Shown piece by piece: positions 1-64,000 of a stretch of DNA of 64,000 bases. The position numbers were made by a program, and so were the translations under genes. The stretch covers positions 6,955-70,954 of the forward strand of contig JANPIY010000208.1 in assembly GCA_031425255.1 (NCBI GenBank), written 5' to 3'. Origin of the DNA: Planctomycetota bacterium (GTDB lineage: Bacteria; Planctomycetota; UBA11346). The notes beneath the pieces were generated by a model. It saw only the letters and a list, made by a program, of their open reading frames with translations, was not told the origin of the DNA and made no database searches. How positions within the stretch are numbered: the first letter of the stretch is position 1; each line of letters starts with the position of its first letter.

Positions 1-1
1 G

Positions 2-2446
2 GAATCACAGGAACTCGCCAATCTGGTGCCGGAGGATCCCTCCGGCAAACACGACCTCCAGGTGTGTCTCGGTCGCAAACCCCTCGATAAGAACAAGAAC
101 GAATTCGGTGCCGTCGATGGCATGGTCAAACGCTACGACAGCGACCAGCGCACTCGCCAGGTACTCGATGTCGCCCTGCAATTGGAGAAGCTCGGCCGCT
201 CGCTCGGCGTCCATGCCTGCGGCATGATCATCGCCCCAGGGCCGGTGTGGAACTACGTGCCCATCTGCAAGGTGAAGGACAAGGCCGCGACCCAGTTCAA
301 CATGACGCAGATCGAAAAATGCGGCCTGCTGAAGATGGACTTCCTCGGCCTCAAGACCATGTCGATCCTCAAGAAGGCCGCCGACATCGCCAAAGAGACC
401 GAGGGGATCACCATCGATTACGGCACGGTGCCGCTCGCCGATCCCAAGACCTTCGCCATGCTCGGCACCGGCCGCACCCTCGGGGTGTTCCAATGCGAGT
501 CGTCTGGCTTCCAGGAACTCATCAAGCTGCTCAAGCCCGACCGTTTCGAGGATCTCATCGCGCTGGTCGCATTGTACCGCCCAGGCCCGCTGATGGCCGG
601 CATGCATACGCAGTACTGCGATCGCAAACACGGACGCGAGAAGGTCGACTACCCGCACCCGGTGCTTGAAGGGGTGCTGAAGGAGACCTACGGCCTCTAC
701 ATCTATCAGGAACAGGTGATGTCGATCAGCCGCGAGCTCTGCGGTTTCTCCCCGGCTGAAGCCGATGATCTGCGCAAGGCGATGGGCAAGAAGGACATCG
801 AGGTGCTGAAGAAGGTCGAGGACAAGTTCATCGAGGGCGCCTGGTCGACCCATCAGTTCGACCGCAAGAAGTGCAAGGAGATGTGGGAGAAGATCCTGGG
901 CTTCGCCTCGTACTGCTTCAACAAATCCCACTCCGCCTGCTACGGACTGATCGCCTACTGGACCGCGTACATGAAGGCCAACCACTACGCCGCCTTCATG
1001 ACCGCGAACCTGATCTACGAAATGGACAACAAGGACAAGATGACCAAGTTCGTCGAAGAACTGCGGTCGTCCGGCATCCCCGTGTTGCCCCCCGACGTCA
1101 ACGAGTCCGGCTGGGAATTCCGCGTGATCAAGCGGAGGAGTCCCGAAGCTATGTCCTCCGGCACGCCCATCGCCGCAGAAGGCGAGGCGGCGGCTTTCTT
1201 GGAACCCACGACCCCCGCCATCGCGGACCTCCCGGCTGCCGCGCCCGGACCTGTGGAGGAATCCATCCGCTTCGGTTTCGGCGGGGTCAAGGCGATCGGC
1301 GAAGGCGCCGCGCAGACCATCATCGCCGAGCGCAACCAACGCGGACCCTTCCAGAGCCTCTATGATCTCTGCGAACGCATCGACACCCGCACCGTCAACA
1401 AGCGCGTCGTCGAATCGCTGATCAAGGTCGGTGCGCTCGACAGCCTGCATCTCAACCGGCGCTCCCTGTTCGAAACCCAGGACCGCGCCTTCGATCGCGG
1501 CAACCGCCTCACCCGCACGCGGGCGGAGAACCAGCAGACGCTGTTCTCGACCTTCGAAGAGGACGACTCCTTCCGCAACGAGACCCGCGGGTATCCCGAG
1601 GTCCCAGACTGGACGATCAGTGAACGGCTGGGCTTCGAGAAGAGCCTCACTGGTTACTGGATTTCGAGCCATCCGGTCGCGGAGCAGCGCGGTTCCCTCG
1701 CCGCGGTCGCCACCCACACCACCCGCGAACTGGCCGCGCAGGCCAATCAGACCACGGTCGCCATCGCCGCGGTCGTGCTCGACAAGCGCGTCATCCGCAC
1801 CAAAGCCGGCAAGACCATGGCGATCCTGACCCTGGAGGACCAGTACGGGCGCTTCGAAGGGGTACTGTTCCCAGGGCGTGAAGGACGCCGCGGTGAACCG
1901 CAAATCGGTGCCTTCGAAAAATTCGGCCACGATTGTGAACCCGATCTGGTCGCCTTGTTCTGCGGGTCCCTCGAACGCCGTGAGCGTCGGCCGCAACGCC
2001 CGCTGATCGCCGGCGACGAGGGCGGCGATGTGCCCCCGATCGATCTCGAGGAGGCCGGTGAGGCGCAGGTGGAGGTCCTGCCCAACCTCCGCATCAGCGA
2101 TGTCATTCCCGCCGCCCTCGCGGTCGAACGGCTCACCCGCGAGGTGGTCCTGCACGTCGATGCCAGCGCCTTCGGCGACGCAGCGGACCAGGCGCGGTTG
2201 CTGCAGGCCAGCGAGACCACTTTCAAGGAGCACGCCGGCACCCGCCCGGTGAGCATCCTGGTGCACACGCCGCAGGACGTGTTGCTGACCGTGACCCTGG
2301 GTGAACTCTGGCGCGTCCACCCCAGCAATGAGTTGCTGGAGAAGCTGCGGGCGATCTGGGGTACGGGCAATGTGCGGGTGGTCAGTGCTGGCCTGGAGGA
2401 GCTTCAACGTTCCGAGTCGCGTAGCAACCACGCCCGCGCCAGTTGA
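2..2446 (+). CDS. dnaE: DNA polymerase III alpha subunit, C-terminal ~815 aa (5' end outside window)
   Basis: Frame of ORF 26..2446 stays open back to nt 2. Translation has DnaE hallmarks (KMDFLGLKTMSIL, LGVFQCESSGFQEL, ALYRPGP, FNKSHSACYGLIAYWTAYMKANH) followed by an OB-fold/C-terminal tail. Confidence 0.95.
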   Translation, partial: ESQELANLVPEDPSGKHDLQVCLGRKPLDKNKNEFGAVDGMVKRYDSDQRTRQVLDVALQLEKLGRSLGVHACGMIIAPGPVWNYVPICKVKDKAATQFNMTQIEKCGLLKMDFLGLKTMSILKKAADIAKETEGITIDYGTVPLADPKTFAMLGTGRTLGVFQCESSGFQELIKLLKPDRFEDLIALVALYRPGPLMAGMHTQYCDRKHGREKVDYPHPVLEGVLKETYGLYIYQEQVMSISRELCGFSPAEADDLRKAMGKKDIEVLKKVEDKFIEGAWSTHQFDRKKCKEMWEKILGFASYCFNKSHSACYGLIAYWTAYMKANHYAAFMTANLIYEMDNKDKMTKFVEELRSSGIPVLPPDVNESGWEFRVIKRRSPEAMSSGTPIAAEGEAAAFLEPTTPAIADLPAAAPGPVEESIRFGFGGVKAIGEGAAQTIIAERNQRGPFQSLYDLCERIDTRTVNKRVVESLIKVGALDSLHLNRRSLFETQDRAFDRGNRLTRTRAENQQTLFSTFEEDDSFRNETRGYPEVPDWTISERLGFEKSLTGYWISSHPVAEQRGSLAAVATHTTRELAAQANQTTVAIAAVVLDKRVIRTKAGKTMAILTLEDQYGRFEGVLFPGREGRRGEPQIGAFEKFGHDCEPDLVALFCGSLERRERRPQRPLIAGDEGGDVPPIDLEEAGEAQVEVLPNLRISDVIPAALAVERLTREVVLHVDASAFGDAADQARLLQASETTFKEHAGTRPVSILVHTPQDVLLTVTLGELWRVHPSNELLEKLRAIWGTGNVRVVSAGLEELQRSESRSNHARAS

Positions 2447-2474
2447 GCGGCCAGCCGCGGGCCACATAAAAAAA

Positions 2475-2496
2475 GGGCAGGCCGAGTGGCCTGCCC
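2475..2496. terminator. GC-rich hairpin between convergent genes; intrinsic terminator for the minus-strand gene, possibly bidirectional
   Basis: GGGCAGGCC-GAGT-GGCCTGCCC is a perfect 9-bp stem. An A7 run lies immediately 5' on the plus strand, which is a U-run 3' of the hairpin on the minus strand. Confidence 0.7.
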
Positions 2497-2537
2497 CGTG
2501 GGACATGTTCGATCGACCGTGGGGTCTGTTGCGCGGA

Positions 2538-2942
2538 TCAGCGCTTGGCGGCCCCGGCAGTGGCGAAGCACCCCTGTTCGGCGATGACGGTCTTGGCCTT
2601 GGCATCCACGTCGGCGGTGGTGACCAGCCAGCCGGTCACCTTCTGCCCCGGATAGCGCTGCTGGAGCTTGTCGCGCATGTCGAGGAAGGCCTCGCCATCC
2701 TGCGGCGACACCTTGCTGGTGCGGCGCTTGATGTCGACGAACCACACGTCCTTGCGGCCGCGGGCGACGACGATGCGACCGGTGCCTTCGATTCCGAAAT
2801 TCTTGACGGGAACGGCTTCGACGCTCTGGAACACCGGCAACCGGGTCTCAAGTTCGCGATCGACCACGTCTCCGGACAATGGGTGACCGGCACGCAGGAG
2901 GCGAATGATGGCTTCCTCGGTGGCTCGGACGGCAATGCGCAT
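2538..2942 (-). CDS. small hypothetical protein with restriction-endonuclease-like (PD-(D/E)xK / Mrr_cat-like) layout
   Basis: ATG at 2942 is preceded by AGGAG with a 5-nt spacer; the GTG at 2981 was rejected. 'VWFVDIKRR...VSPQDGEAFL...GWLVTTADVDAKAKTVIAEQG' resembles the (D/E)xK core and following helix of Mrr-type nuclease domains. Assigned by eye only. Confidence 0.45.
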   Translation of the reverse strand: MRIAVRATEEAIIRLLRAGHPLSGDVVDRELETRLPVFQSVEAVPVKNFGIEGTGRIVVARGRKDVWFVDIKRRTSKVSPQDGEAFLDMRDKLQQRYPGQKVTGWLVTTADVDAKAKTVIAEQGCFATAGAAKR

Positions 2943-3262
2943 GCTGACTCCTTCTAGGGGTTTAGGCGAGCGTTCTGACACAGATGTCGGCCATTTGCGT
3001 TGGCAAAGAGCCTAGACCCAGGCGCTCAAATTTTGCGCGGCGCAGCCTATCAGATAGGAGCAAAACTCAAGAAGAGAATTCGATTGTCTTCGCTGTGGTC
3101 TGCATAGGTGCCAAGCTGGGTTGTGGTTAGGACGCTCTGATCGGTGGAGGCTCGCCCGCGATCGATTTCATCAGATATCGGCGGATATCCGCTAAGGGTA
3201 TGGCGGATCAGCTCGTTTTTTGCCGCTATCGCCAAGTGAAATGACGTCGAGAAAAAACAGCG

Positions 3263-4537
3263 TCACGGCGCCAGCGGATCGAGCGGGCCGAACAGCGGCC
3301 AGCAGGTATCGGTACGGCGATTCCCGCCGTCACCCCGCCCGTCGGGACCGACGCTGTAGGCGCCGCGCACCACCCCCTCCACCAGGATGGGCCGCATGAT
3401 CCCGCCCGCGGGATCGAACCAGTCGACGGGCCAAGGCTCCTCGCGCAGCACGGCGGCCACCAGCTGCGCCCGCAACCAGAGGCGGATGGTATGGTCGACT
3501 TCCCAGCCCCGCGCCCATTCGTTCAGCGAGTGGCCCACCCATAAGGAGGGCTTGGCCATCTCGGTCCATGGAATGGGACGTGGATAGTCGTACCTGAGCT
3601 TGGCCTCGGCACGGACGGCACGGAGGTCGTTGCGGTGGTCGCGCAGGAACCCCGCCCATTCCAACTCGCGAACGAGAAATCCTCCCCGTCCGCCACGCAT
3701 GACCAGCGAGCCGATGACCGGCCACCGGTAGAAATCGAGCATGGTCAGGCCGGAGCTGCGGATCCGTTCATCCGGATCGTCAAAGAAATCGAGGTGCTTG
3801 ACCAGATCGCCGACCTGCGCGCCCGCCAGTTGGGCGCCAGGGTCATCGACCAGGGTCAGCAGGTGATCGGCATAGTCCCGCCGCAATTCGCGCTCCAGGT
3901 CGGCAAGACGATACAGCAGCACCTGGATGAGTTTGTAGAGCGCGGTCGCGCGCACATCGCGATCCGCCCTCGCGACCGGCGGACTCCGCTGCGCACTCTG
4001 CAGCAGACGCTTCAGGAGGACCGGCAGCTCCTCGCGCGGCGCGCCCAGGGCCTGCAGATGCAGCAGGGACAAGGGACGTATCCCCTCCCCCTGGGTGGCC
4101 ATGGTCAAGTTTTCCTCCAGGATCACCGGCTCATCGCCCAGAGCATCGAGGAGCGTTCCCATCTCGCTCAAGCGTGCGCGTGGCAATGCCGCCATATGTG
4201 CATGGTAGGTTTCCGGGAGTGGCGTCCCGGGAATGCCAAAGTTTTTCGGTATGTTGAAATAAGCGGACATGTTCAGGTCGTTGACGACTACCGCCAGGCG
4301 TTCGCGCAGACGGCAACGCTCCTCGGCTGAGCGTTTGCGTCCCATCTCGCTTCCACTGGTGGGAAATCCGGCCGCCGCGACTTGTTCGCGGACCGCGAGC
4401 AGATCGCCGCGCGAATGTAGCCACAGCGTCAGGGTCAGCACCGCGACCACCACCAGACCGCCGCTCCATTTGGCCAGGAACCACCAACCGCTGCGCCGAC
4501 GTGGCGCCAGACTCGGAGCGACCGCTGGGGTGTTCAT
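3263..4537 (-). CDS. hypothetical membrane-anchored protein (N-terminal TM helix, large extracytoplasmic domain)
   Basis: ORF 3263..4855 trimmed to the ATG at 4537 (MNTPAVAPSL...), which overlaps the trpD stop as ATGA. The hydrophobic segment WWFLAKWSGGLVVVAVLTLTLWL follows the start. No family recognised. Confidence 0.75.
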   Translation of the reverse strand: MNTPAVAPSLAPRRRSGWWFLAKWSGGLVVVAVLTLTLWLHSRGDLLAVREQVAAAGFPTSGSEMGRKRSAEERCRLRERLAVVVNDLNMSAYFNIPKNFGIPGTPLPETYHAHMAALPRARLSEMGTLLDALGDEPVILEENLTMATQGEGIRPLSLLHLQALGAPREELPVLLKRLLQSAQRSPPVARADRDVRATALYKLIQVLLYRLADLERELRRDYADHLLTLVDDPGAQLAGAQVGDLVKHLDFFDDPDERIRSSGLTMLDFYRWPVIGSLVMRGGRGGFLVRELEWAGFLRDHRNDLRAVRAEAKLRYDYPRPIPWTEMAKPSLWVGHSLNEWARGWEVDHTIRLWLRAQLVAAVLREEPWPVDWFDPAGGIMRPILVEGVVRGAYSVGPDGRGDGGNRRTDTCWPLFGPLDPLAP

Positions 4538-5574
4538 CCCCCTGCCAACTCCTTGGCCAGGGTCAGGTGCCGGACGAAGGCGGTCTTGGCCTTGCCGCTG
4601 GCGATCAGCTCCTTGGCGTGGTCGAAGCCCACGCTGTCGGACAGCACCTTGCGATCGTGCCAGCAATCGAGCGCCGCGCCGGCATTGGCGCAGACCATGT
4701 CGAGCAGCGGGCCACGTTCCTCGCCCGACAGCATGCGATGGAAGGTCGCGGCGTTGGCGATCGAATCGCCGCATGGCAGATGGGCATGATCCAGCCCATG
4801 CTGATGGATGCGTTCGACGATGACGTGGTGGATCTTGCCACCACGGATATCCCACACGTGGGTCGGACCGGTGATGCTGACCTCGTCGATCCCAGGATGA
4901 CCGCGCACCACCAGAGCGCGTTCGCTGCCTAAGCGCTGGATGGCGTCAGCGACCACGTGGGCCGTGCTCTCGTCGGTGACCCCGATGATCTGCCTGCGCG
5001 GGCGGCACGGATTGGCCAAGGGACCGGCAAGGTTGAAGACCGTGCGCCTGACCCGGCCGGCAGCGAGTTTGCGCGCCGGTGCCACGGCCGCGACCGCCGG
5101 ATGCACGGCCCGGGCGAAGAGGAAACAGACGCCGGTCTCGGCCTGGAGCTTGATGAGCTGGGTCACCGGCAGTTGGAAGGGCACACCCAACGTCTCGAGC
5201 AGATCGAAGCTGCCATTGGGCGCCTTGCTGCCCTTGTTGCCATGTTTGATCACCGGGATGCCGGCGGCAGCCAGGACGAAGGCGGCGGTGGTGGAGACGT
5301 TGTAACGTCCCAGACCGCTGCCGCCGGTGCCGCACAGATCCATGCCACCCGGAATGGGCACCGCGACCGCCTTGGCCAGCAGGCACTCGACCACGGTCGC
5401 CAGTTCGCTGCCGGTCTCACCACGTTCGCTCCAGGCGACCAGGATCTCGGCACCGCGCTCGGGTGTCAGGCTGCCGTCCATGAGGTGATGCATGACGACC
5501 TGGGTCTGCGCCGGCGTCATGCCATCGGCAGAACGCACCAGGGCCACCAGGCTGGGGAACGATGAAGTGGTCAT
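4534..5574 (-). CDS. trpD: anthranilate phosphoribosyltransferase family protein (TrpD-like, divergent motifs)
   Basis: ORF 4534..6186 trimmed to the ATG at 5574 (MTTSSFPSLV), because the upstream part overlaps folA in another frame. Motifs seen: CGTGGSG, NVSTTAAFVLAAAGIPVIKHGN, FLFARAVHPA, RTVFNLAGPLANP, GIDEVS. Confidence 0.8.
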   Translation of the reverse strand: MTTSSFPSLVALVRSADGMTPAQTQVVMHHLMDGSLTPERGAEILVAWSERGETGSELATVVECLLAKAVAVPIPGGMDLCGTGGSGLGRYNVSTTAAFVLAAAGIPVIKHGNKGSKAPNGSFDLLETLGVPFQLPVTQLIKLQAETGVCFLFARAVHPAVAAVAPARKLAAGRVRRTVFNLAGPLANPCRPRRQIIGVTDESTAHVVADAIQRLGSERALVVRGHPGIDEVSITGPTHVWDIRGGKIHHVIVERIHQHGLDHAHLPCGDSIANAATFHRMLSGEERGPLLDMVCANAGAALDCWHDRKVLSDSVGFDHAKELIASGKAKTAFVRHLTLAKELAGG

Positions 5575-5624
5575 GCTGATCTCCGGACGCACGACCGTAG
5601 TCCGGGACCAGGGCGCGCAACACT

Positions 5625-6122
5625 TCAGTGAATGAGGTGGTCGATGCGGTCGAGGCGGTCGAGCGTGCGGAATAGCAGCATGCCACTGAGCCGGCGTTCT
5701 CGTTCCTGCCACCGAGCTTCGTCGAAGAGCGGGAAGAACGCATCCCCTTCGCAGTCGCGTTCGACCACCGTCAGGTACATGGTGGTGACCTGGGGCAAGG
5801 CGAGGGTGTAGAGCTCTCCGCCACCGATGATGAAGGGATCGGGGTCGCTGGCGCGGGCTGCGCGGATGGCGACATCGAGGTCGGTGAAAACCTCGAACCC
5901 AGGAAGCACCAGCTCGTGCTGTCGCGTGACGACCAGATTGCGGCGCCTCGGCAACGGTCTGAACTTCAACGACTCGGCCGTCTTGCGGCCCATGATCACG
6001 GCATGGCCAGAGGTGGTATGCTTGAAATGCGCGAGGTCTTCCGGTTCGTGCCATGGCAGGTCGCCACGGTTGCCGATGACGCGATTGCGCGACATCGCGG
6101 CGATCAGCGAGAGCGGGAGCAT
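5625..6122 (-). CDS. folA: dihydrofolate reductase
   Basis: The start MLPLSLIAAMSRNRVIGNRGDLPW matches the canonical DHFR N-terminus. VIMGRKTAESL and FIIGGGELY are present. The upstream 19 codons of the ORF lie in a heptamer repeat and were rejected. Confidence 0.9.
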   Translation of the reverse strand: MLPLSLIAAMSRNRVIGNRGDLPWHEPEDLAHFKHTTSGHAVIMGRKTAESLKFRPLPRRRNLVVTRQHELVLPGFEVFTDLDVAIRAARASDPDPFIIGGGELYTLALPQVTTMYLTVVERDCEGDAFFPLFDEARWQERERRLSGMLLFRTLDRLDRIDHLIH

Positions 6123-6129
6123 CAGGTAG

Positions 6130-6198
6130 GTCCGATGTCCGATGTCCGTTGTCCAATGTCCCGTCGCCATACGAGACATCGGACATCAGACATCGGAC
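6130..6198. repeat. inverted tandem-heptamer element, family 1 (GTCCGAT)n...(ATCGGAC)n
   Basis: 6130..6153 pairs with 6175..6198 (24 positions, 2 mismatches, ~21-nt loop). The arms are runs of GTCCGAT / ATCGGAC units. It lies between the thyA stop and the folA start. Confidence 0.9.
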
Positions 6199-6210
6199 TG
6201 GTAGTGGACA

Positions 6211-7053
6211 TCATACTGCCACCGCCGCCTTGATCCCCGGATGTGGATCGTAGCCGCTAAGGGTGAAGTCCTCGAAGCGGAAGGCGAAGAGGTCCATCAC
6301 TGCGGGGTTCAGCGTCATGGTCGGCGGCGGGCGGACTTCGCGTGAGAGCTGCAGCTTGGCCTGCTCGACATGATTGGAGTAGAGGTGCGCGTCGCCCAGG
6401 GTGTGGACGAACTCGCCGGGTTTCAGGCCGCAGACCTGGGCGATCATCAGCGTCAGCAGGCTGTAGCTCGCGATGTTGAAGGGGACACCCAGGAAGATGT
6501 CGGCGCTGCGCTGGTAGAGCTGGCAGCTCAGACGGCCGTCCTGGACGTAGAACTGGAACAAGGTGTGGCAGGGTGGCAGGGCGACCTGGGCCTGCTCCTC
6601 GGGATTCCAGCCGGTGATGATCAGGCGACGGCTGTTGGGGTTGCTGCGGATCTCATTGAGCAGCCATTGCAGCTGATCGACTCCGTCCTTGGCGTAGGTG
6701 CCATCGGGGAGCCTGGTCGCGCCGAAATTGCGCCACTGGTGGCCGTACACCGGCCCGAGGTCGCCCTCGGCGCGGCCGAAGCGCGCGCACTGCGGTGCGG
6801 TCGCCCATTCGTCCCAGATGCTGACACCCCGTTCTTTCAGCCACTGGTTGTCGGTGCGCCCGGCAAGGAACCACAGCAGTTCGATGATGATCGAGCGGGT
6901 GTGCAGCTTCTTGGTCGTCAGCAGCGGGAAGCCGGCGCTGAGATCGAAGCGCATCTGATGCCCGAACACCCCGCGGGTGCCGGTGCCGGTGCGGTCCGGA
7001 CGATCGCTGCCGTGAGCGAGGACGTGTTGCAGGAGGTCGAGGTAGGTACGCAC
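6211..7053 (-). CDS. thyA: thymidylate synthase
   Basis: [12 protein letters not shown]...DRTGTGT...FGHQMRFDL...FPLLTTKK...[11 protein letters not shown]...[15 protein letters not shown] are full-length ThyA signatures. Confidence 0.97.
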
Positions 7054-7062
7054 GGCGGGGTT

Positions 7063-9078
7063 CTAGCTGGCCCGTTCGACGGCGGAAGAGCCGGCGGCCG
7101 CAGGGCCGACCGGCAGCCGGCGAGGCACCGCGCGGATGGCAGCGCGCAGTCGCGACAACCCGGCGGTAGCCTCGGGCGGGCCATAGCGCATCTGTTCGTA
7201 GACCGCGCCCACGGCGCGGATGGGTGCCGCCATGGTCGGCAAGGCGATGGCCGCGCGGGTGGTGAAATCGCGGGGACCTTCGCTGGGGTGGCGCGCCACG
7301 CCGAGGCGCGCCAGCTGCTGGCAGAAATGGGCGTAGGCCTCGGCGAGCGGATCGGACGTCCGCCGCCGTGGATTCCGCCGCGACCACAGGGCGAACCATC
7401 CCGCCACCACGGCAAGCGTGACGATGATCAGTGCCAGCAGCAGCCAGTTGCCGAAACGCTCCAGGCCCAGCGCAGTCAACCATTCATCCTGCCGGGTCCC
7501 GTCCATGCCCATGACGCTGGTTTCCCATTTGGCGTCGGCGAAGGCCAGCCATTGATTGGTGCGCGCATACGGGCCGCGCAACCACTCCGGCAACCAGGAC
7601 GGACTGCGATCCGCCGCCGAGAGCGCATCGCCACTGGCGGCCCGCTGTACCGCCGGCTGGGTCTCGCCCGCCGCTGGTGGGATGCCGGCAGTGGGATCGA
7701 CGCGGTGCCAGCCGTCCTGCTCGTACACTTCGCACCAGGCATGCGCGTGTTCGTAACGCACCAGCAGGAAGTCGCCGAAGGGGTTGAGTTCGCCACCGCG
7801 GAAACCCACCACCACGCGCGCCGGCACGCCAGCGATGCGCATCACCAGGGCGAAGGAGGTGGCGTAGTGGGCGCAGAATCCGCTGCGCTTCTCGAACAGG
7901 AAATCGGCGACCTGATCTCCCGCCATGGTTCCCGGGGCGAGCGAATAGGTGAAGCCATTGGCCTTGAACCACGCCACTCCGCGAGCAGCGATAGCCTGCG
8001 CATCCGGCGCGCCGGTGCGCCACTCCTGCGCCAGACGGCGCACCCTGGGATCGATCTCACGTGGCAACGCGCTGCCGATGCCCTCGGCATCGCTGGGCAA
8101 TTCTCCTGGGCGGGAGGTCACGCGGTAACGCAGCACCTGCGTGGGAGTGCCGCCCCGCACCAGGCAACGGTTGAGCGCCAGCCGGGTCCGTTCCGGAGCC
8201 TGTTCCGCGACGTCGAGGGCGAACAGCCAGCGTTGATTGATCGGCTGCAGGGTGACGTCCTGCACCACCGGCTTCAGCCCGGGAACCCGCGGCGCCGGCG
8301 GTTCGGCATAGGCGAGGGTCCGGTTCGATACCCGCCAGGTCGCGCCACTCGCACCCTCGGTTTCGCTGAGGACCAATCCGCGCCAATACAGTTGTTCCGG
8401 GCGATCATGGTTGGGGAACTCCACGCGCATGACCACCTCGTCGCTCAGCGCCATGCGCGCGACGTCGCCTGGGGTGAGCTTGTCGGCGAAGCCGCTGGTG
8501 GCCTGGCCGCCCAGATTGGGAAAGTTGACCTGCAGCCGTGGGAACAGCACGAACAACGCCGCCGCCAGCGGCAGGCCCTGCAGCACCAGGCGCAGGCCCA
8601 GGGCGAAACTGCTGCGCGGGCCGTGTTCGAGGTGGTAGCTCGCCAGAGCGACAGTGATCATGCCCAGGGTGGCGATGGCGTAGAGGCAGGTGAACATCGA
8701 CTGCCGGTCGAAGAGCAGCACCGCCACCAGGAAATAACACAGCACGCAGGCGATGAGGAAGTCGCGGCGCGCTTTCAACTCCAGCAATTTGCTCCACAGC
8801 AGGGCGACGAACAACGGCGTCGCCGCACTGAGACCGAAGCCGAGATTGCCGGTGGCCAGCAGCAGGATGCCGGCGATCAGCACCAGCAGCAGGCGCACCG
8901 GCAAGGCCGGCACCACCACCAGCCCGCGGTGCTCGGTCACCAGGCGCCAGGTCGCGAGGACGATGATGATGAGCGTTAGCCATGGCGGCAGCACCCCGAC
9001 AAATGGCAACGTGGCCATCGCCATCGCCACCACCAGCCACGCGACGCGGGCGAAACCATGCGGCTCGGCGCCGCTCAC
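7063..9078 (-). CDS. transglutaminase-like membrane protein (TgpA-type: N-terminal multi-TM DUF3488-like region plus transglutaminase core)
   Basis: N-terminal polytopic segment. Core motifs GFCAHYATSF (Cys), HAWCEVY (His), WHRVDPT (Asp). The GTG start overlaps the DUF58 stop (GTGA). Confidence 0.85.
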   Translation of the reverse strand: MSGAEPHGFARVAWLVVAMAMATLPFVGVLPPWLTLIIIVLATWRLVTEHRGLVVVPALPVRLLLVLIAGILLLATGNLGFGLSAATPLFVALLWSKLLELKARRDFLIACVLCYFLVAVLLFDRQSMFTCLYAIATLGMITVALASYHLEHGPRSSFALGLRLVLQGLPLAAALFVLFPRLQVNFPNLGGQATSGFADKLTPGDVARMALSDEVVMRVEFPNHDRPEQLYWRGLVLSETEGASGATWRVSNRTLAYAEPPAPRVPGLKPVVQDVTLQPINQRWLFALDVAEQAPERTRLALNRCLVRGGTPTQVLRYRVTSRPGELPSDAEGIGSALPREIDPRVRRLAQEWRTGAPDAQAIAARGVAWFKANGFTYSLAPGTMAGDQVADFLFEKRSGFCAHYATSFALVMRIAGVPARVVVGFRGGELNPFGDFLLVRYEHAHAWCEVYEQDGWHRVDPTAGIPPAAGETQPAVQRAASGDALSAADRSPSWLPEWLRGPYARTNQWLAFADAKWETSVMGMDGTRQDEWLTALGLERFGNWLLLALIIVTLAVVAGWFALWSRRNPRRRTSDPLAEAYAHFCQQLARLGVARHPSEGPRDFTTRAAIALPTMAAPIRAVGAVYEQMRYGPPEATAGLSRLRAAIRAVPRRLPVGPAAAGSSAVERAS

Positions 9079-10031
9079 GTCTTGGCCTCGAACAACGCCA
9101 AGGCCTGCATGCAGCGATGGAAATGATCCTCGCCATTGGCGATGGCGATGGTGCTGCCAGGCAGGCGAAGGCCGTAACGCTGACCCAGGTGTTCGGCCGA
9201 CATGATCCGCCCGGCCAGCACCGAGAGGTGGATCTCGACCTCGCTGATGCGATCATCCTCCCAGGTGATCCAGCGGTCGCGCACGCCACCGACGGTGTAA
9301 TCCTTAATCATCATCGGGCGCCCGCGGGCCACCGCCCGCCAATCGATGCGGCGGTGCGGCTCACCGGTCTGATAGGGTCGATGGCCATGGAAATCACCGG
9401 TGGTGCCGCTGCGCGCGCCGACGCTCTGGTCATCACCATCGCCATCCGCCTCACGCCCGCCGGCGAGTGGTGCCGGATACACCACCCACGACCACGACGC
9501 CGGCACCTCGATCATCACCGTGAGAAGTCCCAGGGGGTACATGCTGGCCAGGCGCACCCGCCCCAAGGCGTGCACCCCACGGCGCCGCCCTGGGAGGACC
9601 ATCTCGACCGTGGCCGGCCGGCCAGCCGGGAGGTGGACCACAGGCACGCCGTCATCCTCAGCCACATCCGGTGCATCGATCACCAGCGCCCAGCGGTCGC
9701 GATGCCCGCCATCGAGCACCACCAGCGCGCGCAGGGGTTCACCGGCGAAGACGGGGAAGGTACGCCCGGGAGTGATGCGGATGTCACGGAGATTGCGCCA
9801 GGCATGCAGTACCGACACCACCGCGGTCGATATCACCACGGCGAGCACCAGGTATGCGGCGTTGCTGCGGTAGTTCACCGCCCCCAGCAGCACGAAGGTC
9901 ATGACCAGGAGGAGGTAGAAGGTGGCATTGGTTGGGCGGACCGAGCGCCGAACGCGTGCGCGGTGCGCGGTGCGAAGTGCGGGGCTGTCGACCAACGAAG
10001 GCCCGGACGGCGTCCCTTCGGCTACCGGCAT
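9075..10031 (-). CDS. DUF58 domain protein (vWA-like partner of MoxR)
   Basis: 'GDFHGHRPYQTGEPHRRIDWRAVARGRPMMIKDY' is the typical DUF58 signature. Two N-terminal TM helices. Start set to the ATG at 10031; the ORF-track start at 10082 lies inside a heptamer repeat. Confidence 0.85.
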   Translation of the reverse strand: MPVAEGTPSGPSLVDSPALRTAHRARVRRSVRPTNATFYLLLVMTFVLLGAVNYRSNAAYLVLAVVISTAVVSVLHAWRNLRDIRITPGRTFPVFAGEPLRALVVLDGGHRDRWALVIDAPDVAEDDGVPVVHLPAGRPATVEMVLPGRRRGVHALGRVRLASMYPLGLLTVMIEVPASWSWVVYPAPLAGGREADGDGDDQSVGARSGTTGDFHGHRPYQTGEPHRRIDWRAVARGRPMMIKDYTVGGVRDRWITWEDDRISEVEIHLSVLAGRIMSAEHLGQRYGLRLPGSTIAIANGEDHFHRCMQALALFEAKT

Positions 10032-10074
10032 GATGACGGCGGGATCAGCCACGTGGCGCCCACGTCCAGCACGA

Positions 10075-10102
10075 CCTCGCACCTCGCACGTCGCACCTCG
10101 TA
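10075..10102. repeat. tandem heptamer array, family 2 (CCTCGCA x4; minus strand TGCGAGG)
   Basis: CCTCGCA CCTCGCA CGTCGCA CCTCGTA read directly, between the moxR stop (10110) and the DUF58 start. No inverted partner seen. Confidence 0.8.
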
Positions 10103-10109
10103 CCTTTCC

Positions 10110-11024
10110 TCACGGCACCGCCACTGCCCGGATCACCGCGTCCGCCAACGAACGCCCATCGCCCTGATGGGCCTCGGCGCCGCGCAGACGATGCGCCATG
10201 ACGCTGGGTGCCACCGCCTGGACGTCTTCGGGGATCACCAGGTCACGTCCCGCCATCAACGCCCAGGCCTGCGCCGCACGGCGCAGCGCGAGGCCGGCAC
10301 GTGGCGACAGGCCATGCCCAGGTGACGCCTCGCTACGGGTATAGGTCAGCAGGTCGAGGAGGTAGTCGGTGAGCGCCGGAGCGACATGGATGCGCGTGAC
10401 CTGGGCCTGCAACGCGACCAGCTGCTCGATGGTCATGTGCGGTTGCAACTGGTCGAGCAGGCCACGCCGGTCCGGGCCGCTGAGCATCGCCCGTTCCGCT
10501 TCTCGGTCGGGGTAGCCCAGATCGAGCCGCATGAGGAAACGATCGAGTTGCGATTCCGGCAATGGGAAGGTGCCGATCTGGTGCTGGGGATTCTGCGTCG
10601 CGATGACGAAGAACGGCTCCGGCAGGGGATGGCGTTCGCCATCGACGGTGACCTGGCGTTCCTCCATGGCCTCCAGCAGCGCGCTCTGGGTCTTGGGGCT
10701 GGCGCGATTGATCTCATCCGCCAATACCACCTGGGCGAAGATCGCTCCCGCATGGAAGACGAAACGTTGCTTGTCGCGATCGAAGATCGCATTGCCGAGG
10801 ATGTCCGCGGGCAGCAGGTCGCTGGTGAACTGCACGCGTTTGAGCTGCAGGCCCAGCAACCGGGCAAGGCCATTGGCCAGCGTCGTCTTGCCGACCCCAG
10901 GGATGTCCTCGATCAGCAGGTGGCCACGCGCCAGCAGGCAGCAGACCGCCAAGCGTACCGTGCGCTCCTTCCCCAGGATCACCTGGTGAAGCTGGGAGAG
11001 GACGAGCGAGATGGGATCGTGCAT
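10110..11024 (-). CDS. MoxR-family AAA+ ATPase
   Basis: Walker A IPGVGKTTLA, Walker B VVLADEINRASPKTQSALLEAMEERQVTV, sensor region FFVIATQNP. Start trimmed to the ATG at 11024 (MHDPISLV). Confidence 0.93.
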   Translation of the reverse strand: MHDPISLVLSQLHQVILGKERTVRLAVCCLLARGHLLIEDIPGVGKTTLANGLARLLGLQLKRVQFTSDLLPADILGNAIFDRDKQRFVFHAGAIFAQVVLADEINRASPKTQSALLEAMEERQVTVDGERHPLPEPFFVIATQNPQHQIGTFPLPESQLDRFLMRLDLGYPDREAERAMLSGPDRRGLLDQLQPHMTIEQLVALQAQVTRIHVAPALTDYLLDLLTYTRSEASPGHGLSPRAGLALRRAAQAWALMAGRDLVIPEDVQAVAPSVMAHRLRGAEAHQGDGRSLADAVIRAVAVP

Positions 11025-11186
11025 GCGCAACCTGGCCACGGGGAGGAATCGTGCTGAGCCTGTGGGTGGGTGCTGCGACGGCAAGGTGTACGGAAGCGTG
11101 TTCGGACGCGGTGACCCGGCGCTCCGTTGGATGGGACAGGGGATCAACCAGCGATCCTCTGTCGGCTGCCGTGATGGTCCCCGCTG

Positions 11187-11708
11187 CTATTTCGGCGCGT
11201 CGTGCCAGCAGCCACCCTGGCGAGGGATCATTACCCTGGGCGCATCGGCCAGGTCCCGTGCGGTGGCGACCACGATGCCGAGATCCTCTGACGGCGGGTC
11301 GACCCCCTCGACCAGGATGACTCCGGCGCAGCCCGCCTGCGCCGCCGCATAGGCATCGACGCTTTCCGTACCGATCAACCAGCTGCTCGGGAGATCGAGT
11401 TCGAGTTCACGTGCCGCCGCCAGCAACATCCCTGGCCGGGGTTTGCGCCAGGATGCCGGGCGGTCGGGCAATGCCGCGTACACTCCTGCGAGTTCGCCAC
11501 CCACCTCGACGATGGCCTTTTTCAGCCGTTCGGCGAAATCGGGAAACTCGTCCGCCTCCACCGGGGCCCGATCGGTCACCGCCACCACCGGCACCCCGCG
11601 CTGACGCAGCCTTCGCAACGCGATGCCGACATTCGGCAGCAGGAGGTCCGGTGCCCAGGCGGCGATCAGGACGCCAGGGATCTCGACGAACAATGCGGTG
11701 CGGGGCAT
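11187..11708 (-). CDS. HAD-IIIA (GmhB/histidinol-phosphatase-like) family protein with degenerate catalytic motifs
   Basis: 'WRKPRPGMLL' matches the GmhB-type motif III region. Motif I reads FVEIPGV instead of DxDGT/V, and motif IV reads GTESVD. Confidence 0.6.
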   Translation of the reverse strand: MPRTALFVEIPGVLIAAWAPDLLLPNVGIALRRLRQRGVPVVAVTDRAPVEADEFPDFAERLKKAIVEVGGELAGVYAALPDRPASWRKPRPGMLLAAARELELDLPSSWLIGTESVDAYAAAQAGCAGVILVEGVDPPSEDLGIVVATARDLADAPRVMIPRQGGCWHDAPK

Positions 11709-11749
11709 GACGCGGGAGTGTTGGCCCCGTCCGGATCATGAAAAGCACG

Positions 11750-11775
11750 GACCCGGCCGGGATCCCGGCCGGGTC
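11750..11775 (-). terminator. perfect 26-nt palindrome, candidate intrinsic terminator of the DUF1800-DUF1501 operon
   Basis: GACCCGGCCGGGATCCCGGCCGGGTC. On the minus strand it is followed by CGTGCTTTTC. It lies 88 nt downstream of the DUF1501 stop. Confidence 0.55.
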
Positions 11776-11862
11776 GAGTGGACGCATCGGACCACTGAGG
11801 CCGCAGGTGGCAGAGCCGTCTCTTCGGCGTGCTTGGCGGACCCGGTCTCGCGGGCTCTCCCA

Positions 11863-13113
11863 TCAGACGTTGATCAAGCCCTGGAGCGCCTGGATCTTCT
11901 TGTCCGACAAGAATGGACGCTGATAGCCGAACCACTGCTGCGCCACCGCGGCGTAGAGCGAGCGGTAATCGGTGGTGTAAGCGAGGTCCCCGTAGTCGAG
12001 CTGGGTCAGGCTCACCGGCTTGCCGTGGTGACCGCCTTTGACCTTGCCGCCCATGACGAAGTGGGGCGCGGCGGTGCCATGGTCGGTACCACCGGAATCG
12101 TTCTCAGAGGCGGTCCGGCCAAACTCGCTGTACGTCATCACCAGGGTGCGTTCCCAGGCGCCGGGCACGCTCTTCAAGCCCTCGCGGAAAGAGGCCATCG
12201 CCTGGCCGAGGTTGGCCAGCAGATTCTGCTGCGCGTACTTTTGGCCGGCGTGGGTGTCGAAACCGCCGATGGTCACCTTGTAGAAGGGACAGAGCGCGCC
12301 GCCGGCGATCAAGCGCGCGGCGACCTTCATGTGACCTCCGAGACCACCTGGGAATTGCCCAGCGAGGTTGGGCGATTTGCGCCACAACGACTCCATCCGG
12401 TCGGCGGTGCCGTTGACGTCGGCCTGGACCTTGAGCACATGCGCGATTGCCGGATTGCCGCTGCCCTCGCCCGGTTTGGGAATGCGTTTGGCGCGGCGGA
12501 CGAAGTCTTCGGGACCGTCCATGGTGATCGTGCGCAGGCCATTGGCGAACATCGGGCCGGCACCGCCATAGGCCACGCTGTCGGCATAGCCGAGCATGAT
12601 GCCGTCTGCGAGGCAGTCGGAGGGCGCTCCGCCGCGCGCCTGCGCGACGATGCGGCCGAGCCAGCCATCACGGGTCATCTCGTCGAACTTGGTCCCACCA
12701 TTCCAGATGTCGATGCCACGGAAATGCGAACGGTTGGGATTGGGATATCCCAGGCCGTGGACGATGGCGAGGTCGCCGTCCCTCCACGCGGTCTCCAACG
12801 GCTTGAGCGCCGGGTGCAGTCCGAACTTCTGATCGAGCTTGACCACCTCGGCCTCGGGGATGCCGATGCTCTTGCGCAGCTTGTAATATTCCGGGTCGCT
12901 GAAAGGCACCAAGGTGTTGAGGCCGTCATTGCCGCCACGCAGTTCGATCAGCACCAGGGTGCGATCATAGTTGAGCGTGGCGGGGGCGTCCTTGTCCACC
13001 TTGGGATCCGCGGCGCCCAGGGATGACGACCATAAGCCGGGAGCGAACAGGCCGGCGACCGAGACGCCGCCGAGCTTGAGGAGTTCACGACGGTGCAGGC
13101 TATCGAACAGCAT
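11863..13113 (-). CDS. DUF1501 domain protein (sulfatase-fold, Tat signal)
   Basis: N-terminus RRELLKLGGVSVAGL; LRGGNDGLN, NRSHF, GGFDTHAGQ, EFGRT...GTDHG motifs. Confidence 0.9.
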   Translation of the reverse strand: MLFDSLHRRELLKLGGVSVAGLFAPGLWSSSLGAADPKVDKDAPATLNYDRTLVLIELRGGNDGLNTLVPFSDPEYYKLRKSIGIPEAEVVKLDQKFGLHPALKPLETAWRDGDLAIVHGLGYPNPNRSHFRGIDIWNGGTKFDEMTRDGWLGRIVAQARGGAPSDCLADGIMLGYADSVAYGGAGPMFANGLRTITMDGPEDFVRRAKRIPKPGEGSGNPAIAHVLKVQADVNGTADRMESLWRKSPNLAGQFPGGLGGHMKVAARLIAGGALCPFYKVTIGGFDTHAGQKYAQQNLLANLGQAMASFREGLKSVPGAWERTLVMTYSEFGRTASENDSGGTDHGTAAPHFVMGGKVKGGHHGKPVSLTQLDYGDLAYTTDYRSLYAAVAQQWFGYQRPFLSDKKIQALQGLINV

Positions 13114-13136
13114 GGCAGTCCTTTCGAGGATCCGGC

Positions 13137-14717
13137 TTATTTGAGGTTGTAGGTGGGGTCGTGCAGGATGACGCGCAAGGCCTCATCGAAGCTCGTCTGC
13201 GGAATGGCATCGAGCGGCTTGGTCGGCAACAGGACGGAGACCGCCAGGGCGATGCCGTCCGCCCCCTTGGTCTTGGCCTCCGGGATCCACGGCTTGGGCA
13301 CCAGCGGGAAGCTGATGGTGTCGCTGGCGGACGCGACCTTCACGTCCTCCTTTTTACCGGGCTTGGTCTTGGTTTCCGTTTTGATCTCGGGCTTCGCGTC
13401 GGGCTTGGCTTCCGGTGCTTTTGGCATCATCGCCTCGCCCCCGCTCATGGTGCCCATGGAGCCGGTGATGGCCTTGCCGGCGCCGACCTTGCCACGGGTG
13501 AAATCTTCGACCACTTCCCAGCGCGAGAGCAGGCTCTCGCTGCTGATCCAGGCGGTGGAACCCTTCCAGCCCTTCACGTTCGGCGGATCGAAGATGTCCT
13601 GGCCGAGTTTGGCCGACAGCTGCACGTAACCGCGCGGGTTGTCATAAGGCAGCTGGAGTGCGCGTGCGGCACCCACCAGCAGTTCCGTTGGTGATTTGAA
13701 CAAGGTGCCGCGATTGGCGGCATCCCAGAAGCGCTCGTGCAGGAATACGCCTTTGAGCAGTTTCTTGATGTCGTACTTGGATTTATAAAAGCTTCCGGCG
13801 AGCTTGTAGACCGCCTTCTCGTCGACCTCGTCGGCGACGAATTCCTTCCAGACCTTCTCGGCGATGTAGAGCGCCACCCGCTCCTCGCTCTTGAGCAGCA
13901 CGATCACCACGTCGTCGCCGGTAAAGGTCCCGCGGTGGCCCATGATGGTCTTCCAGCCGTGATCGTGCACGCCTTCCTGGCGTACTGCGCGTCCGGTGCT
14001 GTTGTCGATCTTGTAGCCGGTGAAGGCGCGGGCGGCCTCTTTGATGTCCTGCTCGCTGTATTTGCCTTCACCCAGGGTGAACAGTTCCATCACCTCGCGG
14101 GCATAGTTCTCGTTCGGCCGTCCAGCGACGTTGGAGTTCGAGTCGAGGTAGTAGAACATCGCCGGGTCGGTGTTGATGTCGCGCATCAAGAAGGCGAAGT
14201 TGTCGAGAGCACCTCGGCGCAAGGTGACGTTCTGCTCGAACATCAGGCGCGGATCCTCGATCGTCCGCAGCGATGAGGTGAAGTGGTTCGACCAGAACAT
14301 CGTCATGCGTTCGGTCAGCGGACTGTCGGTGGTGATCATCTCGGTCATCCACCAGTCCTTGAGCTCCCGGCCCTTCTCCTCGCGCAGGCCGCGGAAGTAG
14401 TTGCCCTTGTCCATGCGCTCCTTCTCGCTGCCGAGCTTCTTGACCTCCTCCTCCTCCTGGTTGCGTTTGGCGTTCCACTGCGGGATCGAATCCTTGGCCC
14501 AGCCCGGCACCTCGGTGCGGGCGACGCCACGGGTGCTGGCGAGCAGCTGGTCGACGGCCTGCTCGCGACTCAATGGTTCCAGGGCTGCGATCTCGGCCGG
14601 GGTCGGGCTGTAACCGGTGCGCAGGAGCAGGTGGCGGGCTTCGTCCCGATCGAGGGCCGCCAGCGAGCCGGCGAAAGCGACCAGGGTTGCGACGATGGAG
14701 GCAGGAAAGCTGCGCAT
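13137..14717 (-). CDS. DUF1800 domain protein
   Basis: FWSNHFTSS and ELFTLGEGKYSEQDIKEAARAFTGY motifs. ATG at 14717 has an AAAGG SD-like sequence upstream. The GTG at 14732 is the alternative start. Confidence 0.88.
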   Translation of the reverse strand: MRSFPASIVATLVAFAGSLAALDRDEARHLLLRTGYSPTPAEIAALEPLSREQAVDQLLASTRGVARTEVPGWAKDSIPQWNAKRNQEEEEVKKLGSEKERMDKGNYFRGLREEKGRELKDWWMTEMITTDSPLTERMTMFWSNHFTSSLRTIEDPRLMFEQNVTLRRGALDNFAFLMRDINTDPAMFYYLDSNSNVAGRPNENYAREVMELFTLGEGKYSEQDIKEAARAFTGYKIDNSTGRAVRQEGVHDHGWKTIMGHRGTFTGDDVVIVLLKSEERVALYIAEKVWKEFVADEVDEKAVYKLAGSFYKSKYDIKKLLKGVFLHERFWDAANRGTLFKSPTELLVGAARALQLPYDNPRGYVQLSAKLGQDIFDPPNVKGWKGSTAWISSESLLSRWEVVEDFTRGKVGAGKAITGSMGTMSGGEAMMPKAPEAKPDAKPEIKTETKTKPGKKEDVKVASASDTISFPLVPKPWIPEAKTKGADGIALAVSVLLPTKPLDAIPQTSFDEALRVILHDPTYNLK

Positions 14718-14925
14718 GGGATTACCTTTCACGACGGGTCAGGACAGGCTGGGCAGAAGTGGTCTGCGCGAGAAGATGATCGTTCTGAGCAACGAATGGC
14801 GCGAGTGTGGTTCGACATGTCATCGGGTTCCTAACAGTCACTGCGGCACCTCAGGTGGATGTGATACACAAGACGTGGTACCAAATCCTGTTGAGGCGAC
14901 TTTTTGCAATTGTGAGCGGCTGAGC

Positions 14926-14948
14926 CACCAGCGGTCAAACCGCTGGTG
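14926..14948 (-). terminator. hairpin downstream of the glycosyltransferase gene (weak terminator candidate)
   Basis: CACCAGCGG-TCAAA-CCGCTGGTG is a perfect 9-bp stem, 24 nt after the stop of the minus-strand GT4 gene. No clean U-run follows. Confidence 0.35.
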
Positions 14949-14971
14949 TCGGTGATCTGCGAACGCAGGAA

Positions 14972-16129
14972 CTAGTCGAATCGGCTTTGGAGACGATCGT
15001 ACAAGGATTCCAGCCGCTCCACCAACCGGTTCTGGGAGAAACGATCGCGCATGTCAGCGGCTGCCATCACGCCCATACCGTGGCGCCGGGAATGGTCCCC
15101 TAAGAGCTGGAGGAGGTTTTCAGCAAGACCCGATTCATCGCCTTCAGAACTTAACAAACCGGTCTCACCATGACGTACCGCCTCAGGAATCCCTGCATGC
15201 TTGCTGCCCACCACGGGAATACCCATCGCCAAGGCCTCCATCACCACGGTTGGAAGCCCCTCGGCGTCCCCGTTGGCTGCGGTGATGCTGGGAACCGCAA
15301 CCAGCTGACTGCGAATCAACCACTCCCGCACTTGTACCGGAGTCTGACGACCACAGAAGGTCACCCTGACTTGGTCGTCATAGGCCTGTTGCTCGAGGCT
15401 GCCACGCAGCGGGCCGTCACCGACGATGACCAACTCTGCGCTGGGCATGTGCGTCTGCACCTGCTTCATCGCTCGCAGTAGATGCGCGCACCCTTTTTTC
15501 TCCATCAGCCGACCAATGAACAAGACGCGGGGGTCACTGGTGGGAAGGTCGGGAGTGAATTCATCACAATCGATGCCCAAGGGAATGACCAGTACTTTTG
15601 TCGGTGGACATCCCAGACCGATCAGGCATTCGCGAATGAACTGCGACACCGCGATGATCCCCTCGGCATATGAGAAGAGCTCATGCAACTTCTTGAGGTA
15701 CACTCGTGCCCGCCGTCTGGTCCGCGAACTCCCCATGCGTTCCGGATCGACCACGGTGGCGTCGAAGCCATGGAAGGTCACGACCAGGGGCACCTTCAGT
15801 CGTTTCGCGAGCCCCATGGCCGCGAGACCATCGGGGCCGAAATGGGCGTGGAGGATTTTGGGTTGCCAGGTCGCCAACCGACGGATCCAAGCCGACGGAT
15901 ACCATCCGACACGCCTGGCGATTTGAGAACGAAGTCGCCCCGCGCGCACGGAATCCGCCAACACGCTCGTCGGGACCATTTCGAGATCCGCACCCCCGAC
16001 CACCCGCGAAAGCCCGGCATAAACCGGACGATACCGCAGATAATGACGTACCTGACGCGGGATGAAGGTCTCGGACCAGCCCAGCAGATCGCGACGGAAA
16101 ATCAGAGCCGTTGGCAAGGCCTCAGACAT
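14972..16129 (-). CDS. glycosyltransferase family 4 (GT-B)
   Basis: C-terminal 'EGLPTVVMEALAMGIPVVGSKHAGIPEAVRHGETGLL' is the EX7E-type GT4 motif. Start trimmed to the ATG at 16129. Confidence 0.88.
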   Translation of the reverse strand: MSEALPTALIFRRDLLGWSETFIPRQVRHYLRYRPVYAGLSRVVGGADLEMVPTSVLADSVRAGRLRSQIARRVGWYPSAWIRRLATWQPKILHAHFGPDGLAAMGLAKRLKVPLVVTFHGFDATVVDPERMGSSRTRRRARVYLKKLHELFSYAEGIIAVSQFIRECLIGLGCPPTKVLVIPLGIDCDEFTPDLPTSDPRVLFIGRLMEKKGCAHLLRAMKQVQTHMPSAELVIVGDGPLRGSLEQQAYDDQVRVTFCGRQTPVQVREWLIRSQLVAVPSITAANGDAEGLPTVVMEALAMGIPVVGSKHAGIPEAVRHGETGLLSSEGDESGLAENLLQLLGDHSRRHGMGVMAAADMRDRFSQNRLVERLESLYDRLQSRFD

Positions 16130-16217
16130 GAGAGCCGCCCACCAGGAGGGTGCTGTGCGCAAAGCCGTCGCTGACGGTGAAGGTCTCTTGCCGATCGTGG
16201 TTCTTCCTCTCCACCCT

Positions 16218-17165
16218 CTAATCCGCCTGATCGTTTTTTCGAAACATCGCCAGCATCAGATCGCCTGCGGGTCGGCCTTCCGTCTGCGGTCGGTGTGCCT
16301 GGGCGTGGAGATGACGGATGAATGACACGGGATGCACCATGCCATGCATCAACTGCTTAGTCCGGTTTGCGGTTTTGCTCAGATCGTGGGTCCCCATCCA
16401 ACACGAGATCAGCGCTCGACTGAATACGCCCTTGGTGCGGTTCGTCTGGATGATGGTTTCGCTTGCTCCCAGAGCAGTCCCCAGTTGCCGCATGCTGGAT
16501 TCTTGCCAGCGAGTAAGGTGATGCGGCGGAATATTGAGCGGATCCCAGCGCCCGATTTCATCGTGTTTAGGGGAAAAAGGTGTGGTGAGGATGACCGCGC
16601 CCCCGGGTCTGATCACTGCCATAAGGCTTTTGGCCAAGCGCAGAGGGTCTTCGACGTGTTCCAATACCTGGAAGGCGACAGCGACATCGAAGGCAGCATT
16701 TCCATCCGTCTCCATCGCCTCGACTGATTTCAGCTCGACTTTCAAACCACGTTCCTGCGCCGCGCGGATCGCCCGCGGATTGAAATCCAACCCAGTACCA
16801 TCAATGTCCTTGGCTTTCAGACGCGCAAGGAATTCGCCATTCCCACACCCGACTTCCAGCACCCGCTTGGCTCCAAAACGCTGCACCAGAGCAGATGCCT
16901 CATCCCAATCCCACCGCTGTGCGGGATAGTAACCCGGATGAGCGCTGATGGCGTCGTAGAAGGCGGCATCACCGCCCACCATGGGATGCGCAAATACCAG
17001 TTCGCAATGAAAACAGCGGAGCAGGGTGGTGTCGGCCACCGTCGATGTGGGGGAAAACCTACCCGTTGTCAGTTGCCCGAGCCGACGGGCGGTGACTTCA
17101 CCACTCAGTTGTGCGATCTCACTGGTCGGGGACAGACAGACCGGGCAGGTGGGAGGTTGCGGCAT
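16218..17165 (-). CDS. class I SAM-dependent methyltransferase with N-terminal Zn-ribbon
   Basis: CPVC...CFHC Cys pairs, then SAM motif I 'VLEVGCGNGEFL' and 'VAFQVLEHVEDP'. Confidence 0.85.
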   Translation of the reverse strand: MPQPPTCPVCLSPTSEIAQLSGEVTARRLGQLTTGRFSPTSTVADTTLLRCFHCELVFAHPMVGGDAAFYDAISAHPGYYPAQRWDWDEASALVQRFGAKRVLEVGCGNGEFLARLKAKDIDGTGLDFNPRAIRAAQERGLKVELKSVEAMETDGNAAFDVAVAFQVLEHVEDPLRLAKSLMAVIRPGGAVILTTPFSPKHDEIGRWDPLNIPPHHLTRWQESSMRQLGTALGASETIIQTNRTKGVFSRALISCWMGTHDLSKTANRTKQLMHGMVHPVSFIRHLHAQAHRPQTEGRPAGDLMLAMFRKNDQAD

Positions 17166-17325
17166 GGGATGGCCCAGCTCTAACGTGGCCGAAGCAGCGA
17201 TCCAGTTCGGATCCTTGCCGAACAGGGCAAAATGCCCATGGTTCCAGCCCCCGCTGTGGCGGTGAGCGGGGACGATTCATCCAACCGCCTTGCCACGGCC
17301 CAGCCGTACCACCTCGCCGTAGGCC

Positions 17326-17943
17326 ATGCACACCAACGCCAAACTCGTCTTCTCCCACCTGGTTCCGAAGTACCTGCGCGATGGGATGCGCATCCTCGAA
17401 ATCGGTCCCGATGGCTTCCCATCGACGTACCAGGGCTTGATCCCGAACCAGGACATCACATGGCATACGCTCGATATCTTCGCCAATGAGCGTCTCACCT
17501 ATCCACTAAGCGATCCGTACCGCTTCTCGATCCCGGACGACTCTTACGACATGGTCCTGGCCGGTAATGTCATCGAGCACGTTCCTGAAATCTGGCGTTG
17601 GCTGCCCGAATTGGCGCGTGTGGTGCGACCCGGGGGGTACGTGATCATCGGCGTACCTATCAGTTGGCCCTACCATGAGGCTCCCGTGGACTGCTGGCGC
17701 ATCTACCCGGAGGGGATGAAAGCGCTTTATACGTTTGCTGGACTCACCGTCCTGGAATCATACTGGGGTTCGCTCGAGATGCCGGGTTGTCGACGGAAGA
17801 TCCCCGGTCGTTCGCCGGAGCGGAAAAAAGCGTACAAGCGTAGCATCAATGCCGTCCTGGGGTGGTTAGGCATGCGCATCGAATGCGCCTACGACGCTGT
17901 GACCATTGGTCAGAAAAAACCAGCCGCCCCCCTCCCGGAGTGA
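17326..17943 (+). CDS. class I SAM-dependent methyltransferase (Methyltransf_11-like)
   Basis: 'ILEIGPDG', 'DMVLAGNVIEHVPE', 'LARVVRPGGYVII'. Lower GC3 than the rest of the window. Confidence 0.8.
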   Translation: MHTNAKLVFSHLVPKYLRDGMRILEIGPDGFPSTYQGLIPNQDITWHTLDIFANERLTYPLSDPYRFSIPDDSYDMVLAGNVIEHVPEIWRWLPELARVVRPGGYVIIGVPISWPYHEAPVDCWRIYPEGMKALYTFAGLTVLESYWGSLEMPGCRRKIPGRSPERKKAYKRSINAVLGWLGMRIECAYDAVTIGQKKPAAPLPE

Positions 17944-17948
17944 GCTCT

Positions 17949-19088
17949 TCACCTGCGAATGCGCCCCCGCCCCAGCAGAGTCGCACAGAATCTGCCGAGC
18001 TGTGCACCGCGCCGGCTCCACCGTAATTCCTCGGCCTTCTTCAGCACGCCTGTGACCAGCCGCGCATAATTCCTTCGACCCGTGACCAGGGCATTCTGCG
18101 CGTCGGCGCCATCCCACTCAGGAAGCAGGAAACCGGTCTCGCCATCATGGACTAGTTCCCGCAACGTTGGCAGATCACTGGCGAGCACGGGGATCCCGCG
18201 GGCATAGAAGTCGAACAATTTCAGAGGTGAGGTGAGATGGGCGTTGAAGAATGACCCGTCGAGCGGCACCAGGCCCCATTTGACGTCGTCGAGTTCACGC
18301 GCCAGCTCCGCCTTGTTGATCCAGCCGGTGATGCGGACGCGGCCGGATAAACCCAACTTGTTTGCCTGGTCGAGCAGCGCGGCCTTCTCGCCCTCATTTT
18401 TTCCACCGATGATCACTACCCGGCTATCCGGGCCGAAGAAACGTGCCGCTGCCAACACTTGGCCAACGCCTTTGTAGGCATCGAGTGATCCCACGTAGGC
18501 GAAGACCTCATCTTTGCCGGACCGTGGCGGAATCACGTCATACAGGCCGGTACGCAGGACTTCGATAGGCAGTCGCGGAAGGTGACGACGATAGAGCGTT
18601 CGCTGGGTCTCCATCAGGCAGATCATGCCGTCCAGCTGCGGGAAACACAGCCGCTCATACAGGCTTTTTCGCCACATCCTGGTAAATGGCACGTCCCGGC
18701 GGAGCGTGGGTGACCAGTGATAGTCGTGGGTTTCGAACATCACCTTCAAACGTTGCCGGGAACGCAACTCCAGGAGATGCGGCAGGAATGACAATGCCCG
18801 CGTGACCACCACGGTTTCGTCATCACGCAACCGCTCGATGAGGGCGATCGCCTCACGGTAGAAGCGCCAATGCCGGCGGTGAGGCAGACGATGGATGCGC
18901 AGCGAGGCGGGCGCCTCGACAGCGAACGCGGCTCGCAATTCCGCCGCCGTCTCACCGCTTGAGTGGTTAGGCACCACCAAGTGGGTCTCGATGCCGTTGT
19001 TCGCCACACCGATGGCATTGTAGGTGACGAAGGTCACGGCCGGGGATTGGGAGACCCATGGCTCAGTGTGGACATAGATGATCTTCAT
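17949..19088 (-). CDS. glycosyltransferase family 4/1 (GT-B)
   Basis: Start MKIIYVHTEPW at the ATG at 19088. C-terminal 'GIPVLASDLPTLRELVHDGETGFL'. Confidence 0.85.
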   Translation of the reverse strand: MKIIYVHTEPWVSQSPAVTFVTYNAIGVANNGIETHLVVPNHSSGETAAELRAAFAVEAPASLRIHRLPHRRHWRFYREAIALIERLRDDETVVVTRALSFLPHLLELRSRQRLKVMFETHDYHWSPTLRRDVPFTRMWRKSLYERLCFPQLDGMICLMETQRTLYRRHLPRLPIEVLRTGLYDVIPPRSGKDEVFAYVGSLDAYKGVGQVLAAARFFGPDSRVVIIGGKNEGEKAALLDQANKLGLSGRVRITGWINKAELARELDDVKWGLVPLDGSFFNAHLTSPLKLFDFYARGIPVLASDLPTLRELVHDGETGFLLPEWDGADAQNALVTGRRNYARLVTGVLKKAEELRWSRRGAQLGRFCATLLGRGRIRR

Positions 19089-19199
19089 GGCGGCTGCGAC
19101 ATTCGCGCGCAGGTGTAGTCCGCGCGCGTGGCCTGGCAACGTGATGTGGTGCGGGACTTTGGACTAGCGTCGACGACTCGGTCCCGAGTATCCCGCGCC

Positions 19200-20387
19200 A
19201 TGAACATCCTGCACACCGAGGCATCGCGTGGCTGGGGCGGCCAGGAAATCCGCATTTTGAGCGAAATCGCCGCCATGCAGCGGCGTGGGCACCGGATCTG
19301 GCTGTCCTGCGCGCCGGAGAGCGAACTCGCCAAGCGCGCCAATGCCATGGTGCCCGATCTGCCCCTGGTACTGCAGCCTTATTCCAGCAATAGCGACATC
19401 GACACCATCAGCGGACTGCATCACCTCATCAGGCGGCATGGGATAACGGTGGTGAATTCTCACAGTTCCATTGACAGCTGGTGCACTGCCATCGCCACCC
19501 TGGTGGTGCGCAGAACCGTTCTGGTTCGCACGCGTCATCTTTCCATACCCGTCAAGCGCAACCTCCCGACGCGTTGGCTGTACCGCCGTCCGGACGCTAT
19601 CGTCACGACCGGCGAAGCCCTACGCCAACGACTGATCGATCACAATGGCCTGCCGCCAAGCCGCCTCCTCTCGATCCCGACCGGGATCGATCTGACGAGG
19701 TTCGATCCGAGCGGATACGATCGGCGGATTGTCCGGAATGAATTGGGCATCGGGGACGATGAATCACTCATAGGCATGACTGCGATGATGCGTCAAATGA
19801 AGGGGCACCGGGTCCTGATCGAAGCTGCGCCAGCCATTCTCGCACGATATCCACGCGTCCGCTTCCTCCTGATCGGACATGTGACCTATGCCAGCACGTT
19901 CATAGATGATCTCAAAGGACGGATCCAGGCTCTCGGGTTGACCGATCGCTTCCTGTTCGCGGGATACCGCAACGATATTCCGCAGGTATTGGCGGCCCTC
20001 GATCTGGCCGTGCTGCCGTCCATCCGCGATGAGGGTGTTCCCCAAAGCCTGACTCAGGCGCTATGCATGGCGAAACCCGTGGTCGCCACCGAAGTAGGCG
20101 CTGTGGGGGAGATCGTCCGCAACGATCGGACGGGATTGCTCGTGCCGCCGTCCGACAGTGCCGCGCTCGCCACCGCCATCATCGCACAATTGGCCGATCC
20201 GGTCCGCGCGCGGATGCTAGGGCAGGCCGGCCGACGCATGGTCATCGATCACTATGGCATCGAATCGATGGCCGACGCAACGGAACGACTCTATGAACGG
20301 CTGCTCCACCGGCAGACTGCATGGCCTGATTCAGTTCCTTCTCCCCACGAGTTCCAACCAGAGCTTTTGCCATCCATTTGCCAGTGA
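19200..20387 (+). CDS. glycosyltransferase family 4
   Basis: Start MNILHTEASRGWGGQE at the ATG at 19200. 'EGVPQSLTQALCMAKPVVATEVGAVGEIVRNDRTGLLV'. Confidence 0.88.
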   Translation: MNILHTEASRGWGGQEIRILSEIAAMQRRGHRIWLSCAPESELAKRANAMVPDLPLVLQPYSSNSDIDTISGLHHLIRRHGITVVNSHSSIDSWCTAIATLVVRRTVLVRTRHLSIPVKRNLPTRWLYRRPDAIVTTGEALRQRLIDHNGLPPSRLLSIPTGIDLTRFDPSGYDRRIVRNELGIGDDESLIGMTAMMRQMKGHRVLIEAAPAILARYPRVRFLLIGHVTYASTFIDDLKGRIQALGLTDRFLFAGYRNDIPQVLAALDLAVLPSIRDEGVPQSLTQALCMAKPVVATEVGAVGEIVRNDRTGLLVPPSDSAALATAIIAQLADPVRARMLGQAGRRMVIDHYGIESMADATERLYERLLHRQTAWPDSVPSPHEFQPELLPSICQ

Positions 20388-20410
20388 CGTGTCAACGAAC
20401 CTGCGAAGAA

Positions 20411-21205
20411 ATGCCCGTCGACTTTGCCTGCTCGCGGAGAGTCTTCCCGGCCATGACCGCCATCGACCGCTTGCTGGGGTTCACCCATGAACTCTGCCGT
20501 CTTCCGAGAAATCTTTCCCGCAGCGTGCGTTATTCAGGATCACAGCGCCATTGTCCGGTCTGCTCCCGCTCCGCCCGTTTGTTCCGCCCCGCCGGAATCG
20601 TCAAACGCCTGGACGCCAATTGCCCGTTTTGCGGCGCGATGGAACGCCATCGGCTGACTTGGCACTACCTGGAAAAAAACTCCGACCTCTTCAACGGCCA
20701 GGCCAAGGCCGTTCTGCACGTGGCGCCCGAGCCGTGCTTCTCCGGGTTGCTCAAGCGCAGGTTGGGATCTTCATACCTCACCGCGGATCTGACCGACCCC
20801 AAGGCCATGGTGCGGATGGACATCACCGCCATCACCTATGCCAGCGACCATTTCGATGTCATCCTTTGCAACCACGTGTTGGAGCACATTCCCGACGATC
20901 GGCTGGCCATGCGTGAACTCTGCCGCGTCCTGAAGCCAGGAGGCTGGGCTCTGCTGCTGGTACCGATCGTAGCCGAACTGACCGAGGAGGATCCGTCGAT
21001 CACCGAACCGAAGGAGCGCCTCAAACAATACGGGCACGAGGAACACGTCCGCAACTACGGCCGTGACTACGCCGACCGGCTGCGCTCCTGCGGGTTCACC
21101 GTTGAAGTGATCCTGCCATCGGCGTTGGCTTCCACTGACGAGTGCATCCGCATGGGCTTCACGCCGGCCGCTGGCGAGATCTACCGCTGCACCAAGCTGC
21201 GCTGA
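20411..21205 (+). CDS. class I SAM-dependent methyltransferase with Zn-ribbon
   Basis: CPVC...CPFC, 'DVILCNHVLEHIPDD', 'LCRVLKPGGWALL'. Start uncertain: TTG 20378, ATG 20411 or ATG 20453. Confidence 0.8.
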   Translation: MPVDFACSRRVFPAMTAIDRLLGFTHELCRLPRNLSRSVRYSGSQRHCPVCSRSARLFRPAGIVKRLDANCPFCGAMERHRLTWHYLEKNSDLFNGQAKAVLHVAPEPCFSGLLKRRLGSSYLTADLTDPKAMVRMDITAITYASDHFDVILCNHVLEHIPDDRLAMRELCRVLKPGGWALLLVPIVAELTEEDPSITEPKERLKQYGHEEHVRNYGRDYADRLRSCGFTVEVILPSALASTDECIRMGFTPAAGEIYRCTKLR

Positions 21206-21215
21206 TCCGGCGTGA

Positions 21216-22037
21216 TCATCCGGGTTCGCCCGAACCACTGTCATCCTGCGCCAAGGCCAGGCCCAGCACGGCATCCAGCGCCACCGACAACGCCACCACC
21301 ACGCCCGCGGCGCCATCGCGGAACCCCTGCTTGGCGACATAGCTGCGCAGGAATCCCCACAAGGCGCGGAAGACCAGTTGGACCGCTCCGGCCCGGCGAC
21401 CTTCCTCGCGATAGCGCATGGCCTTCTTGCGCGCGTAGGAGCCGCAACGGGTGAAGACGTCGGCATGGTCGCTGAAGCTGTAGTGATGCAGCGCCCCAGG
21501 GAGGGTCAGCACCTGGCCCGAAGTCTCGACCGATTCGTGGATCTCGCGGTCGTTGAACTGCGCACAGGTGCGGTTGAACAGGCGCAGGCTGTGATCCGGC
21601 GACCATTGGCCATAACGGATCTCCCGCGCACCGATGTAGGTGCTGCGGCGGATGCGCCAGGCGCGGGTGGGATCGGCATAATCCAGCACCTGGACGGTAG
21701 TGGCGGCCTCGTAGTCGAGCACCTCGTCGTCGTCGATCACCAACACCCAATCGTGTTTCGCCAATTCGACCGCGCGCTGCTTCTGCAGGCCGTAACCGAG
21801 AAAGGACTGATGCTCGACGCGGGCGTGGTGACTGGCGCAGATCTCCCGCGTGCGATCGGTCGAGCCGCTATCGAGGACCAGGATCTCGTCGCAGAATCCG
21901 ATGGCCGCCAGCACGCGGTCGAGATGGCGCTCACCATTGTGGACGATCAGGACGGCCGAGATCTTGAGCTTCTCCAGGCCGGAGAGGGTCGCGCGACGAC
22001 GAAGCGGTGGATGCGGCGAAGAGGCCTGCTCTGACAT
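21216..22037 (-). CDS. glycosyltransferase family 2 (LPS-core WaaE/KdtX-like)
   Basis: 'ISAVLIVHNGERHLDRVLAAIGFCDEILVLDSGSTDRT' and 'VLVIDDDE'. Confidence 0.88.
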   Translation of the reverse strand: MSEQASSPHPPLRRRATLSGLEKLKISAVLIVHNGERHLDRVLAAIGFCDEILVLDSGSTDRTREICASHHARVEHQSFLGYGLQKQRAVELAKHDWVLVIDDDEVLDYEAATTVQVLDYADPTRAWRIRRSTYIGAREIRYGQWSPDHSLRLFNRTCAQFNDREIHESVETSGQVLTLPGALHHYSFSDHADVFTRCGSYARKKAMRYREEGRRAGAVQLVFRALWGFLRSYVAKQGFRDGAAGVVVALSVALDAVLGLALAQDDSGSGEPG

Positions 22038-22043
22038 GGGCGG

Positions 22044-23141
22044 CTACGATCCGGTGCCCACCCGATCGTACAAGGACCGGTACTGATCGACCATGGTGGC
22101 GGCGGAGAAACGTCGTTGCGCACGCTCGTGCGCGGCACTTCCCAGGCGTTGACGCAGGGCGCCATCGGCGATCACCCGCAGCAGCGCCTGCGCCACGCCC
22201 GCGTGATCACGGACCTCGGCCAGCAGGCCATCGACGTCGTGGTCGACCAGTTCAGGCAGTCCGCCCGCCCGCGTGACCACCACCGCCAGACCACCATACA
22301 TCGCGTCCATCACCGAAGAGCCCAGGCCCTCCAGGTGCGAGGTCAGCGTGAAGACGTCGAGCCCGCGCAGGATGTTGTTGATGTCCTGGCGGAAGCCGGT
22401 GAAGACCACCTGGCGCAAGCCGAGCCGCGTTGCCAGGGCCTTCAATTCGGCTTCCAGTTCGCCGGTGCCGACGATGAACAGCCACGCCGCCGGGGCCGCC
22501 CGCTCCACCAGCTCCCAGGCGGCCAACAGCGTGCGATGGTCCTTGTGGTCGCTGAGGTGCGCGGTCACGCCCACCAGCACCGCCTCCGGCGGCAGACCGA
22601 ACTCCTGCCGCAGCGTGCTGATGAGCGGTGGGAAGCGGGCGAAATCGATGCCGTCGTGGATCACCTCGATGCGGTCGGGGGGGACTCCGCCGGCGATCAT
22701 GACCTGGCGCACCCCCTGCGAGACCGCCGCGTGGCGCGCGACCGCGGTGCAATATTTCCAGCGCGCGATCCACCCGCGTTTGAGCGCGAAGTCGACGCGA
22801 CGGGTCACCACCAACGGCACGCCCGTGCCGCGGCAGGCCAATGCCCCGAGGCTGTGGGCATGGCTGGTATGGGCATGGACGATGGCGATGGATCGTTCGC
22901 GGATGAGTGCGCGCAGGCCACGGATCGCCGCGAGATGCCACTGGCCGCGCATCGCCAGCTCCACCGTGTCGAGACCGGCAGCCCGGCTGGCCTGGGCCAT
23001 GGGCGAGCCGGGCTGGGCCACCACCAACGGCCGGTAACCGCCCGTCAGACCCTTGGCCAGCAGCAGCACCTGGTTCTCACCGCCGCGCCAACCGTGTTCG
23101 CTGTTCAGGTGTAGGATGCGGCGGGGACCGTCGCTGGTCAT
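22044..23141 (-). CDS. glycosyltransferase family 4
   Basis: Start MTSDGPRRILHLNSEHGWRGGE at the ATG at 23141. 'EGLGSSVMDAMYGGLAVVVTRAGGLPELVDHDVDGLL'. Confidence 0.88.
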   Translation of the reverse strand: MTSDGPRRILHLNSEHGWRGGENQVLLLAKGLTGGYRPLVVAQPGSPMAQASRAAGLDTVELAMRGQWHLAAIRGLRALIRERSIAIVHAHTSHAHSLGALACRGTGVPLVVTRRVDFALKRGWIARWKYCTAVARHAAVSQGVRQVMIAGGVPPDRIEVIHDGIDFARFPPLISTLRQEFGLPPEAVLVGVTAHLSDHKDHRTLLAAWELVERAAPAAWLFIVGTGELEAELKALATRLGLRQVVFTGFRQDINNILRGLDVFTLTSHLEGLGSSVMDAMYGGLAVVVTRAGGLPELVDHDVDGLLAEVRDHAGVAQALLRVIADGALRQRLGSAAHERAQRRFSAATMVDQYRSLYDRVGTGS

Positions 23142-23323
23142 CGGGTGCCGCCAACGCGCCCTTTGGCCACCACCACCCATTCGCCGTCCTCGCCGGCCTC
23201 ATAGGCGGTGAAGTGGCCGTCGAGCCGTTCCGCCACCGCCCACGAGCGGAAACGCTCGACCGAGGCCCATTCCTCTTCGCGTTCCTCGCCGTCGGCACTG
23301 GTGAAGGCGATGCGGACACTCAT
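23138..23323 (-). CDS. small acidic hypothetical protein (61 aa)
   Basis: MSVRIAFTSADGEEREEEW... Its stop overlaps the GT4 start as ATGA. No family recognised. Confidence 0.45.
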   Translation of the reverse strand: MSVRIAFTSADGEEREEEWASVERFRSWAVAERLDGHFTAYEAGEDGEWVVVAKGRVGGTR

Positions 23324-23422
23324 GGGCGCGCAGCGGATCGCCGAGCGTGCGCCTGACAAGCACGGGCACGCGGCACGCCTTGCCGTGATAGCCAGCCGTC
23401 GGGCACCCGCCATGCTGCCGCG

Positions 23423-25045
23423 GTGGACCGACCGCGTGCCTCGCCGCTACGAGTGATCATTGGACTGCTGATCGCCGCGCTGGCGATCGGCCTGGTGCTG
23501 CCCGATTGGATGTCCCCACTGGCGCGCTGGATCGGCGGACTCAGCGGCGGCGCGCTGGACCCGCTCGCCTGGCTGCAGGTGGGACGCAGCGCCCTCGCCA
23601 GCCTGGCGATGGGCGCTTCCTGGCCGGTACTGCCTGCGCTCGTCAGCGTCGGCCTGCTGCTGGCCTGCTGGGTGATTCCGCCGGCACCCGCTCCGCTGCG
23701 CCGCTCCTCCACCGTCATCCGCGATGAGACCGCCATGGCGGTGGGGGCGTTGCTCCTGGTCGAGCCGCTCATGCACCTGGGATTCCTCGCGTGGAGCGGC
23801 TGGTATCCGTCGGTGGTCAGCCGCGACGCCGTGCTGCCGGTGCCGATGCAGGCGGTCGCCGCCGGTGCCCAGGGCTGGTGGTCGGGCACGCTCACCATCC
23901 TGACCCTGTCCACCCTGGTGCCGGTGGCGGAGGAGCTGTTTTTTCGCGGCCGCCTGCTCGACCTCCTACGGGCCTGGATGGGCGGTACGCGCATGGCGAC
24001 CGTCTCGGCCGTGAGCATCACCACCCTGGCTTTCGCCGCCGCCCACGGCACCCAAGTCCAGGCGCTGTTCGCCATCCCGCTCGGCCTGTTGCTGGCCCTC
24101 ATCCGCCTGCGCGGCGGCGGCATCGGCAGCTGCATCCTCGCTCATGCTTGCCACAACAGCCTGTTCCTCTTCGTCGGACCATTGTTGTTCGCCCGCCCCT
24201 GGGCGGCTCCGCTGTTGGCCCTGGCCGGCGGCATGATGATCGCCGCGGCGTGGATCGACCACCCCCGCACCTCGTCGCAGCGGCGGGTGCCTAACCGCTG
24301 GCGACCGCTGGTGGCGATCACCGCGGTGGTGGCGAGCGCGGCGGTGATCTTCAGCACCTACCCAGGGTATCGGCGGATCCAGGATCACCTGTGGGCGGGC
24401 GCGGCGCATCAGGTGATCGTCCAATGGCGGGTGCCCAACGACGTGCTGCTGCGCCGGCTGGATTACCAGCGCAGCCGCAACCGGCTCAACAGCACGCGAC
24501 GGCAGGCGCTCTTCGACCTGCTGGTCGCGCAACCATGCCAGGAGCTGCCGGGCGGCAATCCGCGCCAGGCGCAGGTGCTCGCCCAACTCGATCCACAGCG
24601 CTTCGTCGACGGGGTGCCGGACGAGCGGATCTATGATGCGCTGCTCGACCTCGCTGATTGCCAGGCCGAATGGGAGCATCTGACAGCGGCGGCACGTCTG
24701 CTCGGTCGGCGCCACGGTCGCGATTTCGCCGCCCTGGTCACCACCCACCAGGAAGCCCTGCTGCAGTGGTTACCGCTGCCTGAACGCAGCGCCGAATGTG
24801 TCCAGCAGTTGCTGGTGAGCAGCGGCCATGATCGCCGTCGTCTGCTCACGGCGTTGGAGCATTGGCAGCCGGGCAAGGTCGCGGCGGTACTCTTCCTCTT
24901 GCCGGTCGAGCACATCACTCCGCTCGATCGGCGGCACCTGTTCATGCATTATCCCGATGCCCAGGCGCGCTTGGCGGAATTGGCCGCGCGGGATCCGGCG
25001 CGTGCCGCTGCCTTCGGTTTCACTGGGCAGCCGTCAGACCGCTGA
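23423..25045 (+). CDS. CPBP (CAAX/Abi) intramembrane protease domain fused to a ~270-aa C-terminal soluble domain
   Basis: Motifs EELFFRG, FAAAHG and HACHNS sit in a polytopic N-terminal half. The C-terminal half is unassigned. Start uncertain (GTG 23423 or GTG 23453). Confidence 0.8.
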   Translation: MDRPRASPLRVIIGLLIAALAIGLVLPDWMSPLARWIGGLSGGALDPLAWLQVGRSALASLAMGASWPVLPALVSVGLLLACWVIPPAPAPLRRSSTVIRDETAMAVGALLLVEPLMHLGFLAWSGWYPSVVSRDAVLPVPMQAVAAGAQGWWSGTLTILTLSTLVPVAEELFFRGRLLDLLRAWMGGTRMATVSAVSITTLAFAAAHGTQVQALFAIPLGLLLALIRLRGGGIGSCILAHACHNSLFLFVGPLLFARPWAAPLLALAGGMMIAAAWIDHPRTSSQRRVPNRWRPLVAITAVVASAAVIFSTYPGYRRIQDHLWAGAAHQVIVQWRVPNDVLLRRLDYQRSRNRLNSTRRQALFDLLVAQPCQELPGGNPRQAQVLAQLDPQRFVDGVPDERIYDALLDLADCQAEWEHLTAAARLLGRRHGRDFAALVTTHQEALLQWLPLPERSAECVQQLLVSSGHDRRRLLTALEHWQPGKVAAVLFLLPVEHITPLDRRHLFMHYPDAQARLAELAARDPARAAAFGFTGQPSDR

Positions 25046-25059
25046 GCGGCTTTTCACTC

Positions 25060-25130
25060 GAGAAAATGCAGTGCGAGGTGCGAGGTTGAAGTCCGCACTC
25101 CGTACGTCGCACGTCGCACGTCATTTTCTC
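25060..25130. repeat. inverted heptamer element, family 2 (GTGCGAG x2 ... GTCGCAC x2) with a 9-bp perfect outer stem; probable bidirectional terminator
   Basis: GAGAAAATG..GTGCGAGGTGCGAG...CGTCGCACGTCGCAC..CATTTTCTC gives 23 Watson-Crick pairs of 27 stem positions by hand pairing. It sits between convergent genes and overlaps the stop of the minus-strand gene by 2 nt. Confidence 0.8.
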
Positions 25131-26631
25131 ACTTCACCGCATCGCCCGCGCGCAGGTCGACCATCTCATCGAGCGCCTGCTCCAGGTCGGAGAGGTCGCT
25201 CTCTCCGGTCTCCGTCGCCAGTCCCAGGGCATCGGCTTTGGCTTGCGCTTCTTCGGCGACGAGCTCCGCGCGCTGGCTGGCCTGCACGGCGGTCAGCGCC
25301 GCGTCGGCCGCGTCCGCGGCTGCACGCCGGGCGACCAGGACCGCCGCGCGGCGCAGGTCCCAGTGGCGCAGGCGCTCCGCCACGGCGGGATCCTTGGCAT
25401 GGGCGCGCCAGATCTTCTCGCGTTCCGCGATGGCGAGGTCCTCTTCGAAGTACGCCCATTGCCACTCACGTTGGTGGCGCACCTGTTCGACGGCCTGCTG
25501 TGCCGTCAATGCGGCAGCCAGGTCAGCGGCCACCAGCGCCTGATGGAAAGCCACCTGTGCGCTCCGCTGCGCCACGGCGAAGCCGTCGAGGAGCGCGCGT
25601 TTCTGCGCCGCCACGGCTGCTGGAGCCTCGTCCAGGACCTCGGCAAAGTCCTGCGCCTGCTCGCGACGTTCGCTTTCGAACGACAGCCACTGCCCGGCCA
25701 TGGTTTTCAGGCGCTCGGCATGGAGCAGGGCGAGGTGCTCGCGCGCGTCCATCCGGCTCCGCTCGGCGGAATCGTCGTTCACACTGCGGGCCAGGCCGAG
25801 CTGGCGAGCGAGCACCCCGATCTGGAGCTCACACGCCCGTCTGAATGTCATCACCTCGGGGACCTCGCCCTCGAGGCCGCAGTCGGCGATGCGCTCGGCG
25901 TTCTGCACCCGCGCGTCGAGAAGGCGGGTGTAGGCGTCGAGGATCTCCTGTTGTTCGTAGGAGCGGTCGTCGTCGACCGTCTCGATGGTCTGTTCCAGGG
26001 TGGTACGGGTGAGCAGCAGGTGTTCGCGATACTCCACCAGCCAGCGGTCATCGCGCGGCAGACTGGTATACCGTTCGGCGGCGACGTGGCCGGCCTCGAT
26101 CAGCGCCAGCAGCGCGGCATGCCGTGCCTGGCGCTGATACCAGGCGGCTGGCGCGACCTGTTCGCGCAGGCGGCCAGCCGAGATCGCCTGCATGCCCTGA
26201 TCGACCGCGTCCACCACCAGGGCGTGGTAGCGCTTGAAGGCCGGCTCAGCCACACAATGGGGGTAACGCCTCGGCGCGTCGCCCAGTTGCTGGGCGAGGT
26301 TGGCGAGCTGCTGCATGCCGGAGACCAGACGTTCCAGGTCGGCGGTGAAACGTACCAGGCCGTGGTCATCGGCTGCGATCGCTCCGCTGTCCAATCGCCG
26401 CTGCCAGTCGGCGGCGATGGTGCGGCGCACGATGAGGACATCGCTCAGGCCACCTGGCACCGTCACGCCGGCGCTCGCACACGCGCTCTGCACCTGCGCC
26501 TGTGCTTCGATCAGATGGGCAGTGGCCTGCGGTAGGGAGTGTCTGACCGCCTTCTCCGCCTCCTCCGCCAGTGATCGCGGCAGAGATGCGCACAGCACCA
26601 GCATCAGCAACAGACCACGTAGCAGATCCAT
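25129..26631 (-). CDS. secreted alpha-helical/coiled-coil hypothetical protein
   Basis: ATG at 26631 gives a classic Sec signal MDLLRGLLLMLVLCASLPRSLA. The rest is A/E/R/Q/L-rich helical sequence. The alternative start GTG 26733 overlaps the pyrG stop but would bury the signal peptide. Confidence 0.7.
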   Translation of the reverse strand: MDLLRGLLLMLVLCASLPRSLAEEAEKAVRHSLPQATAHLIEAQAQVQSACASAGVTVPGGLSDVLIVRRTIAADWQRRLDSGAIAADDHGLVRFTADLERLVSGMQQLANLAQQLGDAPRRYPHCVAEPAFKRYHALVVDAVDQGMQAISAGRLREQVAPAAWYQRQARHAALLALIEAGHVAAERYTSLPRDDRWLVEYREHLLLTRTTLEQTIETVDDDRSYEQQEILDAYTRLLDARVQNAERIADCGLEGEVPEVMTFRRACELQIGVLARQLGLARSVNDDSAERSRMDAREHLALLHAERLKTMAGQWLSFESERREQAQDFAEVLDEAPAAVAAQKRALLDGFAVAQRSAQVAFHQALVAADLAAALTAQQAVEQVRHQREWQWAYFEEDLAIAEREKIWRAHAKDPAVAERLRHWDLRRAAVLVARRAAADAADAALTAVQASQRAELVAEEAQAKADALGLATETGESDLSDLEQALDEMVDLRAGDAVK

Positions 26632-26729
26632 GCCCGCCTCCCACCGCGGCAGTGCATGGGCGACGCTGGGCGAGGGAACCGACGAGGCGGTGCGCAACGC
26701 TGCGCGTGTGCGCCGCCCGCCTGCCGGCG

Positions 26730-28436
26730 TCACCCTTCGGCCGCCTGCGCCTCGCCCTCGGCGTCGCCCTTGGTCTTGTGCTTGTAGGCCGCGCCCAGGA
26801 AACCTCGGAACAGGGGATGGGGCTGGACCGGGCTCGACTTGAACTCCGGATGGGCCTGGGTGGCGAGGAAGAAGGGATGGTTCTTCAGCTCGATGATCTC
26901 CACCAGCGACGCCTCCGGCCGGCTGGGATCGGGGATGTAGAGCCCGGTGAACTGCATGCCCGCGGCCTCAAACTGCGCGCGGTAGGCGTTGTTGAACTCG
27001 TAGCGGTGACGATGGCGTTCCTGCACCACCTCGGCGCCGCCGTAGAGCTTGGTGGTGCGGCTGCTCTTCTTCGGCAGCGTGCACGGGTAGGTGCCCAGGC
27101 GCATGGTGCCGCCCAGGTTGCCGGCGGCGACGATGTCCTTCTGCGACTCCATCACCACGATCAGCGGGTCGGGCGTCTTCTCGTTCATCTCGGTGGAGTT
27201 GGCCTCCGGCAGGTCGAGGACATTGCGTGCGAATTCGATGCATGCGGCCTGCATGCCCAGGCACAGCCCCAGGTAGGGCAGACCGGTCTCACGCGCGAAG
27301 CGGATGGCGCGCAGCTTGCCCTCGAAGCCGCGTTTGCCGAAGCCGCCGGGGACGAGGATGCCGTCGATGCCCTTGAACTTGTCCTGCCAGTGCTCGTCCT
27401 TCTCCAGCGATTCGGATTCGATGCGTACGATGTTGGCTTTGAGCAGGTGGCTATAGGCCGCGTGATCGACCGATTCGGTCACCGATTTGTAGGCGTCCTG
27501 ATGGTCGATGTACTTGCCGACCATGGCGATGGTGACGGTGTCCTTGGGTTTCCTGATGTGGTTCACCATCAGATCCCAGGCCTTCATGTCGCAGTCGCGC
27601 ACGGCCAGCCCCAGACGCTTGCACACCAGGTTATGCACCTGCTGCTTCTCGAGCACCTGCGGCACCTCGTAGATGGTGCTGGGCACGTCCGGCAGGTCGA
27701 TGACCTTGTCCTGGTCGACATTGCAGAACAGCGACAGCTTCTCCTTCACGCTCTTCGACAGCGACTTCTCGGCCCGGCACATCAGGAAGTCGGGGACGAT
27801 GCCGATCTCGCGCAACTTCTGCACGCTGTGCTGCGCCGGCTTGGTCTTGATCTCGCCCGCGGCCTTGATGAAGGGGATGTAGACCAGGTGGATGAAGACC
27901 ACGTTGTCGCGACCGACCTCGTGGCGCATCTGGCGCACCGCCTCCATGAACGGCAGGCCTTCGATGTCGCCGACGGTGCCGCCGACCTCGCTGATGACCA
28001 CGTCGATGTCGGGTCCGGCCAGCGAACGGATGGTGCTCTTGATCTCGTCGGTGACGTGCGGAACCACCTGGACGGTGCCGCCGTTGTATTTTCCGGCGCG
28101 CTCCTTGTGGATCACCGACTGGTAGATCCTGCCGCTGGTGACGGTCGAGTTCTTCGAACACGGCACACTGAGGAAGCGTTCGTAGTGCCCGAGATCGAGG
28201 TCGGTCTCGGCGCCATCATCGGTGACGTAGACCTCGCCGTGCTGGAAGGGGTTCATCGTCCCGGGGTCGACGTTGAGATAGGGATCGAGCTTCTGGATGC
28301 GCACCCGGTAGCCCATGTTGATCAGCAGACGTCCGAGCGAGGCCGCGGCGATGCCCTTGCCGAGCGAGCTGACCACGCCGCCGGTGATGAAGATGTGGCG
28401 GGTGGGACCGTCGCGTTTGGGCGTCGAGTTAGACAT
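26730..28436 (-). CDS. pyrG: CTP synthase
   Basis: Start MSNSTPKRDGPTRHIFITGGVVSSLGKGI. GATase part 'PYLGLCLGMQ' and 'HRHRYEFN'. ORF 26730..28883 trimmed to the ATG at 28436. Confidence 0.97.
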   Translation of the reverse strand: MSNSTPKRDGPTRHIFITGGVVSSLGKGIAAASLGRLLINMGYRVRIQKLDPYLNVDPGTMNPFQHGEVYVTDDGAETDLDLGHYERFLSVPCSKNSTVTSGRIYQSVIHKERAGKYNGGTVQVVPHVTDEIKSTIRSLAGPDIDVVISEVGGTVGDIEGLPFMEAVRQMRHEVGRDNVVFIHLVYIPFIKAAGEIKTKPAQHSVQKLREIGIVPDFLMCRAEKSLSKSVKEKLSLFCNVDQDKVIDLPDVPSTIYEVPQVLEKQQVHNLVCKRLGLAVRDCDMKAWDLMVNHIRKPKDTVTIAMVGKYIDHQDAYKSVTESVDHAAYSHLLKANIVRIESESLEKDEHWQDKFKGIDGILVPGGFGKRGFEGKLRAIRFARETGLPYLGLCLGMQAACIEFARNVLDLPEANSTEMNEKTPDPLIVVMESQKDIVAAGNLGGTMRLGTYPCTLPKKSSRTTKLYGGAEVVQERHRHRYEFNNAYRAQFEAAGMQFTGLYIPDPSRPEASLVEIIELKNHPFFLATQAHPEFKSSPVQPHPLFRGFLGAAYKHKTKGDAEGEAQAAEG

Positions 28437-29172
28437 GGAATGCTCCGATGGAGGGGTGCCAGCGCCCAAGAAAAGCGTCATAGTCTGAGCGCACGTCGAT
28501 GCCGGGCATGGCCTGGGCGACCACGCCGCAGGCGATACCGATGCCGGCCTCGAGCGCGCGCAGCTGTTCGAGTTTCTCCACCTGTTCCAGCCGGCTGGTC
28601 GGCAGGCGGCCGTAACCGAGCAGCACCTCGCGCCGGTAGGCATAGATGCCCAGGTGGCGATGGCAGGCCGCCGCCGGCGCACCGGCATCGCGATCGAAGA
28701 CCGCCGGACTGCGGGTGAACCACAGCGCCCGGTCGCCATGACCCAGGACCACTTTGACCTGGTTGGGGTTACGCTGCTCGGCTTCCCCGCCCGCGACGCA
28801 CAGCGTCGCCATGCCGGCCCACGGGTGGCGCTCGAGCAGGGCGGCCACCAGACGGATGTGCTCGGGATCCATCTCCGGTTCATCGCCCTGGACGTTGACC
28901 ACGATGGCGTCGCTGCGGGCGGCGGCGACCTCGGCGATGCGATCGGTGCCGGACGGGTGATCGACGCGCGTCATCACCGCATCGACTCCGGCGGCACGGG
29001 CGGCGGCGACCAGCGTCTGATCATCGGCGCACACCGTCACCGCCTGCGGCCCGAAGGCCAAGGCCGCCCGCGTGCAGGCGTGGGCGAGCAACGGCCGGCC
29101 GCTTTCAGCCAACAACAGCTTCTCCGGCAACCGGGTGGAGGCCCGCCGGGCGGGGATGAGGACGAGGGTCAT
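28429..29172 (-). CDS. kdsB: 3-deoxy-manno-octulosonate cytidylyltransferase (CMP-Kdo synthetase)
   Basis: MTLVLIPARRASTRLPEKLL, HPSGTDRIAEV, VNVQGDEPEM, EQLRALE. Its 3' end overlaps the pyrG start by 8 nt. Confidence 0.92.
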   Translation of the reverse strand: MTLVLIPARRASTRLPEKLLLAESGRPLLAHACTRAALAFGPQAVTVCADDQTLVAAARAAGVDAVMTRVDHPSGTDRIAEVAAARSDAIVVNVQGDEPEMDPEHIRLVAALLERHPWAGMATLCVAGGEAEQRNPNQVKVVLGHGDRALWFTRSPAVFDRDAGAPAAACHRHLGIYAYRREVLLGYGRLPTSRLEQVEKLEQLRALEAGIGIACGVVAQAMPGIDVRSDYDAFLGRWHPSIGAFHV

Positions 29173-29512
29173 GAATGGACTCCTGGCGTAGCGCGACGCC
29201 AGCCCCACCAGCCACAAAGCGCTCGGCGGCTCCCGACAGCGGAAGCTTGAGGCGATGGACTCAACATGAGCGGATCTTGGATGAGTGCTGCTGGGCGCAC
29301 CGGCTACTCCAAGGCGGGACACCGTAGGGTGGGCACGGGCTAGTCAATGCTTGGTGATACGGCCGGCGAAACCGCAAATTTCGTGGGAAATCGCCGCATT
29401 CCAGCCGCCTCAAGGTGTCATCGCCCGAGCTTGCGATGCACCCCCGGCCGCCGTGCGGGGACCACCGCCCGCACCCGTCGCGCACCCGCGCGGGCTTGTT
29501 AGCGTGCGCGCC

Positions 29513-31234
29513 ATGAAACCCGCCCTGCTCCTGCTGCTGTCTTTTGCCGCCATCCTGGTCGCGCCTGCCGCCGAGGTGGAGACGCCCGCCGCGACCACCC
29601 GGGCGGCACCCGGGCTGCGCGAAGGCACGCTGGTGCTGACGCTCTCCGGGTCCCTGCCGCTGCGCCCAGGGGGTGGGTTCCTGTTCGGCGACAGCGGTAT
29701 GAGCCTGCATGACGCCACCAGCTACCTGAAGCGCGCCCTGGCTGAACCCGAGCGGCGGGTGGTGCTCGATTGTTCCATCGAGTTCCACCCCGGCCTGGCC
29801 GCGGCCGAGGAACTGGCCGCCGTGCTGCGCGCGCGCCCAGCGGGCAAGTCCGTCGCCTGCCTGATCGACAACGCCTCCGACGCGGTGATGGCGATGGCCG
29901 CGGCCTGCGACGAGGTCGTGATGGTCGAGGCCGGCATGCTCAATGTCGACGGCCTGGCGCTGTCGACCGACTACTATGGCGACGCCCTCAACCTGCTGGG
30001 CATCAAATTCCACGCCGTCACCAGCGGCGCCGCTAAGACCGCGCCCGAACCCTTCACCAGCAGCCGCCCGAGCGCCACCGCCATCGCCGAGCACCGGCGA
30101 TTGGTCGACGCCTTGGACCAGGCCTCGCGTGCTCTGATGGTCCGCCCCGATCTCAGCCCCGAGGCGATCACGGCGGCCTACGCCCAGGCACCCCAGACCT
30201 CGGCGATGGCCAAGCGGTTGGGGCTGGTCACCGCGGTGGCGGAACCCGGCACCTGGCTGCGCGATCAGCCGGCGCCGGTGAGACATCTGAAGACCACCAA
30301 GGCCCTGCCGGATCTCTCCACCATCGGTGGCCTGGCGGCGTTCCTCAGCGAGGTGATGAATGGTGAGACCCGTACGCGGCCGGCACGGGCGGTGGCGGTG
30401 GTCGAACTCGAAGGGTCGATCATCGACGGCGATGTCTCGATGCCCGGGTATACCATCGCCGGCAATGACACCGCCCGCCTGTTCGACCGCCTGGTGAACG
30501 ACCAGTCGGTGGTGGCGGTGGTGGTGCGCATCAATTCCGGCGGCGGCAGCGCCGGCGCCAGCGACCGCATCTACCACGCATTGCGCCGCTTGGCGGTCGC
30601 CAAGCCGGTGATCGCGCTCTACGACGCGGTATGCGCCTCCGGCGGCTATTACATCGGCTGCGCCGCTCGCGAGATCCTGGTCCATCGCGGCACCATCACC
30701 GGTTCGATCGGCGTCTTCGCCATGGTTCCCGACCTGGAAGGCACACGCGCGCGGCTGGGGATCCATCGCCATACCATCACCACCGGTCCACGCGCCGGCC
30801 TGTTCTCCACCGATGCCTTCACGCCTGAGAAGGAAGCCGCCTTCCGCCAGGTGGTGCAGGATGTCGATCAGCGTTTCCAGGATGTGGTCGCCGAGTGCCG
30901 ACGCCTCGACCCGGTCAAGGTCCAGGTCCTGGCCGGCGGGCGGGTGTTCAGCGGCGACGAGGCCATCGCCAACGGTCTGGCCGACCGCCTGGGTGACCTG
31001 CCGGCGGCGGTACTGCGAGCACGCGAGATGGCCGGCATCATGGACCCTTTGCCATTGGAGCGGCTCCCGGAGGCCGGCGGCCTCGCGGCCCGGCTCGGAC
31101 TCGGCGGCATCAGCAGTGGGCTCCTCCCAGCATTGGTCCAGGGCTTGCCGAAGGAGCTGCGCCTGTGGCTGCAAGCAGTGCAGAGCGGGCGCGTCCAGAT
31201 CATGACCTGGCAGCCTGCACTGCAGGTGGAGTAA
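29513..31234 (+). CDS. sppA: signal peptide peptidase SppA, two-domain (67K) type, S49 family
   Basis: Signal MKPALLLLLSFAAILVAPAAE, two S49 repeats, 'CASGGYYIGCAAREILVHRGTITGSIGV'. ORF trimmed to the ATG at 29513. Confidence 0.88.
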   Translation: MKPALLLLLSFAAILVAPAAEVETPAATTRAAPGLREGTLVLTLSGSLPLRPGGGFLFGDSGMSLHDATSYLKRALAEPERRVVLDCSIEFHPGLAAAEELAAVLRARPAGKSVACLIDNASDAVMAMAAACDEVVMVEAGMLNVDGLALSTDYYGDALNLLGIKFHAVTSGAAKTAPEPFTSSRPSATAIAEHRRLVDALDQASRALMVRPDLSPEAITAAYAQAPQTSAMAKRLGLVTAVAEPGTWLRDQPAPVRHLKTTKALPDLSTIGGLAAFLSEVMNGETRTRPARAVAVVELEGSIIDGDVSMPGYTIAGNDTARLFDRLVNDQSVVAVVVRINSGGGSAGASDRIYHALRRLAVAKPVIALYDAVCASGGYYIGCAAREILVHRGTITGSIGVFAMVPDLEGTRARLGIHRHTITTGPRAGLFSTDAFTPEKEAAFRQVVQDVDQRFQDVVAECRRLDPVKVQVLAGGRVFSGDEAIANGLADRLGDLPAAVLRAREMAGIMDPLPLERLPEAGGLAARLGLGGISSGLLPALVQGLPKELRLWLQAVQSGRVQIMTWQPALQVE

Positions 31235-31295
31235 GAGCTGGCTACATGATCCACCCCGTTTGTAGCGGAGGCGTGCGCGGGTGGAGGAGCCTGTT

Positions 31296-31388
31296 CACTG
31301 CAAAGCCGCCAAGGGCGCAAAGGAGAACGGAGAATCCCGAATGCTCGCCTCTGCGTTTGGGATCACTGCCTTCGCGCCTTTGCGGTGG
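31296..31388. repeat. REP-like imperfect palindromic element
   Basis: CACTGCAAAGCCGCCAAGGGCGCAAAGG ... CACTGCCTTCGCGCCTTTGCGGTGG pair imperfectly with bulges. It shares GGAGAAT and GCGC(C)GAAGGC blocks with the element at 58601..58723. Confidence 0.45.
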
Positions 31389-31683
31389 ATCCCCTCCCCG
31401 TGAGCGCCCTCTGCGGTTTGACCGCCCTCCCCGAACGATGACCGGATGAGACCGCGCGAGTCCGAATGGAGCCGTCGCCGTCGACCGACAGGATCAGTGC
31501 AACGGTCAGCCACCCCTCCGCAGTCATCCGAATCGGCGGGCGCACCGTGAGAGTATGTTACACCGCCCATGGGCCACCGGGTGGTTGTGGACGCGGGCAG
31601 CAGGGTGGTGGTTATGGTCCAGCCCCCCGGACGCTGCCCGAACCATGGCTGCTGACCGGCGTTCGCCCCCGTGAGGATCCGCC

Positions 31684-34600
31684 ATGCTCAAATACCTCTC
31701 GCCGACCTTGTTCTCCCTGGTCCTCGGTGCCGGCGGAATGGCGCCGCTGTTCGCCGCCAGCGCCGATGAGCGCGACCAGCACGCCATCGCGCTGACCAAG
31801 CTGATGACCAGCAAGCTGCGCCTGCCCGCTGATCGCCAGCTCAAGGAATTCAAAGAGGCCGGTTACCCGGCCAGCGACCCCTATCTCGACAAGGTCCTGC
31901 GTTACACCTACCTCGACCAGTTCATCGCCGATCTCGCGGAAGCTGACAAGGCCAAGCATGAAGCCGAGCTGAAGGCCCTGCGCGCCGAACTCGAGCCCGC
32001 CCTCAAAGGCAACAAGCTTTCCGGAATCGCCAAGCAGATCTTCTCCGGCGGCGGCGGCAGTTCGACGCGCATGGTCAATGAGATCCGCCGCATCATGCAC
32101 ACCGACTCGCCACCCCCGCTGGTGCCGTTGGCGACGGAGAAGACCCAGATCCTGGCGCGTCTGCTCGATACCCTGGGCAAACAGGCGGAGGAGGATTTCA
32201 AGGCCGGCATCGAGAAGGTGAAGGCCAACAAGGCTGCCGACGACAAGATCTGGGATCTCCCGGAAGGTGGCAAGGAATTCCAGGCGGCGGTCAATCAGGC
32301 CGTCGAGATCCGCCTCGAAGCGTTGCGCCCGCTGTTCACCGCCATGATCGCGTTGCGCGATGGCGCCAATCGCGGCCAGGACTTCGGCATCGATACCGCA
32401 CCGGTCAAAGCCCAACTCAAGCAGATGTTCACCACGGAACGGCCGGAGCTCGAAAAGAAGACCTGGGCCGAACTGCTGAACACCTGGGATTTCGAATGGG
32501 GTGAATTCAACCCCTTCATCCGCCTGAACTGCGGCACGCTGCTCGGTGATGCGGCGCTCGCGGGATCCAAAACCGCCAAAGATGACGAGGTCGAAGGCAT
32601 CCTCCAGGCGGTGGCCGATTTCAACGTCAAGGAACTGAAGGACGCCGGCACCAAGATCGAGGCCTACCGCCTCAAGCTCAACGCCTGGGACAGCCTGCTG
32701 CGTTATCGCCTGACGGTGGGCACCACGCGCTCATTCAATCGCGGCACGACGCTGTGGCAGGATTTCCTCAATCGAGCCAAGCTCGAGGACCAGATGCGCC
32801 TGACCCAGGCGTCGCCTCGCCTGGCGGCGGAGCTCGGCCGGCTCTACATCGTCGCCGCCCGCCTGCTGCAGGCCAAGGGCGACAGCAACGGCGCCAGCGG
32901 TCTGCTGGCTGAACTCTCCGGTGCGAAGTCGAATCCCTACAGCCACTACGCCAAAACCTGGATGGCGGCCATGGGCACCGTCAAGAGCGGCAACGGCTGG
33001 TCCGAGCGGCCGCTGGCGATGGATCCTGAGAAATCCATCCTCATCGCGCGCGCCTTCATGAACGAGGCCAACGCCACCGCCGACCCCATCACTGCCCGCT
33101 CCAACTACCTGAATGCGGCCGTCGCCATGCGCAACGGCGTGCTCGGCCTCAACAGCGGCCTGGTCGACGAAAAAGGCTACGTCGAGTTCGCACCGCAGGT
33201 CTACCAGCTCTACGCCTACTCGCTCTACAAGATGGAGCTGCGCCACCAGGCGGTGGTCGCAGCGCAGGACGGCGCGCGGGCGCTCGCGGCCAAGATCAAA
33301 TGGTACGCCGACCAGAAGAAGCCCAATCCCTGGCAGAAGATCAATGCCGAGGGCAAGGCCGTCTGGGACGAAACGCGCCTGACGCCCCTGCGGGTGGGCA
33401 ACGACGGCATGAGCTACGCCAACCAGCTCAAATCCCGTGATCCCAACACCCAGTCGCTCTACGGCCAGGCGATCGAACTGCTCAAAGCCATCGACCCCGA
33501 GGCCGTCGGCGAAAATCTGCTCCGCCTGCAGATGTTCAGCAAACTGCAGGAAGGCGATTATGAGGGCGTCCTGCGTGAAGCGGATGCGTTCCTGAAGGAA
33601 TACCCCGCCAGTTACCTGTGGGTCTTCACCATCAAGAATTCGGCCATCACCCAGTGGATGGACAAGCTCGGCAAGGGCGGCGACAAGGTCAAGATCGAGC
33701 AGCTCTCCGCCCAGTTGCTCAAGGACAACCAGGCGATGGGCAAACGCATCGAGGAGGAACTCGCCAAGCCCGGCGTGACCGACGCCCGCCGTCAGGAACT
33801 CGACAAAGCGCGCACCACCATCAAGAGCAGCGAGGTCGAGAACCTCATCGCCAACGGCAAATTCGAGGACGTCATCAAGCGCATCGACGCCGATGCGGTG
33901 AAGAACCTTCCCAGCGAGGACACCCTCGCCGCGCGCATGTTGCGCCAACTGGCCAAGGCGACGCTCGAGTGGCATGAATCGCGCAGCAAGGAGATCCTGG
34001 CCAAGGATCCCGCGGCCCTGCTCGCGGCCCTCAAGACCTATGAGACGGTGTACCACAATCTCGAGCGTGGAGTGCGCAAGCTGCGCAATCGCAACGTCGA
34101 CGCCACCCTTGATGCCGCCTGCCAGATGCTGGCGATCGTCTTCAACCGCTCGGTGACGATGATCGCGCGGCTGCAACAGGCCGGCAACGCCAGCCCTGAA
34201 TTGCTGGCCATGGCCGAGGTCGCCAACCGCGCCTTCGCTGACCTCTACGAACCGACGATCGACGACAAGACTCCGCCCGCGAACATCCTGTTCATCGCCC
34301 GCACCCTCTGGGACGTCGATGAGAAGCCACGCGCGGCCAAGCAGTTCGCCCGCTTCATCAGCCTGAATGACAAGGATCCCGACCTCACCGCCTTCCGCGC
34401 CGACGCCAAGGGCTTCGCCGAGAAGTACAGTGCGGTCGTCACCGCCCGCGGCGAGTTCCGCAAAGCGTGGGAGGAGATCGTCGACCTGTCGTGGGACTCA
34501 CCCGAGGACAAGCAGGCCTACGAGAACCTGCCCAGGGACAATTGGCCGACGCGTCAACGCGCCAACTATGGCAAGACCCTGGAGAAGATCGGCGACTTCC

Positions 34601-35487
34601 GCAAATTGATGGCGACCAACAAGGCGGTGGTCGCGCCGGCGCAATTCAAGCAGATCGAGGAGGCGGTCGACGCCTTCACCCGCGTGATCACGGCGATGTC
34701 CAACCAGAACACCGCGATCAGCCGCCTGGCGACCTACTACCGCGAAAGCGATCAGTTCGAAAAAGCCCTGCCGCTGCTCGACTACCTCTACAAGCAGGAT
34801 CCGCTCGATCCCAGCAACCAGATGGCGCTGGTGCTGGTGACCTACAACGCGGCACTCAAGGGCAATCCGATGCCGCCGAAGGATGAGCTCGATAAAGCCC
34901 GGCGGGTGGCTGCTGGAATCCGCGATCTCACCGCGGGAACGCCGAACAAGATCGGCTATTGGGAGGCCTACACCCTGGTGATGGAGTTCTCCATCATGCT
35001 CGCCGAGCCCAAGGTGGTGAACGACACCCTGTCGTTCATGCGCCGCAACCGCAGCGACCTGTCGCGCGATCTCATCGCCCCACCCAAATGGGGTGACGAC
35101 AAACGGGCGCGCCGGCCGATGAATGCCCTGTCCGTCCAGCTCGCCAAACGCTTCCTCGGTCTCTACGAGAAGCAGGGCGTCACCGAAAAGCCCGCCTTCA
35201 AGGTGGCGGACGTCGCCGTGAATGGCGAAGCGACGGCGGTGTTCTGCGACATCGATGCTCCCGCCTTCATCGCCAAGCCGATGACCACCCCCGATGACGA
35301 CGAGGTGGTGTCGATCATCGCCGGTGACGGCAGCACCCCGGCACCGGTCAAATCCGCGCCGCCCAGGCCGATTGAATCACGCGAGGAACCCGAAGCGCCC
35401 AAACCCGCCGGCGCAACACCCGCGACGCCCGCCGGCACGACGCCCGCCCCCGCTGCCCCGGCTGCAGCCACCCCGACCGCACCGTGA
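31684..35487 (+). CDS. large secreted alpha-helical repeat protein (1267 aa) with a Pro/Ala/Thr-rich C-terminal tail
   Basis: GAGGA SD 6 nt before the ATG. Signal-like N-terminus MLKYLSPTLFSLVLGAGGMAPLFAASA. Helical TPR-like composition throughout. The tail is ...PAGATPATPAGTTPAPAAPAAATPTAP. Confidence 0.85.
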   Translation: MLKYLSPTLFSLVLGAGGMAPLFAASADERDQHAIALTKLMTSKLRLPADRQLKEFKEAGYPASDPYLDKVLRYTYLDQFIADLAEADKAKHEAELKALRAELEPALKGNKLSGIAKQIFSGGGGSSTRMVNEIRRIMHTDSPPPLVPLATEKTQILARLLDTLGKQAEEDFKAGIEKVKANKAADDKIWDLPEGGKEFQAAVNQAVEIRLEALRPLFTAMIALRDGANRGQDFGIDTAPVKAQLKQMFTTERPELEKKTWAELLNTWDFEWGEFNPFIRLNCGTLLGDAALAGSKTAKDDEVEGILQAVADFNVKELKDAGTKIEAYRLKLNAWDSLLRYRLTVGTTRSFNRGTTLWQDFLNRAKLEDQMRLTQASPRLAAELGRLYIVAARLLQAKGDSNGASGLLAELSGAKSNPYSHYAKTWMAAMGTVKSGNGWSERPLAMDPEKSILIARAFMNEANATADPITARSNYLNAAVAMRNGVLGLNSGLVDEKGYVEFAPQVYQLYAYSLYKMELRHQAVVAAQDGARALAAKIKWYADQKKPNPWQKINAEGKAVWDETRLTPLRVGNDGMSYANQLKSRDPNTQSLYGQAIELLKAIDPEAVGENLLRLQMFSKLQEGDYEGVLREADAFLKEYPASYLWVFTIKNSAITQWMDKLGKGGDKVKIEQLSAQLLKDNQAMGKRIEEELAKPGVTDARRQELDKARTTIKSSEVENLIANGKFEDVIKRIDADAVKNLPSEDTLAARMLRQLAKATLEWHESRSKEILAKDPAALLAALKTYETVYHNLERGVRKLRNRNVDATLDAACQMLAIVFNRSVTMIARLQQAGNASPELLAMAEVANRAFADLYEPTIDDKTPPANILFIARTLWDVDEKPRAAKQFARFISLNDKDPDLTAFRADAKGFAEKYSAVVTARGEFRKAWEEIVDLSWDSPEDKQAYENLPRDNWPTRQRANYGKTLEKIGDFRKLMATNKAVVAPAQFKQIEEAVDAFTRVITAMSNQNTAISRLATYYRESDQFEKALPLLDYLYKQDPLDPSNQMALVLVTYNAALKGNPMPPKDELDKARRVAAGIRDLTAGTPNKIGYWEAYTLVMEFSIMLAEPKVVNDTLSFMRRNRSDLSRDLIAPPKWGDDKRARRPMNALSVQLAKRFLGLYEKQGVTEKPAFKVADVAVNGEATAVFCDIDAPAFIAKPMTTPDDDEVVSIIAGDGSTPAPVKSAPPRPIESREEPEAPKPAGATPATPAGTTPAPAAPAAATPTAP

Positions 35488-35504
35488 AGACGAGGATCGC
35501 CCCC

Positions 35505-36548
35505 ATGAACACCCTCACCACCCGTGGCCGCATCATCACCCTGCTGGCCTTCGTCGCCGCCGCCCAGGCGGTGACCATGGAACCGGCGCCCGCCACGGTC
35601 TCGACGGTGGAGAAGCAGATCGAAAGCGCCTGGGTCGAAAGCGAAACCACCGAGGGGGTGGTGTTCTATCTCGGCGACTGGAAATCACCGAACCGTCTGG
35701 CGACCACGCGCAAGCCTGGGGCCTACCTCAAGGTCATCTATCTCGGCAACAACGACGTCAACGTCATGAAGGCGGACGTGCAGTACGCCAGCAGCGACTG
35801 GGACAAGGCCGCCGAGAGCTACAAGAAAGCCACCACCACCGCCAAGTGGAATTGGGAGGTTGAGCATTCCTACCGCCGTGCCGCCGAATGCCTGGCACGC
35901 GCCAACAAGGCCACTGATGCCATCGCCGTGCAAAAGGAATACCTCACCCGCTTCCCCAAGAATGTGCACATGGCCGAGGTGGTCTCGTTGCGCGCGCGCC
36001 TGGCCCTGGCGGCCGGCGACCACGTCAGCGCCTTGACGGATTACAAGGAGATGACCGCGCAGGGCGCCAAGTGGGGACCGACCGCCGAAGTCGAAGGCCA
36101 TCTCGGTCAGCGCAGCGTGTTGGTCGCGCAGAAGAAATTCGCCGATGCGGTCGCGCTGCTGACGCCGTATTGGGCCAAGCTCAAGCCGGACACCGATGCC
36201 GACGCTTTTGGCCAGGTCGCCCTGGCCGTCGCCAGCGACCTGGAGGCCGATGGCAAGACCGCGGAATGTATCGGCGCGCTGAAGAAGACCTATCTCGCGC
36301 CCATCACCAGCGAAGCGCAGGCGCGGGCGCGCCTGCACCACGCCCGTCTGCTGGCGAAACCCAACGATACCGACAACAATCTCGCCGCCTTCGACCAGGT
36401 CGCCATCGCCGCCCTGCTCGGCGGCGATGCCGAGACCCAGGCCGCCGCCACCAAGCTGGCGCGTGAACTGATCAGCCGTATCGACAAGGACGCCAAGCTG
36501 TCCGATGTCATCCACAAAGAATACCGCTCCTACCTTTCCAGCCTCTGA
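35505..36548 (+). CDS. secreted TPR-like protein (paralog of the next gene)
   Basis: GAGGA SD before the ATG at 35505. Signal MNTLTTRGRIITLLAFVAAAQA. N-terminal beta-rich module, then helical repeats. The alternative start GTG 35484 overlaps the upstream stop. Confidence 0.8.
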   Translation: MNTLTTRGRIITLLAFVAAAQAVTMEPAPATVSTVEKQIESAWVESETTEGVVFYLGDWKSPNRLATTRKPGAYLKVIYLGNNDVNVMKADVQYASSDWDKAAESYKKATTTAKWNWEVEHSYRRAAECLARANKATDAIAVQKEYLTRFPKNVHMAEVVSLRARLALAAGDHVSALTDYKEMTAQGAKWGPTAEVEGHLGQRSVLVAQKKFADAVALLTPYWAKLKPDTDADAFGQVALAVASDLEADGKTAECIGALKKTYLAPITSEAQARARLHHARLLAKPNDTDNNLAAFDQVAIAALLGGDAETQAAATKLARELISRIDKDAKLSDVIHKEYRSYLSSL

Positions 36549-36589
36549 GCCGGCTCCCGTCCCGCTTCTTTCGCGCCTCCGGAGACACC

Positions 36590-37876
36590 ATGATCGTCCG
36601 CTTCCCTCTCGCCGTCCTCATGCTCATCGCCGGCTTCGCGGTGGGCAACGCCGCGCTCCAGGCGGGCGAAGACCGCGACCAGATCATGCGCAAGAATGGC
36701 ACCCGGATAGCCGGCTACATCGAGACCGAGAACACCGCCGGCATCTGGTACCGCACGCTCAAACCCAGCAGCGACGTCCCGGCGGGCAAGGCCCAGGCGG
36801 TCAAGCTCAACGAGTTGGCGACCATCACCTACGTCGGCATGGACGGCGGCGCCTGGGCCAAGGGCCAGGACGAACGCGATGCCGGCAACTACGAAGCCGC
36901 GGCCGAGTTCTTCAATCAGCTCGCCACCAGCGGCACGCGCGAATGGGAGAAGGTCTACGGTTCCATCGCCGAGGGCGAATGCTGGGAACTGGCCCGCAAA
37001 TACGGCGAAGCGGCCAAGGCCTTCGCCGTAGTGGTCGATGGGTATGGCGGCGATGCGGGCAAGAAGATCCTCGCCCATCGGCTGTGGCTGGACGCCAAAT
37101 ACCACCTCGGCATGGCCTATGCCCAGGCCAAGAATCCCTCCGCCGACAAGATCGCTGCCGAACTGGAGGAACTCGGCAAGAAGGAAGGACTGAGCGCCGC
37201 CGAGGCGCGCGCGAATGCCATCCGCTCCGCCAAGTTCGCCGCCGAAGGCAATCTCGCCAAGTTCACCGAGTTCATGAAGAAGGCCACCCTGCGCTCTTTC
37301 GACGAGCCGGAAGTGTGGTTCCATTTCAAACTCTTCTGTGCCGAATCGCTGCGCCAGGCTTTCAAGAAGGGCAAGGAGTCTGCCGGCATCTATCGTGAAA
37401 TCCTCAATGGCCTGGCCGACGATCCGGCTCGCCAGGCGCAGATCTCGCTCGGACTCGGCCTGACCTTGATGGAGAACGACAAGGACGCTGCGTTGATCGA
37501 ACTGCTCAAACTCGACGTGCTCCCCTATGGCTCGCCCGACCAGAAGTGCGAAGCACGTTATAACGCAGGCCGCCTGCTATGGGAGGCCGCACAAGCGATC
37601 AAATCCAACTCCGAAGCGATGAAGGACGAGCGCAAGGCCGCTTTCGTCAAGGAGACCGAACGCGCCGCCCGCCTGGTGGTCACCGCCGCCGCCGACGGCC
37701 CGCCACGGAATCCCAACGTCGAATTGGCCAAGGCCCTGCTGACCTCCTTCGGCGTCGATCCGGACGCGCCCAAGCCGAAGGACGAGAAGAAGAAGGACGA
37801 GCCGAAAAAAGAGGATCCCAAGAAGGCCGAGGTCAAGAAGGACGCGCCGAAGCCGGCACCCCCGGCGAAGAAGTAG
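36590..37876 (+). CDS. secreted TPR-like protein with a Lys-rich C-terminal tail
   Basis: GGAG SD 5 nt before the ATG. Signal MIVRFPLAVLMLIAGFAVGNAALQA. Region 'GNYEAAAEFFNQLA...REWEKVYGSIAEGECWELARKYGEAAKAF' parallels 'SDWDKAAESYKKA...WNWEVEHSYRRAAECLARANKATDAI' of the previous gene. The tail is PKPKDEKKKDEPKKEDPKKAEVKKDAPKPAPPAKK. Confidence 0.85.
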   Translation: MIVRFPLAVLMLIAGFAVGNAALQAGEDRDQIMRKNGTRIAGYIETENTAGIWYRTLKPSSDVPAGKAQAVKLNELATITYVGMDGGAWAKGQDERDAGNYEAAAEFFNQLATSGTREWEKVYGSIAEGECWELARKYGEAAKAFAVVVDGYGGDAGKKILAHRLWLDAKYHLGMAYAQAKNPSADKIAAELEELGKKEGLSAAEARANAIRSAKFAAEGNLAKFTEFMKKATLRSFDEPEVWFHFKLFCAESLRQAFKKGKESAGIYREILNGLADDPARQAQISLGLGLTLMENDKDAALIELLKLDVLPYGSPDQKCEARYNAGRLLWEAAQAIKSNSEAMKDERKAAFVKETERAARLVVTAAADGPPRNPNVELAKALLTSFGVDPDAPKPKDEKKKDEPKKEDPKKAEVKKDAPKPAPPAKK

Positions 37877-37888
37877 TCCAACGCCGCT

Positions 37889-40210
37889 TCACGGCACCAC
37901 GTTGATGGTCTGGTACAGCGTGAACGTCACCGCCTCGCCACCGACGTCGGCGAACTTCATGATGATGGCCTGCTGCATCACTGGCTTCAGGTCGGGGATG
38001 CTGATCACCACCGTGCAGCCGTCGGTTTCCAGGCGCACGCCGCTGATGGCGACGGGGTCACGGACCTTCTGCTGGGGATCGGCGACCGACACGTCGGGCG
38101 AGCCGTAGGCGCCGGTCCAGGCGTAGTTCCAGCGCTGGGCCGTGACGCTGTCGGCATTCACCGTGTCAGGGTCGAGAGCCGCACTGAAGCGCAGACGCAC
38201 CTCACCCTTCCTGACCGTCAGGCCGATGGGCAAGGCGGCATCCTTGCCGTTCCAGCGCATGCGCTGCAGACAGCCATCGCTGCCGGCATTGGTCTGCCAG
38301 CCCTTGAGACCGCTGAGGTAGAGGTGGCCATCCTTGGGACTGACGCGCGCGCGCATGATGCCGCTGGCGAAACGCAGGGGCATGGTGACCACACCGCCTT
38401 GCGCCACGCCGCCGACATCCTCGTGCAGCACCGCCAGCACCGTGCTCTGGCCATAACTCAGGTGCAGCATGGCACCGGATAACGGGCCCCACTGCTTACC
38501 CGCCCACACCTGCGAACCTGGGCAGTTGTCGGCTGCCATCGGGATCCAGCACAGCGGCGGCTCATAGGCCGCGGGATGGGCCGGTTCGTTCTTGCCGTAA
38601 AACTGCGGGCTGCCGACGTAGCCATACCATCGGCCCGGTTTGATCACATTGAGTCGGCAGACGGGCACCCAATTGCCCTGATTGTCGGCGCAGGTCAGCA
38701 GATCTCCCGGGCCCATGCCCAGGCCGCTGGGCACGCGCAAGCCGGTGGCGATCTCCTCGCAGCGGCTGCCATCCTTGGCGATCCGGATCATCGCCGCGTG
38801 CTTCGGGAAGCCGACCGGATTGCCATGCCCACCTTTGCCGAGGTAGAAGTCGCCCGCGCGGTCGGTGGCGAGGTCCATGGTGAAGTCGTTGTACTTGGCA
38901 TAGACCGGGATGTCGCGATTGAGGGCGACATAGGCATCCGCCTCGCCATCGGCGTTCAGGTCATCGAGCCTGACCAACGCATCGCGACAGCAGACGTGGA
39001 TTTTTCCGTCCACCACCTTCAGCCCGAGCGGCTCGAACAGTCCGCTGGCGAAACGTTTCCAGGTGATGGTGCCCAGTGCTTCATCGATGCCGGAAGCGAT
39101 CCACACATCACCCGCCATGGTGGCGAGGGCCAGCCGCCCATCGGCGAAGAAGTCGTGGGCGGTCGGACGGATCCACGATTTCCAGGGGTTGTCGCTGGGC
39201 AGGGCGAGGGTGTCGATCGTATACGCGCCCTGATCCGCCCCACGCGTCCCCACCGTGGTCTGGACCGGCCAGCGCGCCGCTCCACCCCGGCACCACGCGC
39301 TGGCATCCGCGGGCGCGGGAACGGCGGCCAGCGCGCTGCCGATGACGGCGGCATCCGCACCGGTGGTCATGGCGATGGTCAGGCGCAGCGGTTCCCGATG
39401 TGCGGGAAGCCGCAGCTCGATGCGTCCACCACGCACCAGCAGCCGGGCCTGCGCCGGTGCCCCGAGCACCCGCACGGCGGTGCGCTGATCGGCGACGAGC
39501 GCCTGATCGAGCCAGGCCACGGTTCCAGCCGCAACACCGTCCGCCTCGCCGGTGAAGGCCAGCGGAGCGACACCGTCCGCAGCCACTGCGCCGCGCGCAT
39601 CCGCCACCTCGGTGACCAGCAGGGTGATCGCGGCGCTGCTGGCGCTGACGTGCAGCGTGCGGGTGAACACCGTGATGCCGGCGGTGGTCAGTGCTGACGG
39701 CGCATCGAACACCTCGCAGGCGTTGGCGCGTTCACCGATGCGATAGTGGAACACCACCTGGTCGCCATGGCGGTAGAGTCCGAGATAGGCGCCCCAGGCC
39801 GACGGCAGTTCGCCGACGCCCTGCAGCCGCGGATCTGCGCCCATCGTCGTCGCCGCGGGAGCGGCGATCCCAGGGCCCATGGCGGTTCCGGCGACGATGG
39901 TGCCGAGCACTTTCGCTCCCCCCGATCCCTGGACCCAACGCGTCACGTTGGTGGCGGTCATGTCGACATAACCACCGGTCCAGGTCGCCGCGTAACGCAG
40001 GGTCTCGCTATCGAACACCATCGCCGCGGTGTCCGACAGGCGCACGGCGATGGCCTTGGTGACGGTCTGCTTGGGCTGGACGCCGGCGGCCGGCAGCTCG
40101 ACGAAATAGTGCACCAGCGGACCGAACGGCATGGCTTGGCCCTGAGGCGGATGTCTGGCCTCACCGGCAGCCAACGCAGCAGCAATCAACAGCAGGACGA
40201 GATGGCGCAT
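37889..40210 (-). CDS. secreted beta-propeller protein, PVC 'membrane-bound dehydrogenase domain'-like
   Basis: ATG at 40210 gives the signal MRHLVLLLIAAALAAGEA. The central region (FFADGRLALATMAGDVWI..., DLATDRAGDFYLGKGGHG..., CADNQGNWVP) looks like SGDH-type propeller blades. Family call from memory only. Confidence 0.6.
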   Translation of the reverse strand: MRHLVLLLIAAALAAGEARHPPQGQAMPFGPLVHYFVELPAAGVQPKQTVTKAIAVRLSDTAAMVFDSETLRYAATWTGGYVDMTATNVTRWVQGSGGAKVLGTIVAGTAMGPGIAAPAATTMGADPRLQGVGELPSAWGAYLGLYRHGDQVVFHYRIGERANACEVFDAPSALTTAGITVFTRTLHVSASSAAITLLVTEVADARGAVAADGVAPLAFTGEADGVAAGTVAWLDQALVADQRTAVRVLGAPAQARLLVRGGRIELRLPAHREPLRLTIAMTTGADAAVIGSALAAVPAPADASAWCRGGAARWPVQTTVGTRGADQGAYTIDTLALPSDNPWKSWIRPTAHDFFADGRLALATMAGDVWIASGIDEALGTITWKRFASGLFEPLGLKVVDGKIHVCCRDALVRLDDLNADGEADAYVALNRDIPVYAKYNDFTMDLATDRAGDFYLGKGGHGNPVGFPKHAAMIRIAKDGSRCEEIATGLRVPSGLGMGPGDLLTCADNQGNWVPVCRLNVIKPGRWYGYVGSPQFYGKNEPAHPAAYEPPLCWIPMAADNCPGSQVWAGKQWGPLSGAMLHLSYGQSTVLAVLHEDVGGVAQGGVVTMPLRFASGIMRARVSPKDGHLYLSGLKGWQTNAGSDGCLQRMRWNGKDAALPIGLTVRKGEVRLRFSAALDPDTVNADSVTAQRWNYAWTGAYGSPDVSVADPQQKVRDPVAISGVRLETDGCTVVISIPDLKPVMQQAIIMKFADVGGEAVTFTLYQTINVVP

Positions 40211-40391
40211 GGGGCCTCCGATTCCGCGGGCCTGATCCGGCCCAGCGACCGTGGGGATGATGCCTCTGGCCGCGCCTGCGGTCGAGCGCAGAACCACCGT
40301 GGCCGCCTGGTGAGGCGCAAAAAGCCTGCGCGGATCCGTCAGCGGCTGGCGGGCGGGTTCGCGTGCGTAGGCTGCCGCGCGGAGGCCTCCC

Positions 40392-41591
40392 ATGCCCCTC
40401 TTCTCCTGGTGGTCCGCTGCGCTCCTGCTGGTGAATGCCGCTGTGATCGACGTGATCGCCGCCGATCCCACCGTGGTCATCGACCTCGGCGCGTCACCCG
40501 CCACTGATGGCGCCGTGACCCTGCCCGTGCTGCCTGCCGGTGAATGGGTCCTGGTGGCCGCGGACGGCACCCACTTCCCGATCGCCCGCTGCGGCGACGG
40601 CGTGGGACGGACCCTCCTCCCGGGTTTGACCGGCATTCAGCGCTTCACCCTCGCCACCGGTGGTGCGAGCACACCGCTCATCGCGGTCGAGGCCGATGCT
40701 GATGAGCGCCAGCGCTTCTCCCTCGCCGGCAAGGAACTCGCGAGCTGGCAGGGTGGTCGCGGCGTCCTGCCCGCCGGCTACGACGAGAAGTTCCGCCGTG
40801 GCGGTTATCTCGCCCGGCTGCTGACGCCGGCCGGGCGGCTGGTGACCGACGACATGCCGGACAAGCACCGGCATCACCACGGCGTGTGGTTCGCCTGGAC
40901 CAAGACCCGGTTCGCCGGCCGACACCCCGACTTCTGGAACATGGGTGCCGGTACAGGTGGCGTGCAGAACGAGCAGACCACCGCCGCGTGGTGCGCCGGC
41001 GCCTGGGCCGGTTGGACTGCGCGCAACCGCTACGACGACCTCACCGCCGTGCCGCCAGAGGCGGCGCTGGGTGAGCGCATGCAGGTGCTTCTGCGCGCGC
41101 CGCTGCCTGGTGACCCGGTGCTGATCGTCGACCTGACCGTGGTGCAGCAGTGCGTGACGTCGCAGCCGCTGCAGTTGCCGACCTACCACTACGGTGGACT
41201 GGGTGTACGCGGCAACCATGGCTGGGATGGCGCGGCCCACGCGCGTTTCCTCAGCAGCGAGCGCAAGACCCGCGCCGACGGTAACACCACCCGCGGCCGC
41301 TGGTGTTGGATGGGTGGGACGGTCGATGGGGAGACTGCCGGCATCGTCGTCCTCGGCCATCCGAGCAATGTCCGGGCGCCCCAGCCGCTGCGCATACATC
41401 CCAACGAACCCTTCCTCTGTTTCGCTCCCTCCCAGCTCGGCGACTGGCGCATCGCGCCGGACGAACCGCTGATCAGCCGCTACCGTCTGGTCGTCGCCGA
41501 CGGCGAACCGGATGCGGCAGCGATCGAACGCCGGTGGGTGGCCTATGCCAATGAACCGAGCGTGACGATTGATATGAGGGCCACGAAATAG
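40392..41591 (+). CDS. DUF6807 / PmoA-family protein
   Basis: GGAGG SD 6 nt upstream of the ATG. Signal-like N-terminus. 'DKHRHHHGVWFAWTKTRFAGRHPDFWNMG' resembles the conserved His-rich block of this family. Confidence 0.6.
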   Translation: MPLFSWWSAALLLVNAAVIDVIAADPTVVIDLGASPATDGAVTLPVLPAGEWVLVAADGTHFPIARCGDGVGRTLLPGLTGIQRFTLATGGASTPLIAVEADADERQRFSLAGKELASWQGGRGVLPAGYDEKFRRGGYLARLLTPAGRLVTDDMPDKHRHHHGVWFAWTKTRFAGRHPDFWNMGAGTGGVQNEQTTAAWCAGAWAGWTARNRYDDLTAVPPEAALGERMQVLLRAPLPGDPVLIVDLTVVQQCVTSQPLQLPTYHYGGLGVRGNHGWDGAAHARFLSSERKTRADGNTTRGRWCWMGGTVDGETAGIVVLGHPSNVRAPQPLRIHPNEPFLCFAPSQLGDWRIAPDEPLISRYRLVVADGEPDAAAIERRWVAYANEPSVTIDMRATK

Positions 41592-41598
41592 GCTTCCC

Positions 41599-41675
41599 TG
41601 TCGGATGCCCGATGTCGCGTCGACCACGAGGCATCGGACATCGGACATCGGACGTTTCAATCGGACATCGGACAT
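41599..41675. repeat. inverted tandem-heptamer element, family 1
   Basis: 41599..41614 pairs with 41632..41647 (16 positions, 2 mismatches, 17-nt loop). Right side carries ATCGGAC x3, then GTTTCA, then ATCGGAC x2. The loop CGTCGACCACGAGG resembles the loop of the 6130..6198 copy (CGTCGCCATACGAG). Confidence 0.85.
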
Positions 41676-41710
41676 TGCGACCCCGAGGTCCGAACTAGGC
41701 TGCGCCTCCC

Positions 41711-42322
41711 ATGCGCGTTGCGATCATCGACTATCAGGCCGGCAATCTCACCTCGGTGCAACGGGCCCTGGCGCACATCGGTCAGGCCGCGGACATCACC
41801 GCCGATCCGGCCGTCATCGCTGCCGCTGACAAGGTCATCTTCCCTGGGGTCGGCGCCGCCGGCAGCTGCATGGCCAACCTGCGCGCCGCCCGCCTCGACC
41901 ACGCCTTGGCGCAGGTGATCACGGCTGACAAGCCGCTGCTGTGCATCTGCGTCGGCATGCAGCTGCTATTCGCCAGCAGCGAGGAGGACGGCGGCGTGCC
42001 CTGTCTGGATGTCATTCCCGGAGCCGTACGCCGCTTCGCCCTCCGCGATCGCACCCACAAGGTGCCGCACATGGGTTGGAACCCGGTGCACTGGCACCAG
42101 GCCGATCCGTTGTGGCAGGGCATCGCCAACGACACCCCGTTCTATTTCGTGCACAGCTACTTCTGCGCACCCGGCGCCAGTGTCGCCCCACTGGGGAGCG
42201 CCGACCACGGTGGGCGTTTCTGCGCCGCCGTCCGCCGCGGCCCGCTGGCGGCGGTGCAATTCCATCCCGAAAAGAGCGGCGAGGCCGGCCTGCAGCTGCT
42301 GGGAAACTTCCTCCGCGCTTGA
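41711..42322 (+). CDS. hisH: imidazole glycerol phosphate synthase, glutamine amidotransferase subunit
   Basis: MRVAIIDYQAGNLTSVQRAL, catalytic LLCICVGMQLL, HMGWN, FVHSY, QFHPEKSG. Confidence 0.93.
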   Translation: MRVAIIDYQAGNLTSVQRALAHIGQAADITADPAVIAAADKVIFPGVGAAGSCMANLRAARLDHALAQVITADKPLLCICVGMQLLFASSEEDGGVPCLDVIPGAVRRFALRDRTHKVPHMGWNPVHWHQADPLWQGIANDTPFYFVHSYFCAPGASVAPLGSADHGGRFCAAVRRGPLAAVQFHPEKSGEAGLQLLGNFLRA

Positions 42323-42481
42323 TCCCGAACAATCACCGGGCGTCTGGCCCACGGCCACGGGAGTGGCGGCGCCCGCCATGTCAGCTTGGCGCTCGTCCTT
42401 TCAGCGGAGTCGTGTGCGCCTATCCGGTGGGGAGCCGGACACGCCCCTTCACCAGCAGCACGGTTTTCATCGGAAAAAATC

Positions 42482-42518
42482 CTGCGCGGATCGCTCAACG
42501 CGCGTGCGATCCGCGCAG
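42482..42518 (-). terminator. orphan intrinsic-terminator-like hairpin oriented for the minus strand
   Basis: CTGCGCGGATCGC-(11 nt)-GCGATCCGCGCAG is a perfect 13-bp stem. On the minus strand it is followed by GATTTTTTCC. No minus-strand gene lies upstream of it. Confidence 0.5.
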
Positions 42519-42645
42519 ATCGTGATGGCCGACGGCCTACTGCTCAACAACCGGCTCAGTGCGCTGTAATCGCTGGCCCAGGATGCGATTGCACACGCGC
42601 GTGCGAACGACATCCCTGTGGTGACCCATCGGATCGGAACTGCCC

Positions 42646-45600
42646 ATGCGCTTGCCGCCTCGCCTCATTCTGCCGCTCGTCTTCACCTGCCTCATCAGCG
42701 TGGCGCCGGCTGCCGACAAGCTGTCATACAACCGCGACGTGCGCCCGATCCTGTCCGACACCTGCTTCAAATGCCACGGTCCGGACAAGGGCAATCGCAA
42801 GGGTAAGCTGCGGCTGGATGACCGCGAGGCGGCCCTCGCGAAGGAGGCCTTCGTCCCAGGGAAGCCCGCCGAGAGCGAACTGGTCAAGCGCCTGCACGCC
42901 ACCGATCCCGACGACGTCATGCCACCCAAGGATGCGGTGCGCCAGCTCACCGCCGAGCAGCGCAAGATCCTCGAGCGCTGGATCAGCGAAGGTGCGACCT
43001 ATGAACCGCATTGGGCGTACATCGCGCCCCAACGCCCCGCCTTGCCCACGGTCACCGATCGCACGTGGGCGGCCAATCCCATCGACACCTTCATCCGCGC
43101 GCGCCTGGATGCCGAACAGATCGCGCCTTCCGCGGAGGCCGATCGCGCCACCTTGTTGCGCCGCCTCAGTCTCGATCTCATCGGCCTGCCACCGACGCCG
43201 ACCGAACTCGCCGTCTTCAGCGCCGACCGCGCGCCCGACGCCTTCGCCAAACAGGTCGCCCGCCTGCTCGCCTCGCCGCATTATGGCGAACGCATGGCGG
43301 TGCCGTGGCTCGATGCCGTGCGGTTCGCCGACACCGTCGGCTTCCATGGCGACCAGAATCAGAACAACTTCCCCTACCGCGACTGGGTGATCGACGCCTT
43401 CAACCGCAATCTGCCCTTCGACCGTTTCACCATCGAGCAGCTGGCCGGTGACCTGGTGCCGGGCGCGAACGACGCGACGCGCACCGCCTCGGGTTTCAAC
43501 CGCCTGAACATGATGACGCGCGAGGGCGGCGCCCAGCCCAAGGAATACCTCGCCAAGTACACCGCCGACCGCGTGCGCACCCTCGGCGGTGCCTGGCTGG
43601 GCTCGACCCTGGCCTGCTGCGAATGCCACGACCACAAGTACGACCCGTGGGGCATCAAGGATTTCTACCGCTTCGGCGCATTCTTCGCCGACGTGCGGCA
43701 GTGGGGCGTGTACGCCGATTATGGCTACACCAAGAACCCGGAACTGGCCGGCTACAACAACGACTATCCGTTCCCACCTGAGATCGCGGTGGCGAGCCCC
43801 TACCTGCAGGCGCGTAGCGAGCGCTTGCGCGGGCAACGGGCGCAGGTGATCGCCAAGGCCGCGACCGCCGCCGACGGCAAGGCGCGGACGGCATGGCGGG
43901 CCGAGCTCGCCGCCTTCCTCGCGACCAACCGGGATGGCTGGGCGCCGCTGTCGCCAACGTCGCCGGCGCCAGACGCCAAGGCCAGCTACACCGTCGAAGC
44001 CGATGGCGTGATCACCGTCACCGCCAAGAAGGACGAGAAGGTCGTCGTGCGCCTGACCCCGAGCGTGGGCATCATCGCCAGCATCCGCCTGCAACTGGCA
44101 CCAGGGAAGAACGGGGCGCTGCTGAGCGAGAAGGGCGGCCACGTCGAACTGCGTCTCGCCGCCCGCCCTGCCGGTGACAAGAAAGGCGCCAACCTGGGTA
44201 TCCGCCGTGCGGACGCGACCTCCAAACGCGTGAAATACGCCGGTGGAGCCGAGCTCATCGGCATCCAGCGGGGCTGGAGCCTGAGCGCGGAGCAGGCCCG
44301 CACACCGGCCACCGGCGTGTGGGTGCTCGATCGACCGCTGGTCATCGCTGCCGGCGACGCCGTGGAGCTCACGCTGGAGAAGAACGAACTCGCCCGTTTC
44401 ACGGTGGCGGGGTCTCCCCTGGTGCCCGCCCAGTTGAGCCAGCCGGTATTTCCCGCCGAGCTCCTGACCGCCTTGCGTGGCAGCGGCAACGACCCGCGCA
44501 GCGATGAGGCCTGGCTGCTGAGCGGCGCGGGCGACGCCGCAGCGTATGCGCAGGTGGTGCAGCTCGAGCGCGAGATCGACGAGTGCCGTGACGGCAAGGC
44601 CATGACCACGGTGACCGAGGCTTGGCAGCCCATACCCATCCGCGTCCTGCCGCGGGGCAACTGGCAGGATGAGAATGGTGAGGTGGTGACGCCGGGCGCT
44701 CCACATTTCATGCGCGAGATCCCCGCCGAGAAGGAACGCCGGCTGACCCGCCTCGACCTCGGCGAGTGGCTGACCTCGAGTGACAATCCGCTGACCGCAC
44801 GGGTCTTCGTCAACCGGGTCTGGGCGCAGCTCATGGGCATCGGCATCTCGGCCACGGTCGACGATTTCGGGCTGCAGGGCGAATGGCCCTCGCATCCGGA
44901 ACTGCTCGACTGGTTGGCGGTGGAGTTCCGCGAGAGCGGCTGGGACGTCAAACGATTGGTCACCCTGATCGTCAGCTCGGCCACCTACCGCCAATCGTCG
45001 GTGCTGCGTCCCGAGGTGCTGGCGCGCGATCCGCAGAACCGGCTGCGGGCCAGCCAATCGCCTCGCCGGCTGGACGCCGAGTTCGTGCGTGACAATGCGC
45101 TGACCATCAGTGGCCTGCTGGTCGGCGACATCGGTGGGCCGAGCGCCAAACCCTACCAGCCGCCGAACTACTACACCAACCTCCAGTTCCCGGATCGCGA
45201 CTACGTCGCGAACAGCGACGACCGCCAGTTCCGGCGTGGCGTCTACATGCATTGGCAGCGCACCTTCCTGCATCCGATGCTGGCCAACTTCGATGCCCCC
45301 TCGCGCGACGAGTGCGCGGTGTTCCGCACCCAGGCCAACAGTCCGCAGCAGGCGCTCACGCTGCTCAACGATCCGACCTTCGTCGAGGCGGCACGCACCT
45401 GGGCAGCGCGCCTGATCGCCACTGGCGGCGATGACGGGGCCAAGCTCGAACGCGCCTTCCGCGCCGCCGTCGGCCGAGCGCCCGGCGCCACAGAATCCGC
45501 GCCGCTCCTCGCATTCCTCGCCAAGCAACGGGCGACCTACGCCCAGCCTGGGGACGCAGCCAGCGCCCTGCTGCGCACCGGCGTGTCTCCGCTGCCGCCC

Positions 45601-45684
45601 GAAGCCGACCGCGCCGAGATCGCGGCCTGGACGCAGGTCTGCCGGGTGTTGCTGAACCTGCACGAAACCATCACCCGCCTCTGA
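42646..45684 (+). CDS. PSCyt1/PSCyt2(DUF1549)/PSD1(DUF1553) planctomycete-type cytochrome c protein
   Basis: Signal peptide, CFKCHGPDK heme-binding motif near the N-terminus, 'RRLSLDLIGLPPTP' (DUF1549-like), 'CCECHDHKYDP' (DUF1553-like). Confidence 0.9.
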   Translation: MRLPPRLILPLVFTCLISVAPAADKLSYNRDVRPILSDTCFKCHGPDKGNRKGKLRLDDREAALAKEAFVPGKPAESELVKRLHATDPDDVMPPKDAVRQLTAEQRKILERWISEGATYEPHWAYIAPQRPALPTVTDRTWAANPIDTFIRARLDAEQIAPSAEADRATLLRRLSLDLIGLPPTPTELAVFSADRAPDAFAKQVARLLASPHYGERMAVPWLDAVRFADTVGFHGDQNQNNFPYRDWVIDAFNRNLPFDRFTIEQLAGDLVPGANDATRTASGFNRLNMMTREGGAQPKEYLAKYTADRVRTLGGAWLGSTLACCECHDHKYDPWGIKDFYRFGAFFADVRQWGVYADYGYTKNPELAGYNNDYPFPPEIAVASPYLQARSERLRGQRAQVIAKAATAADGKARTAWRAELAAFLATNRDGWAPLSPTSPAPDAKASYTVEADGVITVTAKKDEKVVVRLTPSVGIIASIRLQLAPGKNGALLSEKGGHVELRLAARPAGDKKGANLGIRRADATSKRVKYAGGAELIGIQRGWSLSAEQARTPATGVWVLDRPLVIAAGDAVELTLEKNELARFTVAGSPLVPAQLSQPVFPAELLTALRGSGNDPRSDEAWLLSGAGDAAAYAQVVQLEREIDECRDGKAMTTVTEAWQPIPIRVLPRGNWQDENGEVVTPGAPHFMREIPAEKERRLTRLDLGEWLTSSDNPLTARVFVNRVWAQLMGIGISATVDDFGLQGEWPSHPELLDWLAVEFRESGWDVKRLVTLIVSSATYRQSSVLRPEVLARDPQNRLRASQSPRRLDAEFVRDNALTISGLLVGDIGGPSAKPYQPPNYYTNLQFPDRDYVANSDDRQFRRGVYMHWQRTFLHPMLANFDAPSRDECAVFRTQANSPQQALTLLNDPTFVEAARTWAARLIATGGDDGAKLERAFRAAVGRAPGATESAPLLAFLAKQRATYAQPGDAASALLRTGVSPLPPEADRAEIAAWTQVCRVLLNLHETITRL

Positions 45685-45689
45685 CAGCC

Positions 45690-45795
45690 GTCCGATGTCC
45701 GATGTCGAACCGCCTTGCTTCACTCCGGAGTTTCCATGCCAGCCAATGACCCTCTTCCCACGATGACATCGGACATCGGACATCGGACATCGGAC
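45690..45795. repeat. inverted tandem-heptamer element, family 1, bracketing the DUF1501 RBS/start
   Basis: Left arm GTCCGATGTCCGATGTC (45690..45706). Right arm (GACATCG)x4 GAC (45765..45795). A 17-bp perfect stem is possible in three registers. The loop contains GGAG (45727..45730) and the ATG at 45736. Confidence 0.9.
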
Positions 45796-47187
45796 GTCCT
45801 TCCCCGCCGCGCCTTCCTCGCCCGCGCCGCCTGTGGCATGGGCGGCATCGCTCTCGCCGGCCTGTTCGCGGGCAATGCGGCTGCCGAGGAACGTTGGCGT
45901 GGCATCATCAAGCCGCAGGCGCCGGTGAAGGCCAAGCGCATCATCCATCTGTGTATGGCCGGCGGGCCGTCGCACCTGGAGACCTTCGATTTCAAGCAGG
46001 CGCTCAAAGACCTGAACGGCAAACCGTTTCCGGACTCCTTCACCAAGGGACAACAGCTCGCGCAGCTCCAGGGCAGCGAGCTCAAGGCGCGCGGCCCGTT
46101 CACCGAATTCAAGAAATGGGGCAAATCCGGCCAGGAGATCTCGACGCTGTTCCCGCATCTCGGCTCGATCGCCGACGACCTCTGCATCATCCGCTCGATG
46201 CACACCGAACAGATCAACCACGACACCGCCCACGCCTTCATGAACACCGGCTCGATCATCAAGGGACGGCCGAGTTGGGGTTCGTGGATGGTCTATGGCC
46301 TCGGCGCGGAGACCGAGGAACTCCCAGGCTTCGTGGTGATGACCTCGCAAGGCCGTGGCGGTGGCGCCCAGCCGGTGTCGGCACGCCAGTGGTCGTCGGG
46401 GTTCCTGCCCAGCAAATTCCAGGGCATCCAGTTCCAGTCCAAGGGCGACGCGGTGCACTACGTCGCCAATCCGGCTGGCGTCGATGCGCCGACCCAGCGC
46501 GGCGTGATCGATGAGGTCACCCGCCTCAACGACCTCCTCGACCAGCGCATCCACGACCCCGAGATCGCCACCCGCAACAGCCAGTACCAGATGGCCTACC
46601 GCATGCAGACCTCGGTGCCCGACCTCACCGACGTGGGCAAGGAGCCGAAGGCGGTGCTGGAGCGTTACGGCATCAAGAAGCCAGGCGATGGCAGCTTCGC
46701 CAGCAATTGCCTGCTGGCCCGGCGCATGGCCGAGCGCGGCGTGCGCTTCATCCAGCTCTACCACCGCGCCTGGGATCACCATGGCGACATCGAGAAGAAC
46801 ATGCCGCTCGCCGCCGAGGAGACCGACCGCTCGAGCGCCGCCTTGATCATGGACCTCAAGGAACGCGGCATGTTGGACGACACGCTGGTGTTGTGGGGTG
46901 GCGAGTTCGGCCGCACCCCGATGGGCCAGGGCTCCGGGCGCGACCATCACATCCTGGGGTTCTCGGTCGCGCTGGCCGGCGGCGGCATCAAGCCCGGCAT
47001 CACCTTCGGCGCCACCGATGAACTCGGCTACAAGGCCGTCGAGCACCCGGTGAGCGTCCACGACCTGCATGCCACCATGCTGCACCTCTGCGGCATCGAC
47101 CACCTCAAGCTGACCTACCGCACGCAAGGCCGCGACTTCCGTCTGACCGACGTGTTCGGCGAGGTGGTGAAGCCGATCCTGGCGTGA
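45736..47187 (+). CDS. DUF1501 domain protein (Tat signal)
   Basis: GGAG 5 nt before the ATG at 45736. 'RRAFLARAACGMGGIALAG' Tat motif, MAGGPSHLETFD, WDHHG, GGEFGRTP. Alternative starts are TTG 45715 and ATG 45763. The heptamer array is translated as TSDIGHRTSD just before the RR motif. Confidence 0.88.
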   Translation: MPANDPLPTMTSDIGHRTSDVLPRRAFLARAACGMGGIALAGLFAGNAAAEERWRGIIKPQAPVKAKRIIHLCMAGGPSHLETFDFKQALKDLNGKPFPDSFTKGQQLAQLQGSELKARGPFTEFKKWGKSGQEISTLFPHLGSIADDLCIIRSMHTEQINHDTAHAFMNTGSIIKGRPSWGSWMVYGLGAETEELPGFVVMTSQGRGGGAQPVSARQWSSGFLPSKFQGIQFQSKGDAVHYVANPAGVDAPTQRGVIDEVTRLNDLLDQRIHDPEIATRNSQYQMAYRMQTSVPDLTDVGKEPKAVLERYGIKKPGDGSFASNCLLARRMAERGVRFIQLYHRAWDHHGDIEKNMPLAAEETDRSSAALIMDLKERGMLDDTLVLWGGEFGRTPMGQGSGRDHHILGFSVALAGGGIKPGITFGATDELGYKAVEHPVSVHDLHATMLHLCGIDHLKLTYRTQGRDFRLTDVFGEVVKPILA

Positions 47188-47260
47188 TGCCGACGGCCCG
47201 GGTCCGAGGTCCGCAGCCCGGAGTCTTGTGGTCCTCCTGGTTGCTCCGACACCATGGGCC

Positions 47261-48424
47261 ATGGTAGCCATCAAGCGCGCTCGGTCTGAACGATCCCGGT
47301 CCCCGGACACCGGACCGCGTACGCTTCGGCGCATCGCCCTGCTCTTCCGCCTGACGCCGGGCTACCCGGAGGGCGTGGTGCGCGGCCTGGCATCGCATGC
47401 GCGCCCGGATCGGCCATGGTTGTTCCGATTCTTCGACGCACCGGATGCAGCGGCGATCCGCGCCTTCGCGCCGGATGCCGGGGTGTGCTGTCTGACGGAA
47501 GCCACCTGGGCGGCGATGGTCCGGCGGCTGCGTCTGCCGCTGGTCAACCTCGGCATCCACGAGCTGGCGCCGCGGCTGCCGCAGGCCGGCAACGACGACC
47601 ATGCCATCGGCGCGGCGGCGGCACGGCACTTCCTCGACCGCGGGTTCACCAGCTTCGCCTATGCCGCAGCGACCTCTACACCGGCGACCGCACGGCGAGG
47701 GGAGGGCTTCTGCGCCACGCTCAGTGCCGCCGGACATGCGGTACAGCGGCGCGTCGGCGGGCCCGACGATGCCTGGCTGCGCGCGCTCCCGCGGCGCACC
47801 GCGATCTTCGCTTTCAACGACCATGCCGCGGCGCAGCTCGCCGACCGCTGCCGCGATCTCGGCCTGCGTCTTCCCGAGGACCTCGCGCTGGTCGGCGCCG
47901 ACAACATCGAGAGCCTGTGCCTGCTGGCGTATCCACCGCTTTCCAGCGTCGCCGTTGCGGCGGAACGCATCGGTCAGGCGGCCGGCGCGATGCTCGATGA
48001 ACTGCTCGCCGGGCGTGCCGTGGCGAGCCGCTTTCTGCCTCCACTCGGCGTGGTGACGCGCCAGTCGAGCGACCTCATCGCCGTAGAGGAACCCCACGTG
48101 GCGGCGGCGCTGCGTTTCATCGCCGCGCATGCGGCTCAGCCGATCCGCGTGTCCGACGTGATGCGCGCGGTGCCGATCGCCCGCCGTACGCTGGAGGAGC
48201 GTTTCCGCGCGCGCCTCGGCCGCAGCCTGCTCGAGGAGATCCAACGCGTGCACCTGGAACGAGCCAAGCACCTGCTGCTGAGCACCGACTGGACGATGCC
48301 GCGGATCGCTGAAGCCAGCGGCTTCAACGACGCCAAACGTTTTGCCACGGTGTTCGCCCAGCGCGAAGGCAGCACGCCGATGCGGTTCCGCAAAGGAGGA
48401 ACGACTTTTCGATGCCCGCCGTGA
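47261..48424 (+). CDS. XylR-like transcriptional regulator (periplasmic-binding-protein-like sensor plus AraC-type HTH)
   Basis: 'RRIALLF', 'AIFAFNDHAAAQLADRCRDLGLRLPEDLALVGADN', and the C-terminal AraC HTH 'IAEASGFNDAKRFATVFAQREGSTPMRFR'. Start ATG 47261 or GTG 47228. Confidence 0.82.
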   Translation: MVAIKRARSERSRSPDTGPRTLRRIALLFRLTPGYPEGVVRGLASHARPDRPWLFRFFDAPDAAAIRAFAPDAGVCCLTEATWAAMVRRLRLPLVNLGIHELAPRLPQAGNDDHAIGAAAARHFLDRGFTSFAYAAATSTPATARRGEGFCATLSAAGHAVQRRVGGPDDAWLRALPRRTAIFAFNDHAAAQLADRCRDLGLRLPEDLALVGADNIESLCLLAYPPLSSVAVAAERIGQAAGAMLDELLAGRAVASRFLPPLGVVTRQSSDLIAVEEPHVAAALRFIAAHAAQPIRVSDVMRAVPIARRTLEERFRARLGRSLLEEIQRVHLERAKHLLLSTDWTMPRIAEASGFNDAKRFATVFAQREGSTPMRFRKGGTTFRCPP

Positions 48425-48428
48425 TGGA

Positions 48429-49454
48429 TCAACCGACGGCGTGGTAGGTCGTCCCGCGCGTCTTGCCGCGCATGGTGGCATGACCGTTCACGACCAGTTG
48501 CCGCAGGAGCGCGCGTACGATGACGGCTTTCCAACCGAGCGCGACCTGGGCCTCGGCACAGGTCAATACCTGCGACCGCTGCAGGAGGCGCAGCAGACGC
48601 GCTGATGGATCCTGCGCCGGTTTCTGTCTCGTGACGCTCACGCTGGCCGCTGCCGGAGCGGACGGTTTGACCGTCTTCGCTGCCACCTTCATGACCAGGC
48701 CGCTGCGCTTCTGACCGCCTTGGCCGGCTGGTGGCGTGCTGACGTCGGCCTCCATTTCCAGTCCGAACAACGCGCCAACCTCCGCCACTGCGAGCGTCCG
48801 GCCGGAACCCGGACCGGTGGTCTTCGCCAGCAACCCCACGCCCGCCTGGGCCAGCAGGTCGGTGGGGTTGGTCTGACGCAAAGTGAACAGCAGCTCCGGC
48901 TGGTGATCGAGTCGCGCGCCGACCCCGTACAGCACGGCTGCGGCATGTTTGCACAGGTACGACCCGTCCGGACAGCTGCATTCCACCCGGATCTGCTTGG
49001 GCGAGGGGAAGAGCCCGTCGTCCTGGTGGCACAGGCGCTCCATCACCGCGGCAGCGAAATGGCCCTGCAGGAGTTCGACCAGCGAATCGATACCGCCGGC
49101 GCATGCCGTGCAGAGCTGCGCCCAGGCGGTCTTTTTCAGCGGGGCTATGGTGATGGTGACCCGGTACATGGACGAGCCGCTGATGTGGGCTGCGATCCGT
49201 CCTGGTGCCACCTGCAGGTCCACGACCGAGCCGTTGCGCGCGTAGGTGCGACCGCGCGGCAGGCGGTTGGCGTAATCGCTATAGGCTTCCAGATGCGTAC
49301 ACCACGCCTTCCCCCACACGGTGGTGGCGATCGCGCGGCCCGTGATCACCACCGGCGATACCGGGTGGCCTTTCTTGGCCAACCGGGCCATCGCCGCCGC
49401 GGCGTTCTTGCGGCGTTCAGCGACCGGTACATAGGGGGCCCATTCATAGAACAT
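48429..49454 (-). CDS. SWIM zinc-finger protein with a C-terminal winged-helix-like region
   Basis: 'VECSCPDGSYLCKHAAAVLY' is a CxC...CxH SWIM motif. The N-terminus 'TTVWGKAWCTHLEAYSDYANRLPRGRTYARNG' is typical of SNF2-associated SWIM proteins. Confidence 0.85.
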   Translation of the reverse strand: MFYEWAPYVPVAERRKNAAAAMARLAKKGHPVSPVVITGRAIATTVWGKAWCTHLEAYSDYANRLPRGRTYARNGSVVDLQVAPGRIAAHISGSSMYRVTITIAPLKKTAWAQLCTACAGGIDSLVELLQGHFAAAVMERLCHQDDGLFPSPKQIRVECSCPDGSYLCKHAAAVLYGVGARLDHQPELLFTLRQTNPTDLLAQAGVGLLAKTTGPGSGRTLAVAEVGALFGLEMEADVSTPPAGQGGQKRSGLVMKVAAKTVKPSAPAAASVSVTRQKPAQDPSARLLRLLQRSQVLTCAEAQVALGWKAVIVRALLRQLVVNGHATMRGKTRGTTYHAVG

Positions 49455-49456
49455 GT

Positions 49457-52165
49457 TCAGGCCTCAGCGCTGGCGGTAGAGAGGTCGAGACTCACGAGTT
49501 TCAGCAACTCGTCATTAGAAAGGGCCGTGAGGTCGGGCTCGCCGCGGCGATGATCGTCGAGCAGGTCATCGGAGAGCGCGCGTTTCGAGGCCATCATGGC
49601 GTCGATCTTCTCTTCGATGGTGCCACGACAGACGAATTTATGCACCAGGACCTGACGCGTCTGGCCGATGCGGAAGGCACGGTCGGTGGCCTGGTTCTCC
49701 ACCGCGGGGTTCCACCACCGATCGAAGTGGATGACGTGCGATGCGGCGGTGAGGTTCAAGCCGGAACCGCCCGCCTTGAGCGACAACACGAAGAAGGGCA
49801 CGGACTGGTCCTCTTGGAAGCGCTGCACCAGGTCCTTTCGTTCCTTCACTGCCGTTTCTCCGGTGAGTACCAGCCCTGGACGGCCGAAGATCGCACCCAG
49901 GAACGCGGCCAGAGGTGCGGTGGTTTCACGGAACTGCGAGAACACCAGCATCTTCTCCTGCTTTGCCGCGATGACCTCGGCGAGTTCGCGCAGACGGGCG
50001 AGCTTACCGCTGTCGGCCTCGGCCCAGGCACCATCACCGAGCCAGTGCGAGGGATGATTGCAGATCTGCTTGAAGCGCATGAGGAACGCCAGGACGACTC
50101 CTTTGCGTTTGATACCGTCCAGGTCATCGCCGGCCAGCGTCTTGGCGAGTTCGCCCACCCCTTGCTGGTACAACGCCGCCTGCCGCCGCGACAACGCGCA
50201 GAATGCCGTGAGTTCGATCTTGTCCGGCAGATCGCTGATCACCGACTTGTCGGTTTTGAGCCGCCGCAGCAGATAAGGCTGCACCAGGGCGCGTAGCGGC
50301 GCATACCCCCGTGGCGTACCGGCGAGGCTCTTGGTGAAGGTGGTGAAGGCCTTGGCGCTGCCGAGCAAACCGGGGTTGATGAAATCGACGATCGACCACA
50401 GGTCGCTCAGGCGGTTTTCGATCGGTGTGCCCGTCAAAGCGATGCGCGACTGGGCGGTCAGTTGCTTCACCGCGCGCGTCTGCCGGGTGCCCGGGTTCTT
50501 GATCGCTTGTGCTTCATCGAGCACCGCCAACCGCCAGCGGGTGGCACCCATCCATGACAGGCGACCGAGCGCGCCGTAGCTGGTGATGACCAGATCGAAA
50601 GCCGCCATGCCCGATGCCGTCAGGGCTTTCAATGCCTCACCCGGCATTGCCGAGGGATGTGCGACCAGCACACGCAGGGACGGTGCGAAGCGGGCGACCT
50701 CCTGCGCCCAATTGGCGAGCAGTGATGCCGGAGCCACCAGCAGGTTGGGGGCGCTCCCCTCCGTCTGCTTCCGCACCAGCAACAGAGCGATGATCTGGAT
50801 GGTCTTCCCCAGACCCATGTCGTCGGCCAGGCACGCACCCAGACGGAGGCGGGAAAGCAGGTGCAACCAGCGGACACCGACTTGTTGATACGGCCGCAAG
50901 GTGGCGTGCAGGTCCCGGCCGGGGTCGACCGCGACCAGCCCCTGGGGTCCGCGCAGGCTCTGCAGGGTCTCCGCCAGCCAGGGGCCGGCGACCACCTGCG
51001 ACCACTCGGCCTCGATGCGCATGCCGGGATCGTCTGGCGCCACGCCGGCACCAGCCAGCAAGCGCATCGCGGCGTGGAAACCCAGACCCTTCTGCCGCGC
51101 CACCGCTTCGACCTGCTTGAAGTGATCGAGCGTCTTTTCCAGACGGGCGCGATCGACCTCCACCCAGCGGCCACGGATCAGCACCAGATCCTGGGAGCCG
51201 GCGAGCAACTGGCCGGCTTCCGTGGCCGTCAGCGGCTCGCCGTCGAGCGCGAGGTCGATGGTGAAATCAAGCAACGCATCCTGTCCGAGCTGCGTTGGGG
51301 CTGTGGCGCCCACGGTGGCCTTGACCTGCGCACGCGCCGGCCGGTTCGCACGCCAGGTCGCCGGCATGCGGACGATCAGGCCGGCCTGTTCCAGCTGCGG
51401 CACATCGTGGAGGAATTGCAGTGCTTCAGCAGCGGACCAGCGCAGCGGATGAAAGATCTCACGGCTGTCGATCAACGCCTTCAGCCAGGCGCAGCGCTCG
51501 CCGGCGCGCTGCAACGGCACCAATAGCGCCAGCAGGCGATCCTTGTTCGCCGTGCCGGCGAATTCCTGCAGGGCCTGCCCCAACGGCTGATGCTGGGTCT
51601 TCGCCTGCGCCGACAGCCGCGTGGTGTAGGTCGCCAGGAAGGCAAACGGCTGGTGCTCATCTTTGCGGTTTTCGGCCAGGTGCACGTGCACCCGACCGAC
51701 CAGATGCCAAGCGGGATTGCGCGACTGCAGGAATGCCGGCAACGGCTGACGCGCACTGGCGAACTCGTCGGTGAACGCCTCACCGAGTCCCGACCACAAC
51801 TCCTGCAGGAGTTCGGCGGTGAGGTACTCGGCGCCCGCCATGGGCGGAGCGGTGGCGACCAGACTCCTCAACTCGTCGAGGAGCGGCGCGGGAGGACAAG
51901 GGACGGTCTGCTGCGAAAGGTCCGGCAGCATGCACAACGCCGAGACGAAACGCGCTGAGAGATCACGCCACCAGGCGATCACCGGCGGCAGCGCCACTCC
52001 GATGTCGCACATGCCCATGGACAACAGGCCATGACCAGTGCCGCTAGTGAAGGCGGCGAGCAGGCGCGTCCGCATGGCCACCGGCAGCGGCGCATCATCG
52101 CCATCGAGGGTCAGGATGAGCTGGCCGCGCGGAGTCAGTGCGAGGGAGTGGCCGCGATCGTTCAA
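49457..52165 (-). CDS. SNF2-family helicase/ATPase with a bacterial SNF2-helicase-associated N-terminal domain
   Basis: 'LADDMGLGKTIQIIALLL' (motif I), 'LAVLDEAQAIKN' (DExx), 'LTGTPIENRL', C-terminal 'LKAGGSGLNLTAASHVIHFDRWWNPAVENQATDRAFRIGQ'. The TTG start overlaps the upstream stop (TTGA). The alternative internal ATG is at 52075. Confidence 0.92.
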   Translation of the reverse strand: MNDRGHSLALTPRGQLILTLDGDDAPLPVAMRTRLLAAFTSGTGHGLLSMGMCDIGVALPPVIAWWRDLSARFVSALCMLPDLSQQTVPCPPAPLLDELRSLVATAPPMAGAEYLTAELLQELWSGLGEAFTDEFASARQPLPAFLQSRNPAWHLVGRVHVHLAENRKDEHQPFAFLATYTTRLSAQAKTQHQPLGQALQEFAGTANKDRLLALLVPLQRAGERCAWLKALIDSREIFHPLRWSAAEALQFLHDVPQLEQAGLIVRMPATWRANRPARAQVKATVGATAPTQLGQDALLDFTIDLALDGEPLTATEAGQLLAGSQDLVLIRGRWVEVDRARLEKTLDHFKQVEAVARQKGLGFHAAMRLLAGAGVAPDDPGMRIEAEWSQVVAGPWLAETLQSLRGPQGLVAVDPGRDLHATLRPYQQVGVRWLHLLSRLRLGACLADDMGLGKTIQIIALLLVRKQTEGSAPNLLVAPASLLANWAQEVARFAPSLRVLVAHPSAMPGEALKALTASGMAAFDLVITSYGALGRLSWMGATRWRLAVLDEAQAIKNPGTRQTRAVKQLTAQSRIALTGTPIENRLSDLWSIVDFINPGLLGSAKAFTTFTKSLAGTPRGYAPLRALVQPYLLRRLKTDKSVISDLPDKIELTAFCALSRRQAALYQQGVGELAKTLAGDDLDGIKRKGVVLAFLMRFKQICNHPSHWLGDGAWAEADSGKLARLRELAEVIAAKQEKMLVFSQFRETTAPLAAFLGAIFGRPGLVLTGETAVKERKDLVQRFQEDQSVPFFVLSLKAGGSGLNLTAASHVIHFDRWWNPAVENQATDRAFRIGQTRQVLVHKFVCRGTIEEKIDAMMASKRALSDDLLDDHRRGEPDLTALSNDELLKLVSLDLSTASAEA

Positions 52166-52599
52166 TGAGTCATCCCTGGCATTTCGTCCTCGGGCGCGGC
52201 GTCGACCACGGTGATTCCCAGATCCGCGGCCCAGGCGAGCAGAACGTGGCGGGTAGCGGCTTCTTCATAGCGATGCCAACGCTCCAACAGCCCACGGTCA
52301 GCCAGCAGATGCTTGTAAGCCCGCCACCCGCCGCGTCGGGAGAAGCACCGGACGACATCCTCATGCAGCGGTGGGCATTCGTCGGCCACGAAGGCCAACA
52401 CCAGTCGCTGTTTCAGATCGAGTTCCCTGGCATCGGGCAGGAGGTGCCAGCCGGTCTCATCGGCGGGGGGAGGGCCGTCACCTTGACCATCGTATAACAC
52501 CCTGACCTGACCGGTCTGGCCATGGATCCACGAGCGCGCATCGTGGCTGGCATCGCGGGCCATGAACGCGCTTTCCAGGTCCGTCCATCTCACAGGCAT
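52162..52599 (-). CDS. hypothetical 145-aa protein translationally coupled to the SNF2 helicase
   Basis: ATG at 52599. Its stop overlaps the helicase start. Possibly UPF0158-like; this is a weak impression only. Confidence 0.6.
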   Translation of the reverse strand: MPVRWTDLESAFMARDASHDARSWIHGQTGQVRVLYDGQGDGPPPADETGWHLLPDARELDLKQRLVLAFVADECPPLHEDVVRCFSRRGGWRAYKHLLADRGLLERWHRYEEAATRHVLLAWAADLGITVVDAAPEDEMPGMTH

Positions 52600-52693
52600 G
52601 GCTTGCGGTCTCCGACGCGGGTGAGCGGGCTTCGCCTGAAATCTGGAAGACGCGGTCCGGGCGATATAGCGACAGCATGCGGCAAGCGTCCAC

Positions 52694-53161
52694 TCATCCG
52701 CTCATCTCCGGCCCCGCCGACGGCCCAGGGAGGCCAGCCACCACGTCGGCGTCCGAACGGTCGGGGTCGATGCAGTCGGCGATGATGTGGTCGGCGAGTT
52801 CGCTCAGGTACTGGCTGAGTACGGCATTCATCTCCTGGAACTCCGGCCACAGATCGCGATCGACCTGCGCCCAGGTGAGGCGCACGCACACCGAGGTCCG
52901 GCGCATGCGCGGATAACGATAGGGTTTGAGGCCCTTGCTGCGGCACAACGCCAGGAACAGCCGCAGCGACCAGGGATTGGTCAGGGAAAAACGGTATTCG
53001 ACCGCCGGTTCGACCGCGGGCCCCGCTGACTCCCCGAGATCGAGGCGGCTCTGCATGCGTTCTATCGCCGCTTGCGCCGCCTGCCGCTCACCGGCGGTGG
53101 TGGCCCCGGCGAAGAGTGCTTTGATCTTTGCCAGACGTTCGCGGATCTGCTGCGCATCCAT
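52694..53161 (-). CDS. hypothetical 155-aa protein with a DUF2786-like N-terminal helix
   Basis: 'QQIRERLAKIKALFAGATTAGERQAAQAAIERMQSRL' resembles the DUF2786 pattern (kI.kLLala....nEaeaA...a..L). The remainder is unassigned. Confidence 0.55.
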   Translation of the reverse strand: MDAQQIRERLAKIKALFAGATTAGERQAAQAAIERMQSRLDLGESAGPAVEPAVEYRFSLTNPWSLRLFLALCRSKGLKPYRYPRMRRTSVCVRLTWAQVDRDLWPEFQEMNAVLSQYLSELADHIIADCIDPDRSDADVVAGLPGPSAGPEMSG

Positions 53162-53484
53162 GCGTGGGCAGTCTCCATGGAATGAACCGCGCGCAAACCG
53201 CTGCTACATGCTGGCACGCGCTGAGCGGTCCTTGTCGCTTCTCCGCTGGCCTGAGGACCGCACGCCATTGACTGCGTCGGGGCGGCAGCTGCAGGAGAGC
53301 CGTGACGGTCGGCGAACCCTCCGCGGCCAGAGCCGCCATCGGTACCGTTTCTTGGAACCGGCGGATGAGGCCGCTATGGGCGTTGAACGCCGGCCGTCAA
53401 AGGGGAACTCGAGGAACGTGCCTGGCGGATTGCGAGAGCAGAATCGTCACTGGGCGGCTTTAGCCTGACCACGGGGACCACCCC

Positions 53485-54174
53485 TCACCCCTTTGCGGAG
53501 GCGAATGCCTCCGCCAGCAGCTCGAGCACCACTGCGGCGTGATCGCTGCCCTGCCCGGACGGTTCCAGCTTCATCGCCGTCAGACCGCCCTCGATCTCCA
53601 GGATCGCCAAGCCGTGGACCGCGGCGAGCGCGAGCAGCAGGCGCGGCTGCAACCGCGCCGAGGCGCGGTTGCGGAAGCCCAGGAAGTCCTGCATCGCCTC
53701 CGACACCAGCAGCCAATTTGCGCCGCGCGCGTCCATGAGGTCCTGGTTGCCGGCATCGAGCAGATCCGAGCGCCACATCAGGCGGAACCATTCCCGGTGT
53801 TCGCGGGCGAAGCCCAGGTAGGCCAGCCCGGTCGCCTGGAGGCGCAGGAACGGGTTCTTGCCCGCAGACTCCAATCCGGCGAGCTGGCGTTGATTGAGCG
53901 CTTCGCAACCCGCGGTGGCGATCGCCGTCAGCAGGCCGCGCAGCTCGGGGAAATGATTGATCGGCGCGGCATGCGACACCCCCACCGCGCGCGCCACCGC
54001 GCGGATGGTGAGCCCGGCGAGGCCCTCGCGTTCGAGGACGTGCACCCCCGCCGCCACCAGCGACGCGCGCAGGTTGCCATGATGATAGGCCTTGCGCCGG
54101 CGGACGGGGGCCTTGCTGACGGGCGGCTTGCGGGTGCTCACGCGTGCATCGTGGCGGCCTCTCGCCACGATCAA
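53485..54174 (-). CDS. TetR/AcrR-family transcriptional regulator
   Basis: HTH region 'AYHHGNLRASLVAAGVHVLEREGLAGLTIRAVARAVGVSHAAPINHF'. Start uncertain: TTG 54174 or in-frame GTGs a few codons downstream. Confidence 0.88.
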   Translation of the reverse strand: MIVARGRHDARVSTRKPPVSKAPVRRRKAYHHGNLRASLVAAGVHVLEREGLAGLTIRAVARAVGVSHAAPINHFPELRGLLTAIATAGCEALNQRQLAGLESAGKNPFLRLQATGLAYLGFAREHREWFRLMWRSDLLDAGNQDLMDARGANWLLVSEAMQDFLGFRNRASARLQPRLLLALAAVHGLAILEIEGGLTAMKLEPSGQGSDHAAVVLELLAEAFASAKG

Positions 54175-54228
54175 ATATTGACAGCGACAAGATCAGGCCA
54201 CAGGATCAGATCTTGTCGCTGTCAATAT
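54175..54228. promoter_or_regulatory. 20-bp perfect inverted repeat pair (candidate TetR operator) in the divergent tetR/ABC intergenic region
   Basis: ATATTGACAGCGACAAGATC (54175..54194) and its exact reverse complement GATCTTGTCGCTGTCAATAT (54209..54228), 14-nt spacer. Each arm contains TTGACA. The right arm ends on the first in-frame ATG of the permease ORF. Confidence 0.65.
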
Positions 54229-55402
54229 GCAGCACCCGGGAAGGCGTGGGACGGCGATGGGCATGTTACGGATCGCCTGGGCGATGCTCACCGCCGACCG
54301 CACCAAGTTCCTCGGCATGGTCGCCGCCGTGGCTTTCGCCACCTTGATGCTGCAGAACCAGACCTCGATCTTCGCCGGCATCATGCTGCGTACCGCCCAC
54401 CAAGTGCTCGACGTGGCCGAGGCCGACCTCTGGATCATGGATCCGGGCACGCGTTACTTCGACGAGACGCGCGGGCTGCCGGGGGGCGCGGTCGAACGCG
54501 TGCGCGCGGTCGCTGGCGTTGCCTGGGCGGTGCCGCTGCGCAAGCGCAACGCCACCCTGCGCACAACCGACGGGCGTTTCCGCCAAGCGCTGGTGATCGG
54601 CGTCGACGACGGGAGCCTGGTCGGCATGCCGCGGCGGATGGTTCTGGGCGCGGCTGAAGACCTGCGCCAGCCGGATGCGATGATCATCGATCGCGCGGGC
54701 TTCATCGAACTGTTCCCTGGTCAGCCGCTCGCGCTCGGTGCGGTGGTGGAGAGCGGCGATCAGCGCCTGGTGATCGTCGGCATCAGCGAGGCCTCCGCGC
54801 CGTTCGCACCCTTCCCCATCGTGCATGTGCGCGGGACGGTGGCCGCGCTGATGCCGGTGCCACCACGCGAGGACATCTCCTTCGTCGTCGCCAGCGCCGC
54901 CAAGGGCCACGCGCCGACGGCGCTCGCCGAGGACATCGCCCGTGCCACCGGCCTGCGCGCGCGCACCACCGCCGACTTCAGCTGGGACTGCATCGATTTC
55001 TACCTCGGCAATACCGGCATCCCGGTGAACTTCGGCATCACCATCGCGCTGGCGGTGCTGATCGGGGCGGCGGTCTCCGGGCTGACCTTCTCGCTGTTCG
55101 TGCGCGACAACCTCAGCGCCTTCGCCGCACTCAAGGCCATCGGCGTGACCAACCGCGGCATCCTGGGCATGGCCCTGTTCCAGGCGCTGGCGGTGGTGGC
55201 GATCGGCTGTGCGCTGGGCACCGGCATGTCGGCGGTGTTCTTCGAGATCCTCAGCACGCAGATCGCGACCCGCGGTATCACCATGCCGGTCTCCATCACC
55301 CTCGGCGCCGTCGCGGTCCTGCTGACGGTAGTGGTCGCCGCCAGCGCAGCCAGCATCCGCAGCGTGCTACGCCTGGATCCAGCCGAGGTCTTCCGCGCAT
55401 GA
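54227..55402 (+). CDS. ABC exporter permease, FtsX-fold, DevC-like size (~390 aa)
   Basis: N-terminus 'MLRIAWAMLTADRTKFLGMVAAVAFATLML' plus a short periplasmic domain and 3 C-terminal TM helices. Start is 54227, 54257 or 54263. The stop overlaps the ATPase start (ATGA). Confidence 0.85.
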   Translation: MQHPGRRGTAMGMLRIAWAMLTADRTKFLGMVAAVAFATLMLQNQTSIFAGIMLRTAHQVLDVAEADLWIMDPGTRYFDETRGLPGGAVERVRAVAGVAWAVPLRKRNATLRTTDGRFRQALVIGVDDGSLVGMPRRMVLGAAEDLRQPDAMIIDRAGFIELFPGQPLALGAVVESGDQRLVIVGISEASAPFAPFPIVHVRGTVAALMPVPPREDISFVVASAAKGHAPTALAEDIARATGLRARTTADFSWDCIDFYLGNTGIPVNFGITIALAVLIGAAVSGLTFSLFVRDNLSAFAALKAIGVTNRGILGMALFQALAVVAIGCALGTGMSAVFFEILSTQIATRGITMPVSITLGAVAVLLTVVVAASAASIRSVLRLDPAEVFRA

Positions 55403-56109
55403 CTCCCCCCGCGGTCGAACTGGAGGCGGTGACCAAGTCCTTCCCCTCGCCCGAGGGCGAGGTCGCGGTGCTGCGCGGCGTCACGACCAGCATCCTGCCC
55501 GGCGAGATGACCTTCCTCACCGGACCCTCCGGCTGCGGCAAGACCACGCTGCTGAGCGCGATCGCCGGCATGCTGCGCATCGCCAGCGGCAGCATCCGCC
55601 TGCTCGGGCACGACCTCGCCAGCCTGCGCGGCGATGAGCTGGTGCGCCTGCGCCGGCGGCGGATCGGCTTCGCCTTCCAGCAGTACCACCTGCTGGGCGC
55701 CCTCAACGCGGTGGAGAACGTCAGCGTGCCGCTGATCGCCGATGGCCGCCCACGTCGCCACGCCGAGGCGGTCGCCGCGGCGATGCTGACCCGCCTCGGC
55801 CTCGGCGGCAAACTCCAGCTCACGCCCAAACAGTTGTCGGGCGGCCAACAGCAGCGCGTCGCCCTGGGCCGGGCGCTGGTACATGAACCCGACCTGGTGC
55901 TGTGCGATGAGCCCACCGCAGCCCTCGATCACCGCTCCGGGGACGCGGTGATGGAGCTACTGCGCGCCATCGCGGTCGCTCCAGGGCGCGCGGTGGTGGT
56001 GGTCACCCACGATGCGCGCATGTACCGCTTCGCCGATCGCATCCTCGACATGGAGGACGGCCGCATCACCGCCGATAGCCGTCCCAGCCCCGTCCTGCCG
56101 TCCGCTTGA
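55399..56109 (+). CDS. ABC transporter ATP-binding protein (DevA/MacB-NBD/LolD-like)
   Basis: Walker A GPSGCGKTT, signature LSGGQQQRVALGRAL, Walker B LVLCDEPTAALD. Confidence 0.93.
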   Translation: MTPPAVELEAVTKSFPSPEGEVAVLRGVTTSILPGEMTFLTGPSGCGKTTLLSAIAGMLRIASGSIRLLGHDLASLRGDELVRLRRRRIGFAFQQYHLLGALNAVENVSVPLIADGRPRRHAEAVAAAMLTRLGLGGKLQLTPKQLSGGQQQRVALGRALVHEPDLVLCDEPTAALDHRSGDAVMELLRAIAVAPGRAVVVVTHDARMYRFADRILDMEDGRITADSRPSPVLPSA

Positions 56110-56116
56110 GGTCCCC

Positions 56117-57109
56117 ATGCGCCTATCACGTTCCCCCCTGCTGCTAGTCGTCGCGCTGATGTCGGTGGTATTCGCCGCCTGGTCGATCAACCACCTCGAC
56201 GTGCAGCGGGTGGTGGCCGCGCCGGTCGGCACGCCGACGCCGGGCGGGACGCTGGCCGCCACCGGCATCGTCGAACCCACCGGACGCACCTCGCGCCTGG
56301 GCGCGTCGGCGACGGGCCTGGTGACGCGCGTCCTGGTGGCGGTGGGCGATGCCGTGACTGCCGGGCAGCCGTTGCTCGAACAGGATCGCCGCGTCGCCCT
56401 GGCGGCGGTGGCGCGCGCGCGTGCCGAGGTCGAACGCCTGGAGGCACTGCCCCGCGTGGAGGACCTCGCGCAGGCGGAAGCCACCCTCGCAGTCGCGGCG
56501 GCACAGGATAGCGAGGCGCAGGCGCGTCGTGACGAGGCGCGGGCGCTCACCGAGCCCGGCGCGCTCAGCGCGGCCGAACGCGATCGCCGTGAACGCACCG
56601 CGCAGGCCGCCCTCGCCAACCGCGCGGCGGCGCAGGCCGCCCGCGACCGCGTCGCGGCCGGCGCCTGGGCTCCCGACCTGAGGGTGGCACGCGCCGAGCT
56701 GCAACGGGCCGAGGCGATGGCCGAGCTGCTGATCACCCGCGCGCCGCAGTCCGGCACCGTGCTCCAGGTCAATGCGCGCCTGGGCGAGCCGGCCGATCCC
56801 CTGGCGATGGTTCCGCTGGTGGTCATTGGCGACACCAGCGGCTGGCGCATCCGCGCCGCGCTCGATGAGGAGCTGCTGCCCCGCCTGCGCGCGGGCGATG
56901 CCACCGCGCATGTCCGTGGCGCTGGTGGACGGGCGATCCCGTTGCGCTGGCTCGCGAACGACCGCCTGCTGGTGCCCAAGACCACCCTCACCGGCAACCC
57001 CAGCGAACGCGCCGACACGCGGGTGCTGGAGATCCTCTTCGACATCGCCATTCCCGATCACGGCCTGGTCGCCGGGCAGGTGGTCGATGTGCGCTGGAAC
57101 GGGCCATGA
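56117..57109 (+). CDS. HlyD/DevB-family periplasmic membrane-fusion protein
   Basis: GAGG SD 5 nt before the ATG at 56117. N-terminal anchor MRLSRSPLLLVVALMSVVFAAW, coiled-coil hairpin region, beta-barrel C-terminus. ORF 56012 trimmed. Confidence 0.85.
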   Translation: MRLSRSPLLLVVALMSVVFAAWSINHLDVQRVVAAPVGTPTPGGTLAATGIVEPTGRTSRLGASATGLVTRVLVAVGDAVTAGQPLLEQDRRVALAAVARARAEVERLEALPRVEDLAQAEATLAVAAAQDSEAQARRDEARALTEPGALSAAERDRRERTAQAALANRAAAQAARDRVAAGAWAPDLRVARAELQRAEAMAELLITRAPQSGTVLQVNARLGEPADPLAMVPLVVIGDTSGWRIRAALDEELLPRLRAGDATAHVRGAGGRAIPLRWLANDRLLVPKTTLTGNPSERADTRVLEILFDIAIPDHGLVAGQVVDVRWNGP

Positions 57110-58575
57110 ACAGCGGCGCCCGCTTGCCGACGCTGGCACTGGGTGGCGCGCTGATCGCCCTGCTCGGCGGTTGCGCCGTGGTCGGCCGGGATGCGCAGCC
57201 GCCCGACACCGCCTTCATCGACGACGCGCTCGACGAACCCACACGCGCGGCCGATGCCGGGGCCGCGCAGGGCGAGGCGCTCACCGCCTGGTGGCAGGTT
57301 TATCGCGATCCCACGCTCGACGCCCTGGTGGCGTTGACGGTGACGCAGAACCGCGACCTGCGCGCGGCGTGGGAACTGGTGCGCGCGCAGCGCGCGCTGG
57401 TGGTGGGTGCCGAGGCCGCCGGCCGGCCGCAGGTGGATGCGCTCGGCGATGCCACCCGCCGTGGACGCGGCACGGCCCTGCCGACCGACGGCTATGACCG
57501 CGTCGGCAACCGGTACCAGGCCGCGCTGGTGGCAGGCTGGGAGCTCGACCTGTGGGGCATGGTCCAGCGTCAGGTCGAACAGGCAGTTGCCGGAGTCGAT
57601 GCCGCCAGCGCCGAGGCCCAGGGGCTGCGCCAGGGACTGATCGCGGAAACCGTGCGCTCCTACCTCGCGCTGCGTCATGCCGAGGCGGACACCATGCTGG
57701 CGCGCACGGATCTCGCGGCGGCCCGGCGCCTGCTGCGCCTGCACGATTCCCTGCGCCAGGGCGGCATCGCTAGCGATGCCGCCAGCGACGCCGCCGCCCA
57801 GGAGGTCGAGCTGGCGGTGCAGGCGCTCGCCGCCATGCAGGCCCGGCACGAGACCGCCCTCCGCCGTCTCGCGGTGGCGTGCGGTCGGCCGCCGGCACTG
57901 CTACCGCTCGCCCCAGGTGCGTTGCCATTGCCGGGCAGCGGACTGCCGGCGCTGGTGCCCGCCGAGCTGTTGCGGCAACGGCCGGATCTGCGCGCGCTTG
58001 AGCAGCGCACCGCCGCGCGCATCGCCGCGGCCGGCGTGGCCGAGGGCGACCTCTACCCCCGCGTACGGCTCATCGGAGACCTCGGCCTGACCGCCCAGGT
58101 CCCATCCGACCTGGCGCAACGCGATGCGTCGTTCTGGTCCTTCGGCCTGTCGGTGCAGTGGGCGCTGTTCCGCGGTGGCGCGGTGCGCGCGGGCATCGCC
58201 GCCGCCGATGCCCGCAGCGCCGCTGCCCTGGCCAGCTACGAACAGGCGGTCCTGCGCGCGGTTGGCGAAGTCGGCACGGCGACGGCGGACTGGCAGGCCG
58301 CCGGCCAGCGCCTGGAGTCCAGCACCAGCGAACTGCGCCACGCCGAACGCGCGCTCGCGCACGCGCAACAACGCCAGCGCGCCGGCATCGCCGCCGAGGA
58401 GGAGGTGCTCGCCGCTACGCGCACGCGCATCACGGTGGAACGCCGGGGCCTGGGGCTCCGCCGCGAGCGCGGCGATGCCTACGTCGCCGTGCTCACCGCG
58501 CTGGGCTGCGGCTGGCAGCCCGATCCCGCCGGAGAACCCGCGTCGGCGCAGCCGCTACGCGCGAACGCGCCCTGA
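57106..58575 (+). CDS. outer-membrane efflux factor lipoprotein (NodT/TolC family)
   Basis: ATGA overlap with the MFP stop. Lipobox LLGGC. Two repeated OEP-type helical halves ('RTDLAAARRLLRL...', 'AERALAHAQQRQRAGIAAEEEVL'). Confidence 0.88.
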   Translation: MNSGARLPTLALGGALIALLGGCAVVGRDAQPPDTAFIDDALDEPTRAADAGAAQGEALTAWWQVYRDPTLDALVALTVTQNRDLRAAWELVRAQRALVVGAEAAGRPQVDALGDATRRGRGTALPTDGYDRVGNRYQAALVAGWELDLWGMVQRQVEQAVAGVDAASAEAQGLRQGLIAETVRSYLALRHAEADTMLARTDLAAARRLLRLHDSLRQGGIASDAASDAAAQEVELAVQALAAMQARHETALRRLAVACGRPPALLPLAPGALPLPGSGLPALVPAELLRQRPDLRALEQRTAARIAAAGVAEGDLYPRVRLIGDLGLTAQVPSDLAQRDASFWSFGLSVQWALFRGGAVRAGIAAADARSAAALASYEQAVLRAVGEVGTATADWQAAGQRLESSTSELRHAERALAHAQQRQRAGIAAEEEVLAATRTRITVERRGLGLRRERGDAYVAVLTALGCGWQPDPAGEPASAQPLRANAP

Positions 58576-58600
58576 CGCCTGCCGACCAGATCCGGCAATA

Positions 58601-58723
58601 GAACACAGAGCACCAGAGAACCCGAGGAGATAGGGATTTGCGCCGAAGGCTCTCACCAAAGGGGGGAGCACGGTGCCTTCGTCCAGCGTATTCTCCGCTC
58701 TGGTTCTCTGGTGCTCTGTGTTC
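58601..58723. repeat. 22-bp perfect inverted repeat enclosing a ~79-nt structured core (REP/MITE-like element or bidirectional terminator)
   Basis: GAACACAGAGCACCAGAGAACC (58601..58622) and GGTTCTCTGGTGCTCTGTGTTC (58702..58723). Inner pairing GAAGGC (58645..50) with GCCTTC (58675..80). It lies between the convergent OMF and PKS genes. Confidence 0.85.
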
Positions 58724-58743
58724 GATCCATTGCCGCGTTCAGG

Positions 58744-61700
58744 CTAATTCATCAAGACCGGTATCTCCGCCGCATCCCCCGAGGGCGTGCCCAGGCGCAG
58801 GCAGCCGTCCACCAGCACCTGCGGCAGGGCGGCCGGCAGCCACTGGCCATCGGCGGCGGGCTTGAACCACTGGGCGTGATGTTCGCCCCATGCGAGCTTC
58901 GTCAGCTGGCCTTCGCTCCCCTCGCGGAAGTAGTCGACATGCAGGCGGATGCCCTGGGCGTGGAGCGCAACCAGCGCGATACGGATCAGGATAGTGTCGA
59001 AGGGCATCGCCTCGCGCAGGTGGTCGACCTTGGTGTAGGTGCAGCGCAATTCGCCAGCGGCGCCAACGCCACGCAGCAGTTCGGGCGCCATGCGCTGGAA
59101 ACAGGTGTCGACGATGCGTCCCTGCCAGAGGTAGTAATTGGCGAAGTAGATGTTCCCGACCAGGTTCGCATCCTCCAGCGTGGTGTGGAAACGCTGCTCG
59201 TGCAGGACCACGCGTCCGACCGGACCATGCACGCTCTGCCGCACAACCGGACCCAGGCCGGCGCTGGCGCCGACCTCCCACGGCTGCTCGGCGGCGACCA
59301 CCGGGGCGATGCGGGCGATGAACTCCTGGTAGTAGGCCGGGAAGGGCCGCGCAGCCACCAGGCCATGATCGAGGATCTCGACCCAGGTCGCGGTCATCTT
59401 GCTGCGGCCCAGCAGGACGCGCTCGCCGGATGCGCGTTCCGCGCTCCATTCATAACACAGGTCCATGGTCGAGGCGCTCGGGCCGTATACCCGGTCGAGC
59501 CACACCCGGCCTTCGATGACGTCGCAGGTCGAGGCGCTGCCGAGGATGCAGGTCTCGGAACGGTTGGTCACCATGCCCCAGCGACCGCTGCTGAACTGCT
59601 CGACCAGGGCAGCGTAGACCGGTTGGCAGGCGGCTTCGCGCAACTTGCCCATCCACATGGCGAAATGGCTGAAGTACAGATTGCGACTGAGATGCGCGGT
59701 CTCGCGGAAGGTGAGCGGAAAACGCAGGGTGAAGGCGAGCTGGCCCTGGAGCGCGAGATCGAAGCGCATGCCATAGACGTGGGGCGCGAAACCCGCTGGC
59801 TGCGCCGTCTCGCTGGGCGCGGGCGGCACGGCCATCACCGGCGTCACCGGCGTCACCGCCACCGCGCCCACCACCACCGCGATCAGCCGCTGCGGCCCAC
59901 GCCGCCCGCACCAGGGCAGCGTCAGGACGGCCAAGCGTCCGCCGCTGGCGGTGGCCCCGCTCAGCAGTACCGCGGTGTCGCGTCGCGCGGTTATGGCGAG
60001 GTCGAGGATGACGCCGCCACCAGCCTTGCGCACGGCCTCCGCCGCCGCCCACAAGCGGGTCCCGGCGATGTCGAGGCCGCCGCCGCCAGCCACTAGTGCC
60101 GTGAGCAGCGGCGCGTTCGCGCTGCCGATCAGCGCCAGCCAATCGTCGTGGTCCTGACGATGGGTCACCGGCGCGACGTCGCAGCCCTGATCGCCAGCGC
60201 CGACCACCACCAGGCAGGCGCGCTCATCATGCGCGACCGAGACCCCGAAGCCCTCCACGCCGGCCAGCGTGGGCCGATGGTCGGCGGCCCACACCACCTC
60301 GGCACCAACCAGATCCGCGGCCGCCAGCGTCGCCGTCAGCAGCGGCCGTTCGGCGAGGCGCCGCGCGGCGCGATCCGGTCCATGCCAGTCGCCATAGGCC
60401 AGCGTCAGGAACGGCACGCGCACCCCGAGCGCGCTGGCGGCGTGGTCTAGGCGTTGACGCAGGTCGCCGCTGTCGAACGCATCCGGGTCGGCGATCTGCT
60501 CGGGCGTCGGATGGTCGTCACGACGTTCGAGCACCGCCAAGCGGTAGCCCGTGATCCGCTCCAGGAGCCGGCCGTGCTCATCGCCCACCGTCACGTGCGC
60601 CAGCAGCTGGCGGTCGTTACCGGGCACCGCGCCGTCGAAGACCGCTTCGCCCTGGCGGGCGATCGGCGCCGGTCGTGCCACTGCCTCGGGCTGCCATACG
60701 CGCAGCTCGATGCGGGCGATATGCACCGGCAGGCTCAGCTGCTGCGACACCGTCAATTGCGGCGCCTGCAGCAGGGAATCGCGGAAATACGGATCACCGA
60801 GCAGGTACGTCTCCTCGCCATCCGCCGCGACGCGGTAGTCGCGTTGTTCGGAGGTGAAGGTGCAGGTGTGCGAATCCAGGGTATGGATATGCCGCAGGCG
60901 CTGGAAGCGCGGCCCTTGAAACAGCAGCCAGCTGTAGAGATCCTGCCGCGGGTCGATGGGCAGCGGCTGGGCGGAGAAGACCGGCAGAGCGGCGGGCGTC
61001 GACACCGGCGCCGCGAACACCAGGGTCGCGGTGAAGTGATCGCGCGCGAAACCGGTGGCCTCGCTGGTGATGCCGACGTGGACGCGATAAGGGCTGGTGT
61101 GGTCCGCGCGTTCCTCGACGCGCGCGCGCAAGGCGATGAGCGTGCCCTGCCGCTGGTCGACCACGATCGGACGTTCGAGGTGGATGTCCTCGATGGTGAG
61201 CGCGGCGATGACCGGCAGGCCGAGCACCCAGGCCGCGGCCTGGGCCATGGCTTCCAGGCCGAACACGGTGGGGAACAGGGCCGAGCCCTTGTAGATGTGG
61301 TCGGCGACGTAGGGATCGCGGGCCAGGGTCAGCCGGGTGCGCACGCGCAGCTCGACGCCGGGAATGAAGCCCTGGACCTCGTCGAGGTAGCGTGCCGCCA
61401 TTGGCTTCGCCGGCACCAGCGGGATCCAGGTGTCGAGGCCGCCGAGCGGCGCGCTGATGATGACCTCGCTGCTGCCGGGATCATGGCTGACCAGTTTGAG
61501 GAAGCGGTCGATGCCCTCGCGCGGCGGGATGGCGCCGATGCCCAGGCGCGCGAGATGCTGATCGCTGCCCATGCGCGCACCCATGCCGACCTCGGCCCAC
61601 ACGCTGTAGGCCAGCGAGATGACGTGGGTGCCCGGATGATCGTGCGCGAAGGCGCGAAGGAGCTGCGCCAGGGTCTCATTGGAGAAGGCGTACCACGCGT

Positions 61701-64000
61701 TGCCGGCCATGCCGGAGATGCCGATGATCGAGGAGAAGCCGACGATCAGCCTGGGCGGCGTCGACGCGAGCGCCGTCAGCAGATTGAGCGCGCCCTGGAC
61801 CTTGGGACCGACCTCGGCCAGGGCCACGGCGGCGGTCGCCTGGTCGGCGCGCCGCGGCTTATTGATCGCGGCGCCGTGGATCAGACCGGTGATCGCTCCG
61901 AGCTCACGACGCACATCCGCCACCAGCCCGTCGACCGCCTTGGCATCGACCACATCGCACTGGTAATAACGCGCGGTGAGGCCCGCCTCGTGGAAGCGCG
62001 CCAAGGTGGCGCGCACCTCCTCGCCCGCCGGCGAGCTGCCGACCAGGACCATGCGCACGCCGGTGGCCTGCGCCTGCGCCAAGGCGCAGGCGGCAGTGAT
62101 CCCGCGTGCACCACCGCTGACCAGCACCACGTCGCTGCTGTTCCAGGCCAGTTCGCGTGGCGACCACGACACCGGCTCCGTCAGCACTGACCTGGGTACC
62201 CGGCGCGTGCGCTGGAGATCGTAGGCCGCCCGCGCATAGCGCACGCTGCCGGCCAGTTCCGCCACCACTAGCGGCGCGAGGTCGGCCACTGGCAGGGTTG
62301 GATCGGCGTCGATCACGCGCACGCGCAGGTCGGGTCGTTCCAGGTGCAGGCTGGCGGCGAAGGCACCGGTGCCGGCCTGGGCGAGGCCGGCGGTTCCACC
62401 GGCGCCGAACTGCACGATGGCCAGGAGCGGCTGGGCGCCACCCGCATGCGCGCGCGCCACCGTGGCGAGGGCGTGCAACCGTGCGACTGCGATATCCAGA
62501 CGCGGCTGGGCGGCGTCCTCGCGGCACAGCAGGCCAATGCGGTGGGAATACTGCGGATCGCTGAGCACGTCCGTGCCAAGCGCAACGGCATAGGTGCAAC
62601 TGCGCACCTCGGCAGCCGCGGCGAGCAACGCGGCGCGCAGGACGGCGACCAGGTCGGCCTCGCTCTCCTCGTGCAGCAGCAGCACGCGCGCACCACGCAG
62701 ACCATCGCCGGGCATGGCCGCCAGCGGCTCCGGCACCAACTCCATGCGGAAGCAGCGCACCCAGTCGGAGACCTCGACCGGCGGCGCCAGCGGGCTGGCG
62801 GATGCCACCGGCGCGAGCAGCTCGGCGAAGGCACGGGCGATGTCGCCTAGCGTGGCATTGGCGTACAGCGAGGCGTCGACCGCCGCAGTCAGCCCGACGG
62901 ATTTCGCCCCCGCCGCGACCAGTTCGCCGGCCTTGATCGAATCGAGGTTGAGATCGTCGAGCAGGCGCAGGCCGAGGCGCAGCCCCGCGCGCGCGAAGCC
63001 GGTGCGCTGGGCGACGAGGTCGAGCAACAGCGAGCCGATCGCGGCACTATCAGCGGTGGTCGCGGTGACGGCCTGCGGCAGTGGCGCGCTCGCGACGCCC
63101 ACCGGCAGCGCGCCGCTCAGGGCCTCGGCCACCTCATGCAGCGTGGCATTGGCGAACAGGCTGGGATCGATGCCGCTGGCGATGCCGAGTTCACGCGCCG
63201 CGCTGCCGACCAGTTCCGCCGCCTTGATCGAGTCGAGATTGAGGTCATCGAGCAGGCGCAGGGTGGGCCGGATGCCGGCCAGCGCGAAACCGGTGCGCGC
63301 CGCCACCAGCGCCATCAGCCGGGTTTCGATGGCCTGGCTGGTGACGGGCAGTGCGGCGGGCAATGCGGCGGGCAATGTGGCGAGCAGTGCCGTCGACACC
63401 CCCGTGACCACGCGCCCGGTGGACGGCGGCACGGTAGCGGTGACCGCCGGCTGGGACAGACCAGGGAGGTCGAGGTCGGCGCGGATCACCTGACCGAGGA
63501 AGGTGCCACGGCGCGCGAGGTAGTCGCCGAGCACGCCGGATTCCATCCCGCTGAGCGCGGCCAGCGTCGCCACCGTGCCGCCATCTCCTGCCGTCAACGC
63601 CAGTGGCGTCCAGGCCTGGGTCGGACGGAACGGCCGCTCGCAGGGATTGTCGATGAAGCGTTTGTGCGTGGTCGGCGTGAACGGGCGGATCAGGCGGTCG
63701 CGGTGGAGCTCCGCCCAGGCGATGGTGTGGCCACCGCAGAACGCGCGCGCGAGCACCGCCTGGAGATCGCGGTCGTTACCAGGACGCGCGGCCACCGGCA
63801 GGCACAACTCGCGGTCGAGCGTATCGCGCATGAGCCCGCTGAGCACGCGGCCCGGGCCGACCTCGATGACATGATCAACCTCCCGCGCCAATTGCGTGGT
63901 GATGGCGACGAAATCCACCGGCGCGGCGATCTGCCGCCCGACATGCTCGCGCAGCGGCAGCTGCGCGGTGATGGCCTGGCCGGCGATCCCCGAGTGCAGC
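58744..64000 (-). CDS. iterative type I polyketide/secondary-lipid synthase, C-terminal >1750 aa (N-terminus outside window): AT(part)-ACP-ACP-KR-DH-PPTase-like-4HBT-4HBT
   Basis: By hand translation the frame stays open from 63918 to the window edge (...GIAGQAITAQLPLREHVGRQIAAPVDFVAI...). Domain motifs are listed in the sub-features below. Confidence 0.9.
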   Translation of the reverse strand, partial: LHSGIAGQAITAQLPLREHVGRQIAAPVDFVAITTQLAREVDHVIEVGPGRVLSGLMRDTLDRELCLPVAARPGNDRDLQAVLARAFCGGHTIAWAELHRDRLIRPFTPTTHKRFIDNPCERPFRPTQAWTPLALTAGDGGTVATLAALSGMESGVLGDYLARRGTFLGQVIRADLDLPGLSQPAVTATVPPSTGRVVTGVSTALLATLPAALPAALPVTSQAIETRLMALVAARTGFALAGIRPTLRLLDDLNLDSIKAAELVGSAARELGIASGIDPSLFANATLHEVAEALSGALPVGVASAPLPQAVTATTADSAAIGSLLLDLVAQRTGFARAGLRLGLRLLDDLNLDSIKAGELVAAGAKSVGLTAAVDASLYANATLGDIARAFAELLAPVASASPLAPPVEVSDWVRCFRMELVPEPLAAMPGDGLRGARVLLLHEESEADLVAVLRAALLAAAAEVRSCTYAVALGTDVLSDPQYSHRIGLLCREDAAQPRLDIAVARLHALATVARAHAGGAQPLLAIVQFGAGGTAGLAQAGTGAFAASLHLERPDLRVRVIDADPTLPVADLAPLVVAELAGSVRYARAAYDLQRTRRVPRSVLTEPVSWSPRELAWNSSDVVLVSGGARGITAACALAQAQATGVRMVLVGSSPAGEEVRATLARFHEAGLTARYYQCDVVDAKAVDGLVADVRRELGAITGLIHGAAINKPRRADQATAAVALAEVGPKVQGALNLLTALASTPPRLIVGFSSIIGISGMAGNAWYAFSNETLAQLLRAFAHDHPGTHVISLAYSVWAEVGMGARMGSDQHLARLGIGAIPPREGIDRFLKLVSHDPGSSEVIISAPLGGLDTWIPLVPAKPMAARYLDEVQGFIPGVELRVRTRLTLARDPYVADHIYKGSALFPTVFGLEAMAQAAAWVLGLPVIAALTIEDIHLERPIVVDQRQGTLIALRARVEERADHTSPYRVHVGITSEATGFARDHFTATLVFAAPVSTPAALPVFSAQPLPIDPRQDLYSWLLFQGPRFQRLRHIHTLDSHTCTFTSEQRDYRVAADGEETYLLGDPYFRDSLLQAPQLTVSQQLSLPVHIARIELRVWQPEAVARPAPIARQGEAVFDGAVPGNDRQLLAHVTVGDEHGRLLERITGYRLAVLERRDDHPTPEQIADPDAFDSGDLRQRLDHAASALGVRVPFLTLAYGDWHGPDRAARRLAERPLLTATLAAADLVGAEVVWAADHRPTLAGVEGFGVSVAHDERACLVVVGAGDQGCDVAPVTHRQDHDDWLALIGSANAPLLTALVAGGGGLDIAGTRLWAAAEAVRKAGGGVILDLAITARRDTAVLLSGATASGGRLAVLTLPWCGRRGPQRLIAVVVGAVAVTPVTPVMAVPPAPSETAQPAGFAPHVYGMRFDLALQGQLAFTLRFPLTFRETAHLSRNLYFSHFAMWMGKLREAACQPVYAALVEQFSSGRWGMVTNRSETCILGSASTCDVIEGRVWLDRVYGPSASTMDLCYEWSAERASGERVLLGRSKMTATWVEILDHGLVAARPFPAYYQEFIARIAPVVAAEQPWEVGASAGLGPVVRQSVHGPVGRVVLHEQRFHTTLEDANLVGNIYFANYYLWQGRIVDTCFQRMAPELLRGVGAAGELRCTYTKVDHLREAMPFDTILIRIALVALHAQGIRLHVDYFREGSEGQLTKLAWGEHHAQWFKPAADGQWLPAALPQVLVDGCLRLGTPSGDAAEIPVLMN
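58849..59787 (-). other. PKS domains: two tandem 4HBT/YbgC-type hot-dog thioesterase folds (approximate)
   Basis: The second fold has 'TLEDANLVGNIYFANYYLWQGR' (YbgC-like DxN..G.vy..Y). The first has 'RETAHLSRNLYFSHFAMWMGK' and lacks the Asp. Confidence 0.65.
59884..60471 (-). other. PKS domain: Sfp-type phosphopantetheinyl-transferase-like region with altered metal-binding motif (approximate)
   Basis: 'GVSVAHDERACLVVVGAGDQGCDVAPV' (cf. SxSH...GxDxE) and 'RLWAAAEAVRKAGGG' (cf. WxxKEAxxK). Confidence 0.55.
60514..61386 (-). other. PKS domain: PS-type dehydratase (double hot-dog), approximate
   Basis: 'ADHIYKGSALFP' = HxxxGxxxxP; second half 'GDPYFRDSLLQ' = DxxxQ. Confidence 0.8.
61429..62136 (-). 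other. PKS domain: ketoreductase catalytic subdomain (approximate)
   Basis: Rossmann 'VVLVSGGARGITAA', 'LIHGAAI', 'GNAWYAFSNETL' (Y..N). Confidence 0.8.
62815..63045 (-). other. PKS domain: ACP 2 (approximate bounds), tandem duplicate of ACP 1
   Basis: 'LRLLDDLNLDSIKAGELV'. Flanking sequence is parallel to ACP 1. Confidence 0.8.
63109..63336 (-). other. PKS domain: ACP 1 (approximate bounds)
   Basis: 'LRLLDDLNLDSIKAAELV', phosphopantetheine Ser in an LDSIK context (PUFA/PKSE-like). Confidence 0.8.

Follow-up and report, generated by a model that had tools for sequence, protein, structure and literature searches.

The window (the whole 64-kb stretch analyzed, part of a 72.8-kb source contig) ends within a polyketide synthase (PKS) gene that lies next to an efflux operon and a regulator gene (Table 1). 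On the minus strand, the frame 58744-63999, with its stop codon at 58744-58746, is open over 1751 codons plus stop (5.26 kb, the 3′ part of the gene) and continues past the end of the window; the start at 63918 in the list of open reading frames is merely an internal GTG. A 94% identical metagenomic protein of 2570 aa (P0001) aligns with the encoded sequence from its residue 827 onward. In the numbering of this alignment, the window encodes residues ∼827-2577 of a full-length PKS of ∼2570 aa, i.e., the last two thirds of the gene, and the 5′ third, ∼2.46 kb, lies outside. The contigs encoding P0001 begin 158 bp ahead of the gene. Scanning GTDB genomes with P0001 gave no match, and a scan of JGI metagenomes for the missing 5′ part returned three irrelevant ketoreductase (KR) fragments and nothing else. 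Compared with a 95% identical relative (L001), dN/dS was 0.24; the gene is under purifying selection. That it is a pseudogene was ruled out by this ratio, the unbroken frame, and the motifs kept. Neither an Rfam scan of the window nor a scan of 53.3-59.0 kb for promoters and terminators gave a match. All named close relatives of PyrG are from Planctomycetota, and PSCyt, PSD1, and DUF1501 genes are present in the window, in agreement with the PVC-type host assumed before the source of the DNA was considered.

Table 1. Features of the PKS locus. Positions refer to the window; PKS residues are counted from the end of the window.
Feature	Position	Strand	PKS residues	Basis and remarks
TetR-family regulator	53485..54174	-		Pfam TetR_N and TetR_C_33; divergent from the efflux operon
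Four-gene efflux operon	54227..58575	+		Pfam matches; convergent on the PKS gene
FtsX/MacB-type permease	54227-55402	+		Pfam
ABC ATPase	55399-56109	+		Pfam
HlyD-type adaptor	56012-57109	+		Pfam; true start probably near 56117
Outer-membrane factor	57106-58575	+		Pfam
Hot dog 2	58792..59247	-	∼1585-1736	Copy nearest CalE7, SgcE10, and DynE7
Hot dog 1	59308..59772	-	∼1410-1564	
Sfp-type PPTase-like domain	59860..60504	-	∼1166-1380	
PKS-type DH	60520..61353	-	883-1160	Pfam PKS_DH_N (E=2e-10) and PS-DH (E=3e-15)
KR	61420..62772	-	∼410-620 (structural half), 625-803 (catalytic half)	YAFSN at 770
ACP2	62824..63030	-	∼324-392	Ser354 in second LNLDSI (350)
ACP1	63118..63321	-	227-294	Ser257 in LNLDSI; Pfam PP-binding (E=1.8e-7)
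AT C-terminal end, then post-AT linker	63808..63999	-	1-64	

The original prediction, made from the letters alone, had placed the end of an acyltransferase (AT), two acyl carrier proteins (ACPs), a KR, a dehydratase (DH), an Sfp-type phosphopantetheinyl transferase (PPTase)-like region, and two hot dogs in a single frame, and all of these were found. Residues 1-110 are 98% identical to residues 827-936 of P0001, the AT of which spans residues 594-890 in Pfam (GHSLG at 693), and residues 8-64 match malonyl transacylase 3im9 in the PDB. The ketosynthase (KS) expected upstream is present in P0001 at residues 10-419. With the KS and most of the AT supplied from P0001, the predicted full domain order is KS-AT-ACP-ACP-KR-DH-PPTase-hot dog-hot dog. 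Each ACP query matched two places in homologues, and the best PDB match of ACP1 was the ACP of CalE8 (2l9f, E=8.5e-9). In Pfam, the KR matched both the KR model (E=1.3e-25) and adh_short (E=6e-14); in the PDB, it matched the KR domains of PksJ and MlnE (E ∼1e-16 to 1e-17). The DH carries both of its motifs, HxxxGxxxxP (HIYKGSALFP at 901, with His901) and DxxxQ (DSLLQ at 1074, with Asp1074). No Pfam match to an enoylreductase (ER) or methyltransferase domain was obtained in the PKS.

On the C-terminal part, Pfam was nearly blank, with no match to the PPTase-like region or to hot dog 1, and 4HBT_2 alone (E=0.07) for hot dog 2. NCBIfam likewise yielded nothing of use for the PPTase-like region and hot dog 1. 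By Pfam alone, the originally predicted PPTase-like and 4HBT assignments would therefore find no HMM support, but a family profile, phmmer, hhalign, and AlphaFold/Foldseek support all three domains. A profile of the PPTase-like region built from 28 sequences (A1) matched Sfp (1qr0) with E=3.4e-4, with the GKP, SH, GxD, and WxxxExxxK motifs in register. The AlphaFold model of this region (pLDDT 92.9) has the two-lobed PPTase fold, and its first 27 Foldseek matches, except for one of low probability, were Sfp-type PPTases, including PptT, PptAb, AASDHPPT, and Sfp (probability 1.00). His1257, Asp1274, Glu1321, Lys1325, and the proline of GKP (which reads HRP here) are kept, and the motif His, Asp, Glu, and Lys are invariant or almost so in the 28 diverse members. 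The equivalent of Sfp Glu109, two residues past the aspartate, is Ala1276, in a column that is variable in the family; the corresponding stretch of a Streptomyces enediyne PKS (PKSE), with which the whole region is colinear, reads CDIE. The in-cis PPTase-like domain in PKSE-like order is thus borne out by the Sfp profile match and the Foldseek result; whether or not a host PPTase contributes, it may activate the protein's own ACPs, a role made less certain by Ala1276.

Hot dog 2 matched CalE7 (E=3e-13), SgcE10 (1.5e-12), and DynE7 (2e-9) when phmmer was run against the PDB, and is 31.5% identical to the Streptomyces E10 protein. When hot dog 1 was aligned with hot dog 2 by hhalign, the probability was 99.3% (E=1e-20), which marks hot dog 1 as a diverged copy of hot dog 2. 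The phmmer and hhalign results uphold the notion that a CalE7/SgcE10-type thioesterase is fused to the PKS as a di-domain. The AlphaFold model of the di-domain (pLDDT 81, pTM 0.82) retrieved double-hot-dog acyl-ACP/acyl-CoA thioesterases as its top matches in Foldseek (E ∼1e-11 to 1e-12, TM 0.5-0.7); a pair of FabA-type dehydratases was ruled out because matches of both sequence and fold are to thioesterases. As modeled, the pair would form a pseudo-dimer with two hot dogs per chain, like plant FatA/FatB, the bacterial proteins 2own and 2ess, Acot7, and Acot12; however, identity to these is just 9-15%. Because the di-hot-dog is related in sequence to the single-domain CalE7 family, its duplication was an event separate from that of the double hot-dog thioesterases.

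Arg1454-Glu1455 of hot dog 1 correspond to the Arg37-Glu38 pair of CalE7, of which we take Arg37 to be the catalytic residue, acting with the neighboring acidic residue; the Arg/Ala difference between the deposited entries 5vpj and 9ccr at this position is consistent with such a role. Among the 120 family members listed, the arginine is present in 116 and the glutamate in 116. Hot dog 2 has Val1630-Asp1631 instead, arginine occurring there in 68 of the 120, and keeps the equivalents of Asn19 and Tyr29; its Asn, Tyr, and Asp are found in 114 to 120 of the 120. Conservation of Arg-Glu in one copy and of Asn, Tyr, and Asp in the other is the pattern expected for one working composite site of a pseudo-dimer. 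In a further difference from the enediyne thioesterases, it is the more diverged of the two copies in the window PKS that has kept the catalytic arginine.

Judged by its sequence, the PKS is homologous to the enediyne synthases (PKSE: SgcE, CalE8, DynE8) and carries an E10-type thioesterase that is duplicated and fused C-terminally. It shares with them a single iterative module, the order KS-AT-ACP-KR-DH-PPTase, and the lack of a recognizable ER; its ACP is nearest that of CalE8 and its thioesterase nearest CalE7, SgcE10, and DynE7. The PKSE encoded on a plasmid of Streptomyces sp. NBC_01216 (L093), which sits in a canonical E3-E4-E5-PKSE-E10 cassette, is colinear with the window family from KS to PPTase; it is 44% identical to P0001 over KS-AT and 31% from ACP to PPTase, and 35% identical over 2083 columns to another homologue, P0003. 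In contrast to these systems, in which the E10 homologue is encoded by a discrete gene, it is present in cis and duplicated here. PKSEs are usually described with one ACP, whereas the window PKS has two and its family one to four. The host also differs: to our knowledge, all characterized PKSEs are from actinomycetes, and enediynes from elsewhere have been reported only from marine ascidian extracts, whereas the window is from an uncultured planctomycete.

The original view of the architecture as undescribed, and as unusual in a PVC-type genome, is not supported, nor is the architecture unique: the order ACP-KR-DH-PPTase-hot dog-hot dog is shared by all 120 listed homologues, and further metagenome-assembled genomes of Planctomycetota (L064, L087) as well as some of Omnitrophota (L079, L083) encode family members. 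A di-hot-dog profile retrieved 348 clusters at 50% identity (E<=1e-30) and was matched in 129 GTDB species genomes, other Planctomycetota included. The family is present in Desulfobacterota, Comamonadaceae, cyanobacteria, and Planctomycetota, with one member labeled Methanoperedens (possibly archaea), and many members already carry the label "enediyne polyketide synthase" in IMG. A search of the literature found no characterized fused member and no reported product. As far as the accessible portions of these papers go, KS surveys describe a non-actinobacterial "enediyne-like" clade of type I PKSs of unknown product (PMC10308959; PMC4247773), whose KSs fall outside the actinobacterial lineage containing all 11 MIBiG enediyne KS domains (PMC10308959), and a cryptic "enediyne" PKS has been described from Microcystis (bioRxiv 10.1101/2022.10.12.511943). 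The window family appears to be this clade of Singh et al. (2023; PMC10308959) and Calteau et al. (2014; PMC4247773), with which it shares, in the accessible text, an occurrence in Cyanobacteria, Deltaproteobacteria/Desulfobacterota, Firmicutes, and others and a position distinct from all characterized PKSEs; the Microcystis PKS appears to be a member as well. In those portions, the three papers define classes by the KS only, without the fused PPTase and double hot-dog, the variation in ACP number, or the gene neighborhoods, and Planctomycetota are not among the phyla given for the clade. The window PKS is a further member of an uncharacterized family.

The layout of the efflux operon is identical in L001, and GC content is elevated across 53.5-64 kb. 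MacB-type pump genes also occur in the PKS loci L007, L004, and L009 (cyanobacterial loci included), and an adaptor-like gene ends L006. The operon may be part of the PKS system; however, FtsX or adaptor genes gave no match in 80 GTDB loci, and the pump is also absent beside the PKS of Derxia, the closest named homologue (53% identity), so the association is possibly coincidental.

The original prediction had also seen features of a polyunsaturated fatty acid (PUFA) synthase in the protein. Like PfaA, it is an iterative enzyme of KS-AT-ACPn-KR-DH layout in which the ACPs stand in tandem, and TIGR02813 (PfaA) was its best NCBIfam match by E-value, over KR-DH, which would fit a subunit of a PUFA or secondary-lipid synthase making a membrane lipid together with partner subunits. 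That match reached 167.8 bits, far below the cut-off of 1010.1, and identity as a PfaA-type synthase was dropped on this score. The number of ACPs is variable within the family, a tblastn search of the window with a KS sequence gave no second KS, and hence no evident PfaC-like subunit, and no PfaA partner (KS-CLF with FabA-type DH, ER, AT) was among the 20 window ORFs scanned against Pfam. PfaA is devoid of PPTase and 4HBT-type thioesterase domains; the presence of both, the CalE7-type sequence of the latter, the similarity of the ACP to that of CalE8, and a colinearity with the Streptomyces PKSE that extends along its full length all point elsewhere. The claimed mixture with a PUFA synthase is thus not sustained, and a PfaA-type subunit is highly improbable. 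Partial degeneration of the C-terminus, with a relic PPTase backed by a separate enzyme and hot dogs serving as gatekeeper, editing enzyme, or decarboxylase, would account for Ala1276 in place of a metal-binding glutamate of Sfp, for the arginine missing from hot dog 2, and for the double-hot-dog acyltransferase/decarboxylase LnmK among the Foldseek matches. It is improbable nevertheless, given the near-invariant PPTase motif residues and the conservation of Arg-Glu in hot dog 1 and of Asn, Tyr, and Asp in hot dog 2.

A further alternative is that the PKS is the central enzyme of a true enediyne-type pathway, with E3, E4, and E5 (UnbL, UnbV, UnbU) encoded just upstream, past the window, and an ACP-bound polyene being processed and cyclized. 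These genes are required for enediyne formation, and their homologues were identified via Pfam and by comparison with the Streptomyces cassette, NCBIfam having no models for them. As in enediyne systems, some close relatives retain them: P0003 (51% identity, the third-closest listed) and P0005 (44%) adjoin orthologues of E3 (DUF1702), E4 (UnbV), and E5, which share 36-48% identity with their counterparts in the Streptomyces cassette. L007 also has MacB-type pump genes, as the window does, and up to 8.8 kb of the source contig lies outside the window. Against this, tblastn found no E3, E4, or E5 homologue in the 64-kb window, which covers the 3′ side of the PKS gene, where L007 has these genes and the window has the pump. 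They were likewise missing from all 80 GTDB loci that were examined, from the 10 kb on either side of the Derxia PKS, and from the surroundings of the Desulfosarcina PKS. An enediyne core therefore seems unlikely, if less so than the two preceding readings.

Most likely, the PKS both makes a conjugated polyene and releases it unaided; we consider it probably to be an iterative type I PKSE homologue that frees the chain via its fused, duplicated E10-type thioesterase. The PPTase-like domain, or a PPTase of the host, would load phosphopantetheine onto Ser257 and Ser354. KS, AT, KR, and DH would then work iteratively on malonyl units, extending on the ACPs a chain that, because an ER is absent, would be a conjugated polyene. 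The tandem hot dogs, as a pseudo-dimer, would hydrolyze the thioester, probably via the sole Arg-Glu site (Arg1454/Glu1455 of hot dog 1). The free polyene acid thus released may lose its carboxyl group to give a polyene hydrocarbon or methyl ketone, for which the products of SgcE/SgcE10 and CalE8/CalE7 provide a precedent, and export of the product by the adjoining TetR-controlled MacAB/TolC-type pump is possible. For chain length, release chemistry, and biological role, this proposal extrapolates from the actinomycete PKSE/thioesterase pairs, at only 31-44% identity.

The locus reveals the full make-up of enzymes of the enediyne-like clade, i.e., a PKSE with a PPTase domain and a duplicated E10-type thioesterase in cis, usually in loci devoid of E3, E4, and E5. 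L007 and L008, in which the fused PKS is accompanied by these genes, are candidates for enediyne producers outside the actinomycetes. Because most family members are without E3/E4/E5, it is conceivable, though tentative, that the family represents a widespread one-gene pathway, self-activating and self-releasing, whose product, a pigment or hydrocarbon with a cell-envelope or protective role, would be unrelated to enediynes. If so, the enediyne pathways of actinomycetes would be a specialized offshoot of an older polyene-lipid system. What anaerobes, cyanobacteria, and planctomycetes make with such synthases is addressable through one gene.

The PKS frame on the minus strand stayed open to the window end, as originally predicted, and translated into 1,751 sense codons up to a first stop at 58744–58746; the start called by ORF prediction (63918; 58744–63918) is merely the first internal GTG of this frame. 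The best homologue of this translation, P0001 (ENA metagenome, 2,570 aa), covered 100% of the query at 94% identity and carries, N-terminal to the part encoded in the window, the KS and the remainder of the AT that had been expected upstream. The gene therefore continues ∼2.46 kb beyond the window end, and the full domain order is KS-AT-ACP-ACP-KR-DH-PPTase-hot dog-hot dog (see the table). P0001 has an AT close to that of DynE8, and among solved structures the nearest to the first ACP of the window protein is that of CalE8. No ER was detectable in this domain set. Comparison with the gene of P0001 gave a dN/dS of 0.24; thus, the PKS gene is under purifying selection.

Features of the PKS, its surroundings, and related loci (residues of the window protein unless stated otherwise)
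Feature	Position	Basis or remark
PKS frame	58744–63999, minus strand	runs off the window end
AT, C-terminal end	residues 1–64	minus-strand PKS frame
PP-binding (ACP1)	residues 227–294	Pfam
Second ACP	residue 350	LNLDSI motif (motif search)
KR	residues 625–803	Pfam
PKS_DH_N	residues 883–968	Pfam; HIYKGSALFP at 901
PS-DH	residues 1010–1160	Pfam; DSLLQ at 1074
PPTase-like region	residues about 1166–1380	family profile, AlphaFold and Foldseek
Hot dog 1	residues about 1410–1564	hhalign to hot dog 2
Hot dog 2	residues about 1585–1736	matches to CalE7, SgcE10, DynE7
KS of P0001	P0001 residues 10–419	GACSSS, HGTGT and second His
AT of P0001	P0001 residues 594–890	GHSLG
TetR gene	53485–54174	divergent from pump operon
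Pump operon, four genes (FtsX/MacB permease, ABC ATPase, HlyD adaptor, outer-membrane factor)	54227–58575	convergent on PKS, directly 3′
PSCyt1/PSCyt2/PSD1 (1,012 aa) with DUF1501 (490 aa)	42646–47187	planctomycete-type pair
DUF1800 (531 aa), then 416-aa ORF	11863–14732	planctomycete-type pair
Three successive ORFs (1,267, 354, 428 aa)	31684–37876, plus strand	
SNF2-family helicase (902 aa, with DUF3670), then SWIM zinc-finger protein (341 aa)	48429–52165, minus strand	
E3/E4/E5 orthologues beside fused PKS	L007, 11164–15274	metagenomic or MAG contig
E3/E4/E5 orthologues beside fused PKS	L008, 4498–8350	metagenomic or MAG contig
PilZ gene near the Desulfosarcina copy	L005, 26370–26849	

The two ACPs, KR, and DH were all recovered by Pfam or by motif. 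In contrast, Pfam and NCBIfam recognized nothing in the C-terminal 590 residues except 4HBT_2 (E = 0.07), which is why a family profile, hhalign, and structure models were used for this region. HMM support for the PPTase-like and 4HBT assignments thus failed with the public libraries; for the PPTase region it was obtained with a profile (window protein plus 27 homologues), which matched Sfp (1qr0, 4mrt; E = 3.4e-4) with the GKP, SH, GxD, and WxxxExxxK motifs in register. The AlphaFold model (mean pLDDT 92.9) retrieved Sfp-type PPTases from the PDB (PptT, PptAb, AASDHPPT, Sfp; Foldseek probability 1.00), and a single match among the first 27, of low probability, was not an Sfp-type PPTase. In the family alignment, His1257, Asp1274, Glu1321, and Lys1325 show little or no variation. 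Two residues past the Asp, where Sfp has Glu, stands Ala1276, in a column that varies within the family; a canonical Streptomyces PKSE has CDIE at this site.

Hot dog 2 matched the enediyne thioesterases CalE7 (2w3x, 3e-13), SgcE10 (4i4j, 1.5e-12), and DynE7 (2e-9), and also an Actinomadura-type thioesterase (5vpj, 9ccr). Database searches gave no direct match for hot dog 1, which hhalign aligned with hot dog 2 (99.3%, E = 1e-20); it is a diverged duplicate of the latter, in keeping with the proposal of a thioesterase fused as a di-domain. The model of the pair (pLDDT 81.4, pTM 0.82) consists of two helix-in-sheet units, and its best Foldseek matches were double hot-dog acyl-ACP/acyl-CoA thioesterases (FatA/FatB, 2own, 2ess, Acot7, Acot12; E about 1e-11 to 1e-12). 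Hot dog 1 retains Arg1454-Glu1455, the equivalents of CalE7 Arg37-Glu38, a pair present in 116 of the 120 listed family members. At the Arg37 equivalent of hot dog 2, just 68 of the 120 have Arg (Val1630 in the window protein); its equivalents of Asn19, Tyr29, and Asp hardly vary among them. This distribution is the pattern of a pseudo-dimer with one putatively complete active site. The aligned stretches of 5vpj and 9ccr differ solely by Arg to Ala at the same Arg37 equivalent, the position at which the window protein has Val in its second hot dog and Arg in its first.

When PLSDB plasmids were searched by tblastn, Streptomyces plasmid PKSs were found whose match ends at the PPTase domain. One of them lies in a textbook enediyne cassette (Streptomyces sp. 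NBC_01216) comprising two DUF1702 genes (E3), CRTAC1/UnbV (E4), “enediyne biosynthesis protein” (E5), the PKS (1,961 aa), an acyl-CoA thioesterase (E10, 152 aa), a flavin reductase, and a P450. This PKSE and P0001 are colinear, sharing 44% identity across KS-AT and 31% between the ACP region and the PPTase; against the homologue P0003, the PKSE is 35% identical over 2,083 columns; its E10 shares 31.5% identity with hot dog 2. Assignment to PfaA was rejected, the TIGR02813 score being 168 bits against a cut-off of 1,010. The colinearity, the likenesses to E10, CalE8, and DynE8, and the low TIGR02813 score together identify the window protein as a PKSE homologue, with a PPTase-like domain in cis and its partner thioesterase fused, rather than the PUFA/PKSE chimera of the original prediction.

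Nor is the architecture, which the original prediction did not recognize as described, unique. Of 848 homologues with E ≤ 1e-10, 120 were listed, and the ACP-KR-DH-PPTase-hot dog-hot dog set is common to all of these except P0070, which lacks the hot dogs, and P0047, which the PPTase query missed; ACPs number 1 to 4, and some members (Microcystis, Anabaena) are split after the AT. A di-hot-dog profile retrieved 904, 563, and 348 clusters at 50% identity (E ≤ 0.001, 1e-10, and 1e-30, respectively), and in long proteins the pair sits invariably at the C-terminus. With one GTDB genome per species, it occurred in 129 species genomes, mostly Desulfobacterota (several Desulfosarcina, closed genomes among them), further in Comamonadaceae, Dyella, Cellvibrio, Methylococcales, Thermoactinomycetaceae, Saccharopolyspora, Gaiellaceae, Nitrospiraceae, Bdellovibrionales, Omnitrophota, Acidobacteriota, and two Planctomycetota MAGs. 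Many members are annotated “enediyne polyketide synthase” in IMG. From KS surveys, a non-actinobacterial “enediyne-like T1PKS” clade has been reported that is separate from all characterized PKSEs; marine sediments and Deltaproteobacteria are enriched in it, and no compound is reported for it (PMC10308959; see also PMC4247773 and a Microcystis preprint, bioRxiv 10.1101/2022.10.12.511943). A literature search of incomplete coverage found no paper characterizing a fused member or describing the fused C-terminus.

Several variants were observed. A subfamily of about 2,800–3,020 aa (P0007, P0009, P0010, P0012, P0014, P0017, P0023, P0024; P0017 labeled Candidatus Methanoperedens, P0012 Nitrospiraceae) has ∼500 additional residues past hot dog 2 with FAD/amine-oxidase-type Pfam matches (PF01593, PF13450, PF01266), read as a putative phytoene-desaturase-like domain, which would suggest that a polyene product is further desaturated or oxidized. 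P0062 carries an N-terminally fused PilZ (c-di-GMP-binding) domain, and a separate PilZ gene lies near a Desulfosarcina copy. The closed chromosome of Desulfosarcina variabilis has two fused synthases about 7.9 Mb apart.

In the window, the PKS adjoins a pump operon, and the locus of P0001 has the identical layout. L007, the locus of P0003, and the cyanobacterial loci also carry pump genes of this type, which are absent from the 80 GTDB loci, so a link between pump and PKS is plausible but not established. Between 53.5 kb and the window end GC is 0.69–0.75, compared with about 0.66 over the preceding 5 kb, which is compatible with joint acquisition of TetR gene, pump operon, and PKS (53500–64000). 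Horizontal transfer of the PKS is suggested because its closest named relative (Derxia lacustris, 53% identity) is a betaproteobacterium and the host a planctomycete; all named close relatives of PyrG (68–90% identity) are Planctomycetota MAGs. Elsewhere, the window has the usual content of a planctomycete chromosome (DnaE, PyrG, PSCyt1/PSCyt2/PSD1 with DUF1501, DUF1800). Of the three successive ORFs, those of 1,267 and 428 aa matched nothing in Pfam (E ≤ 1e-5), and AT skew is unusually high (about 0.2) over 32–38 kb, spanning them. The helicase and SWIM genes form a recurring bacterial pair.

Family loci fall into three neighborhood types: enediyne cassette, cyanobacterial, and solitary. P0003 (51% identity to the window protein) and P0005 (44%; L008) are both flanked by genes for DUF1702, UnbV_ASPIC/FG-GAP, and a 307–313-aa membrane protein, 36–48% identical to Streptomyces E3, E4, and E5. 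These two loci have the warhead cassette of enediynes, with E10 as part of the PKS, and are candidate enediyne-type clusters, apparently outside Streptomyces; in L008, SnoaL-like and Polyketide_cyc2/AHSA1 genes lie upstream as well. The cyanobacterial type (L004, Aetokthonos; L006, Microcystis; L009) has two or three paralogous FAD halogenase-like genes (∼600 aa; weak CmlS, LodB, and geranylgeranyl-reductase matches), with alpha/beta hydrolase and SDR genes in L004 and L006, DUF1702 in L009, adaptor and FtsX pump genes in L004 and L009, and an adaptor-like gene at the end of L006. Neither set of partner genes was present within about 3 kb 5′ and 9–10 kb 3′ of the PKS at the solitary loci (Derxia lacustris, Desulfosarcina, and 80/80 GTDB loci). 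The main rival explanation is that E3, E4, and E5 lie upstream of the window PKS, beyond the window, as L007 and L008 might lead one to expect, and that its product is enediyne-like; tblastn found no E3, E4, E5, or halogenase homologue within the 64-kb window, and we consider this rather unlikely.

The preferred reading, a polyene made and released by the fused protein, is modeled on SgcE/SgcE10 and CalE8/CalE7. These synthases phosphopantetheinylate themselves. Iterative extension, in which reduction goes all the way to the enoyl stage, yields an ACP-bound conjugated polyene, which the hot-dog thioesterase hydrolyzes off; decarboxylation then gives a polyene hydrocarbon or a methyl ketone. 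By analogy, the window PKS would phosphopantetheinylate itself and build an ACP-bound conjugated polyene by iterative extension, reduced as far as the enoyl stage. Its hot-dog thioesterase would release the chain by hydrolysis in cis, probably at the site with Arg1454/Glu1455, and the released product may then decarboxylate, giving a polyene hydrocarbon or a methyl ketone.

The window thus adds a member to a large, uncharacterized PKSE-related family, and its fused architecture will not surprise anyone browsing such genomes. The window PKS is, however, a good single-gene target for learning the product of the non-actinomycete “enediyne-like” synthases.
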